NCBI RefSeq assembly: GCF_026210795.1
Contig: NC_089435.1
Span: forward strand, 2,542,001 to 2,606,000
Direction: 5' to 3'
DNA from: Rhizophagus irregularis
Lineage: Eukaryota
DNA: 64,000 bases
Shown: piece after piece, positions 1 to 64,000 of the stretch
How positions within the stretch are numbered: the first letter of the stretch is position 1
Layout of the letters: every line of letters begins with the position of its first letter
Notes under the pieces: generated by a model
Seen by the model: only the letters and a program-made list of their open reading frames with translations
Databases searched by the model: none
What the model was told of the DNA's origin: nothing
Made by a program: the position numbers and the translations under genes

Positions 1-499
1 CAGAAATGATACAAGATGGTAAGAAAAGAATTTATAAAAAAAAAAATATTGAAACAAAATGCTAATTACTATTTGTTTGGAAAAAGATATTTCCGAAAAT
101 CAAGAAAATCAAAATATTATATGGTAAGTATACTTATTCTGAACACGTATTAGTTATTTGCTAATTAGAGATTTACCGTTCAATAGGAATTCTACTTATG
201 AGTTTCCCTTGGAGTCTGGATGGGCGTTAAAAAGCAAGCAAAAATATGGTAAAAAAGGAGGTGGAAAACGTATATCTAAAAGAGTATGGAAACTTTTAGA
301 AGAATATTTTTTGGAAGGGGATGTTGATAAAAGTAAAAGATTTACCGCTACTACTATGCTAGAAAATCTCAGAAATAAAGTTGAAGAAAGAGAGTTGGAT
401 GAAGAAGAAATACCAAAACTACAAACTATTCAAGGCTGGATATCTCGTTATTCAGCACAACATCGCCAAAAAATGGCAGAAATGTCTTTGGTACGTTAG
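1..499 (+). CDS. 3' end of a spliced gene; last exon encodes a GWALK...TIQGWISRY domain, possibly a transposon-protein C-terminus
   Basis: ORF 158-499; GT-AG introns at about 18-87 and 124-169; family assignment uncertain. Confidence 0.5.
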
Positions 500-1131
500 A
501 AGGGGACCGAGTTCATAATAAAAATAAATAAATTTATAAAGAAATAATAAAATAACATGAAATAATAATATAAAAAACTGTTTGGTAAAAGAATATATAA
601 AAATATTATAAAAATTGTAAAATCTAAAATTTGCCATTATTGAAATCGCAAGTTCAAGTTAGCTTGGAATCAGCCTTTCCCTCAAACTAAAGTTGTTAGA
701 AATATTCATCAAAACATCGATAAAGTAGAAATTAGATAATGTTACGTCATGATGATTATAACAATTAATAAATTGGTTGTGTAACTATGCCTAGTGATCC
801 TTTAATAAATGCGTCAAAAATGCCAATTTTTCATAAAGACTATTTGATCTACAAAAATTTACCCTGATTTAGCATAGTAATTTTCTCCGGTTGTTACACG
901 AATCACGAATTAATTATGGTTATAATATAGTATATATATTTAGAAAAACTTTTGTTATTTTTGATTCAATAAAGATAAAATATTTGTCTTGATAATTTTT
1001 ACATTTGATAGTAATTTTAAATAAAAAAAAAATTTTTTTTTTTGATTTTATAAAATTATTTCATCGGTAATATTGTAGCGAAACGATCGATCACGTGACC
1101 AAAATTCGGCCTAATCACGAGGTGACGATCA

Positions 1132-1270
1132 ATGTTCGAAATGTTGCATATGTTGCATATATGTAACATATCAAATATATGCAACATATCAAATATGTTC
1201 AACATATCAAATATATGCAACATATCAAATATGTTTAATTTATTTAATATATTTAATATATGCAATATGT
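1132..1270. repeat. 9/18-bp minisatellite (aacatatcaaatatatgc)
   Basis: Visible tandem copies; explains spurious ORFs 1056-1265 and 1132-1335. Confidence 0.85.
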
Positions 1271-3701
1271 TAGATATTTTTAGTCTGGTATTTTTACATA
1301 TATATAGACCTGTAATTAGATCTGTAGTTGAATGAAAAATTGAAGTTCAGTAGAAGAGTTTTCTTAATAAAAATGGTTCTAATGATTATATTGAATAAAC
1401 TGTTGCTTGAATTTAACGAAATATAAATTTGTTATCCTTTATTCGTGTTGGGAGTATATGCCGACGTACAGTGCTATACTACACGTCTGATTGAATTGTT
1501 TATTAAGTGTTTATACAAATAGTTTATTTATTGATTATACCCGCCTACCTATATACCTTCTGTTTACCCTTTTCCATTTGTTTACGTTTGTAAACGCTAA
1601 AGAACTGGCTATAACAATATTTTGGGAGTCAGGATCCACGTGAAATCCTTATTTTCCGTAAATAGTAAAGATTCACGTGGATCCTTCCCCACCTCAACGG
1701 ATCTTTGGAATTAAAAAGTTTAAAGAATCCCTAAGGATAGGAAAGAATCCTTAGAGACATTTATTTAATTTTTATTAATAGATTATTTATTGATTTTTAT
1801 TAAAATCTATTTATTAATTTATATATTTAATGTGTATTTATTTATCTCTAATATTATTGTATATATTATGTATTTCTCCAGTTAATAAAAATAAAACAAT
1901 AATTTAATATAAAATACAAAAACAACTAATAAATAAAGTTAAAAAAAAATAATAATTCAAGTTTCACAATGAAACTTATCACTTTTCCTTAATTCTTCTG
2001 TTGATATTCGCCGCTAAGAAAGAGTGATTGGTTATGATCGCGTTGGAACATATTTTTAAATAAAGTTTGATAAGGAATTTCAAATTTATTGTTTACATAA
2101 TACTACCCAGACAACCTAAAAAAAATTAAACATTATTTAACGCTTTTATTAAAAAGGAAACAATTGAAGTTTCGCAATGAAACTTACCTATTATTAAATT
2201 ATTTTCTCTCTAATCGATACCCCAAATCATGGTAAAATGTCAATAGCGTCATCTGATTTTGAAGCAGGAGGGTTATCGATCCTAATTGCTTGCATGGCTT
2301 TTACAATATTCAGGTGATTTCCAATTGAAAAAGTATCAATCTGTTCGTGGATTTTACTAATAGCTGATCTATAGCCAGCGATAGTATTCCCCTATTGAAA
2401 CCTACTTGTCTATAAAAAAAAGAAAAAGATTGAAACGTTAATAAACGTTTCATTAAAATAAATAATTCAAATAAGCCTTCACTCACCAAGTTCCCACACG
2501 TCTAAAGAAATCAAAAGAAATGGCCATCTAAAAAGAAAAAAAATCAAATGTTAGTAGATATTTCGCTACAGTAAAATAAAAATTTAAATAATTCATCACC
2601 AGTTTCTAATGCGTTAATGACCCATCCCATCTAAAGAAAAGAAAAAATTGAATTTTTTGTTTTCAATACACTTGTTGAAATAACTTGTAGTGCGTTGTTA
2701 ACAGGTCCGTCTCAAACTCTGTCAACTATAACTAAACGTTAGGGAGTCAATAGCTATAACGTAGTTTATATCAGCAAGACACGCAAAAACACAATACGCA
2801 AAATATAACACAATCACAGTTCGTTTTTAATATAAGAGTTTATTAAATAGTTAATACAAGTTAATCCCTAACTTATACTATCTATTTTCTATCTATCTGA
2901 CACACTGACACACACTTTAACTTAAGAAAAAAATCAAAAGATATTTATATAAAAATAAAATATAAAGAAAATAATATAACTAAAATAAATAAAGTAAATA
3001 AAATAAATGTAATAAATAAAAGAAATAATAAAAATAATAAAAATAACATAAAATAATATAAATAACAAAAATAACAATTGTAACGTTAATCAGATCTACA
3101 AAATTATTTGATTACATAATGATTGATCTACTAATTAATCATCTGATTTTTGAATCTCATGATTTTTACTGCGCCATAATCTTCGTTATCAGCGTGTCTG
3201 ATACTGAAATTAATCTGAAAGATGTCATCTTCGATATCTTTTTTCCTTTGCCGTTATTCTGTAAGTATTTTACGTCCAGAGATACTTAAAAAAGAAACGT
3301 CTAAAAAAAAAATGAAAATGAGCAGTTAGTAATGCTCGTTAATATAAAAAAATCTGAAATAACTTCTTTTTTTGCTTACCGGTATCCAAGTTAAAAAAAC
3401 ACCTAAAAAAGAAAAAAAAATGAACATTTAGTATTTGTCAAAATAAAAAAAATTGAAACAAATTTTTCATGAAACTTACTGGTATCCCACATCAAAAAAA
3501 AATTCCTAAAAAAGAAAAAAAAAATGAACAATTAGCAATGTTCGTTAAAATAAACAAAAGAAAAAAAAATTCTTACTTACCAGTACTTCACGTCCAGAAA
3601 AACTTGAAAACTGCCTAAAAAAAAGAAACAAAATAAACAGTTAATAGTGTTCGTTAATATAAAAAATAAAAAAAAAAATTTTTTCTTACCTTACTTAACG
3701 G

Positions 3702-4807
3702 TGAGATCCCCCAATTCCCTCTGTCATCAATTTACAGAGTTGCCACATCGAACGGGCATTCTCATGGTCGAACGAACGAATAAACGAATGAACGAACAAT
3801 TAAACGAACAAGTAATTAATCAGCGACATAATTAACAAACAACATAATCAACGAACAACATACAACAACATATAACAACAACATTCTTGGTTTACAAAAT
3901 AAATAGCGTTAGTAATATAAAACGTTGAACGATATAAAATAAAATTAACTTCTCTAAATTTTCCCCAAATTATATCCACTTTTACCTTTAATTTCAAACT
4001 TCAATAGCTCTCGCTACGAATTATTACTTTTCAAAACATATATTTAATTCATCTTAAAATTTTCATTTATTTAATTAAAATTAATTAAGCGAACATTAAT
4101 TAAAGTTTAGGGCGAACCTATTACCTTCAATTAATATTAAACTTTACTAACAAATAATTAAATGAAACTTATATTTTTATTGAGTTCTGTGGATGAGAAC
4201 TATGGAATTACCTTGAATTCCGCTCTCTATATATACAATTTTTATGCTACTTTCTATTCTATCTATATACTATCTTTTATGTTCTTTTTACATATTATCT
4301 TTGAACTATCTTTCTAATATACTATCTATATTTTAAATACGCTATCTTTTAATATGCTATCTTTTAATATGCTATCTTTTTATATACGTTCTTAATATAT
4401 TATCTTTTACGTTCCATCTTTATACTATCTTTTTATATTATCTTTTACATTATTTTGTGTTCTTTAATCTTTCTGACATTATTTTATATGTTCTTTTAAT
4501 TCGCTTTATGTGTTTTGCTTATAATCTATCTTTTGTGGCTTATAATTATTCTTTCTTATCGTTCTTATTGTTAAAGATTGCTAAGCCGCAATTGATCGAC
4601 TCTATTTATCCTATTGGTTCTTTGTCAATCATTTGATAAATATTACATCATGTAGATCATTACTCTTCCTAAATGTTTATCCTTTTCGGCTAATTATTTA
4701 TCCATCTACGCCAATCCACGATTAATTTGTTCGTTCTTAATATTTAATAATTACATTTGGTGGTTGAATTTTATCATCTTTTCGTTCTTGATATTTGACC
4801 GTTTACA
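3702..4807. mobile_element. Probable solo LTR (TG...CA)
   Basis: ACGG duplicated at 3698-3701 and 4808-4811; removal restores an exon-like unit of the host array. Confidence 0.5.
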
Positions 4808-4970
4808 ACGGTCCCACATTAAAAAAGACTCAAAAACCACCTAAAAAAATAAAATGAAGTTAGTAATGCTTATTAATATAAAAAAAAAATTAAAAAAAAA
4901 ATTTTTTTTTTATTTACCAGTCCTACGTCCAAAAAGACTCGAAAAACGCCTAAAAAAGGAAGAGAAATGA

Positions 4971-7558
4971 CATCAGTAAGTTAGGTCGGCATAAATCATT
5001 GTATTGAAAAGCACTGTAAAATTCGGCGCATTGATCATTGCAATGATTTATGCCAACAAAATACTAAACAATGCACCAATTATTCAGTGCAATGATCATT
5101 GTATTGGAAAGTGCATTGATTACTGTGACATAATTCAGCACCTTGATTAGTGTTAAAAGTTTCAGTGCGAATCTGTGACACAAAATTGCAAAGTTTATTT
5201 ACCTAACTTTAAGTTTATTTTTTATTAAGTTTATTTAGGTATATGGCTTCTTTCTTCGAAGCTGAAGTTTATTTTGCTTCAGTTTCAGTATTATTACTTT
5301 ATGATTTATCTTTTTATTTTTTTTATTGCTCATACTAATTATGTTTTTTTCTTAACATTCAAACATAGAAATAACATGAAACTTACCCTTCACATTTCAA
5401 GTCCAAGAAACTGTCTATAAAAGAAAATAAAAATAGAACGTTAATTAACGCTCTTAAAGTAAAAAAAAATTAAAAATCTAAAAAAGTAAGTCTCTTTTTT
5501 ATCCTTTTGTTTCTTTTAATTTTTTTAATTTCCCTTTGTTGATTGCGTTTTTTTTTGTAGAAATGGATTGATAATTTGAAAATAGTTCCGATCGGTGGTA
5601 TTACTAGTCATATGACTTATGGCCAAACCGATTTAAATAATCTTTTTTTAAGAGTTTTAAGAAAATTTTTTCTTTTTTATTTTAGGTAGGGAACTCAGAG
5701 TGAAAACGGGATATTAAGGTATTTTTATTAATATTATTTTATTTATCATTATTTTTTTAGGAATGAAATTGACTTTTTCTTTTCATTTAGGAACAGTTCT
5801 TTGGCAGATTTCCTAGACTTTCTGAAAAGATAAGTGTTTTTTTGGAGTGTATGATAGCGTAATGGCATTAGGAAACAATACTAACCCCATTTTTTTTATT
5901 CTTTTAGGTCCTTGAACACTTCTGAACGCTTCCTGGAATACAGATTTGAAGGTAGGCAGGTGTGTGCTGTGTATTGGTGTTAGAAAACAATACTAACGCC
6001 TTTTTTTTATTCTTTTAGATTCTTGGACGCTTCCTGGAATATAGATTCAAAGGTAGATAGGTATATGGTGTATATTTGCATTAGGAAACAATAATAATGC
6101 CTTTTTTTATTATTTTTTTAGGTTATTAGAAGCAAAATTTGCGGTAAGTTTCTTTGAGTGAATGCATGGTAGTTAATGGCGTTATGATAATATTAATACC
6201 TTTTATTTTTTTTAGATCGTTTGTTAGAATTGAACCAACTGGGACTATGACCAAACCATTAACAACAGGTAAAAATGGTAGAATATTTCTATTTTTTTTT
6301 AAAGAAGCGTTATATTAACATTTCTTTGTATTTTGTAGGTTCTTCTGGCTTCCCTTTACCATTGGATTCCTAGTAGGTATTTTGAAGTCAATTTTGATTT
6401 TTTTTTTGAAGTGCTATATTAACACTTTTTCTTTGTATTTTGTAGGTTTCTTTCAGCTTTTGGCATTGGATATTTGGATATCAGGTAGGCTTTAAAGACG
6501 AAAATTTGTTTTTTATTATTTTTTTTGAAGTGTTATACTAACACTTCTTTTATATTTTGTAGATTTCGTTCGGCATTGGATACTGAATACCGAGTATGCT
6601 TTAAAAACGAAATTTTTTTTATTATTTTTTTTTGAAATATTAACTAATACTTCTTATATATTTTGTAGGTTTCTGCTTCAATATTTGGCTGCTCATGTGG
6701 TAAGTTTCTGGAAATTAATTTCAAAATTATTTATTTATTTTTTTTAAAAGAAACGTTTACTAACGTTTCATTTTTTCTTTTTTACTCGGTATAGATTTCA
6801 GCTTTGCATTTAGGTGTTAGATTTTTGGTAAGTTTTGAAGTTATATCATAACTTTAAAACTATTTGTTTTTTTTAAAAGAATCGTTTTATTAACATTTCT
6901 TTTTGTTTTTTCTTGTAAGAGCCAATTTTGAATTTAGCTTAAGTTTGGAAGAAAGCAATTTATTATGACACCATAGTCCCGTTCAGGTGTCTTTTTTAAA
7001 AATTTCAATTTTTTTTTTTTTAATATCAGATAAATTTTTTTATTAAATTTTTTTTATTTTAGGAACGATTCAGCTCGGCAATTTCTTGGAATGGATATTT
7101 CTTGTAAGACTTGTGAGTTTTAGGAAGGATTTTTTTTAAAAATCTTAATGAAAACGTTATTAAATTAATGTTTCTATCTTATTTTATTTTTAGGAACGGT
7201 AGATTTCTTGAAATGGGACTTATCATTATTTACAATAATGTGAGTTTCAGGGGATAATTTAAATTAAATATATACTATAATAGACAGTTAGGTATATGAA
7301 AATAAAATAAATACAGTAAAATAAATAAATTAATTAATTAATAAATTAATAAATAAATAGAATAAAATGAAATTAAATAAATAAATTAAATAAAAAAATC
7401 TGTGCAATGATTTATGCGATGTAAATAAAACAGTGCGTTGATTGATGCTATTTTTCAACGCGCTGTTCTGTGTTGCCTTCGTAGAATCACATGATTTCAC
7501 GCTGATCTGTGTTGGCATAAAACAATGCGCAGTTTTATGCGCACTTAACTTACTGATG
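4971..7558. mobile_element. Non-autonomous TIR DNA transposon (CMC/CACTA-like) carrying a + strand multi-exon array
   Basis: TIR CATCAGTAAGTTA / TAACTTACTGATG, 2-bp TSD GA, subterminal repeats; empty site aaatgaacagttag matches the host intron pattern. Confidence 0.75.
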
Positions 7559-7975
7559 GAACAGTTAGTAAATATAAAAAAATGTTGAATTAATTTTTTT
7601 TTACTTACCGAAAGTCTCCATTCAAATACCTGAAAAACCGGATATCTAAAAAGAGGAAAAAGAAATGAAACACTAGTTAACATTTGCATAATGTTTCGTT
7701 GAAATAAACACATATACCACACACTTACATGTATGGAAAAAATGAGAGACTGGGAAGGGAGAGAGAGAAGAACGTGTATTTGAAAAAAGATCGATAATCA
7801 TTAATACTATATATGTGATACACGTGATACATAATCTCCCGATATTAAATTTACAATTTAATTTAAATCATAATTACAAAAATTCCTTAAAGATTTTATA
7901 CTTAAGAATCTTTAAGTGAAACATTACTATTACAATAGAAGTTTAAGGGTATAAGGGTGAACTCTTTTATTTTAA

Positions 7976-8700
7976 ATGAGAGAAATTCAAGTATGGGAAC
8001 ATGTGCTAAAATGGGGACTTGCTCAAAGTCCTGAACTTCCTTTTGATATTACAAATATTTCAAAAGAAGATTTCAAAACTTTAAAGAATAATGTACGTCA
8101 ATGTATTCCATTCATCAGATTTCATAATTTGTCTTCTGAAGAATTTTCGGATAAAGTATTACCTTACAGGAAAATTTTACCAAAGGATTTATTATATGAA
8201 GACTTATTAAAATATTTTATGAATCCTAATAAAAAATCAAAACCTCGTATGACGACTGCTATAAATGAATTTATATTAATTCCAAAATTATTACAATTCA
8301 ACATGCCGAATTAATTTCAAAATGGATTGATAGATTAGAAATTACAGATGAGATAGAAAAAGCGTACAAATTCCAATTGTTACTTCATGGATCTCGTGAT
8401 GGGTTTACACATAAAAAATTTCATAAATCTGTGATAATCGACCTCGTACTATAACAATTATCAAAGTGAACAATAGTAATGAAATTCTTGGAGAATATAA
8501 TCTAATTGCGTGGGAATCTAATGAGTCTGATGAATCTGATGATGAATTAGATGAAAAAAATTTTGGTACTACTAAAGATAGCTTTATATTCTCTTTTGAT
8601 AATAGTGTCGATGTTGAAAGTTATATTTTAAGTCGTGTAAAAAGTGAAAAATATGCCATAGTGATCTTGGCCCATCATTTGGTGTCCGTGATCTTGATTT
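7976..8700 (+). pseudogene. 5'-truncated, frameshifted (BTB)-BACK-TLDc gene fragment
   Basis: EIQVWEHVLKWGLAQ...CIPFIRF (BACK-like); LLLHGSRDGF, NEILGEYN, TKDSFIFSF (TLDc) in shifting frames. Confidence 0.8.
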
Positions 8701-9228
8701 ATATATCAATCAGTATTACAATAGGGGAGAGTAAGTTTATTTTATCAATCAGTGAAACAGTGCTATTACAATAGAAGCGTAAGGGCGTAAGGGCGAACTT
8801 TTTGTTAATCAATTAGTTCGTTGATATTGTTTTGCTCATAAAATATGAAAAAATTGAAAAAATTGAAAAATGAAAAATTTCTTTTTCTTACATTTTGATT
8901 TTTTTAAAAAATTTCGAAAGATGATATTTTTCATTTTCTTTTACCGAAGTAGATATAAAATTTATTGTATAAAAGTTTATTTATTAAAATATATATAGAG
9001 AAGCTTATTTATTAACATATATGGAGTTTTATATATTAAAGTTTAAATTATTCGCCTAAATAAACTTAAACAAATAGACTTTTTCTTACATTAAGTTTAA
9101 AAATAAACTTTTATAAACTTTGTTTCTTGATAATAAAATTAGTAATAAAAAAAATAATTTTTTAAATTTCGTAACTCTTCCAATTTTATAAAAAAAAAAC
9201 TTTTTAAATTATTATTTATTTTTTTAAA

Positions 9229-10999
9229 ATGACAAGAGTACGAAAAGAACAAAAAACTACCGTGCAAAATGAAGCAGAAGTCAAAAGTAAATATTTTTAT
9301 ATAAAATTGCAATATAATATTATTACAATTTTTTATTTAGTACTTTTTAATTTAATTAGAAGGTCGTGGAAAAAATGGCGGTGGACGAGGTCGTGGACGA
9401 GGTCGTGGTTCAACTCAAGTGCTAAAGACTGCTGCGGGTAATGTCTTCAGACTTTTTTTTAAAAAAATTAGTAATATCTTTTCTTATTTTAGTAATTTTT
9501 TCTCAATTTCCGATTTGCGTTTACTTTAATTAGGTGATCGTGTCCGGGATAATAAAAAACAAGCGAATAAATGCGACACTCCGATTCAAGAATATGAAGC
9601 TGAAGCTGGTAATTAATTTTTAAATTTACCATTATTTTATTTTTATAATAAATTTCAATATTGAATAATGTATATTATAATTAGATCATGATAGTGAAAA
9701 GCAACCTTCTAAATCAGACCTTAATGTCATTTCTATTTCTGACGATGAGTTAGAACCAGCATTTGATGATACACCCAATGATTTAAGCATTTCTGGGCCT
9801 TTCAAGTTAGATTATAGCACAATTGCGGATAATTCTAAAAAGATTTGTGAAGATGATCGTGAAATAGAAACAGAAAGTGCAACTGCAAGTCGATCGGCTA
9901 AAAGTATGAATAAAAAACGGGTTTTATCCATCAGTTCTACTAAAAATAAGCGTCAACGATCTCAAGAAAATATTACTGATTTGCTTGAAGTCTCGGAAAG
10001 TGATGATGATAAAGGTAATTGCAAACTAATCCTTATGTAGTAACTAATATTACTTATACTAATAAATTCAATTCACTGATGATTATAGAAGATAGAGGTG
10101 ATAGTGATGAATCTGCCGGAAGCTTAGATGAGAAGTATAGTGAAAGATGGAGAAACCAACAAGACTTAACGTTGCATGATACAAGAAAAGGTAATTATTT
10201 CCTAATTATTGTTTATTATTATTATTATTATGTTTATTACGAATACTAATATTTAACAATTTATATAAATATACTTTTAGACAAACCTAAAGCTTTAAAT
10301 GGAATGAAAAATATTTTAGAAGTTTGCCAGTGGCTAATAGAAAGACCGGATGTATTAGTAATGGCAAATCAGATGTACAACGCTATGAATACATCGTTAG
10401 ATTTGCCTCTTGTAAATAACATGATGATACCCACTGCACCAATATCAAAAGCCACTGCAGCTATATCTGCAAATGATGAAAAGGCACTTGCTCGGCTTTG
10501 GCATGAGGAAATTAAATGTCTTTTTCTCAGATGTAGGGCACCTCCAGATGATGCTATTGAAAGTCTCGTAAAGACAATATTTAATTATGACCTCTATAGT
10601 AATAATGCTGAAGAGGTCATTTGCCACTCTAAATGGACTCTAACAGATTTTCGCAGTAAACTTAATAAAAAGATTGATGCAAAGGTCCATGAATTCAGAG
10701 AAATACGAGTAAAAAAAGGAAAAACTACTGCGCCAGCAAGATCAGAAATTGAAGAGTTTATGACCTCCGAAGTTGTTGAGCAGATATTATATAGATATCT
10801 AACAGGCACTGACAAGACTAAGCTTAAAAAATGCGGTACTTTGGAATGACTTGTTCTATTCGTCAGAGAAGTATTTAAAATACACTATACTAAATACGAT
10901 GTCAAAGCTATTAAGGAGCTTGATAACATTACGAAGAATTATAAAGTGCCAAGTAGATCCGGTAAAAACATTGCCATGAAGCTTTCATTAGAATATTGA
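9229..10999 (+). CDS. Six-exon hypothetical protein (GRGRG-rich N-terminus, acidic linker, helical C-terminal domain) with in-frame TGA at 10847
   Basis: Exons about 9229-9286, 9360-9437, 9534-9608, 9684-10014, 10089-10190, 10281-10999 join in frame through phase-1 GT-AG introns. Confidence 0.7.
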
Positions 11000-13545
11000 T
11001 TAATTTATTCTTTATTGTTTGAACTGCGTAATATTATAAAATATACACACGCCCATTTTATATATATTCTTTAACTACTATGTACATTCTTAAAAATTGA
11101 AACAATTGTATTTTATTCTTGAATGGGTTCCCACCTTGTTATGGTTGTGTCACCAGGGGCGCTATGTCAACGGAAACTTAGTACGTTGATCGCTTAAAAA
11201 TCCGCGGCAATCCAATCATAACAAGAGGAATTAATATTTATATAAGATATTGTACTATTTGTGTATGTTATAATTAAATTACAATATTTTACAATTATAC
11301 AATTAATAATTTATTATTGATAAAAAAAATTATGTAATCTATTAAAATTTTAATAATTAATAATAAAATGCGTTACTTAATGGTTTGTATACAACTTATC
11401 GCTTCTATATAACAGATATGAAGTGAAATGACAGAATCTATAATTACATGTTTTTTAAAAATAAAAATAATTGTATTTTCAAAAATTAAAACGTATTTTT
11501 CACAATTAAAAAACAATTAAAGTTTCATATTACCTCCATGTAGAAAATATAAAGTAGTGAGGTAGAAACTGGACAGTCGAAACGAAAAAAATGCCACTAG
11601 CGATCGACCCTATAGTCACGTGATGGTCACATGCTAGAAGCGTTAAAGTTGCTAAATCAGAGGTTTCAGCAAAGTTCAAAATATGCAAAAAAAATGGCTA
11701 TTATTCTCAAATGTGAAACTTTACACCTCCTCCGTTTCCAATCAATTTCTCACATTTGTTCCGTTTAGACAATATATTACAGTTAGAACTTGCTCTGTGA
11801 TATAACAAATTTCACAATTTTTTAATATTAAACATATAAAAATTGTTATATCAAAACTTATAAATTCTGATATAATGAAGTTTTCCATTGAACTGAAGGG
11901 TTTATTATATTAAGTTTGTACTGTATTTTTTTTGTACGATTATTTATTTACATATTTACCATCAACTTCATGTGACTATAAAATGTTTTTTAATTACTCA
12001 GCTGATAGACTTACTATTTTTTATTTATCCTGTACTGCAAATACTGATGAAACGATATTGCTGTATATGAAAGACCTTCTTGTCAGGAGATAAAATGATG
12101 TTTGTGCATTTTTCTGGCCTTTATTATCCAGCATATTTTTTTTTTCATCAGTTAAAGAGTTACATGAAGTATTTGGGATGAATATTCTCAATATAAAGGC
12201 GGGATAGACTCCAACTTAGAGAATATAGGTCGTAGACTTCTGGCAACGTGCTCTTCAGAAAAATCCAGGATAACTAACAGTAGCTGTATCCTACTATATA
12301 AAAACTCACTCTTGAGTGGGTATTTTGGAGCTAGTAAACATTAGTCAATATAATATACTCTATAAAACCATTGATACATTTTCCTAATTTCAGAAATTTC
12401 TAAAGTTTTTACGCATATTTTACCTCATTTTACTTCATGTAACCAGTTAATAAACAGGTTAGTAATTTATTAAAAACCTATAACGCTAATGTTATGTAAT
12501 ATTAAAATTTGGAATTATTTCTATTTTGATAAATGTCAAAGACCTACTATGGATAATTGTAGTTCTCATAACCAATAAATTAAAGAGAATATTATTTTGA
12601 TATTATTTTGTATAACTTCTACTGCTTTAAATAATGTTTCTAGTACTGTAAATAACTTTTCTATTTGATTATTTTTGAGTGCTTTAACAATTTCCACCAA
12701 TAATAAAACCATTTCTAAAATTAAAAAAAAAAAAATCAAGTTGAGTAGATCTGAAGAAATTTTGTCTTATTACATTATACTCATGTCTTTTTATATTGTC
12801 TAATAACAAATATCAAAATAATTTCATGTCTTATAGTATTCAGGAAGTTTACACAATAAAGTTGCTCTTTGATTATTTAAAAGTAATAAAGTGGGTGTTT
12901 GGTAAGTTTTATTGCGTATTTCTCTAAAATTTGATATATTAGTGTAATTTTTCTAATTATTTTAATAATAATAATATGCAATTCATATTATGTGAAACAT
13001 TCAAAGTTTATAAAATCAATAAATTGATAGTATCATTTGTAATTTTTTATAATTTCTGTTTAGATATTAGTTAAGCAATATATTAATTACACAACACCAT
13101 ATAAACTGACCAATATAGTTACATACCCATCAATTATGATGACGTCACTTTTATCATTCAACATTTAGCCTACTTTACCGGCAAAACATAAAAATTTTAT
13201 AAAGAAATTATTAAACGACCAAACTGTCAATCTCAATCAGTTCAACAAACGTCTACTTCCAATCTTCCAATAATGATACAAATAACAATAATCGTCATGA
13301 AGAACATGCACAAGAAAACTAATATATAAACACTTCGAAGACAAAGTAGCAGTGGACTACTTATACAACCGCGACAAATGGATTTTACTCATAGAAAACT
13401 TCACTGTAAGAATCCTCGTTGGAAAAATTTTGAGTTTATAAAGTCACGATATAAACTTTTCAAAATTAATAATCGTTATTAGCCAATTATGTGCAGATTC
13501 TGACTCGAACATGTCATGAATGTATGGCGTACCGTATAATTACAC

Positions 13546-13939
13546 TAGGGATTGGAACCGTCCAAAAAAACCTTAACCGGTTAAAAACCGGTTAACCAAG
13601 GGTCTTAACCGGTTAATAACCGGTTAATATTAAAAATATTTTAAAAACTTTTTTTACTGCAAATTGTACCAATTTTTGATTTTACTTGCATATTTAGTTA
13701 TAGGACGACTATATATCACTAAAATTATTATAAATAAATAGAAAAAAATTCGGCATTAAAACTTCAAGTTTAGGAACACGTGGCCGCAATTTACATATCT
13801 CTGGGCCGCATTATATAAATCTGACTAGGATTATGATAAATATAGTTTTAACCGGTTAACCGATTTTCAAAATCTTTTAACCGGTTAACCGTCTTAACCG
13901 GTTAATTAACCGGTTAACATTAACCGGTTCCAATCCCTA
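13546..13939. mobile_element. hAT-type MITE
   Basis: TIR TAGGGATTGGAACCG / CGGTTCCAATCCCTA; 8-bp TSD AATTACAC; subterminal TTAACCGG repeats. Confidence 0.92.
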
Positions 13940-14079
13940 AATTACACAACAAGTGACTTGTTATAAAACAACATGTCTTGTTGTTTTTCATGTTAATCAT
14001 ACAATGATTTCCAATTTATCTTTCGGATTCCATATATGGCGTCTTATCGATTATCTGGGTTTTTAAACATATCACACTT

Positions 14080-15960
14080 TAATAGAAACTTTTTTTAACA
14101 GGTGATAATTTTTTTTTTTTTTTTTTTGATAAATAGGAAGGAGATCTCTCGGTTAAGAATTTCCTTTTGAGAATTTTTTCAATAGGAGGATTTGTTTTTA
14201 ATAAAGGATTTCGTTAAAGAATTTTTCTTTAATTGAGAGATAAATAATTTTGCTGAGAATCTTTTTTTTTTTTTTTTCTGATAGAAATTTCAATTTTTTT
14301 TTTAATGGAAAAGATTTTTTTTTTTTTGACAGATCATTTCGTTAGTAAATTTTTTAACAAGGGAGATTTTTTATTTAGAATTTTGGTAAGGAATAGCCGT
14401 TTACAAAAGGTGTTCAGATGCAGGTCACTGTATCGTGGGAAATCACTTGATTTCCCTGATTTTCTCCTTTTTCAAAACTCTGCTTCGTAACAATAAAGAT
14501 TCTCTCGGATTACCAGGTAGATGATATAATTACCATAACTCTACCAGAAAGACTATATCAAGTTAAATATGAAATGATAGTAACGTAAGTATTAATAAAA
14601 TTATTTACATATATACTATAAATTATATACTATATATAAACAGATAACAAAATATTATTCAGAAGAATGTAGACTTGTATCTTGATGAATTGTTCAGGAA
14701 ATGGAAGTTCGAAGTGGCAAGCATATTTCTATTCCTACTCTTTGAAGATTACTAGTTTTATTGTGGAATAACACGAAAAAGAGTTTATATTTCATATTTT
14801 GTATTTTCATATGATTATTTATTTTAGCTGCATAAAATATATAACAAAAGAGCGTAATGAATTACTTCGTAGCGCTTTTATGATACATATAGGTACAATA
14901 TTAATGTGAACAGCTAATTTTCTTAGATGAATAATTTCATGATGGCTTAGAAATTAACACAAGAGTTATAAAAAAAGTGGGACTGTTCGTGGCAAACGTT
15001 ACATATTTTTACTGGCCCTTTCTTTAGATGGCATTATTGCTATGGATATTATTGAAGATGGTTGCACAAAAGTTTTTTGACAAAGTTTTTTATTCGCCAC
15101 ACAATAAATTTAGATAGTCATTAAAATTAGTTATAGGGTATATGTACTTAGTATCCTTATCTCTATGTATTTCTTTTATTTGATTATATAATCTATAATA
15201 TATTATATCCTGTATAAATTTTTAATTAATAAAAAAATGCGTTACTAATTAAAAATATATATATATATTATGCAACATCAAAAAAACCTTCCTTCCTATT
15301 AAAAAAAAGAATTTTTTACCGAAATTCTCAATCATGTAATTTCTATAAAAAGATTCCCAGCAAAATTATTTATCTCCCCATTAAAGAAAAATAATGAAAT
15401 TCTCTATCAAAAACAAACCTCCTATTAAAAAAAATTCTCTAACGAAATTCTCTGCCAAAAAACATTTTCACCTATTAAAAATAACATTCTCAAAAGTAAT
15501 TATTTATAAAGAATAACTCCCTCTTATTAAAAAAAAATTTTTTAATGAAAGTCTTTATCAAAAAAAAAAAATATCCTTTTAAAAAATAATTTTCTAAAAA
15601 AATTATCTATCAAGAAAAAATTCTTCCCTATCAAAAAATTCTCAATGATATTCTCTATCAAAAATAAATCTCTCCTATTAAAAAAATTTTCTAATGAAAT
15701 TATCTGTCAAAAAAATCTCTTTATTAAAAATTCTTTAACGAAATTATCCATCAAAAAAAAAAACTCCTCTATTAAAAGAAATTCTCGCTATCAATAAAAA
15801 AATTCTCTAGCGAAATTTTATGTCAAAAAAAATTCCATCAAAGAAAAGCTTTACCTATATTAAAAAAAAGAATTCTTATCAAAAATTTTATTTTATAAAA
15901 AATCTAATAAAAAAAAGAAAAAAAATTCTTCACGAAAAATTCTAATAAAATTTTAAAACC
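14080..15960. mobile_element. Degenerate element with repetitive inverted arms and an internal Tc1/IS630-like transposase relic (about 14840-15070, + strand)
   Basis: KERNELLRSAFM...EQLIFLDE...RGKRYIFLLALSLDGIIAMDIIEDG; gataaataattttgctg mirrored by cagcaaaattatttatc. Confidence 0.6.
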
Positions 15961-16149
15961 AAAGACTAAAAAATTTTTTTGTCAACCCGTTCTGACGATC
16001 AAAACAGCCAGAATAGAACATGTGATCTTTTTGATACTGTGGTTGATAAAAATCAAATCAATTTTATTATTTGTTATATCATACTGTATGTTAATATAAT
16101 TTCATATACTGCCACCTATTTAATGCTAATATGTAATTGTATTAACTAA

Positions 16150-16190
16150 CTAGAATATGCGATTTGCTGGGGGACTTCGTCCCCCAAATA
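16150..16190 (-). mobile_element. Helitron 3' terminus (element extends to higher coordinates; 5' end not located)
   Basis: Minus strand: TGGGGGAC-GAA-GTCCCCCA hairpin, short spacer, then CTAG|T. Confidence 0.7.
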
Positions 16191-16679
16191 TAACATTTAT
16201 AATTAAAAAAATTCTTTGATATAAATAAATTGAATTGTTACTGAATAATAAAATTTTATTATAATTAGACCCTATAAAAAATCATGTTTTAATAAGATTT
16301 ATACAATTTTTTCTTAAAAATAATGTATCTAAACTATATATAAGGATATAGGAAAATGCACAATTCCATATCACAAAAATGCACCATTTGTATGATTGAC
16401 CATAATTTATACTGAATTTATATTGATTTGATCAAAGAAATTACATAATTTGAGCATAAAATTTACAAGAATTGGTCAATGAATTTACTGCTTAAATTAT
16501 AATTATTAATATTAGTTGCATTTATATGAATTTAATTTTAAATAATAATATTTTATTAAATTATTAAATCAAATAGTATCATGTGATTATAATTAGCCAA
16601 TAATATAAATTAATTTTTATAATTTAAAATAATGACATAAGCTGTAATAAGTGTTCTACAGCTACAAAAAAATGAAATC

Positions 16680-19600
16680 TTATGAAAACTAATATTCAAG
16701 TAGTTTCAACTTGCCTGAACAACTTTCAATTAATAAATAAAGTTGATTTCATTTGCCCAAAGTGGAAATATTACGCTATAAATTAAAAAACAGAAAAGAG
16801 AGTTAATATCATCAAGAAAAATGCAATTTTCTCTGAGCACTACACCTACATTCATGAAAATTAATATTCAAGTGGTTTCAACCTGCCTGAACAACTTTTA
16901 TTTAATAAATAAAGTTGATTTCATTTGTCTAAAGTGGAAATATTACGCTCTAAATTAAAAAACAGAAAAGAGAGTTAATATCATCAAGAAAAATGCAATT
17001 TTCTCTAAGCACTACACCTACATTCATGAAAATTAATATTCAAGTTGTTTTAACCTGCCTGAACAACTTTCAATTAATAAATAAAGTTGATTTCATTTGT
17101 CTAAAGTGGAAATATTACGCTCTAAGTTAAAAAAACAGAAAAGAGAGTTAATATCATCAAGAAAAATGCAATTTTCTCTAAGCACTACACCTACATTCAT
17201 GAAAATTAATATTCAAGTAGTTTCAACCTGCCTGAACAACTTTCAATTAATAAATAAAGTTGATTTCATTTGTCTAAAGTGGAAATATTACGCTCTAGAT
17301 TAAAACACAAAAAAGAGAGTTAATATCATCAAGAAAAATGCAATTTTCTCTAAGCACTACACCCCAATAAAAAGTTTATGTTGGGTTTTTGTAAAAAAAA
17401 CGTAAGATAAGTTAATATAACAAATTTAGTACAATTATGAGCATCCATTTGTACAATATCTGTAATGTTTTCGTATGGTATTTGAAATAAATTTGTTATA
17501 AACATGCATTATTTTTATATAGTATTTGAAAGTAATTTATTATAAATTTGCAATAGACTTGCACTTTATATGGTTTATTCTTCTAAATTTAAAATATAAT
17601 AATCTATTAAACTCGCTTTTTTTTGGCTTGTGCTATTGACCAGAGGTGGCAATGCTGATGTCTGAAATTATGTTTTCAATGTTATTCAAAATTCTAATAT
17701 TGTAGTAGGCTATGTACTTATTATACCAGTAATTTTACAGCTGACATATTCGAAGATTTTGTGATAAACTATCAAGAATAATATACACATGTATAGAATC
17801 CATAAGAGAGGTGCTGGTAGGAGGGTTATCTGTTTGAGAAGGGGAAGCTGTATCAACCAAAGAGTCAGGGTTGGTTTCGGAAGTGATAAAAGTGTTAGTA
17901 ATCGTATTAAGGAGGATGAGGAGCTGTAGAGTTATTGTCAGCATCATAGAGTCATTAGTGCGGGCTCTACATCAAACTTGAAAAGGATATGGAAAATTCT
18001 AGCAAATTAGAACTTTATGAACTAATAAAATTAAACAAATTAAAGCAATTTGTACCTTACCATTATGAACTTCTAACCAATTAAGGGAGTTTGGTTAACT
18101 TTAAAAGGTACAGTTGCTAGAATTGGCTCTTATCCCGCCTAAGTCTCTTAAGGAAATGGTTACTTCTAAGGTTATAGGTATGGAGTTCCGATCCAAAACC
18201 ACATTCTGAAAAAAAAAATTACTTTGGAAAGATGCTTTGATATGAATATAGAGATAAATGTGATTAATCAAAAGTGATTATGAAGATTTTGACATTGAAG
18301 CTGATGATTAATATGAAGTTAAAAATTTTAATAAAATTCATATTAAAACGTGTCTTAAAACATAAGCAATAAAAGTTATAAATAAAATTATTTAAATAGT
18401 ACATACCTCAAAAAAAAATTTTTATATTCATATTGGTGTATCAATTTTCGGATTATGTCATATATGTCGTTATAAAAAATAGAAATTATGGAAGGGATGA
18501 AATGAACCTATGAAAAAGGAAAATGAGATGTGTAAGATATTTAAAAAAATAAAAAAAAAGATGTGTGAAAAGAGAAAGTAAGTCGCATTAAAGGGGAGGA
18601 ATAAAACAAGACGCGTAAAAAAGGGAGGAATAAAACAAGACACGTAAAAAAGGGAGAAATAAAATAAAGACGCGTAAAGTAAGAAGAAATAGAATCAAGA
18701 TGTTTAAAAAGGGGAGGAATAAAATCAAGAAAATCAAGATGCGTAAAAAAAGGAGAAATAAAATAAAGACACGTAAAGAAAGAAGAAATAAATCAAGATA
18801 TTTAAAAAAGGAATAAAATCAAAAAATCAAGACGCATAAAAAAAAGAGAAATAAAATAAAGAAATGTAAAATAAAAAGGGAAAATAAAACAAGATATACA
18901 AATAAGAGAAATAGAGAAATAAACAAAACATGTAAGAAGGGAGAATAGATACTTAAAAAAGATAAAAACGCGTAAAAAAGGAGAATAGAAAGCAGGGAAT
19001 AAGATAACATAAGAAAAAGGAAAGAATAGTATAATGCATAAAAGAATACGGTAATAAGATGCATAAGATGCACAAAGTAAGGGTGATAGAGATGTGTAAA
19101 TAAATATTTGTTATTTACGTACTTCAAATTAAACGAAGTATATCATTACTATTTTAAGTTAAGTATTCCAAGTTTACCGAACTTCAATCTAAAATTGAAG
19201 TAAACAAAATAAAATTTTTTTTAAGAACTTTTTCTTTAACACAAATTTCAAACAAATTTAGAAATCATACAAATTTTGTTTATTAAATGTCATAAATTTT
19301 AATAAATCTTACAATAATTATACGTTTAAACTTTATAAAAAAATAAAAAATGTTTAAATATAACAAATACTATACGAAAATTAGACAATTATTACAAAAA
19401 CTAAACAAAAACCATATGAATTTTATACGAAGACTTTTTACTGGGCACCTACATTCATGAAAATTAATATTCAAGTTGTTTTAACCTGCCTGAACAACTT
19501 TCAATTAATAAATAAAGTTGATTTCATTTGTCTAAAGTGGAAATATTACGCTCTAAGTTAAAAAACAGAAAAGAGAGTTAATATCATCAAGAAAAATGCA

Positions 19601-20575
19601 ATTTTCTCTGAGCACTACACCTACATTCATGAAAATTAATATTCAAGTAGTTTCAACCTGCCTGAACAACTTTCAATTAATAAATAAAGTTGATTTCATT
19701 TGTCTAAAGTGGAAATATTACGCTCTAAATTAAAAAAACAGAAAAGAGAGTTAATATCATCAAGAAAAATGCAATTTTCTCTAAGCACTACACCTACATT
19801 CATGAAAATTAATGTTCAAGTTGTTTCAACCTGCCTGAACAACTTTCAATTAATAAATAAAGTTGATTTCATTTGTCTAGAGTGGAAATATTACGCTCTA
19901 AATTAAAACACAAAAAAGAGAGTTAATATCATCAAGAAAAATGCAATTTTCTCTAAGCACTACACCTACATTCATGAAAATTAATGTTCAAGTTGTTTCA
20001 ACCTGCCTGAACAACTTTCAATTAATAAATAAAGTTGATTTCATTTGTCTAGAGTGGAAATATTACGCTCTAAATTAAAACACAAAAAAGAGAGTTAATA
20101 TCATCAAGAAAAATGCAATTTTCTCTAAGCACTACATCTACATTCATGAAAATTAATATTCAAATGGTTTCAACCTGCCTGAACAACTTTCAATTAATAA
20201 ATAAAGTTGATTTCATTTGTCTAAAGTCGAAATATTACGCTCTAAGTTAAAAAACAGAAAAGAGAGTTAATATCATCAAGAAAAATGCAATTTTCTATGA
20301 GCACTACACCTACATTCATGAAAATTAATATTCAAGTAGTTTCAACCTGCCTGAACAACTTTCATTTAATAAATAAAGTTGATTTCATTTGCCCAAAGTG
20401 GAAATATTACGCTCTAAATTAAAAAACAGAAAAGAGAGTTAATATCATCAAGAAATGCAATTTTCTCTAAGCACTATACCTATATTCATGAAAATTAATA
20501 GTCAAGTGGTTTCAACATGCCTGAACAACTTTTAATTAATAAATGAAGTTGATTTCATTTGGCCAAAGTGGAGAT
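16680..20575. repeat. 172-173-bp tandem repeat (about 4 + 6.5 copies) split by a transposon
   Basis: Unit cacctacattcatgaaaattaat...ctaagcacta at 16843, 17015, 17188, resuming at 19446. Confidence 0.92.
17363..19445. mobile_element. Non-autonomous CCC...GGG TIR transposon (CMC-like)
   Basis: TIR CCCAATAAAAAGT / ACTTTTTACTGGG; 3-bp TSD CAC; the tandem repeat resumes exactly after it. Confidence 0.85.
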
Positions 20576-21189
20576 TATAGTATATTTGGAAAAAGAAGTT
20601 TAATTTAAAAAAATTTTATATAAAAAATAAATGTAATATAAAAATTAAGAACTGAGATGATAAAAATTTGAAAATGACCTGACATAAATTTTTAATTAAT
20701 TTTTTCATTAATTATAAATTCAAGTAGTTTAAAAATAAAAATAGTAAGAAAAAATATTTTTTATGAAATATCACATTATTTTCTAAAAGAAATACACTTA
20801 AATACACTTATAAATTTAATTTGTGATTATGTAATATCCAAATATTTAATCTTACAAATAGAAAAAAATGTAAAAAAATTTATAAAAAAAGAAAAATTTT
20901 TGAAAAAAATTTTCGTCTAACACTTTTTTATTTTGATTATCACAAGATCTACATGATCATCTACACGTTTCAATTTTTTTAACGAAAAAGAAATATATTT
21001 GAATCTATTTTTATTGAAAATCAATAAAGATCAACAAAATCAAATACAAATATAAAACTTATTGTTTGATGCCTCAAGTTAATATGTAGCGAAAGTGGCA
21101 CAAAAATGAATATTTTGTAATTTTATTCTAATGATATCAAAGAAGCAATATTGCAATAACAACGTCTATAGCTATATAGCTATTACAAT

Positions 21190-21243
21190 TGCAATTGCAA
21201 TAGCAATAGCAATAGCAATAGCAATAGCAATAGCAATTGCAAT
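21190..21243. repeat. (GCAATA)n microsatellite
   Basis: Direct reading. Confidence 0.9.
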
Positions 21244-21720
21244 TAGCTATATATATAGCTATATAAAATTGATTCAAAAAAGTTCACATTGAGCATTTCC
21301 GAAATTATGAAAAAATGCATGTAGATCGTATGACAAACTACAAATTAAGCGAAAAAGTGAATAAATTTGGAAGATGATCGTCAGAAATTTATCATCCAAA
21401 AGCATACTATCGCTAAATATAAATATTAATGTCATAATCAAATCTTAAATACTAAATCGTAAAAAAAAAATTATTGTGAATTAAATTTCTTGCGAAAGCT
21501 TGTCATGGTCATGATTAGGGATAGGAATCGATTCTAATTTTGAGAATCGATTATAGAATCGACTAATCGCGATTAATCGAATCTCAAGATTCGATTTAAA
21601 AATTCAATTTTCGGTTTCGATTAATCGATTCTAATCAATATTATGTACTGTACATAAAAATCATGACATTTGGGATGTCACAACATGGTTTTTACATAAA
21701 ATCGAATTTTTTTTATTCTT

Positions 21721-22841
21721 TTAATTCGTGATTCAGATAAGAATGAGTGAGTAATTTTGCGATTCTCAAATGTGGGTGTCCTTACATATGTAAATCCATC
21801 AATTTTCAGCCAAATTGTTTGAAATTTTTGCTGAAAAAACTTTAAGATTGGCTTTATCATATTTAAGTATTTATATAATATTTATAACAACTCTAAATTT
21901 AAAAATAATTTACAAAATAGAAGTAATAAAAAATAAAAAAAAATTAAAAAGAATTTTTTTACAAATTTTTTTAAAAAAAATGCTTGGTTTATATTCAGAA
22001 TATATGTTTTTATGGAGTTTAATCTATTTTTAAACTTTTAAAATTAGTATTTAATTTGTGATTCATGTAAAAATAAGGAGTAAATCACTAATTAAATTTG
22101 AAAAAAACAAAAAAAAACGTGGTTTTGTAATTATCTCGTGATCCAGTAATTCAATTTCAATGAAAATTTTTTTATTGTGTAGCTCTCCAATTTCTCTACG
22201 TAATAAAAAAAAGATTGTTGATATTGGACTAATAGATTGTGAGATAATTGCAAACAATGAGTTTTTTCAGAGGACAGCTGCATTTATCTAATATATTCTG
22301 AAAAAAATCATTTTTGTGATTATCTCACGATCTATTGGTCCAATTTTAAAGATCTTTTTTTTATTTTGTAGAGAGCTTAGAGAGCTACACAATAAAAAAA
22401 TTTTCACTAAAGTTGAATCATTGGATCATAGGATAATCACAACAAATGATTTTTTTATTTACTTAAAATTTAATTAGTGATTTTCTCTATTGGTACATAG
22501 AATACGAATTAAATACTAATTTTAAAAGTTTAAAAATAGATTGCACTTCCCTAAAAACATATATTCTGAATATAAATCAAGAATTTTTTTTAAAAAAATT
22601 CATGAAAAATTTTCTTAATTTATTTTTGATTTCTTATTACGCCTATTATGCAATTATTCTTAAACTTTTGAGCTTTATAAATATTACATTAAATATTCAG
22701 ATATGATAGAGCCAATCTTAAAGTTTTTTCAGTAAAAATTTCAAATGATTTGGCTAAAAATTGATGGATTTATATATGTAAGGACACCCACATTTAGGAT
22801 CGCAAAATTACTCACTCATTCTTATCTGAATTACGAATTAA
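21721..22841. mobile_element. Foldback (long inverted repeat) element, next to a lone hAT-like end TAGGGATAGG at about 21516
   Basis: ttaattcgtgattcagataagaatgagtgag... mirrored by ...ctcactcattcttatctgaattacgaattaa; arms match over several hundred bp. Confidence 0.85.
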
Positions 22842-23081
22842 TATTTACATCATGATTGTCACTCTTGAAAATGGTCAATTTGGCCTTGAAGTAGCTAATA
22901 ATCATGAATTTTCATTCATTAGGCCAAATCGACCACTTGAAATTTGAATACAAAAAGTTGGTGTGCTAAATATTCAGTGCATATATCTACTGATTAATAG
23001 CAATAATAATTATAAATTCACTATTATCTTATTATAAAAGGTGTGTTACTTATAAAAACACTGATTACAACCAAAGAATAA

Positions 23082-23790
23082 ATGGATAATTCTAAAACTT
23101 ATATTAATGGATTTGGTTAGGAAAAGTAATATTAGAAGATTACATCAAATATTGTTATGATTATGCAAACTTTACTAATAAGTAATGCATTATTTGGAAA
23201 GGTTATTCATACAAATTATAAAGATTCTAATACTATTATGTAAAATGTCCATTTAATTTAACTATTAATAAAATTGTTAATGTGGTAAATTGTTTATAAT
23301 ATTATAGGTATACACTGTTAATGCTATATTTCAAAATATAGTTAAAATGCAACATGAAGTTGATTATCATGTGGTACCATCCAATTTTATGGAATCCCAA
23401 AAATGGAAGAAAAATATATATTTGTTATGGAGTATACTTGATTATGGATCATTACAATTCTATTTAAAAGAGAATAGTAATAAACTTGGATGGAACATAC
23501 AATAAATATAGATTAGCACTCCAACTTGCAAATGCTGTAAAATTTGTGCATAACAAGTGAACTATTTACTGTGATTTGTAATATAATAATTTATTGTATA
23601 TTTGAATTTTTTTTAATTTGATTACATCAAGCAATAAATTAATATATATCTTCATTTTAGTAAGTACATTTGTACTTGTACATCAAAATAGAATGTAGTT
23701 AGAAGACTTTTGTTTATCAAGAAAAAAAAAAACAACTGATGCATTACATTATAATCCAGCAGATATCCTTGGTGTAGTTTCTTATCAAAA
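23082..23790 (+). pseudogene. Decayed TKL protein kinase gene
   Basis: Relics of FYGI, VMEY, GSLQFYLKEN, YRLALQLANAVKFVH, IYCDL with frameshifts and stops. Confidence 0.7.
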
Positions 23791-24222
23791 TACTTAATAA
23801 TATTAAAAATAAAAGTCAACAAATATAAATTAAGTACAATCAGCTATTGGAATAAGTATAAAAAATTTTACATTATCATTATAAATGGTTTTATATTATT
23901 ATTTTGAAATAATATATATCTCATAATTGAAAAAGTTATAAAAAAAGATTTATTTAAATTACAAACTAAGAAACTTGTGAAATATTTACTACTCTAGTCT
24001 TAATGTTTAAATAATTCTAAGTATAATAAAAATACATAAGCTAAAAAAAAAGAATTATATAAATTACAAACTAAGAAACTTGTAAAATATTTTACTACTC
24101 TAGCCATAGTGTTTAAATAAATTTAAAAAGAATAAAATAAAAAACAATTTCTTTTGAATGTGTAATATCAAATATCATTTAAAAAAAACTATAAATTTTT
24201 TTTAAAAACAAACAATGATTAG

Positions 24223-27200
24223 TTAATTTTCGTCTGCTTTAATATCTAAATAATTAAATATTAAATAAAATTAATTCACATAAATAATTTGCAAGATTAA
24301 TTCTTTTATATATCATAGTACATACCTAATGACCCCAGACCCTTAATTATATAATCATTCAAATCTTCACTTACTAGCATTTCATTTGCTTTTACACTAG
24401 CTTGTGAATTTTCACTTTCAGGAATTTCATTCAACTTTTTACTAGTATTCTCATCTGAATAATTAAATTAAATTAATTAATTTCATATAAATAATTTGCA
24501 AGATTAATTTTTTATATATTATAGTATATACCTAATGACCTCAAATCTCCTCTAATTACACAATCATTCAAATCTGAATGACTTGCATGATATGCTTGTG
24601 AATTTTCATTTTCAAGAATTTCATTCAATTTTTTACTAGTAAAATCAAGTAAGCGACTTGTAAAACATGCTTTAGGATGAGATTTAGTAGCAAGATTGTT
24701 ATGCCCAATTGGTGCATTTATAAATTCCATAATGTTGCTTTTTAATTCTTCACTGACTTCATTATCATAATGATGGAATTCACGGAAAATCCATGTTGCA
24801 ATAATTTCTGATACTTCTTCTGAAGATGGTCTTTTTAATGGATCTTCATTCCAACATTTTTTCATTAAATCTACATAACATTGTGGAGTATTTTCAATAA
24901 TTTTAGGACGTTCACCTTTACAAATACTTAAGCTAAGTTGAAGATCATGTGCTCTATTATTAAATGGTGGTATTCCAGATGTAAACTCCCACATAATCAT
25001 AGAAAAACTATATATATCACTAGCTGGAGTATAAGATTTGCCTCTTAAAATTTCAGGAGCCATAAATGATATAACACCATAAATATCATATTTTTCCAAA
25101 AACGATTTTACAGGTTGACATAATCCTAAATCACTAATATAAATTTTATCCTTATTCTTATTATCATCATGATTTAAAATATTACCATCATGAAAATCAC
25201 AATGAATAAGATTTTCTTTATGTATCTTACTAAGTCCAGAAATAATTTCATACAACATATATAATTTTTGATTCCAATTATTTTTGACTATACTTGTTAA
25301 ATTTTCTCTTAAATTACCTTTATTTGCATAATCCATTACTACCATATATTTCGATGTATTTGGATCTTTTGTGAATCCATAAAAATTTATAATATTGATT
25401 GAACTTAAAACACTTGTATGATATTCCCACTATAAACAATAATAATAATTTATTAACATAAATAAATTTAAATTTAAATTAAAAATAGAAAATAATATAC
25501 TATCATACTTCTTTCAAAAATTCATTTAAATTTTCATTTAAATTCTTATGACATTTAAGTATTACTTCTCCAACTCCATTTGACCAATTAGCTTTGTATA
25601 TAGTACCAAATCCTCCTTCATTAAGATATTCAACATTTTTAAATTTGTTATAAGGAATCCATTTTAATTCTTTTTTAAGAACAAAATCATCTATAATTGA
25701 ATTTCCACTTTTCCCAAATCTATAAATTTAAATAGTTAATATACTGTAGATTGTATTATAATTTATACAAAATAAATTATTACTTACTCTAAAATTTAAA
25801 TAGGGATTTAATGAAATATAAGTCTTAATTTTTAGATAAATACATATAATAATCTATGACTTACAACTTACCGACTAAAGTAATGGATATTTTTCGAATA
25901 AAAGAATTCAGTTAACAAATAAATATTATATAAAATATATAACAATAGAGACACTTACAAGCTAGATCATAAATAATTTAAGAAATTAGTTAGTTACATT
26001 ATATGTACTAAATATTATAATAATAAGTAATAATAGAATTAAATAAATAACTTACCATCTATAAAATAATTTTTTAAATAAAGAAATTAGTTGGTTTAAA
26101 TTATATGTAAATATTGTAATAATGAGTAATAGTAGAATTAAATAAATAACTTACGAACTATATTATTTAATAATTTTTAAATAAAGAAATTAATTAGTTT
26201 AAATTATATGTAAATATTATAACAATAAGTAATAAAAGAATTAAATAAATAACTTACGAACTATATTATTTAATAATTTTTTAAATAAAGAAATTAATTA
26301 GTTTAAATTATATGTAAATATTATAAATATTACAACAATAAGTAATAATAGAATTAAATAAATAACTTACTATCTATAAAATAATTTTTTAAGTAAAGAA
26401 ATTAATTAGTTTAAATTATATGTAAATATTATAACAATAAGTAATAATAGAATTAAATAAATAACTTACCATCTATAAGATAATTTTTTAAATAAAGAAA
26501 TTAATTAGTTTAAATATTATAACAATAAGTAATAATAAAATTAAATAAATAACTTACACCCTACATTATTTAATAATTTTTTAAATAAAGAAATTAGTTG
26601 GTTTAAATTATATGTAAATATTATAACATAAGTAATATTAGAATTAAATAAATAACTTATGACTTACCAACTAAAATAAATAACAAAATAATTTTTTAAA
26701 TAAAGAAATTAGTTGGTTTAAATTATATGTAAATATTATAACAATAAGTAATAATAGAATTAAATAAATAACTTACCATCTATAAAATAATTTTTTAAAT
26801 AAAGAAATTAATTAGTTTAAATATTATAACAATAAGTAATAATAGAATTAAATAAATAACTTACACCCTATATTATTTAATAATTTTTTAAATAAAGAAA
26901 TTAGTTAGTTTAAATTATATGTAAATATTATAACAATAAGTAATAATAGAATTAAATAAATAACTTACCATCTATAAAATAATTTTTTAAATAAAGAAAT
27001 TAGTTAGTTTAAATTATATGTAAATATTATAACAATAAGTAATAATAGAATTGAATAAATAACTTACACTCTATATTATTTAATAATTTTTTAAATAAAA
27101 AAATTAGTTAGTTTAAATTATATGTAAATATTATAACAATAAGTAATAATAGAATTAAATAAATAACTTACCATCTATAAAATAATTTTTTAAATAAAAA

Positions 27201-30200
27201 AATTAGTTAGTTTAAATTATATGTAAATATTATAACAATAAGTAATAATAGAATTAAATAAATAACTTACCATCTATAAAATAATTTTTTAAATAAAGAA
27301 ATTAGTTAGTTTAAATTATATGTAAATATTATAACAATAAGATAAAATAATTTTTTAAATAAAAAAATTAGTTAGTTTAAATTATATGTAAATATTATAA
27401 CAATAAGTAATAATAGAATTAAATAAATAACTTACCATCTATAAAATAATTTTTTAAATAAAGAAATTAATTAGTTTAAATATTATAACAATAAGTAATA
27501 ATAAAATTAAATAAATAACTTACACCCTATATTATTTAATAATTTTTTAAATAAAGAAATTAGTTAGTTTAAATTATATGTAAATATTATAACAATAAGT
27601 AATAATAGAATTAAATAAATAACTTACTCTCTATATTATTTAATAATTTTTAAATAAAGAAATTAGTTAATTTAAATTATATGCAAATATTATAATAATA
27701 AGTAATAATAGAATTAAATAAATAACTTATGACTTACCAACTAAAAAAATTATAAAATAATTTTTTAAATAAAGAAATTAGTTGGTTTAAATTATATGTA
27801 AATATTATAACAATAAGTAATAATGGAATTAAATAAATAACTTACTCTCTATATTATTTAACAATTTTTTAAATAAAGAAATTAGTTAGTTTAAATTATA
27901 TGTCCCTATAAAAAATAAATGTCCAGAAAATGTCTACGAAAATGTCTGGAAATTGTCCAGAATAAATCTGACATATCCAGAAATTGTCCGGAAAATGTCT
28001 ATTGTTTGCTACAAATTTGATACCTAAAATTTTGACATATCCGGACTTTGTCCAGAATATATCCAGAATTTGTCCAGTATAAAATTTTGGACAAATTCCG
28101 GACAGATAAACCCAGACAAATTCCGGACATAGTAAAAATTCAGATAATTTGAACTGGACAAATTCCGGACATGAAAAAATTCTGGACAAATTCTGGACGC
28201 TACTTCCAAAAAAGGATAAATTAATTTTGTAAAAAAAATGCAAAAATCACAAGACTGACATTCATAACCTCCTTTGTCATACTAATTAAATTTGCTAAGC
28301 AGGCAAAAATACTATATATCTATGATATAAAACTTTAGGTTAAAAGCAATTATAATGATGGCCACCTGTTGATCATCTTTTTGTGAAAATTTTATGAAAA
28401 AATATTTCAGGTCAATTTCCGGACAAATTCTGGACAAAATGAGTGTCCGGAAATGAGTGTGTTTTCGGAACAATTTCTGGACATGGTACCTGGCATTTTC
28501 TGGACATTTTCTGGACAATTATTTAGACAAATTTGCCGGACAATTTCTGGACAATTTCCGGACTCTTATTTTTTATAGGGTGTAAATATTATAACAATAA
28601 GTAATAATAGAATTAAATAAATAACTTATGACTTACCAACTAATAAAATTATAAAATAATTTTTTAAATAAAAAAATTAGTTAGTTTAAATTATATGTAA
28701 ATATTATAACAATAAGTAATAATAGAATTAAATAAATAACTTACTCCCTATATTATTTAATAAATTTTTAAATAAAGAAATTGGTTAGTTTAAATTATAT
28801 GTAAAATAAGAAATAATAGAATTAAATAAATAACTTATGACTTACCGACTAAAAAAATTATAAAATAATTTTTTAAATAAAAAAATTAGTTAGTTTAAAT
28901 TATATGTAAATATTATAACAATAAGTAATAATAGAATTAAATAAATAACTTACTCCCTATATTTTTTAATAATTTTTTAAATAAAGAAATTGGTTAGTTT
29001 AAATTATATGTAAAATAAGTAATAATAGAATTAAATAAATAACTTATGACTTACCAACTAAAAAAATTATAAAATAATTTTTTAAATAAAGAAATTAGTT
29101 AGTTTAAATTATATGTGAATATTATAACAATAAGTAATAGAATTAAATAAATAACTTACTATCTATAAAATAATTTTTTAAATAAAGAAATTAGTTAGTT
29201 TAAATTATATGTAAATATTATAACAATAAGTAGTAATAATAGAATTAAATAAATAACTTACCATCTATAAAATAATTTTTTAAATAAAAAAATTAGGTAG
29301 TTTAAATTATATGTATATATTATAACAATAAGTAATAATAGAATTAAATAAATAACTTACAATCTTTAAAATAATTTTTAAATAAAGAAATTAGTTAGTT
29401 TAAATTATATGTAAATATTATATCAATAAGTAATAATAGAATTAAATAAATAACTTACACCCTATATTATTTAATAATTTTTTTAAATAAAGAAATTAGT
29501 TAGTTTAAATTATATGTGAATATTATAACTAGGGATGGCAACGGTCATGGTCATTAACCGATTATGACCGGCCATGGCTGTGACTGATATTGGTTGGTCA
29601 AGACTTCTGACCGACTGTTTGACTGACCAAATTTTTTTATAAAGAATTTAATAAAAATGTCACGAAAACATTTTTATTAATAATTTAATTAAAAAAAACA
29701 TTTTCGCAAATGTTATTATTTTAACAAAAATGTTGTGAAATGTTTTTATTAATAATTTAATTAAAATAAAGCTTTTTCGCAACATTTTTTTAATTATTTT
29801 AATAGAAACGTTGCAAAAATGTTTTTTATTAATAATTTAATAAAAAAAAAAGTTTTCACACATTTTTTCAATTGCCTTAATAAAAACGCAGAAAAAAAAT
29901 GATCAGCCAAATGGTCAGTCAAACAGTCAGTCAGTCGGTCAAAGGTTCTTGACTGGTCATAACTGACCATTGACCGACCATGACTGACCGTTGCCATCCC
30001 TAATTATAACAATAAGTAATAACAGAATTAAATAAATAACTTACCATCTATAAAATAATTTTTTAAATAAAGAAATTAGTTAGTTTGAATTATATGTAAA
30101 TATTATAACAATAAGTAATAATAGAATTAAATAAATAACTTACTCCCTATATTATTTAATAATTTTTTAAATAAAGAAATTAATTAGTTTAAATTATATG

Positions 30201-33200
30201 TAAATATTATAACAATAAGTAATAATAGAATTAATTAAATAACTTACTCCCTATATTATTTAATAATTTTTTAAATAAAGAAATTAATTAGTTTAAATTA
30301 TATGTAAATATTATAACAATAAGTAATAATAGAATTAAATAAATAACTTACTCCCTATATTATTTAATAATTTTTTAAATAAAGAAATTAGTCAGTTTAA
30401 ATTATATGTAAATATTATAACAATAAGTATTAATAGAATTAAATAAATAACTAACGAGCTATATTATTTAAATAAAAAAATTAGTTAGTTTAAATTATAT
30501 GTAAATATTATGATAATAAGTAATAACAAAATTAAATAAATAACTTACGAACTATATTATTTAATAATTTTTTAAATAAAGAAATTAATTAGTTTAAATT
30601 ATATGTAAATATTATGACAATAAGTAATAATAGAATTAAATAAATAACTTACTCCCTATATTATTTAATAATTTTTTAAATAAAGAAATTAGTTAGTTTA
30701 AATTATATGTAAATATTATAACAATAAGTAATAATAGAATTAAATAAATAACTTACTATCTATAAAATAATTTTTTTAAATAAAGAAATTAGTTAGTTTA
30801 AATTATATGTAAATATTATAACAATAAGTAATAATAGAATTAAATAAATAACTTACCATCTATAAAATAATTTTTTAAATAAAGAAATTAATTAGTTTAA
30901 ATATTATAACAATAAGTAATAATAAAATTAAATAAATAACTTACACCCTATATTATTTAATAATTTTTTAAATAAAGAAATTAATTAGCTTAAATTATAT
31001 GTAAATATTATATCAATAAGTAATAATAGAATTAAATAAATAACTTATGACTTACCAACTAAAATAAATTACAAAATAATTTTTAAATAAAAAAATTAAT
31101 TAGTTTAAATTATATGTAAATATTATAACAATAAGTAATAATAGAATTAAATAAATAACTTACTCCCTATATTATTTAATAATTTTTTAAATAAAGAAAT
31201 TAATTAGTTTAAATTTTGTGTAAATATTATAACAATAGGTAATAATATAATTAAATAAATAACTTACTCCCTATATTAACCCAAAGATAAGATTTTCTGG
31301 TAATTTTTATCTTTAAGGGGAAAAAATTTTAGTCGATCATCCCATTTTGACCAGATTTTCGCCAAAATTTTCCCATTCCATTTTTAAAAATCACCACATG
31401 CACAGTTGCCGTGGATACGAAAAAAATTGCCTTTTTGGTAAAAAAGTCTCCAGTTAATCTTTATATTATTATGTACTTGTACATGTACATGAACATGAAC
31501 ATGAACATGAACATGAACATGTACAGTACATGTACATGTACAGAGAAAGTGAACATTCACTATGGAAACTTTTTGCGCTGAGTTTAACTGTGCTGCTCAA
31601 AAAGAATGTTAACTTGACAGATCATGAAATAGTATGTTGATCATTTTTTATTAAAATGTGAAAAAAAAAAAAATTTTTTTTTTTTAATCAAAAACGTCAA
31701 AAATTTGACGTTTTTGTGATTGAAAAATAAAAAAAAAATTGATTTTTTTTAATCAAAACGTCAGACTTGACGTTTTTGTGATTGAAAAATCAAAAATAAT
31801 TGATTTTTTTAAATCAAAAACGTCAAAATAATTGATTTTTTTAATCAACTTGACGTTTCTGTGATTAAAAAATCAAAAAAAAATGATTTTTTTAATCAAA
31901 AACGTCAGACTTGACATTTCTGTGATTAAAAAATCAAAAAAAAAATGATTTTTTTAATCAAAAACGTCAGACTTGACATTTCTGTGATTAAAAAATCAAA
32001 AAAAAATGATTTTTTTAATCAAAAACGTCAGACTTGACGTTTCTGTGATTAAAAAATCAAAAAAAAAATGATTTTTTTAATCAAAAACGTCAGACTTGAC
32101 GTTTCTGTGATTAAAAAATCAAAAAAAAATGATTTTTTTAATCAAAAACGTCAGACTTGACGTTTCTGTGATTAAAAAATCAAAAAAAAAATGATTTTTT
32201 TAATCAAAAACGTCAGACTTGACGTTTTTGTGATTAAAAAATCAAAAAAAAATGATTTTTTTTAATCAAAAGTCTGATGATTTTGTAATTAAAATCAAAA
32301 AAATTTGATTTTTATTAGCTAAAAACGTAAGACTTGACGTTTTTGTTATTAAAAATCAAGGAAGAATGATTTTTATTAGCTGAAAACGTCAGACTTGACG
32401 TTTTTGTTATTAAAAATCAAGGAAAATGATTTTATTAGCTAAAAACGTCAGACTTGACATTTTTGTTATTAAAAATCAAGAAAATTTGATTTTTATTAGC
32501 TAAAAACGTCAGACTTGACGTTTTTGTTATTAAAAATCAAGAAAATTTGATTTTTATTAGCTAAAAACGTCAGACTTGACGTTTTTGTTATTAAAAATCA
32601 AGAAAATTTGATTTTTATTAGCTAAGAACGTCAGACTTGACGTTTTTGTTATTAAAAATCAAGGAAAAATGATTTTTATTAGCTAAAAACGTCAGACTTG
32701 ACGTTTTTGTTATTAAAAATCAAGGAAAATGATTTTTATTAGCTAAAAACGTCAGACTTGACGTTTTTGTTATTAACAATCAAGGGAAAATGATTTTCAT
32801 TAGCTAAAAACGTCAGACTTGACGTTTTTGTTATTAACAATCAAGGGAAAATGATTTTTATTAGCTAAAAACGTCAGACTTGACGTTTTTGTTATTAAAA
32901 ATCAAGGAAAAATGATTTTTATTAGCTGAAAACGTCAGACTTGACGTTTTTGTTATTAAAAATCAAGGAAATTTGATTTTTATTAGCTGAAAACGTCAGA
33001 CATGACATTTTTGTTATTAAAAATCAAGGAAATTTTGATTTTTATTAGCTAAAAACATCATACTTGACGTTTTTGTTAGCTAAAAATCAAAAAAAATAGT
33101 GTACTTTTGTAAAAGTATACTAATAAATTAATAAAAGATTTTTTTATAACAATAGATTGTGTTTAGTGAGATTTATAAAAAAATTTAATGAGACTTTTTT

Positions 33201-36200
33201 TTAATAATAGTTTGGCATAAAAAAATTTTCTAGGATTTTCTTTTTTAATAATATAATGGTATAGTACAATAGATAGATATAATAAAATTTTCTGGGATTT
33301 ATTTTAATAACAATAGGTATGATAAAATTTTGATTTTTTTTTTAATATTAAACAATAGATTGGTATCATAGTACAATAGATTTATTTAATAAGTTTTTTG
33401 TGATTTTTTTAATAACAATAAATTGGTAATAACAATTATTAACTTATTAAGTTAATAATTGTTTTTTAGTAAAATTTTTTCCAGTAATACTAATACTACT
33501 AATAGGTAATAGATAACTTAATAAACTTTTATAAAATAGATTAAGATATATAAAAAAAATTTGAGATTTTTTTAACAATAGATTGGTACAATGAATAGAT
33601 ATAAAAAAATTTTCTGAATTTTTTTTTTAATAATAGATTGATATAAATATATTTTCTGAACTTTTTTTTTAACAATAGAGTCATTAGATCAATATAAAAA
33701 ATTTTTTGATAACAACAGATTGGTATGTTATAACTTATAATGGATAGATATAAAGAATTTTCTAAGGTTTTTTATTAATACAATAGATCAGTTTCTGGAA
33801 TTTTTTATGACAAATTAATTGGTATAGTACAAAAGATACTAGGTATAAAATTTCTTGGGATTTATTTTAATAACAATAGGTATGATAAAATTTTTGGTGA
33901 CTTTTTTTTAATAATAATAGATTGGTAATAGACAATTATTACTGCGACTAGTAATTATTGAAAACCAATCTGATTTGCCAATTCATTATCAGTTCAGTTT
34001 TTAATGTTTTTGCAACATTTTTTATTGTCTATTACCAATCTATTGTTATTAAAAAAAACACAAAAAATTTTATTAAATCAATCCATTGTACTATACCATC
34101 CATTGTACTATGATACCAATCTATTATTGTTATTAAAAAAAAAATAATCACCAAAAATTTAGCATACCTATTGTTATTAATATAAATCTCAGAAAATTTT
34201 ATTATATCTACTGTATCTATTGTACTATACCATTAAAAAAATCTTGGAAAATTTTTTTATTACTACTTATCAGTAATATTAGTGTTACTGTGAACTATAA
34301 AAAAAATCTTACTAAAAACAATTATTAACTTCAGTTAATAAGTTAATTGTCTATTACCAATATATTGTTATTAAAAAAAAATCATAGAAAATTTTTTTAT
34401 AAATCTCACTAACACAATCTATTGTTATAAAAAAATCTTTTATAAATTTATTAGTATACTTTCAAAACTAAACTCACTCACTATATCCAAAAGTACACTA
34501 GTTATTTAATAATTTTTTAAATAAAGAAATTAATTAGTTTAAATTATATGCAAATATTATAACAATAAGTAATAATAGAATTAAATAAATAACTTACTCC
34601 CTATATTATTTAATAATTTTTTAAATAAAGAAATTAATTAGTTTAAATTATATGTAAATATTATAACAATAAGTAATAATAGAATTAAATAAATAACTTA
34701 CTCCCTATATTATTTAATGATTTTTTAAATAAAGGAATTAGATAGTTTAAATTATATGTAAATATTATAACAATAAGTAATAATAGAATTAAATAAATAA
34801 CTTACCATCTATAAGATAATTTTTTAAATAAAGAAATTAATTAGTTTAAATATTATAACAATAAGTAATAATAAAATTAAATAAATAACTTACACCCTAC
34901 ATTATTTAATAATTTTTTAAATAAAGAAATTAGTTGGTTTAAATTATATGTAAATATTATAACATAAGTAATATTAGAATTAAATAAATAACTTATGACT
35001 TACCAACTAAAATAAATAACAAAATAATTTTTTAAATAAAGAAATTAGTTGGTTTAAATTATATGTAAATATTATAACAATAAGTAATAATAGAATTAAA
35101 TAAATAACTTACCATCTATAAAATAATTTTTTAAATAAAGAAATTAATTAGTTTAAATATTATAACAATAAGTAATAATAGAATTAAATAAATAACTTAC
35201 ACCCTATATTATTTAATAATTTTTTAAATAAAGAAATTAGTTAGTTTAAATTATATGTAAATATTATAACAATAAGTAATAATAGAATTAAATAAATAAC
35301 TTACCATCTATAAAATAATTTTTTAAATAAAGAAATTAGTTAGTTTAAATTATATGTAAATATTATAACAATAAGTAATAATAGAATTGAATAAATAACT
35401 TACACTCTAAATTATTTAATAATTTTTTAAATAAAAAAATTAGTTAGTTTAAATTATATGTAAATATTATAACAATAAGTAATAATAGAATTAAATAAAT
35501 AACTTACCATCTATAAAATAATTTTTTAAATAAAAAAATTAGTTAGTTTAAATTATATGTAAATATTATAACAATAAGTAATAATAGAATTAAATAAATA
35601 ACTTACCATCTATAAAATAATTTTTTAAATAAAGAAATTAGTTAGTTTAAATTATATGTAAATATTATAACAATAAGTAATAATAGAATTAAATAAATAA
35701 CTTACACTCTATATTATTTAATAATTTTTTAAATAAAAAAATTAGTTAGTTTAAATTATATGTAAATATTATAACAATAAGTAATAATAGAATTAAATAA
35801 ATAACTTACCATCTATAAAATAATTTTTTAAATAAAAAAATTAGTTAGTTTAAATTATATGTAAATATTATAACAATAAGTAATAATAGAATTAAATAAA
35901 TAACTTACCATCTATAAAATAATTTTTTAAATAAAGAAATTAATTAGTTTAAATATTATAACAATAAGTAATAATAAAATTAAATAAATAACTTACACCC
36001 TATATTATTTAATAATTTTTTAAATAAAGAAATTAGTTAGTTTAAATTATATGTAAATATTATAACAATAAGTAATAATAGAATTAAATAAATAACTTAT
36101 AACTTACGATCTTTTAAATAAAGAAATTAGTTAGTTTAAATTATATGTAAATATTATAACAATAAGTAATAATAGAATTAAATAAATAACTTACACCCTA

Positions 36201-37095
36201 TATTATTTAATAATTTTTTAAATAAAGAAATTAGTTAAATTATATAAATAATATAAATATAGATATCATATAACTTACACCCTGTAGTATTATTAATTAT
36301 TAATTAGTTAAATATAAAGATAATATAAAAGTATTTACTGTAAATTATATATATTACTTACAATCTAGTAGTTATTTAAATTAAGAATATAATTAGTTGA
36401 ATTATGTAAAATATTAAACAAATAAATATAATATATATATTGTAACTTACCATCTGTAATATAATTAATTATTAAATAGTTATTTAAACAAAGAATTTAG
36501 TTAATTGAATGTTATGTAGAATAAATAATTAAAGGAATAAAGATTTAAATAACTGATAACTTACCAACTACAGTATTATTAATCATTAAATAAATTATTT
36601 AGTTATATGGAATACAATAAAAATAATGAGTAATTCATTATATTAACTTACAAGCTAAATATTTAATATAATTTTTATATAAAATAGTTAGCCTAAATAG
36701 TATTTGAATTGTTTATAAATAAAAATTTAATATTTTAGCTTGTTTGATATACCTTTAGGTTCTCCAGTGCCACTTCCTTCAAATTCCTTGATGCTACTTC
36801 TTTCAAATTCTTCAGTGCCACTTTCTTCAAATTCTTCAATATTTCTGGAAACTAGTTTTATTATATTGGAAAATTTGGTTTAATTATATTTGATTATTTA
36901 TAATTAAGTTTTCTTAATAAATAAAAATCTTAATATTTCAATTTTGTTTTGTATACTATATTTACCTTCAGGTTCTTTGGTATCACACAAAACTAGTTTT
37001 ATTATATTGCAAGTTTGTTTTAATAATTTTGAATAATCCTAATTTATATTACTATTCATGTTATATGCTTTACCTTTACCAATACGTTGGCCCAT
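24223..37095 (-). CDS. Tyrosine-kinase-like protein kinase with about 72 exons, including 64 3-nt microexons and one 1-nt exon
   Basis: Exons 37095-37074 (MGQRIGK), 36992-36966, 36851-36753, microexons 36654-25872, 25788, 25719-25509 (GGFG, VILK), 25429-24532 (HCDFHDGN, DLG, MAPE), 24454-24326, 24245-24223 (stop); all GT-AG, continuous frame. Confidence 0.85.
27904..28580. mobile_element. CCC...GGG MITE (copy 1) in an array intron
   Basis: TIR CCCTATAAAAAATAA; 3-bp TSD TGT; internal tccgga/ctggac repeats. Confidence 0.92.
29530..30002. mobile_element. hAT-type MITE in an array intron
   Basis: TIR TAGGGATGGCAACGGTCA; 8-bp TSD ATTATAAC. Confidence 0.93.
31279..34501. mobile_element. 3.2-kb composite non-coding insertion (possibly Helitron/Helentron-like)
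   Basis: Array unit resumes exactly after it; left hairpin, (CATGAA)n, minisatellite, foldback 33097-34500, ends CTAG; possible TTA duplication. Confidence 0.7.
31680..33090. repeat. 60-62-bp minisatellite with internal palindrome aaaacgtca-gact-tgacgtttt
   Basis: About 23 copies in two sequence subtypes, switching near 32290. Confidence 0.92.
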
Positions 37096-38386
37096 TGCTA
37101 TAATAATTAAAAAAAAAGAAAAAAAGATATTTACTTTATCTTTTTCAATTAGGAGAATTTTGATAAACGCCTTTTAATAATATCTATGCAAAATACATTA
37201 TGTGCAAAGGTGTTGATCACAAGTACAAGCATTGCATCATTGCATATCATTGCATATATGACAAACAAATTTTGCATAACCAGAATGTATATCAATTATT
37301 ATATAGCCCGCCGTAGTACAAAAAGGCAGAACTACCTGCTACTAAATACAGCCAATCTCTCCACAGTTAATGAAATTTTACCTTAATTGGGAATTTTTTT
37401 TTGGCTCCTTTTTTTAAAAAAATTTTTTTTTTTCAAACCGAAAATTTGTTTTTTCTCATTCTTTTCCGGTTTAGGCTTAATTTTTTTTCCCAAACTTAAA
37501 AATTTTTTTTTTTTATTAAATAATCCTATTGTTTCGGTCTTTTAAAAACCGATTTTTTTTATATTATTTTTTTTCGATCTTTTTTTTTTAGACCGTATTG
37601 TTATTTTTTTAAAAAAATTTTTTTTTTTCATTCTTTTTGGACTGAATTATTGTCCCTTTTTTTCAGAATTTTTTCGGTACTTATTTTTTTTTTCAGGTTC
37701 CTTTTTTTCAGAAATTTCCCTTTTTTATTTTTCTTTTCCCAAAATTTTTTTTGATTTTGTTTTATTATTAAATAAAGAAATATAAATATATTTATCATAC
37801 AAAAATTATTATTTTTTTAAAAAAATCAAGTAACATATAGGAAAATTAACCAACATTGATAGAAAAATTGATTAAGGTTTTTTCAATTAAATTAAACGCT
37901 GGATAAATAGTTTTGATTTTTAAATTCATAAAAATCAAAAAAATTGATATTTTATAATTAGTTAATTGAAGAAATTATTGATTTAATAATAGATTATTAT
38001 AATCAAACCCATATCCGAAATTTTTTAAATAATCACCAGATTTTTGAATAAAGATTTTAATTCAAATGGTTTAGTTAAATTAATAATTTATCGAGTAAAA
38101 TGCGTATCAAATAATAATAATAAATGAAATAAACAGATTCTAATACATTTAATTGTTCAAATATTTTTCCTAAGTTGGTTATAAGTTTAAGATTGACGTA
38201 ATATTAAAATAATAAGAAATAATTATAAAATTTATAATTAATTAACAATAATATTTGTAATATTTTCATAATATCGAAAATACTTTTGATAATTATCTTT
38301 CACAATTTCTTAATTAATTCGAATTTCATTCTACACTCAAACGTCAAATCATTAATATAAATAGCTACATTATTGTAAATATAATT

Positions 38387-40196
38387 GGGAATTGCTAAAC
38401 ATCACCTGGGCGATTGTCGCCTGGGTTTTTTTGTTCAAATATGTCACATGATTTACCATATATACAGAGTAAATTTATTAATCGGCTGACGGCTGATTTT
38501 TTCAACTTAGTTAATTTTTGATCGGCTAAACTTAAAATTTTATCTCAAAAGATATTTTAAAAAAAATTTTTTTGCAAACATATTTATTCAAAATAATCTT
38601 ATCTAATGAAATTTTATTTGCAAATATTAAAATTTAAATCACACATTTACGATTTTAAAGAAAAAATCACTATTTATTTTTAATGAAGTGATACTATAAA
38701 AGAAAGATATTAAGTAAATTACAATGATCAAGAAGAAAGATGCTAATAAAAAAATGAAATAACAATGAAGTAATGGAAAGTAATAGAAGATGAAAGGGAG
38801 TAAAAAAGAGTAATATGAATTGATAGGAAACAAAAGGAGTAATAGGACATGACCCTATAAAAAATAAATGTCCGGAAAATGTCTACGAAAATGTCCGGAA
38901 ATTGTCCAGAATAAATCTGGCATGTCCAGAAATTGTCCGGAAAATGTCTATTCTTTGCTACAAATTTGATACCTAAAATTTTGACATATCCGGACTTTGT
39001 CCAGAATATATCCAGAATTTGTCCAGTATAAAATTTTGGACAAATTCCGGACAGATAAACCTGGACAAATTCCGGACATGAAAAAATTCTGGACAAATTC
39101 TGGACGCTACTTCCAAAAAAGGATAAATTAATTTTGTAAAAAATTGCAAAAAGCACAAGACTGACATTCATAACCTTCTTTGTCATACTAATTAAATTTG
39201 CTGAGCAGGCAAAAATACTATATATCTATGATAAAAAACTTTAGGTTAAAAGCAATTATAATGATGGTTACCTGTTGATCATCTTTTGTGCCAAATTTTA
39301 TGAAAAAATATTTCAGGTCAATTTCCGGACAAATTCTGGACAAAATGAGTGTCCGGAAACGAGTGTGTTTTCGGAACAATTTCCGGACATGGTACCTGGC
39401 ATTTTCTGGACATTTTCTGGACAATTATTTAGACAAATTTTCCGGACATATTCTGGACAATTTCCGGACACTTATTTTTTATAGGGTGATGGGAGATGAA
39501 AAGGAGTGATAGGAGGATGAAGAGAAGTGATGGAAGACGAAATGGAGCGATGGGAAGATGAAAAGAAGTGATGGGAAGATGAAGAGGAGTGATGGGAGAC
39601 GAAAAGGGTGATGAGAGACAAAAAAAGTTATGAGAAAATGAAGAGGAGTGGTGGGAGACGAAAAAGAGTTATGAGAGACAAAAAGAAATGATGGGAAGTA
39701 AACAGGAGAGAAAAAGAAATAATGGAAAACGAAAAGATGTAATAGAAAAAAATGAAGTTAGTAAGAAACGAAATATAAGATAGAAACAAAATAAAAAAAA
39801 ATAAATAAATAAAAAAAATATTTTTATTTAATTGTAGAACCGAAAGAACTAAAAGATCTAAAAAAAAATGAAATAAAATTAGTTAAAAATGAAATATGAA
39901 ACAGAAACAAAATAAAAAAAAATAAAAAATAAGAAACGAAATGTAAAGTGAAAAACAACTGAACCTTAATTGCAGAACCGGAAGGACTAAATAATGAAAT
40001 AGAGTTAGTAAGAAACAAAGTGTAAGAATGTAAGTTAGAAATAAAAATAATAGAAAAAAAGAAAAATACCTCGAGACCGAAAGAACCAAGGAAACGAACC
40101 TCGAGCCTATAATTAAAGTAATCATGTGGCCAATCTGGGCAATCAAAAATATTAAATCTGCCGCGTGATCGACCCAGGCGATGTTTTAAAATTCCC
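38387..40196. mobile_element. Mutator (MULE)-like non-autonomous element
   Basis: Imperfect TIR GGGAATTGCTAAACATCACCTGGG / CCCAGGCGATGTTTTAAAATTCCC; 9-bp TSD AATATAATT. Confidence 0.75.
38853..39486. mobile_element. CCC...GGG MITE (copy 2), nested in the MULE
   Basis: Near-identical to 27904-28580 with about 43 bp missing; 3-bp TSD TGA. Confidence 0.92.
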
Positions 40197-41597
40197 AATA
40201 TAATTTATATCATTCTAATATTGTAATTATAATTTAATACATATTATTTTATTAATTTTTGTTAACTAATTATTACCTATATAAATTCCTAATTATAAAC
40301 AAAAAAAACTCATTGGTTCCGGCTAGTATGATAAAGCTGCACAATTTATATTATATTAACCATAATAAAAAAAATTAGGGTAACATGCGTGGTAATTGGT
40401 ATCGTATTCTTACTATAATATCGTTATTCGTTTTCTCTAACTAATGACTTAAAATTTGAACGAACATTTTTTAACCATAAATGTCTTTTTGGCTTATTAC
40501 ATGACTCTTCTTTTAAATATGAGTTTATAAAAAAGTTATAGTGAAGAGTTGATTATTTATCTAATTGATTAAACTTACATGCTTGTCCAAATTTAGTCTA
40601 TAAATATATATTTATTATTAGTCAGTCCAATGATTTTATTTGAATCATATCATTGCTGACTACTAGAATATGTTAAATATTCATGTAAACAACTAAATAT
40701 ACGTGATTTAAAAAAGTTGCCGATAAAAACGTTAATGTGAAAAATAATTCATGCACATCATATGATTATTATCCTTCTACTACATTTTTATTTTTATTAT
40801 AAAGACAAGCACAGAGGTGTAATTCTTGATGAATGGTGATTTTTCATGTTTTTACTCCAGAAAAATTCAGTTGCCATCCAGTTGTAGTAGGAATTTTTGT
40901 AACGCTAACGGTAAAGTTATCATTTTGGGACGCTGCTATAAAAAGATTTTTTTAACCAAAATTAAATTTTTTTTTTGTTCTCTTCAGTTTTGTTTTAACC
41001 CGTATTTTTTAAAAAAAATTTTCTCTTCCTTTTATTTTTTAAGACCGGAGGATCTTTTTAATAATATTTTAGTTTGACGCTGCAATGTATGGTGAGTGCC
41101 TTATTTTTTCATTTTATTCTCTTTTATTTTTCTTTCTTTTTTTTTTGCTTTACCTTTTAGGTTTGAATCAGTGAATCGAAATAAATTCATTTTGGAATAA
41201 ATAATAAAACTAAAAATTAATTAATATTTTTTAAATAATTTAATTAATTATTTTTTATTTATTTTTGGTTTTTTTAGCTCAATACCTATTTTTATAATCA
41301 TTTTTTTTTTTTATTTTTTTTTCGGCTCAAACCCAAAAACAAAATTAGTTTTTTTTTTATCATATTATATATTTGTTGAATAGCGCTAATAATAAAAATG
41401 ACTTTTTTTGCTACTATTTTTTTTTTTTTACAGACTCGTATTACTTTTAAATATTTTATTTTATATAATTAAAATTTACTACAGCTTATACAGCTTATGT
41501 TAGAGGATGGAGATAACAAAAAAAATTAAAAAAATGATCAATAACAAAAAAAAGGAAAAGCTCATTTTATAGAGCAACATATTAATATAAATTAATC

Positions 41598-41624
41598 TGT
41601 TGCAACGCAACAAGTTACAGCTAG
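41598..41624 (+). mobile_element. Probable Helitron 3' terminus
   Basis: TGTTGC-AAC-GCAACA hairpin then CTAG|T. Confidence 0.5.
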
Positions 41625-42789
41625 TAGACTATCTAAATTAAAAAAAAATAAGAGTAAATTCTAAAGTAAAATAAATGTTATTAAATTGTTCTATAGTTAA
41701 TATGATAACGAACCACATGAGATCCATCCAAATAATTGACGTTGCGAAGATAGCCCATACGGGCACGTGTTAAGGATCACGTGTAGCCATTACACTTAAC
41801 GCTAAGCTTTGCTACAAATACTTTTGGTGTGGTTATTACCAATAGTTAAATCGTAAACTATGATAAGCTATAAGAAATAAAATTAACATAGCTAAATAAA
41901 AGAATTAAGCATATTTGGTTAGAAATAATTTAATATTGCTAGAGTTGCCATTCGAACAGGTACACAATGAGTGTGTCAGAAGATTAGGTGAACCGAGCTC
42001 ACCATCAACATCACAAGAGACGTCTTCAACTTCTTCTTCAAAGCAACCTGAGCATCCCTCTGGAGAATTATTTTCAAAAGTCGCCATAAAATCCAAGTAA
42101 ATGCCGAGACCGGCAACGCCATCAACTGTCGAATCTCCTACTATCTCTAGGAAAGTCACACTTACCCTCCCCTATTTTTTCGAAAAGTGTTAATATCATT
42201 AATATGACTATCAATAATATTTACGGCGGAGGATCAGATGAGTAAGATGATTAGGATTTTTTTGTTTCATTAATATATTATGAAATCGATGATGCTAATA
42301 CAAACCTAACTATTATTTTTTTTCATCTCTGTAAAATGCTAAAATATATCTCGCGTATTATTCATTAATATAACTTATAAATACACACGTTTAAAAAATT
42401 CAAAATAAAATTCTTTATCAATATGGTATATTTTACAATTACTCTTTTATCAATTCACCGACTTTAATTACATAATATTAGATATTTTTATTTCACTTTC
42501 TCCCCTTTTATAACCTTGGTGATCCGGTGATGTTCCCAGAGCATCCCCATTTCTTAGTTACTCTTTCCACAAAGGTGTCACCGCCCCTGTAGTGGTTTGT
42601 TTTCAGTTTTAGAATTATTTTCGGTTTTAATGTTAGAATCTACGTAATTTGTACTGTAACCTAGTTCGCTTTGTGAAATAAAAATAAAATTGAATGTCAC
42701 CGGTAGGGAGATGGTGACAAAACGATTTGTTCTTAAAGCCGCATAATTTGTCGTGTTTTTCGTTTCATACAGAGTCGGTATGGTTGAAT

Positions 42790-43130
42790 TTTAGCCATTC
42801 TTCGGTGGAGATTTTTGCGGTGGATCTTATGTCGACCGAGAATTTCTTAAACTTAGTGAATCGACTATAAATCTACTTAGAGAAAATAATTATGGTCTAA
42901 TGCAAATACATGATACAACAATTCTGTAATTTCATTTTACAGGAGATCAAAATGATTTTGATTCTTTTGAATTTAATATTGAAGAAATTTTTCCCGTTTT
43001 AAATCAATATTGCAAAGATGAAATTAAAGAAAAAATGGAAAAATGGATTATTGACATAAATTTTGAAGATTTAAAATCTATGTTTGACCTAAATATTCTT
43101 GTTGGAGGACTTAGTGAATCAAAATATTTT
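42790..43130 (+). pseudogene. HSPA12-like (Hsp70/actin-fold) fragment
   Basis: GDFCGGSYVDREFL and ILVGGLSESKY motifs, with deletions and frameshifts. Confidence 0.65.
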
Positions 43131-44546
43131 TTCTCACGATCAACCCGTTTTACGCCAAAAAATTTATCAATTACTGCGCTTTATATAGACTAAATCATTC
43201 ATATGCTCCAGATCTACAAGTCTTTGATCATCCCCGACTCTAAATATTTTTGGCTATCTTAGAAGGAAAATTGTAAAAATATCATAAAAAAATATAATAA
43301 TAAAATGACGTAGTCAAATCACATGTCCAGACCATAAATCAATTACGTGCCTATATACTGCGGTATAATTTTCTGAAAAAAGACACGCGCTTCGCACGTC
43401 TATTCTTTCAGCTGAATATCAACTGCACCAGGTGATCTATCTCACATGACGAAATTTTCCTCTATGCTTTACCGATACCATCCTGAATAGCATTTCGATC
43501 TCGTAATAGTCACCGTGACCCATTCACCTTTTATAGTGTTCCTTATAGTTTTTTTCTTTATGTTCATGATTGCACATAGGATAGAGTACGGAATTATTAA
43601 AATTAAATCCGTCACCACGTTCATAACTATTCCTTAAAGATAGATAAGTCCAATGATATATTTTCATTTTTCTTCAGTAAGTTAGAAATCGAAAGTCTGG
43701 ATTTGCAATCACCTCTGGTATCTGTACTCATCTTTACATCAGTTAATAAAAAATGACAGAATATTTGAAAACTTTTTAACATTTTCTATAAATGAACATC
43801 TGTACCACTAAAAATGGACGTTAAAACTAACGGTTTATTAACATAAAATGACGTTCAAACTGCGGAGGGTATGCTAATAAATGATTATTGAAAGGACGAA
43901 AATAAAGAAAAAAAATCTTCGAGCGTAAAAGAGTTTGATAGATATAAACAAAAAAATTTTTAAATATTATTTTGATTTTCATACACAGTATATAAGTAAG
44001 ATAAAAAAATTGAAATTTAATACTAAATACAGTATATCATTAATAAGTAATGTAATTAACGAAAAGATTTAATACTAAAATATGTATCATTAGAAATAAT
44101 GCTGTAGTTTTTATAATATTTGTGTAATTTCAATAACCTGTATAACAGTTGTATAGTGCTAATAATCGTCGGCGAAACGTTTATTGCGAAATAATCCTGT
44201 AAGTGAAACGTTTATCGATGAGATAATTGTCGGAGAAATGAACCATTATAATTATTATTTATTCTATTTTGAAAGAATTAAATTTTTTACTCGCAATCGA
44301 AATCACTTTACTCGATCGGCAGGTTTAACTTTTCTACAAATTTCGCGTATATTTATTATTCCGGATGATCCCACCAAAATTAATATGGTACGATGATCCA
44401 ACTGATCCGTGAAAAATTGACAATTCAGCCGATTTTATGCAAATGAACTGTGACACAAATTCATTAAAATTAATTAGAATGAATAAAATGAATAAAAAAA
44501 ATATAAAAATATCAGATATGACTTTGAAATTATATTAATAATTAAA

Positions 44547-45647
44547 ATGACAATTACAAGAATAATTAGGATAATTTACTTTTCAATATTAATCATAATT
44601 GAATCAATTATTTATTTTATACCTATAATTACAATATGTCTAATATCAAATTTTTTTATCACGTTAATTTGGTACTTGCCGTCAATATATCAATTATATT
44701 CATTTATTTTTACTAAAAAGAAGGTTGATTTAAGAATAAAAATTTATTTATTTTTATTATCACCTTTAATTATAATATTATATATTCCATTTTGTACCAT
44801 AATTTTTATTGGATATATTGTTAATATTACATTAACACGTCGATTAATAACAATTTTTTTGAGACCAGAATATACAATTTATTCATTTTCTTTAACAGCA
44901 TCATTAATTCACTTGTTTTATCAATACTTACATGAAAATGATTCTTCTAATAATTTAAAAGATTCTTTAATAATTGAAATATTCTTAGAAATTATACAAT
45001 TTATAAAAGATTATTGGAATTTTAATTCAATTAAAATTTCAAAAAAAATTCAAAAATGTGAAATAAATATTTTTAAAATTATCTTTTATAAAATAATCAA
45101 TTTTTTCGATTTTATCATAATTTTTTTATTTCTTATTATAATAATTATATTTTGGATAATAATTTCATTAATAATAATAATTATATATTGTTGTATCTCT
45201 TTAACATCTCAAACTTTTCATAAACAACATGATGAATTTTTAAAGAATCGTGAATGTAATTCACTTAAAATTTTTATAAAAGTTTTAATAATTTTAATAT
45301 TTTTACCAATATTTTATTTAATTGGTGTTATTTATGCTTCATTTATTATTATCATTACTTATATATTATTATGGGTTATTACTATTATTGAAGTATTTAT
45401 TACTGTAATTAAAATGTATAATGAAAATGGTTTTCATAATGTTATGAATTATTTTAGAATAATTATTATTAAATTAATCTTATATTTAGAGAATGTAATT
45501 GGAGTAGAATTTGAATCATTAATTTATTCTTGGTTTGAAATTTATATTGATGATTTTGATGAATATTTATTACAAAAAGCAAATGCTATTATGAAGGTTT
45601 TTGAATTTGGTCTAATACTTAATATTTGTTTTATGAAATATCCTTAA
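44547..45647 (+). CDS. Multi-pass membrane protein of unknown function (3' end may be spliced)
   Basis: 366-codon ORF with several hydrophobic segments and polar loops. Confidence 0.6.
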   Translation: MTITRIIRIIYFSILIIIESIIYFIPIITICLISNFFITLIWYLPSIYQLYSFIFTKKKVDLRIKIYLFLLSPLIIILYIPFCTIIFIGYIVNITLTRRLITIFLRPEYTIYSFSLTASLIHLFYQYLHENDSSNNLKDSLIIEIFLEIIQFIKDYWNFNSIKISKKIQKCEINIFKIIFYKIINFFDFIIIFLFLIIIIIFWIIISLIIIIIYCCISLTSQTFHKQHDEFLKNRECNSLKIFIKVLIILIFLPIFYLIGVIYASFIIIITYILLWVITIIEVFITVIKMYNENGFHNVMNYFRIIIIKLILYLENVIGVEFESLIYSWFEIYIDDFDEYLLQKANAIMKVFEFGLILNICFMKYP

Positions 45648-47379
45648 ATGTTATTTAGGCATTTACAATTATTTTAATTATTTCAATTAAAGTAGTTAAA
45701 GTTGAATAATAAAAATTATTATTACTATCTCTTATGATACAATTGAGAGGTCACGTAAATAGTTTAAATTGCCATCAAGTTTACAATTGGTCAGCGATTG
45801 CAGCTCTACACCTGCATATTCTAAAGCTAATGAATATTTTGTTACTAAATACAAAAAAAATAAAAAAAATAAAAAAAATAAGAAAAATAAAATGAAAATA
45901 AAATGAAAGTGTTTAAGAAATAGAAGTTTGTTTGATAATATAAAGCATGCCAATACATATTACAAGTAACCAACATAATCATTAGTCCCTTGAAAGTGAT
46001 CTGCAAATATAGTTTTCATAGAAGTATGTATATACTTGTTGAGCAAATGTGGTTTTTCCTTTTCTACAGCAGTGGATCTCCATTTTGAGTTCCAATTTCC
46101 AAATATTGTTTTAAAATTTTTGACAAGATAATGCAAATCTTCAATATTCTTCATCAACTGCTTCATTTAACTTATAGAGTTTTTGATGATTCAATTGTAA
46201 TGAGAAAATGGGTTGTCCATATATAGTCTATACGTGAAGCTATGTTGACATTATTTTGTTTTGCACTGAAGGTAGATTGAGGATTCGTGTCAGTAATATC
46301 ATACAATAAATTAGTAGTATCAAACATCATTGCATTTTCCAAGTATTCAAAGAGACGATGTTTAGGCTTTGCCTTGTAATCTCTTCTTCACAGTTCACAA
46401 ACTTTAATAGAATTCTGAATGACCTTGGTTCACCAATACTTTGCAGAAACTTTTAAAATCGAAACCACATCGTAACTATATCAAAACTTTATCATAGAAC
46501 TTATCGTAAAGATTTAATACCATATTGTGACCAAATCTTGATTATAAGTTTATGCGGATCGTACAGTATGTATAAAGTTGATGCAAATTAAGGAAATCGT
46601 CACCTGATTTAACCGGCTCGTGCAAAAATAGTATTGAAATCGAAAACATATAGTAAATGTATATTTAAATTATATTAAATGCATGTTTAAGTTATAGTAA
46701 ACAAATATTAAAGTTGCAGTAAAGTTATAGTTTATTTATTTTAAAATTGATGTACTATAATAAACTTTATTTTAGAAATATTAAATTGTTCTATCCTAAA
46801 TCTAATCATACGAATTATTCTAATCTATAAATAAAACTAAATTGTTCAATAAACATAGATATAAATTTCATATATATAACGTTAAATGTCCTCTTAACTC
46901 TATTAAAAACATTTTTTTCAAAATTTTTTTTTTTAAAAAAAATAAAGGTTATTACTTATTAAAATGCTTTTTAAAAAGAAAGTCTTTGAAAGTATTCTGA
47001 AACACACCTCTGGGGTTCCGGTAATAAAGGCGGGCTGGTGTCTTATGAAAAGATGAACAAAAATGTTATTAAAACATCTTTTTAAATTTAGTTTCGAAAT
47101 TATTTTGAAACTCACATTTATCCTTTATAATTCTATCGTGAAGTTTTAAGATTTTCGCTTCTCATTCTATTAATTTTTTGCGAAACAAAGTGATTTCTGA
47201 CATTGTATTACAAGGCCCTAGTCGTTGGTGAAATGATTATCAAGGAAGTAGCCGTTCTCCTTTTTTAATAAAGATAAGTGGTGGACATTTCCTATAATAA
47301 CAATTAATTATTGGATCCCCATATTCCCATAAAGGAGGTGTTAGTTTTATTTGATTTCTTTTAACTTCGGAAGGTATTT

Positions 47380-49035
47380 TAACGAATCCTTAACGAATCC
47401 TTACTAAGTTTCGTAATGAACTCAATCTTCCAGTAGTCAGGACTTGAATCCTACAAAAAGAAAATAGAGGAACGTCAACAATACGTTTTCTTTTTTTAAG
47501 AAATCAAAAAAAGTAAAGTTTATGTTGAAACTTACTCTGTCTTTTCCGATGACCTAGTTTGCCTGAGTATATAAAAAAGAAAGTTTAAAAATTTTGAAAC
47601 ACTAAACATATGAGCCAGAACCTATATAATAGGAAAAAAACGTTAATAAAATGTTTTTAAGGTCTGCATCTGGAAATAATTTTGAAAACTTCCCGATTCT
47701 TCTGTGTCCAATCTTACGAAAAAAGAAAAAAAAAGACAAAATCCATTTTTTTAAAGGTTCAAATTTTTTTTTTCGAAACTTATCTGTCCTACACGTCTAA
47801 AGAAAAAAGTTGCAATGCTAATGAATGTTTCGTTAAAATAGTTAGCTCAAAGAAAACCTACTCACCAAATTCTCACATGTTTAAAGTAATCCGAAGAAAT
47901 GGCTACTATCTAAAAAAAGGAAACAACCCATTAGAAAACATTTCGTTAAGAGGAACAAATTAACTGATTTTTCACCAAGAATTTACGCGTCCAATGTCTA
48001 ACTATCACCCAAGTCATACTTGAAATATCGAAAGATAGATTATTGAATTCAGTCTTCAATAGTACAAAAGTATCGTATGGAGGGTACTCATCTTTAATCT
48101 AATCAACAGGGACTTTGGTTTAATTCAACTCTCACGATACCCTACGAATCCCTAAGCTTAGAAAAGGTATCTCATCGATATCTAAAAAAAAAAAGAAAAA
48201 CAAAATCATTTAAAAAAAAACCTCCCATTGAAATCTCATCCCCCATCTAGAAAAGTCACCTAAAACAAAAGAATTAAATTCAAAATCATATACCCTGATT
48301 TTCTTTCCCATGTGTCCAGCCCATCTAAAAAAAAAGATAAAATTGAAGTTAATGTACAGTACATTTCGTTAGAATAAATAAACTAAAACAGAGAAAAAAC
48401 TTATTAAAAACGCGTCCAAAGAAACCCGAAAAACTACCTGAAAAGAAATGAACTGTTAGTGACCGTTTGTTAAAATAAATTAAAGAAAAAAAATTTTTTT
48501 CTAAAACTTACGAAATGTCACATAGGAGACCGAGGAGCCGCCTAAAGAAAAAGAAAAAATTGAAATGTTATAACATTTCATTATCATTATAGAATTTGAT
48601 TTTTTTTTTCTGGATTCTCTTCAACTTTTTTTTAAATAAAATACGGGAGAAGAAGGAAAGGATGAGGGATGAAAACGAAATTTTTATAAAAAAAAATTTA
48701 AAAATATGGTGGTTAAACAACCGTAAAAAATATATTTTTTTTTTTAAGCAAATTATAAAACAGTTTTTTTAGTAAAAAAAATTTTTTTTTTAAAAAAAAA
48801 GATATAAACAATGAAGGGAAGAAGGAATGAAGAGAAAAATGAAGGAAAGAAATGTGGGGAAATGAAAGGTAAAGGGCGAAAGGAAAGATTTTCGTTGGAA
48901 AAAAAATTTAAAAGTTAAAAATAGTTTATTTTTATATTAATGATCGCTAAGTTAAAAAAAGTTTAGATCAAACTATTAATTATTTTATAATGTCCCGTGT
49001 ATCACATGATACATAAGGCTTTTCCCGATGTTAAA
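47380..49035 (-). other. Second minus-strand short-exon array, related in layout to 1623-7850
   Basis: Repeated cttac/ctcac...ctaaaaa units; shared upstream motif tgatacataa...cccgat(a/g)ttaaa. Confidence 0.5.
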
Positions 49036-50299
49036 AATTATCATACAGAATAAAATTTATATAAAAAATATGAATAAAATAAATTGGCAGATTCATCGCT
49101 ATTGATGTTATTTACCACCTATTCACCACCTATTCACCACCTATTTAATAGCATTTTACAACTTCATAAAAATATGTTATTGACAATTTCACGAGATAAT
49201 TTGATACCATGTCGCCACATGTTGGATAATAGATCGTTATGATTTGATGGCGATTTCTTAACTGCATGGTAACAAATCACAGGTTTCTGCAAAGTATATG
49301 TTTAACAGTTAGGTATCTTGAGGCACAAATGTGAATGAGAACACAGTTATGAAAATAATAAAACAGTGTTAATTTCCAATAATCTTCTAACTCTTGCCAC
49401 TTTGTTTAATATTGTGGAAATGGTAGTGTTCTTTATCCATAGACTATAGTGGATCTCGTCTTGACAGTTTTGATAACCTTACAATCATCATCATTGCTTG
49501 AGACTTGATTGTCTGTCCATTTTTCATCCCTTATTGAGATCATGAGATCACAATATATCTCAAGCTTTTCATGATATTCTAAAAATAATACAAAGTGACA
49601 AAATTGCTATCACCTTAAGATTTCATCAATTACTTGGTTTTTTAATGAAATATCTTACATATTTAGTAAAATGTTTGTTAATACTGTACAAGCCATTTTC
49701 TTTTTGTCTTCAAACTCATTTACAGGCAATTTATTAAGCAATAAGCTGGGATTATTACTTAGTTATGATCCTACAAGAATATGATATTTTCTTATAATTT
49801 GATATAGTATTATTCAAAATGTAAAAACTTATATCTGGGTAAAATAAAAATAAATTCTTTGTAAATATCTAATTAATAATAACATTCCATCTAATTTTTT
49901 ACATTAAGAGTTGTGAACAAAGTATACAAGAACATTCTAAATCCATTCCTGCATTTTGAGCTAGCTGATAAAATTATTATAAATTATTTGTAAAATCTTA
50001 TGATAATAAGAATATTTATACTGGTTATATATCAATCTCTTTAAGAATTCTAATAAAATCTGTAATTATTATTATTTATTTGAAAGTTTAAAAAATTTAT
50101 ATAGATTTTACTTTTATGACTTATATATAAATTTTTTAAAATTAATAATTTTTTGCAATTTTAAACATAAATAAATAAATTAATTAAGGCCCCCTATTAT
50201 TATTAATTTATATCAAATATTGTATTACTTTATATTATTATCAAAACAATAATATGTTTTGAAAAATTGTAGTTTAAGATATATCTGCTCATGTAGAAG

Positions 50300-50900
50300 A
50301 GGTTTGTTGATTGTAAATTTTGGTTGCCAAATCCCTTTTGATCAGTCAGTTGCTTTTCTAATTGAATTAAATTTTTTATCAGGACTAGTCTGATTATCAT
50401 ATGGTGGAGGATACTGAATGGCATCTTTGGATTGGTCTCATAGAGGAAAATTAATGAATAATGATCTTTACTAATAACACATAAAAACCATTTCATCATT
50501 TACTTAGTTCCAAATATATCAACTATCTTTATAAGATATTATAAGTGTTACTGTCTCCATCTTTTTGGACCTTAGATGATATTATCTTCATTCCATTTTT
50601 TGTAATTAGTATTGGGTTGATGTCTTCATTGTTCATTATTATTGCCTCCTTTAGCTGCATCTGTGTAAGAGGAAGGCTTATTTTTCTTGAACTGATTTAA
50701 GGCTTGAGTTCTATTCAAATATTTAGGTTTGACTTGTCATTCTTTATCGCAGTCTTTAGTGATGTGAGCAGGTGAACCATATGCATGGCAGGCATTTTCA
50801 TCTAAGCTTAACCAAAAAAGTTCATTGCCTTAATATTCATTTCTAAATTTGCTAATGTATACGCTCTGACCTTTTATTTGATTTACAAATTAAAGATTGA
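50300..50900 (-). mobile_element. Retroelement gag/ORF1 relic with degenerate zinc knuckle
   Basis: CHAYGSPAHITKDC at about 50748-50790. Confidence 0.45.
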
Positions 50901-53559
50901 TGACTATCTGACACCCAACAGTCTACACACAACTCCCTATATTCCTTAGGAATATTTGGACAATAAATTATCCAATGACTATCTGAGCAATAAATACAAC
51001 GTATTTTGCTATGCAAGTCAAATAAGATATTTAGAAATTATTTGTCTATTTGGTATAATATAGGACTCTAAATAATACATACACATGACACTTGATTATC
51101 TACTATATGAACCTCAAACTCTTTTTTTTTTAAAAAAATTAAACTTATTTAGCCATATATTTGAGGCATTCTTGAGTTCAAGCTTGACTTTCTTATCCAA
51201 AAACTTATCCAGCTCAAATGATCCCATTCCATAATCTACATCTGTATATTCTTTTTTTTTTTTACTTCACTGCAACTCTTCCTTCTCCTTTAGTAAATTA
51301 TTCTTTGCAATGACAATTTAACTGTAACCTTTCTCAGCTCTTTATTCCACTTATTAAATTGGTAAAGATCCAAATATAAAAATTTTTATGCTCATAAATA
51401 TATTATATTATCATTCTCCATAATAATTATCAGCTTTCCTGAAAATTTCCCTACAACAATTTCCTAATTTTTTTTCATAATAATTTGCCAAATTATATTT
51501 AAATCAACTTTATGTCCCATTTTTTTTCTTTATTCTATAATTAAAGAAATTAAAATCTCATGATTTTATTGAAAAATCTGTATATTAAGTCACATAATTT
51601 AAATATATGGATAGATATTTAGCTTGAATTTGTTACTATCTAAGGTTGCTTCTTGGTTGGATAGTATATTAAGAGATTTGACTCCAAGACTTTTCATATT
51701 TCTATTAATATCCAAAACAAATTTGATAAGGTTTGATTCTTTAACAGAAAGAATTGAAACAGATATAAACATCAATATTATTTACAAAATTTTTTTGAAA
51801 AAAATTTAGTAAAGGATAACTATGTATATTAAAAATGACTTTGAAGTAATAGGAGTATTAGTAATATTAGCTACTAATTTTTATATACTTTCTACATAAT
51901 TATCTATATTACAGTATCCAATTTTAAAGATTGTCTCATAATTGTTCTTGTCATGAAACTATATATACTTTATTTACTAATTCTATGTTATTCTTTAATA
52001 TTCACTGTTAACAATGCTCTTGATTTTTGTTTTCTTGCTGTAGCACCTGAAGTTGTTGTGGATTGTGATTGAGAAGATTTTCTGTCCATTGTTAAACCTT
52101 CTTATTGCTTGTTGTTTATTTTTTAGTCTCTTTTTCTGTTAGCTAATATTTAAATTTCATGTTCAGTAAGAAATTGTTAATTTTAAATTGATATATTAGA
52201 AAAAACTTTCTTTTGTTATTCTGTTGAAGGATATGAGTTTGAAAGATATGTGATTAAATAACAATTTCCTTTTGATAAAGAGTAGTAATTAATAACAGGA
52301 GTATAAGAATTCTGATATCCATCTATAAGATTAAGTTCATATTATTGGAGATAAAATTATAATTTATTCTATATAGTTCAATAATCAATTGTAAAGGAAA
52401 TTTTGCCAGAAATATTTGTATTTTTTTCTTTATCAGTTATAATAACCTTTACATATTAGCATTGGATCTAAAGTTGAGGACTCAGATCTGTTAATCAAAT
52501 GCAAGGGATGCTCATCTTCAAAGTGTGCCATTTTCTAGAGCTGAATTTATACAATACTAGACTTGCCAAACTTATTTAGAACTAAAGTTAAAAGAAAGTC
52601 TATTAGTATGCTAGCCTCCAGAACTTGCTTCCAGTTATCTTGTATAAAGTTCCATATATTTTTCCAGATGGCAAAGTGTCATGATCTTTTAGTTTTTTGA
52701 GATACAAGTAAACTTCTTTTGCACCAGTTCTATAATTTCAGTAGGATGTAATGAATAAGTGTGTAATTAATAAAATAAGGTTCTTCAACAATTGTAAATG
52801 GATATTTTAAATAAAGTGAGTCCAGATATAAAAACTATTGCATTAATTTTTTGAAAGGCACTTAATGACAATTTAATTCTACAATAAGTTTCTAATTTAA
52901 ACTCTGCAAAAAATTATATGCTCTTTTCAATTCAAACTAACTTTTTTCTAAAGCTATCTTCATTTGCATTAATGATTTTTGTGATTCTAATGTAATCCAT
53001 AATTTGTGTTATTCTGAATCATATGCATCATTAAATTCATAATATGGTCCCACCTTTTACTTAGTATAAAATGAAATTATATTTAAATATAAGTTTATAA
53101 ACTATTTTTAGAGATTTCAAATGGTTAATGTCAACTGTTTCATTAATCCAATTTTTGGAATCTTAACCAAATTTCTTATTTTGCAATTATAATAGAAAAA
53201 AATATCCCTTGTTTTTTAAATTGTAAAAATGGTAATGTATAAAATATATTATAGAATGCTTGAAAAGGTTGTTGATGAAGGTGTATCAATAATAATGATA
53301 ATGAATAGCTTTTATCTATACAATTAATAAATTACTTTAATAAATTATTGGGTTATTATAATAATAGAAGCCTAATAATCTATATACCTTTTAACATGAA
53401 GTTAATAAAGGTTAAAGCAGTGTTAAAGCAGTGGATATTTATAATAAATGGGATATTTTTCAGAAATGTTTTTCTGTGCATTTGTGATTGCTATCACATT
53501 ATCAGTGATGAAAGGTTTTTGCTAATGCTAGTATAACATAAAAATGACACCAAACTATT

Positions 53560-53812
53560 TTTGAAAAATTTTGTACATGAGTGGTTATTGTTTGTTATAA
53601 ATCTTTTTTCAATTTTTAATATTGCCAATTGATACATAAATAGAATGTAACTGACTTTTTCCTAATGTGTCAACATTTGTAGCATCTGAGTATAATATTA
53701 TAGATAAAAGCTTGCAGCCATTTGGAATGAATTTTTCTGCATTTTCCCACCAAATTCCAGTATTTTTCTCACTAAAAAAATATTCTAATGTTAGTACATG
53801 AAAGATTTCCAT
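53560..53812 (-). mobile_element. Plavaka transposase fragment
   Basis: NTGIWWENAE...LLSIILYSDAT..DTLGK..HSIYVSIGNI. Confidence 0.8.
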
Positions 53813-54499
53813 GTACTAATAAATTTGTTTTCCTTTAGCCAAGCAATCAGATCTTAATTGCCTCCATAAAAATTTGGAAATTCAGCAACCCATCCTTAAT
53901 ATCAAAAAGGATTGTTAATCACTTGCATATTTCCAGCTAGATTATTATTGGTATTTGGTAATGTTTGTGTTAATGTATCAATAGCTGCTCTTAATTGTTA
54001 AAAGTCATTGTTAATTGGGTTGCACCATATTATTATTTGTGATAAGAAGTGCTGGAGTAGGATTATTTAATGTATTATATATAGGGATAATGGTATATAA
54101 TATTGCTGTAAATCCTCTTCAGAAGTTTCTGATGAAATAGGTTTTCAGATTCTGAAAGTGGTGGTTTTGCTAACAAAATTATTTAAAATTAATGAAAATT
54201 CAAGCTTCTTATTGTTTACATTGTACAAAATAATGAACTATAGACATTTTTTAAATTAAGAGGCTTATAGTCTCTCCTTGGTATGCCATTTTAGAATTAT
54301 TAAGTTTGTAAATTATTTCATCTAATACAATTTTAAAACATATTCACATCATTTTTCCAATGAATCACTTATAACTTTAATAATTTACCTCTGTTGGGTA
54401 ATACTTTAACTTTTGTTGTAAAATATGCTTGTACTTAAATGTTATATAATGTGTAAAAAAATAAAACAAAATAATAAGTCTTCTAATAATTTGAATGTC

Positions 54500-54900
54500 A
54501 AGCTCATTATCTGTTCTGGAAAGAATTCAAAAATGTTATAAGCTTTCTCTGCTATGATTGCATAATGAGATGTCAATCTTTATAAGAAAGTCATGTACCA
54601 ATTTTTTATTTGTTTAATATTTTGATAATAAAGCAATTGAGAACTCTATGCCTATATTTGATCCATGGAAATGTGTTTATAAAATCTTTTTTAAAACTCA
54701 TAGCTAAAAAAAATATGCCTATGCCAATTAAAGTTGGTGTACCAACTATAATAATTCCTATATATTGTGGGGAGTAAATAGTTCTTTGACATTCATTCTG
54801 ACTATAAGATTTAATAATAGTGCCAAATAACTGATAATATCGATTCCCATCAATATGCCATAGGGCATTAGGACCTGCTACTTTATATTTTTGCTTTGGA
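54500..54900 (-). mobile_element. Integrase-core-like transposase relic
   Basis: VAGPNALWHIDGN motif at about 54843-54881. Confidence 0.55.
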
Positions 54901-56244
54901 ATTGTCTAGTGATAATTCATAATGCATCAATGCATTGTATTTATTCATGTAAACCATTATGTAAAATTAATAGAGCATCATCAGATACATAGATGATTTC
55001 ATCTGTGAATATTATGATAATCATCAATATTAAGTATAAACATATTCTCAATATTTTGTTACAGTATCTTGATGATTTTCTGAAATCAAGTTTTTTTTGA
55101 TGATTTACTGTCTTTCTTATATTTGCTAATGTATCAATAGAAGACGATGATGCTCCAGAAGTTTGTAAATATGATTGTCCATGGCAATTAGGAAGATCAT
55201 GGCTACAAAGAAGTGTATGTCGCTTCCCTAGATAGTTTTTATAGTCATTCAGTTTGATGACAAATCTGTCAAGATTTTTAATGTCTTGAAGAATAAATTT
55301 TATAAGCAAAAGTTTTAAATATTAATTATTGAAATAAATCTTTAATATTGTGGTAGGCTTGTGAATTTCAATTAGGATTGCCAATAATAGCTTCTACCTT
55401 CTTAAATATTCATAAACTTTTTTTTTCTTCAGGAATCTTAAAGCTTAAATAGTTATAATACTACTTTTGTTATACAAATTAGACATTCATTTTTCACCTC
55501 AATAGGTACAACTATAATAAAAGCTAATTAAGTCTGGTTCAAGTCAATTGGTGCACTATTATTTCTCCTAAAAATTTAACTTTTTGCACCTGAAAATCAT
55601 TTGTAATAAAAGTACCAGTAGATAGGTTGCTTACTTTCTTTACTAAAGTCACTCATATTGTGATTATAGTTTTATAATGGTTAGGGTTTTTGTTAGATTA
55701 TTAGTATATTTGTATACCTTTTTCAATAAAAAGTAAATATAAAACAGATTATTTTTTTTTTCAATAATGTTGATAATAATCTTCATCTATTTCATTTTTT
55801 AAACTGTTTATATCTATTAAACTTGTGAATTATTTCTTCTTCCTGATAGTTTTTTTAAAAATTTAATTTACTAATTATATATTATACAGTACAAGACATT
55901 TTTAAATATATATTTAATTTTGAAAAAAAAAATTCGTAAAATATCAAATTTTAAAAAGATAGTTGTATTTAAACTTATAATATGAATATGTAAGAAAGAG
56001 TTTAAAATAATTCAGAAGGTATAAATACTGTATGCCAATGGTTTTGATATTTGTATATAATTTTGGTGATTCATAATGTAGTTTTTGGAATATTTTGGTG
56101 TTGATATGTTATTATTACAGTCATGTACTATACTATATATATTATACAATATTTAAATAATATCTAGTTCTTGTTCTAAAATATATTCCCATCTTGTCAC
56201 TGCTATTGACAAAAGATGAATATAGGTTTATGCATTAGTAGTAC

Positions 56245-56380
56245 TTCTATCAAGAGTAAAATCGTCCACTTCTTAGTAGACTCTATTGGCCTATCAAGAG
56301 TAGCTTTCGCCACTTCTTATTAGTCTCAATTGGCCTATCGAGAATAGCTTTCACCACTTCTTAGTAGTACTCTATTAGCA
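56245..56380. repeat. About 44-bp tandem repeat, 3 copies
   Basis: ccacttcttagtagactctattggcctatcaagagtagctttcg. Confidence 0.75.
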
Positions 56381-58566
56381 GGCCATGCTTTTATATCTGT
56401 TGATTTTTTTGGTCATGAGGAACTTTCTTATGGACGACAATAACATCCTGCAATTCATCTAATCCATCATTAGATTTTTTTGATTTTTTTGTAGATTTTT
56501 TATATTTTGAAATTCTTTTTGATGACAATGTGAATGGAAATACAGCACTCTTGATTGAATTTTAACTTCTTGCATTTGGACTTCTCATAAATTTCTTTTG
56601 TTTGTAGTCTACTATAATTTTGAAGGAAAGTATGAAAATTTCAACTTCTAAGCTTTTCATTTGGTCATTGCACCAATTTGATAATTTGTGATATTATTAA
56701 AATAGATCAGGTAAAATGTCTTGTAAACAAGTAAATAATTTAACAAGATATTTAAAAATTCCATCATTGCTAAAACTTGGCTTGGTGAAGCAATTAAAGA
56801 ATAATAACCCACATTGATCTCATATCCACTAAACCAATATAGACTTCCAAACCCATGGTTTATAGAGTAATATTTTGTAGTATGAACAATCAGGTCAGTT
56901 TCTACATCTTTTAGGTAGTTTTAGCTTTTTGTTAGTGTTAGGGTCAGAACATTTATTTCCTGTACCTTTGTATTTTTTTCGTGTATTAAAAAGCAAGTCT
57001 TATAGTTGATCATATCTGAAAAGACTTAAACCCTTCACAGGATGGGCTATTGCATCCAATAGTGCATTGTGTTCTAATATGCCGAATGCTTCTGACTAAG
57101 AAAAGGCGTGAAACAATCCATTTTTTTGTTTGTTCAGATAAATTAGGAAGGCGCTGGATAAATAACCTAAGAAGGATATTACGATGACGAGCCAATACTA
57201 GAACCTTCAGCAGCAGAAAGATGTTAAACAGTAGCCAGAGCAGTTCTTTTTCTACTAATATGTAAAAGGATGAAGACTATTATCAATTTAATATTATACT
57301 GTAGTTTTTACCCATATCTTTTTTAATGTAATGTGCAGGAACTTTTGCCAGTTTTTCTTGTGCAAAATATAGACTTGATTCTCCTTCACCATATATTTTC
57401 AATATATTATTGAAAGCATGATCATCTTAAATTATGCTTATGTTTAATATATACTGCAAAGTGTTTACAGCACTTAATTGTTGGCTAAGGACTTTCATCA
57501 TTGTTGCTTCTTGATGAAAAATTCCATAAAAAATTAAAAATTCAAATAACATTATATTATATTCAATGAATTCAATAAAAAATATGAAGAATAATTAAAA
57601 TCTTGATAAATGATTTTAAAATTTAAACAAAATTTTTTAGTATTGACATATTAGGAAAATGTAGGATTTGGAAAAAATTAATAAGAGATATCCTGAATAG
57701 AGATTCTCATTGGTACTTAAAAGATGCAGGATTAAATAGATATGAAATTATATGTTAATCATATATTTTAAGTAAAAAATATACATTGAAGGATTTCAAA
57801 GACATTATTGTTGATTTTTAAAAATTAAGATAATTTACAGATAATTTTAATAGATAATTTTAGTAGATATAATAATTTAATGTAGGATAATTAGTATATT
57901 AATATTAATTAATTTTTATATATAATTTAAATAAAAAAAAAAATATTTTAATAAAGTGAGAAAAGGGGAAAGGGATAAGTGAACAATTGTGAGAAAAGCT
58001 CTATAAATAAGTGTAAACGAGAAAAGCAAAGCCACGTAAAAAAAAATTGTCTTGCAACAATTGGTTAAATTTTTTCGTCTCAGCCCCGAAAAGCCCAAAA
58101 TCTCGTGTACATTTGAAAAAAAGATTATCAGAAATTATTTTATTTCTCGTAACACGACGTGTGTAAAATAACGAATTTATTTAATTTCGTTTGTGATTAG
58201 CATTTTTTTTAACAATTTGAAATAATGTCTTTCACATAAAATTAGCACATTTCAATTTATATTTCTACAGTGGGTTTATCCTACTATCTTTTTTATATAA
58301 AATGTTTACAACTTAATTTTAATAAAAGCGTTCCATATAGGAAAAATTATATTACTAATTAGATTAAAGAAATTAATAAAAGGCGACTCTACAATTTTCA
58401 TTCGCCTAAGTAGATGTTTCATCTCTAAGAGTAGCAGTTGCATAATGATCATCATCGAATATAATTACAACATTAGTTAGAGGATTATCATCACGTAAGC
58501 CATTCTATAAGAAGTGAAAAAAAAAATTAATCTTTTTTAGGGAAGGAATTATCAATAATAAATTTC

Positions 58567-59373
58567 TTAAAAACTTACATCAACTTTTTTCAATCTGGGA
58601 GGCGTAGGATAAGTATTAAATATATCATTGATGCATTTGTGAACAGCATATACATCACTTTCCATAATTCCCCACAAAGTTGGACCTAATAACGGGTTTT
58701 CATTTACAGGCAATCCAATATATTTATGAGATATATAAAGAACAGAACTTGCAATCTCTTTTGAAGTATAATAAAGACAAAACGGATGATTATAAGTTTG
58801 ACTAATTATTAGGCTTGCCATTCTTATTAAAATAATTTTTTTCTTTTCAGTGATAATAATATCGGATGAATTCTCAAGAAAGTCCACCACATGAATATGT
58901 GGTAAATCAACATCGAAATCGAAACATATTTTTTCCGCTAGAACTTTTTCTTTATTAATGATAATTTTAATCCACTTTGTAAATTCATCAGCATCATAAA
59001 AATTATTATCACGTCGTATTACACGGGCGCAAGCAACGGCAACATAATCAATTATACGAGGATGTTCTGTAGTTTTTGTCGCCAAAAAAGTAGCAGCGGC
59101 CCCAATGTCATGTTGTGTATAATCTTTAAAACTACAACGCATAAAAAATCTATGAAAATAAGTCGTCGCAGTTGCAATCGTTTGATGTTTCAAGCGAAGC
59201 CAAACGCTAATATTTTTAATAAATTGAATACCATCACTCCTCAATTTATTTTCTTCTTCCATAGAAATTCCATCGCAACGAGATGGTGTGAATTTGCCAT
59301 ATTGATTTTTGTCAAATTTCCATTGAGATTTAGAAATGTCGTTCATACTTTTTTTTTGGAATAAAGAGTTCAT
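58567..59373 (-). CDS. Transcriptional cyclin (cyclin K/T/Pch1-like)
   Basis: TPSRCDGIS.EEE.KLR, TIATATTYFHRFFM, AATFLATKTTE, ICFDFDVDLPH. Confidence 0.9.
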   Translation of the reverse strand: MNSLFQKKSMNDISKSQWKFDKNQYGKFTPSRCDGISMEEENKLRSDGIQFIKNISVWLRLKHQTIATATTYFHRFFMRCSFKDYTQHDIGAAATFLATKTTEHPRIIDYVAVACARVIRRDNNFYDADEFTKWIKIIINKEKVLAEKICFDFDVDLPHIHVVDFLENSSDIIITEKKKIILIRMASLIISQTYNHPFCLYYTSKEIASSVLYISHKYIGLPVNENPLLGPTLWGIMESDVYAVHKCINDIFNTYPTPPRLKKVDVSF

Positions 59374-60713
59374 GAAAAAAATTTTTTTTTTTTTGTTTAT
59401 ATTCGAATTAATAAAAGATTAGTTTTAAGTTGTTTAAATATTAAAAAGAGATTTTATTAAGTAATTTTTATTTTTAGAAATTATGTTTCGATTATTATTT
59501 TTTTTTTCATATAAAATGGTTTTTTTTTATATTATAGGTGCTGATCAAGAAAAATAAAAAAGAAAGAATTTTAGTAAAAACTTACGTTTAACTTTTATAT
59601 TGGATGTTTGATACTATTCCTTTGATCTTTATTAAGGACATAAATTTCCCGATAAGTAAATCATACAGTGTCAAACTCCGCGAATTATATATAACATGAG
59701 GCAGAAATATGTACGAACCGCAGGAAATTATGAGTCAGTTAACCAATCATTTGAAATATAATGATAAACTTTTACCGTTTTCAAACATTTTACCGTTTTT
59801 AAACATTTTTCTTTTGTTTAAAGTCAAATTCAAAGTAATACACATGATGTAATTATAAGATTTTCTTTGCATTTGTTGCTTTTGTTGCAAAATGTATTCG
59901 GTATTGCCGAACAAACAATTTATTAATTTCCATTTGTGTAACAACATGACTTGTTCCGAAATATAAAATTTATTAGCTTTTCACCAATAAAAAAATATTA
60001 TAAATATTGTCATATAAAGTTCATATATAATAAAACAATGGGATTTTGTATTACAATATTTTAACGGAGTTTGAAACATAATAATTTGAGCTTGTATAAA
60101 TATTAATATAACTCATGTACCGTAGATATTATAATAACGTCATCAAGCCTAAAAATGTACGATATTGATCCCGACAATGTGAGTAAAGATGTGTACATCA
60201 TATGACAATTAGGAGAAAGTATAACAATAATTTATATTGGATAGTACAGAAAAAAAATAAAAGGAAAAGCCGACGCATATCACTCACGTGATAATACTTC
60301 TTCGTTATGAAATTGGTTCTTCTTTAAGGAAATATATTTTTGCCAACTCATTTATTTATTTTTTTTTCTCTTTCTTTATTAAACATTTTTGTAATATCGT
60401 TAATACATATTATTTTTCTTTCTATATAATATATAATGAATTAATTAATTGGTAGAAGAATAAAGAATTTTTCAGCCCCTTTCAGTGCGGTAATAATTAC
60501 GGGACTAACTGCATGTTGTTCCAAATCTGGTTAAATTACTTACTCAATGAAGTAAATCATAAATAATATATAATAAAAAAAAATGTCGATCAAATTTTAT
60601 ATTTTTAGTATTTATAGCGTATATAAATAGTACGTGTATAACCCACCCTTTTTTAAAAATAAATTTAAATAAATCAGTTTTCCTTCTCCCTTTCCTTGTA
60701 AAATTTAAAAATT

Positions 60714-63023
60714 ATGTCACCAAAGTATCGTAAATTATTTGAACAGAATTATAAAAAAATATTTTTAGAGTATGCAAGAACTGGAAGAAATTTTCAAGAT
60801 GAACATTTTCCAACTAATGATGTTTCGTTATATAAAACTCCAAATAAAAAACATGATCATCATATTGAATGGAAAAGATGTAAAGATTTAACAAATAATC
60901 CTCATTTATTTGTATTTGATAATGAAGGTAAAGGTAAAATTAATACTGATGTAGTTCAAGGTGCTGTTGGAAATTGTTGGTTGGTTAGTGCTATAGGTGT
61001 ACTAGCTGCGCATCCAAAATTATTACATAAAGTTATACCAAAAGCTTCGGATCAAGATTGGAATCATAGTGACGAACCTGGTAAAAAGACGGGAGTTTAT
61101 CATTTTCGTGATACTGGTCGTCATCCTGGTGTATTTAGGTTTAGATTTTATAGGTTTGGTGAATGGGTTGAAGTCGTGGTTGATGATTATTTACCTACTA
61201 GGGATGGTAAATTAATTTACGCTCATTCAAGAAATCCTGATGAAATGTGGGTCTCATTACTTGAAAAAGCTTATGCTAAATTATGTAGATGTTATGAAGC
61301 ATTAGAAGCTGGTACTGCTTCTGACGCTTTGGTCGATTTAACTGGAACAATTCCTGATACAATCGAATTACCTAATACTACCCATTTTGATGATATACCA
61401 AATACTCCTTCTAGTCATTGTAGTTCCATGACCGTAACCGCTAATAAGAATGTAGTAGAACAAATGGGTTTAAAGAATTTTATAATGATGATTATAATAG
61501 CAAATAAAAAGGGTGCATTAATGAGTTGTAATATTAATCCTTTAGAAGGTGAAGCTCAACAAGAACGTTTACCAAATGGTTTGGTAATAGGTCATGCTTA
61601 TGGTATAACTGATATACAACAAATCCAAGAACCATTTTGGAAAAAAAATCGTAAAAATACTATTTTAATACGTTTACATAATCCTTGGGGTGAGATTGAA
61701 TGGAATGGGGCTTGGAGTGATAAATCCGAGGAATGGCAAAATATTAGTAAATCTAAACGTAAAAAAATGGGTTTTAAGATTGCTGATGATGGAGATTTTT
61801 GGATGTCTTTTGATGATTGGATGTTAAATTTTTCAATTTTAATCATTTGTAGACATTTAAATACTTCAATATTTTCATTTGAAAAAAGATGGCATGGTAT
61901 AACATTTAGGGGGGAATGGTCAATAGAAAAATCATTAGCGGGCGGTTGTGTTAATAATAAAAAAACTTTTTATCAAAATCCACAATATCGTATAGTAACT
62001 CATAAACCAACTACTTTAATTATTGGATTAATGCAAGAAGATAAACGTGCTAATATCACGCGTGAAAATCTTACTATAGGTTTCGTTGTATTAAAAGTTG
62101 AAGAGAATAGAAAATATCGTATTCATAAATCAACTTTTGACGTGGCTGGTCGTGTTACTTATATTAATACCAGAGAAGTTACTGCGAGAATTGCATTAAA
62201 AAGTGGTAATTACATTCTCATACCAAGCACTTTTAATTATGGTGATGAAGGACATTATTTTATGAGAATGTTTTCTGGCAATAGGATTAGCATTAAGAGA
62301 TTAGAAAAAGATAAGCCCAAGAAAAAATGGTGGTATCCATTGATTTATTGGGGAAAGAGTTACTTTGTTGGTACGATAAGAATAAAATTATTAAGTGTTA
62401 ATCTAAAAAGATATATAGGAAAAGCGTACATAAAAATCACTTTTGCTGATTTAAATGGTAGAATTAAACAGAGAATAGTTTCTCCTAAATTTATTACTAA
62501 TGATGATGATGATGATGGTGGCGTAACTGATATTCTGACGGAATATACATTTTTTACGAGAGATCCTTCTACTGCTGGTTTGTTATTTCAATTATATCAA
62601 AAGAATACTTTTTCTAAAGACAAATTATTGGGCGAAATGCGTTTATTAACTGATTCTTATTCAAAAGAAGAAAAAGTAAGTAAAATGTGGGAAATAACTA
62701 AAACTTTTACAAAGACTGTCAAAATACCTAAAAGTTATTTAACGAGTAATACAACTACGACGGAAACTGAAGGTGAAGTCTCACTGGACGAATGTGATGA
62801 CGTTGATAAAAAATCGGAAAAAACTGTTACAAGAATTAGCGCCAAAATGAATGGTGATCGTAGCGTTAAAAAAAGTTCACGAAATGATAATAAACGACGA
62901 AAGAGAAATGGAAATGGACATAAGAAAGGTTTAAAAAGTAAAGATTTCGTACCTCAACTTATTGATGCAAATATTGGTGAATTAAAAGTAAGAATAATTT
63001 ATTATCCAGATCTTAATTCTTGA
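60714..63023 (+). CDS. Calpain (CysPc + domain III + probable C2-like region)
   Basis: Catalytic triad QGAVGNCW, GHAY, HNPWG; AGGC..N..TFYQNPQY and LIPSTF of domain III; intronless 769 aa. Confidence 0.95.
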   Translation: MSPKYRKLFEQNYKKIFLEYARTGRNFQDEHFPTNDVSLYKTPNKKHDHHIEWKRCKDLTNNPHLFVFDNEGKGKINTDVVQGAVGNCWLVSAIGVLAAHPKLLHKVIPKASDQDWNHSDEPGKKTGVYHFRDTGRHPGVFRFRFYRFGEWVEVVVDDYLPTRDGKLIYAHSRNPDEMWVSLLEKAYAKLCRCYEALEAGTASDALVDLTGTIPDTIELPNTTHFDDIPNTPSSHCSSMTVTANKNVVEQMGLKNFIMMIIIANKKGALMSCNINPLEGEAQQERLPNGLVIGHAYGITDIQQIQEPFWKKNRKNTILIRLHNPWGEIEWNGAWSDKSEEWQNISKSKRKKMGFKIADDGDFWMSFDDWMLNFSILIICRHLNTSIFSFEKRWHGITFRGEWSIEKSLAGGCVNNKKTFYQNPQYRIVTHKPTTLIIGLMQEDKRANITRENLTIGFVVLKVEENRKYRIHKSTFDVAGRVTYINTREVTARIALKSGNYILIPSTFNYGDEGHYFMRMFSGNRISIKRLEKDKPKKKWWYPLIYWGKSYFVGTIRIKLLSVNLKRYIGKAYIKITFADLNGRIKQRIVSPKFITNDDDDDGGVTDILTEYTFFTRDPSTAGLLFQLYQKNTFSKDKLLGEMRLLTDSYSKEEKVSKMWEITKTFTKTVKIPKSYLTSNTTTTETEGEVSLDECDDVDKKSEKTVTRISAKMNGDRSVKKSSRNDNKRRKRNGNGHKKGLKSKDFVPQLIDANIGELKVRIIYYPDLNS

Positions 63024-63324
63024 AATTTTTAATAGGACAATAATTTTCAATAGGACAATAAGACACTATTTATTTATAACTTTACTGTTTTATATTTTGT
63101 ATATTATAATTTTTTTTTTATTTAATTTGTGTATACTGTATATATAAGTTAAATTATGATATATAATAATTTAATATTTATTTAAATTTGGGAGAAATAT
63201 TTTTTTAAAAAAAATCTAAAATTTCACGTAATATTTTATTTTGTCGAATGTAATTTAAGTTATTACTAATATTATTATATTGCTCATTAGTCCCAGAGTC
63301 CCGGAGCGTGAACGTACCAGCATA

Positions 63325-63411
63325 GTTATTTCACGGGGAACTGTGGATATCAATGATTTTCACGGCGCAGTCGTGAAAATCATGATATTCCAGTGACTCC
63401 GTGAAATAACT
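63325..63411. repeat. About 87-bp palindrome, probably the subterminal part of a mobile element
   Basis: agttatttcacgg...gattttcacg / cgtgaaaatc...ccgtgaaataact. Confidence 0.7.
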
Positions 63412-64000
63412 GATTTATCCCACGGTTCCTAGTTAAAATTTGTTTTTTTTTCTTGATATTCTCACGGGTGATGTTTATTTAAAGATAGGTAAAAAGTCTA
63501 TCATTATTAGTCAAAATAATTATATTAAAGGGCTTTATGGTATGGATCCCATGTGATAAATAAATTTAACTAAATTTATATTTTCTTTTCACCAATTAAT
63601 CGTCATATTCGAATATCCGATGTACAACATAAGAATTATAATATTGAATAAATTCAGTAATGTCTTCCTTACTCGCAATTAATTAGTTTCATATTGTATA
63701 CTTTCATGTTGTATGCAGCATTGTAAGGTTTAAGAATTTGATCGCCATGTGTTTGAAAATCCTTTTTGCCAATAACGGTACAACGTTTATTCCATTCTAC
63801 CACAGTCGAAAAATTCTTATCCGAATCTTTTACTAATCTGTTAAATAACCGTGGAAATTAGAATTTTTTCTCGAAAAAATCCTGTGAAGCACGTATTATT
63901 TCTCTTATACTAAATATATAAACGTCATTATTAGCATCTTTATTTTAATTCCGATAAACTAAATTTAAGGTTGTACGTTGCACATGTTATGTAGGATCTT

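Follow-up and report, generated by a model that had tools for sequence, protein, structure and literature searches.

The gene described here occupies the minus strand of the window (the whole 64,000-nt stretch of DNA that was analysed) and consists of three short exons, an array of 64 microexons, a one-base exon and the kinase exons, in that order. RNA evidence was drawn from two raw poly(A) runs mapped on the array flanks, and the reads come from sister copies of the gene. Exon 1 (37074-37095) carries the start codon of a protein beginning MG and ends in phase 1, one base into a codon; loose ends of sister-copy RNA reads behind 36994/37001 run into exon-1-like sequence. Exon 2 (36966-36992, 27 nt) and exon 3 (36753-36851, 99 nt) are both phase 1-1, and exon 3, the final exon 5' of the array, encodes acidic E/G/S repeats. 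The RNA joint between these two exons (36851/36966) was found in 16 reads of run X23 and 29 reads of run X24. The predicted N-terminus, which resembles those of P0032, P0005 and P0055, is a short stretch of polar and acidic character in which inspection by eye reveals no evident signal peptide.

The microexon array (25872-36654) comprises 64 three-base exons of 13 triplet types, with introns of about 100 nt. Its first five members (CTT, TTG, ATG, ATT and GGT; 36279-36654) are set in older, diverged introns, and its last three (25872-26058) are ATG, CTT and TCG, the last of which averts a TAA stop. The one-base exon (A, 25788) leads from phase 1 to phase 2 of the kinase exon. Kinase exon 1 (25509-25719) encodes the FGKSGN motif, the Gly-rich loop and the catalytic Lys region, and kinase exon 2 (24532-25429) encodes the PF07714 domain with its HCDFHDGN, DLG and APE motifs. 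The position of the intron between them was taken from an RNA joint (25429/25509) present in 42 and 64 reads of the two runs. A 129-nt C-terminal exon (24326-24454) and the last coding exon with the stop codon (24223-24245) were read by hand, the latter from sequence alone; RNA depth is present over 24300-24476 and near zero over 24477-24535. Summed by hand, the microexons account for 192 nt of about 1600 coding nt, or about 12%.

The kinase family and its public gene models

The kinase frame is intact, all three catalytic motifs are present and the match to PF07714 scores 118 bits (Pfam cut-off 23.1). A Pfam search of the large exon, P0005 and P0012 returned kinase families only; the two short exons of the window gave no match. 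Relatives are numerous: 1237 of 2249 candidates match at E ≤ 1e-30, the kinase is 79-85% identical to the six best matches, and among the 120 listed of these 1237 every match named by organism is from Rhizophagus. By sequence comparison, the gene belongs to an expanded Rhizophagus tyrosine-kinase-like family; expansion of tyrosine-kinase-like genes in Rhizophagus irregularis is noted in the available text of PMC4219462, citing Tisserant et al. 2013.

Public models of these genes start at the FGKSGN motif, read through the introns before it or misread the upstream region. P0012, P0005, P0017, P0076 and P0067 have differing M/G/I/L/E-rich strings at the array position, and these strings are probably misread, phase-0 readings of different arrays. 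A phase-0 reading of the present array, which would resemble these strings in being rich in M/G/I/L, was rejected, as the phase at the end of exon 3 is 1 and the one-base exon is visible in RNA. Motifs of the RNA-supported reading were found in none of 316 related proteins screened (120 listed of the 1237 matches, 6 matches, 56 cluster members and 150 listed of 778 representatives), and no correctly spliced protein was seen among the 34/43 short matches read by eye. A loose upstream motif occurs in 111 of the 316 proteins. The residues immediately before it are SK in 11 of them and [LI]E in 10, endings that would be explicable by a misread one-base exon; 70 of the loose-motif proteins are other forms, many from unrelated kinases.

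Three-base exons, a one-base exon and sister-copy RNA

The pattern [TCA]AG-NNN-GT[AT]AGT (hyphens mark exon boundaries) identifies exactly 64 units on the minus strand from 36654 to 25872; outside the array, there is one further match elsewhere on that strand and one in the entire plus strand. When exon lengths of 0-9 nt were scanned across this span, 64 of 67 matches were 3 nt long, with one each at 1, 2 and 5 nt. The array introns have a median length of 101 nt and a minimum of 80 nt, and 59 of 63 contain CTAAY within 70 nt of the acceptor. AG and GT are kept in all 64 units, including all 57 core units, which fall into three flank-defined classes (class A being mostly ATG, class B mostly GGA/GGT and class C mostly TTG) plus one odd unit. 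Because the exon before the array ends in phase 1, every array codon is split 1+2, and sister-copy RNA joins units in order at both array ends; the original prediction that all microexons are phase 1-1 is borne out. The unit pattern had no matches in viral contigs or in prokaryote genomes, and a metagenome scan yielded 234 candidate stretches that reduced to 3 loci, none with a full array.

The one-base exon, an A at 25788, is preceded by AG and followed by GTAAGT. When it is included, the frame is open into the kinase exon at 25719, and when it is omitted, the frame stops shortly after. Two of three fetched loci keep the one-base exon: L001 (81% protein identity) and L002 (70%), which has an ATT unit upstream of it. 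The distant L003 (56%) has no intron at this site. At the kinase end, 205 and 262 RNA reads depart from the genome exactly at 25719, and the consensus of these pooled sister-copy reads before the kinase exon is ATG-CTT-TTG-A, compared to ATG-CTT-TCG-A in the window; the consensus has a single A after its last triplet, where the gene models imply a 5-nt form. The one-base exon appears to be common to the expanded kinase family.

RNA mapping covered units 1-5 and the last three units (62-64) plus the one-base exon. Agreement among reads at the kinase end is 0.59-0.60 over 30 letters, and the reads laid there are mostly 90-95% alike to the window (under 95% at the exon-3 end); together, these values indicate that many copies are pooled. 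The best DNA run shares 0.68 of the window's words. The low kinase-end agreement fits pooled paralogues, but it also fits skipping.

The exon-3 end is more uniform. There, 18 X24 reads continue as CTC-TTG-ATG-ATT-GGT with an agreement of 0.95 (taken from the final bases of exon 3 through unit 5), compared to 0.97-0.98 at the ordinary exon 2/3 junction; the window reads CTT-TTG-ATG-ATT-GGT. The same five-unit order was found in 30 reads of X23 (agreement 0.83), and the CTC variant of the first unit is also present in DNA run X1 at 36652. The chance of units 2-5 matching by triplet frequency alone is 1.5e-4. If counted per letter, an agreement of 0.95 leaves room for a single skip within units 1-5 in at most roughly 19-38% of reads, and the fully included form would therefore dominate at these units. 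These 18 reads point to a dominant, fully included form at the array 5' end of one sister gene. The value of 0.95 says little on unit 5. Units 1-5 are set in introns that are old and have diverged, and splicing may not follow the same course among the near-identical introns of the middle.

A second X24 RNA form (36 reads, agreement 0.85) starts TTG-ATG without the first unit and also has a different exon 3, and one X1 DNA contig skips 36604-36706, the stretch holding the first unit. We weakly favour a different gene copy, rather than skipping, as the source of this form. In RNA contig run X15, only 2 records mapped. Sister-copy RNA thus joins the first five microexons and the last three plus the one-base exon in genomic order: at both array ends, in sister copies, the units are exons, and all 64 are probably spliceosomal exons.

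The reach of this RNA joining, which was seen at the array ends, would also fit an overgrown copy of the gene, in which the old end units alone are used, or processing is poor, and the middle is effectively one long intron. Consistent with such a copy, reads at least 99% alike to the window are few (14 and 13 at the kinase end; 18 and 22 at the exon-3 end), and RNA reads also fall on the intronic repeat edge at 26009-26050. However, these repeat-edge reads combine numerous units from numerous copies, none of the 57 core units has lost its AG or GT, and the kinase retains its open frame and motifs. We give an overgrown copy very little credence.

Stop junctions, tyrosines and duplication within the array

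The array is predicted to encode a 64-residue segment with 13 Tyr, 9 Asp, 9 Arg, 9 Gly and no stop. The original prediction described this segment as Tyr-rich, and its count of 13 in 64 residues is confirmed. Shuffling of the units gives a mean of 6.3 Tyr (P=0.0003). This excess was set aside as a sign of selection because the 13 Tyr arise from only five junction types, two of which give 10, and these have been amplified in blocks, with most of the Tyr coming from duplicated dimers.

Several further counts on which selection against stop junctions had been argued are also correct. Triplets starting with AA or GA are absent from all 64 units, T-ending exons are common (17 of 64) and all five AG-starting exons follow a G-ending exon. 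These five cases represent only two junction types, however, and the proposed selection against T-AG junctions is unsupported. In the permutation test suggested with the prediction, a stop-free order was obtained in 21.6% of 100,000 shuffles (P=0.216); P rises to 0.31 once the second copy of a duplicated 9-unit block is removed and is 0.15 when the exit junction is counted too. The chance of finding no AA or GA start among 13 triplet types drawn at random is 0.14, and gene models suggest that GA- and AA-starting triplets occur in paralogue arrays. Nor is T-AG the sole possible stop junction, as had been claimed, since T-A-A at the array exit is another route: a T-ending unit in last place followed by the one-base exon at 25788 gives TAA. 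A skip of unit 64 stops the frame for this reason, as a T-ending unit then precedes the one-base exon.

These properties bear on whether the array is spliced in a truffle-like, combinatorial manner, with the near-identical middle introns skipped in many combinations and new residues created through the split codons at every skip, to give a large isoform repertoire per nucleus. All of the exons are symmetric, about 10^16.6 distinct triplet subsequences are possible, and stops result from 1 of 64 single-unit skips (that of unit 64) and 65 of 2080 contiguous skips. When random skipping was simulated at 10% per exon, 1.6% of molecules acquired an internal stop, the exit junction being uncounted. 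The nank genes of Tuber melanosporum, as described in the available text of the reports cited below, do generate isoforms from tens of codon-sized exons, and combinatorial splicing could produce the kinase-end agreement of 0.59-0.60. On the other hand, the in-order form dominates at the 5' end of one sister gene, T-AG depletion is no more than expected by chance and different gene copies can account for the RNA differences. Heavier skipping is also costly: at 30 and 50% per exon, internal stops were simulated in 10 and 18% of molecules, before the exit junction is counted. We therefore regard combinatorial splicing of the middle units as possible but doubtful.

Change at the DNA level is evident within the array. 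A 1194-nt block is duplicated at 97.5% identity, with one copy at 34502-35685 (1.19 kb, 9 identical triplets in order) and the other at 26163-27349, both on the minus strand. An assembly artefact is unlikely, as 13 sites and 6 gaps distinguish the copies, and DNA run X1 and run X5 both cover the repeat unit to high depth (summed depth is not copy number). The array introns hold three insertions and one clean unit deletion (the deletion read by hand). An inverted-repeat element at 27904-28580 lies in a 788-nt array intron and has a second copy at 38853-39486, another at 29530-30002 has an 8-bp target duplication and also lies in an array intron, and a 3.3-kb intron (31271-34597) contains a 61-bp tandem array and nested inverted repeats. 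Unequal crossing-over had been named in the original prediction as a source of diversity; the block duplication and paralogue differences indicate that it, or tandem duplication, has reshaped the array.

Across the 56 classed units (the odd unit being left out), extra alleles per column number 9 in 9 exon columns, 75 in 202 intron columns and 1 in 24 splice-signal columns. Exon columns vary more than intron columns (p=0.01) and splice-signal columns vary less (p=0.002), with p-values that are rough because related units are treated as independent, columns beside insertions are misaligned and the classes are author-defined. The exon variation is pertinent to a third alternative, that the segment is a neutral linker: a tolerated spacer peptide growing in a minisatellite-like manner, with splice sites kept merely to avoid retention of AT-rich, stop-bearing introns. 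Block and dimer duplications dominate the unit order, the tyrosines trace to few junction types, the array bears its three insertions and removal of all 64 units leaves the frame open. Moreover, under intron definition, conservation of the splice sites would need no peptide function. Drift alone would not give greater exon than intron variation (p about 0.01), however, and the end units and one-base exon are common to several copies. A neutral linker is in our judgement improbable.

Proposed origin of variation and comparison with known systems

On balance, we favour the view that the units are exons that are likely spliced mostly in full, and that the Tyr/Asp/Arg/Gly low-complexity segment changes chiefly by unit change at the DNA level. 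Each intron of about 100 nt, with its strong signals, would be removed on its own (intron definition), so that a 3-nt exon would need no exon definition and full inclusion would be the default. Duplication, deletion or point mutation of whole intron-exon units would change the sequence of the segment. As gain or loss of any whole unit would keep the frame while rewriting two codons, each gene copy or allele would acquire its own peptide, placed between the short acidic N-terminus and the kinase. This peptide would probably serve inside the cell as a segment for binding or phosphorylation, particular to each copy, and so determine which partner or substrate is chosen. It likely differs from gene to gene mainly by DNA duplication. 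A broader reading, in which the array is a split-codon diversity generator of arbuscular mycorrhizal fungi that combines DNA shuffling with skipping in the middle, thereby producing residues encoded by no single exon and sensor kinases variable at the level of the nucleus, for self/non-self or symbiont recognition, seems to us rather unlikely.

Alternatively spliced arrays of codon-sized exons are already known from truffle nank genes: according to the available text of PMC4986451, PMC3689799, PMC13449251 and PMC10197012, those of T. melanosporum contain tens of 3-bp exons that are alternatively spliced. Like these, the gene described here comes from a mycorrhizal fungus, belongs to an expanded family and has tens of 3-bp exons, and the truffle arrays have likewise been proposed to diversify a signalling protein. 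Despite this similar layout, it is not a member of the nank group because it has no NACHT or ankyrin domain. As far as the truffle reports go, the differences are several. The host protein is a tyrosine-kinase-like kinase, not a NACHT-ankyrin NLR, the fungus is of the Rhizophagus type and not an ascomycete, and the array is N-terminal. A one-base exon closes the array, the codons of which are all split 1+2 (phase 1-1). Alternative splicing is reported for nank; here, read agreement is 0.95 at the array 5' end in one copy and 0.59-0.60 at the 3' end, where copies are pooled.

The micro-exon genes (MEGs) of Schistosoma mansoni provide a second comparison. In the available text of PMC4015677 and PMC10526429, these encode secreted proteins with a signal peptide, have exons of 3-81 bp with long introns and are micro-exonic in up to 75% of their coding sequence. 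Like the present gene, MEGs have runs of symmetric, very small exons, occur in multigene families and can vary their protein without a frameshift. In contrast to what is described for MEGs, all 64 exons here are 3 nt, the introns are tandem copies of about 100 nt, microexons contribute about 12% of the coding nucleotides and, in the encoded kinase, a signal peptide is not evident. Single-nucleotide exons have been described in Fusarium CYP621A (PMC12940212) and in Arabidopsis (PMC4674806). As in the accessible accounts of those cases, the exon at 25788 joins a phase-1 donor to a phase-2 acceptor, is conserved in homologues and is supported by RNA. It differs from them, so far as those accounts extend, in being an A that follows a microexon array, in occurring across an expanded kinase family and in belonging to another fungal lineage.

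Our survey, which covered open-access literature, turned up no account of arrays of this kind in Glomeromycota. Four features appear to be new: the splitting of every codon, a kinase as host, the fungal lineage and a one-base exon throughout the family. The gene also represents an extreme case of splicing, as 64 exons of 3 nt stand in a row before one of 1 nt. Codon-sized exon arrays, known from truffle NLRs, are thereby found in another class of protein and in a fungal lineage far from the truffles. Because each codon is split between units, a change of unit alters adjacent residues and does more than add or drop a single one. Public models of the expanded Rhizophagus kinases miss the segment before the kinase domain of this subfamily. 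Recognition of a hidden, variable N-terminal segment and a shared one-base exon, with the support of sister-copy RNA, corrects this annotation and makes it possible to test directly for a variable specificity module in these kinases.

Public gene models and the N-terminal module

Several public gene models of the kinase family (P0019, P0024, P0002, P0050 and others) either start with MSKFG or have NLEFG at the position of the one-base exon (25788) that lies between the array of three-base exons and kinase exon 1. These forms fit a 1-nt exon that has been extended by GTAA or entered by read-through from the intron, and from these sequences we infer a systematic annotation error at this exon in the family's public models. 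At the other end of the array, the gene models P0121, P0122 and P0123 have unrelated sequence fused onto the acidic module encoded by exons 1-3; these fusions probably arose from gene predictors losing the path through the array. The first two residues of the protein, encoded by exon 1 (37074-37095, minus strand), are MG, and residue 7 is Lys; a nearby Cys occurs in some of the sister proteins. These residues hint at possible lipid anchoring.

Other features of the window

A 172-bp repeat (95% identity) forms two arrays, at 16682-17363 and 19446-20572. On the minus strand, the region from approximately 2900 to 7100 contains numerous short exon-like pieces with GTAAG donors, as well as repeats of approximately 100 bp at 5926-6116 and 6462-6673; this region is possibly another small-exon gene. 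Two long open frames, of 773 aa (60702-63023, plus strand) and 283 aa (58567-59418, minus strand), look calpain-like and cyclin-like, respectively, by their motifs.

Inserted elements and unusual array units

One non-coding element, whose inverted ends are CCC/GGG, occurs in two copies (27904-28580 and 38853-39486), flanked by 3-bp duplications (TGT and TGA); it resembles a PIF/Harbinger-type MITE. Another element lies within an array intron (29530-30002); its ends are inverted, its target duplication is 8 bp long, and judging by the duplication length it is presumably hAT-like. In the 3.3-kb array intron, a 61-bp unit is repeated in tandem approximately 20 times (31848-33096), and a stretch of approximately 1.4 kb made up of nested inverted repeats follows it within that intron. 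The 162-nt array intron (27274-27435) is the product of a deletion that took out a single exon and both of its splice sites, donor and acceptor, while keeping the frame. The CTC exon (30456-30458) is the sole array unit with a GTTAGT donor, and it provides a natural case for testing weaker inclusion.

Follow-up and report, generated by a model that had tools for sequence, protein, structure and literature searches.

A likely one-base exon between predicted three-base exons and the kinase domain in a Rhizophagus protein kinase family

The window, a 64,000-nucleotide (nt) stretch of Rhizophagus irregularis DNA, carries on its minus strand a gene that was modeled with 72 exons, 71 introns (all GT-AG) and 533 open codons (Table 1). 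From its sequence, the gene is a predicted Rhizophagus-type PF07714 protein kinase, and all the kinase motifs were located in its exons, namely what we take to be the Gly loop, the Lys, the catalytic Asp, a DFG-like motif, and APE. The next intron within the kinase part is supported by a 79-nt joint (25429-25509; 60 and 88 reads in the wider alignment of two RNA runs), and no exact joint of the two predicted 3' exons was seen in that alignment. A search of solved structures at E values up to 1e-20 returned none for the kinase. At the other end, the ATG at 37095 opens the model and the protein begins with MGQ followed by an acidic Glu/Ser/Thr/Gly repeat. The Met-Gly start (37074-37095, minus strand) is shared with the paralogs P0030 and P0041. 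N-myristoylation of such a start is presumably possible.

Table 1. Features of the modeled kinase gene and of the DNA inserted in it, in window coordinates
Feature	Position	Strand	Basis or remark
Two 3' exons to stop codon, predicted	24223..24454	-	Model only
Main kinase exon, Pfam PF07714	24532..25429	-	118 bits against a cut-off of 23; 3' end from model
First exon of the kinase (211 nt; starts in phase 2; includes Gly loop and catalytic Lys)	25509..25719	-	RNA depth ends at 25719
GT..AG intron, 68 nt, 3' of the one-base exon	25720..25787	-	Spliced out of 7+8 raw reads and 1 contig; cut unambiguous
One-base exon (A)	25788..25788	-	Sequence, RNA joint 25719-25788, conserved in L001 and L002
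GT..AG intron, 83 nt, 5' of the one-base exon	25789..25871	-	Partly retained in poly(A) reads; out in 3+1 reads anchored on both sides
Last 3-nt exon (TCG; TTG in many paralogs)	25872..25874	-	Joint 25719-25874 enclosing three letters; DNA-like contigs show the variant base
Array block 4: 20 AG-NNN-GT exons	25872..27848	-	Last three (ATG, CTT, TCG) match RNA consensus triplets
788-nt intron with ~680-nt MITE-like element, inverted ends	27849..28636		Element at about 27900-28580
Array block 3: 9 predicted 3-nt exons	28637..29461	-	Splice signals only
583-nt intron with ~470-nt MITE-like element, inverted ends	29462..30044		Element at 29530-30003
Array block 2: 13 predicted 3-nt exons	30045..31270	-	Splice signals only
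3327-nt intron with inserted DNA	31271..34597		Insertion close to 3' end of an array intron
61-nt satellite, ~20 copies	31848-33096		Inside the 3327-nt intron
Array block 1: 22 predicted 3-nt exons	34598..36654	-	Splice signals only
Three 5' coding exons (22, 27, and 99 nt), predicted	36753..37095	-	All end in phase 1; similar N-termini in P0024, P0030, P0041, and P0064

Between the 5' coding exons and the kinase part lies an array of 64 AG-NNN-GT sites, arranged in four blocks at a spacing of ~100 nt, a count that describes a splice-signal pattern in which individual exons may be unused. The gene has 61 instances of the signal YAG-NNN-GTAAG, against 0 in 105,600 nt outside it, and a CTRAY motif was found within 55 nt of the acceptor in 58 of the 68 short introns. 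RNA consensus backs the last few exons of the array only, and does so in paralogs. The array is a tandem repeat of an intron plus a codon. Within unit types, the exon triplet differs more than the next 30 intron nt (0.476 versus 0.036 and 0.113 versus 0.022), so that triplet variation amounts to five to thirteen times that of the intron bases that follow. This excess suggests diversification, and a G/C mutation bias in AT-rich DNA could also cause it. Read in phase 1, the array contains no stop, which lends weak support to that reading: a stop is absent from 15% of shuffled orders too, and phase 0 is likewise without one. In the model of this copy, the predicted segment ahead of the kinase includes 13 Tyr, 9 Asp, 9 Arg, and 9 Gly in 66 residues, and the one-base exon described below likely sets the frame of the predicted 64-exon array such that it encodes this polar Tyr/Asp/Arg/Gly segment.

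Three of the introns in the array contain inserted DNA, in two cases a MITE-like element. Given these three insertions, one of which lies near an acceptor, this copy may be partly or wholly silent. Just within the large insertion, at 34480 on the minus strand, AG-TGA-GTGAGT forms a potential new 3-nt exon that was omitted from the model. Elsewhere, the window holds an open frame of 773 codons that encodes calpain domains (PF00648 and PF01067; 60702-63023, plus strand), an open frame with the cyclin N-terminal domain PF00134 (58567-59418, minus strand), and a 383-codon open frame without a Pfam match (44496-45647, plus strand). A 172-nt repeat forms two arrays of 4 and 6.6 copies with 95% matches (16682-17363 and 19446-20572), and the two-copy repeats of 101 to 106 nt at 5926-6673 resemble duplicated intron-plus-short-exon units of another gene.

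The original prediction, made from the letters of the window, had placed an exon of a single A at 25788, read on the minus strand as ttttag-A-gtaagta and flanked by introns of 83 nt on the 5' side and 68 nt on the 3' side. The sequence bears out this reading, and the coordinates of the two introns agree, both being GT..AG. The phase mismatch on which the prediction was built is also present: each modeled upstream exon ends in phase 1, and phase 2 is what the kinase exon at 25719 requires. The A supplies the central position of a Glu codon (G|A|A) split over three exons, and the consensus of spliced reads likewise codes for Glu at this place. A motif scan placed a branch-like TTAAC 20 nt 5' of the acceptor of the 68-nt intron, and a YTRAY scan of the 83-nt intron gave no match. 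The 83-nt intron contains a second GTAAGT, 7 nt past its own donor.

By itself, the AG-A-GTAAGT motif does not exceed chance level: the window has 3 HAGNGTAAGT sites where 1.08 are expected, and 11 shuffles out of 100 had at least as many. On the minus strand at 47536, a CAG-A-GTAAGT look-alike is apparently just the end of a longer exon. The frame, for its part, is open over 533 aa with the A, and skipping the A with the same sites leads to a stop at codon 123. This fit had been taken as independent support for an obligatory exon, a claim that does not stand. Open frames of 481 to 535 aa that lack the A are also obtained with eight phase-1 acceptors located within the first kinase exon and with two alternative donors after the TCG exon; hence, the sequence does not force the A, and the frame fit is no proof of a one-base exon because alternative splice sites also leave the frame open. 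It is RNA, and not the frame, that selects the one-base exon, which rises above chance because of the RNA reads and of its conservation in two of three related loci.

Reads were aligned to 25630-26030 from two poly(A) raw-read runs with the same species label (X23 and X24, from one study, about a quarter of each being read) and from two contig sets, of which X3, from another study, is RNA by guess and X15 is a DNA-like run. A joint 25719-25788, in which 68 nt are skipped between CT..AC ends (GT..AG on the minus strand) with no ambiguity in the cut, was found in 7 reads with 6 starts in X23, in 8 reads with 8 starts in X24, and in 1 contig of X3, the short side reaching up to 65 letters in X23 and 73 letters in X24. 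The same joint was absent from X15, and a further 2 + 2 reads (X23 + X24) join at 25788 via diverged exon letters. The reads from which the 68-nt intron is removed continue into a retained 83-nt intron; therefore, the A is pinned to genomic position 25788. Moreover, 3 + 1 reads carry the joint 25719-25874, and those of X23 hold three letters between its two sides, which are the A and the rest of TTG. In these reads, both introns are thus out and the next intron upstream is still in. Over the 68-nt intron, RNA depth was 0 to 1; over the 83-nt intron, it rose as high as 18 and 14, X15 covering both. Eleven X23 reads enter the 68-nt intron by 3 letters and then diverge; these may be unspliced reads of a diverged paralog, which weakens a strict order of intron removal.

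Fully spliced reads appear as loose ends at 25719, the first base of the kinase exon, which were found in 282 of 527 aligned X23 reads and 379 of 592 aligned X24 reads. Their consensus, read by hand, is ATG-CTT-TTG-A, which in phase 1 gives His-Ala-Phe-Glu and matches the window model, TTG being the paralog form of the window's TCG exon. The cDNA junction expected from the window, CTTTCG-A, is thus recovered as CTT-TTG-A, and the partly spliced reads use the expected donor at 25787 and acceptor at 25720. Another 23 + 20 reads with an identical ending have their loose ends at 25718, and the consensus splits into triplets resembling the 3-nt exons of the window. Loose ends at the start of the kinase exon appeared again in the wider alignment (253 and 320 reads). 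The consensus fades upstream (agreement 0.56 to 0.59), a decay that a mixture of paralogs would also explain. Among the aligned reads, which are mostly paralog-derived, the consensus and all the joints listed contain the A. Only 9 of 1,119 aligned raw reads were at least 99% alike to this copy and most were 85 to 95% alike, so that nearly all of them stem from paralogs or alleles and are evidence for the family rather than for this copy. The genomic view of the read-donor paralogs is that given by the intron parts carried in partly spliced reads.

The same site was followed in related loci and in deposited proteins. A metagenome scan yielded three short loci from 289 candidate stretches. L001 (81% identical in protein) retains AG-A-GTAAGT at the corresponding position, as does L002 (69%), in which the introns have diverged and a 3-nt exon lies farther upstream. 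In L003 (58%), the aligned site, within 300-400, reads AG-T-AT and its donor is not intact; the kinase frame is open and the first kinase exon begins two codons later. Conservation of AG-A-GT therefore holds in two of the loci and fails in the third. The deposited relatives examined, the best 120 of 130, are nearly all named as proteins of R. irregularis, Rhizophagus diaphanus or Rhizophagus clarus, and identity in the first kinase exon reaches 95% among the closest of those listed. The RNA-supported junction occurs in 0 of these 120. The residues that they show before FGK are SK in 18, NLE-like in 5, V/I-G-K-L in 3, R in 11, and other in 24; 12 begin at FGK, 46 are without an FGK-like start by the pattern used, and 4 read through as YLNFR. 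SK, NLE, and YLNFR would be the work-arounds of gene predictors confronted with the same AG-A-GTAAGT. In seven of the nine SK models with a longer upstream part, L/I/M/G/V make up 76 to 100% of this part, the composition obtained when the 3-nt exons are translated in phase 0; the frame seen in RNA gives a polar segment. With the first 90 residues of P0024 as query, 5 proteins were obtained from 28 candidates, 3 of them already known relatives, and no transcript-derived protein with a spliced array was among them. The 2 new matches, P0123 and P0124, lack a kinase and have the acidic exon-3 module at the C-terminus; they are probably gene models extended by mistake into the 5' exons of a kinase gene of this type.

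Several other explanations were weighed against these data. The one that deserves most attention accepts the one-base exon for the family and proposes that this copy is silent or mis-spliced, the A being an inherited relic in an array broken by the three insertions. The inserted DNA in the introns of 3,327, 583, and 788 nt speaks for it, as do the few closely matching reads (at 25682, only 7 of ~950 raw reads are without the common variant letter). However, the model is open over its whole length with intact kinase motifs, the insertions are confined to introns, and the RNA runs are maybe from another isolate, since the best run listed contains at most 0.60 of the words. We consider silence of this copy unlikely, at a level that still has to be reckoned with. 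Skipping of the A in the family is a much poorer candidate. In that case, the frame would be kept by a phase-1 acceptor in the kinase exon (25691 and seven more) or by a longer TCG exon ending at the second GTAAGT, and the open A-less routes counted above would favor it, together with the deposited P0041 and P0064, which join straight to DDF, and the three listed relatives with V/I-G-K-L. The RNA contradicts it: depth continues to 25719 with no step at 25690, and no pile of loose ends lies at 25690 among the best-supported rows (the smallest having 11 and 9 reads). Furthermore, the consensus at 25719 begins with the A, a joint 25719-25872 is absent among the joints listed, and the piles at 25668-25669 were recognized by hand as diverged kinase-exon sequence. 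We thus regard skipping as improbable.

Slightly more doubtful again is a 5-nt exon, in which the donor would lie 4 nt later (A plus GTAA) and translation in phase 0 would turn the array into a hydrophobic Leu/Ile/Met/Gly segment, a reading that several deposited models seem to follow. The SK that precedes FGK in 18 of the 120 listed relatives would fit, if it does originate from 5 nt, as would the composition of the longer SK models and the stop-free phase 0 of the window array. Yet translation from the window ATG would then meet a stop at codon 115, the RNA joint lies at 25788 rather than at 25784, and the consensus has one A; on the position of the joint and the single A, the 5-nt exon was rejected as the main form. 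The least credible proposal, which we hold to be very improbable, makes AG-A-GT a chance motif and attributes the extra A to RNA editing or to a longer exon of a paralog. It can draw on the chance-level motif count and on the look-alike at 47536; it fails to account for partly spliced reads that cross the A into the retained 83-nt intron at this very site, and for a motif preserved in a locus with diverged introns.

Altogether, we put at about 0.86 the probability that the A at 25788, between ordinary GT-AG introns, is a one-base exon that shifts the phase-1 array into the phase-2 kinase exon. Splicing of AG-A-GT as a one-base exon is real at the level of the kinase family, and this copy likely behaves in the same way. 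We propose a model in which the short introns would each be recognized individually, by intron definition. The 68-nt downstream intron would usually be removed first, the A thereby becoming the first base of a 212-nt exon, so that the spliceosome would never handle a free one-base exon. The 83-nt upstream intron, devoid of a consensus branch motif, would be removed more slowly, and poly(A) reads retaining it could instead be dead ends. As for its origin, the array would have grown through tandem duplication of a single intron-plus-codon unit. As 3-nt exons are frame-neutral, units could be gained, lost or skipped. The lone asymmetric one-base exon would have been retained at the end of the array, where it would fix the frame of a polar linker of ~65 residues before the kinase. 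By analogy with what is reported for the nank genes of Tuber, this linker might be a fast-varying recognition or regulatory segment.

Single-nucleotide exons have been described in plants, in APC11 of Arabidopsis, where the exon was proven by mutation (PMC4674806), and in VPS55 (PMC8831610). They too consist of one base between canonical AG and GT that is essential for the frame and was overlooked by annotation. These are, however, isolated exons in low-copy conserved genes, whereas the exon studied here ends an array of 3-nt exons in a multigene family with introns of less than 90 nt; and the APC11 exon rests on mutation, the kinase one on sequence and RNA reads. The plant survey also reports that introns around microexons are more retained, especially the upstream ones (PMC8831610), a bias that resembles the retained upstream 83-nt intron of the kinase family. 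Among fungi, a one-nucleotide exon is known from the CYP621A P450 genes of Fusarium (PMC12940212), and 13 one-nt exons are annotated in Coprinopsis cinerea (PMC12230235). What these reports share with our case is the fungal host, a mid-codon base that leads from a phase-1 donor to a phase-2 acceptor, and support from RNA reads and conservation. The CYP621A exon has normal exons on either side and forms part of a conserved fold motif, whereas the kinase exon is found where a variable segment meets the kinase. The kinase-family reads differ in including half-spliced forms, from which the downstream junction can be seen on its own. One-nt exons are therefore rare, as the original prediction stated, but have already been published, including the 13 in one mushroom genome. 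At the family level, the kinase exon belongs to the spliceosomal single-nucleotide exons of the APC11/CYP621A type.

The array has its nearest counterpart in the nank (NACHT-ankyrin) genes of Tuber melanosporum, for which microexons the size of a codon (Iotti et al. 2012, as cited in PMC4986451 and PMC13449251) and alternative splicing (cited in the same two papers) were reported. According to these secondary accounts, the two share tens of codon-sized exons (64 predicted in the kinase gene) within an expanded fungal gene family, and they differ in that nank encodes an NLR of an ascomycete and the present gene a protein kinase of a Rhizophagus-type mycorrhizal fungus. Neither NACHT nor ankyrin was matched when the two kinase exons were scanned, and a model of 533 aa is too short to accommodate such domains. 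The kinase gene thus resembles nank in layout and lies outside the nank class because the host gene is a kinase. The micro-exon genes (MEGs) of Schistosoma encode small secreted proteins, and most of their exons are longer than one codon. They have runs of short frame-neutral exons in common with the gene modeled here, which differs by its kinase domain.

Expanded PF07714 protein kinase families are known in R. irregularis (PMC6123716 and PMC4219462); the Pfam match is the same, and the accessible text of these two papers does not mention microexons. A literature search, with most subscription papers outside its reach, found no report of microexons or codon-exon arrays in Rhizophagus or its kinases. 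One-base exons and codon-exon arrays are thus each known, and neither was found in print for these kinases or fungi. The newness lies in the position of the one-nt exon, which terminates a spliced codon-exon array and likely sets its frame, within a kinase family that is expanded and mis-annotated; an array closed in this way is more unusual than a one-nt exon alone.

Our study bears on how this family is read and how it may evolve. With the RNA junction in 0 of the 120 listed relatives, the N-termini in part of this family, which ranks among the most expanded that these fungi have, are likely wrong, being hydrophobic or missing where the RNA frame gives a polar segment, and public gene models likely misread or miss the predicted 64 three-base exons. 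How a one-base exon is processed naturally can be seen in the half-spliced reads, in which the downstream intron leaves first. The RNA consensus shows that consecutive 3-nt exons reach the mRNA, which makes the kinase family a testable model of nank-like codon-level diversification. More tentatively, and with odds that we place clearly below even, we suggest a large AM-fungal kinase family with a hypervariable front built at one codon per exon, which would be diversified by duplication, fast codon change, and exon skipping, would have its frame locked by a conserved one-base exon, and would be spliced from its 3' end first, the growing downstream exon taking up one tiny exon after another. If true, this would represent a splicing-based system of receptor diversity outside NLRs, concealed until now by wrong gene models.
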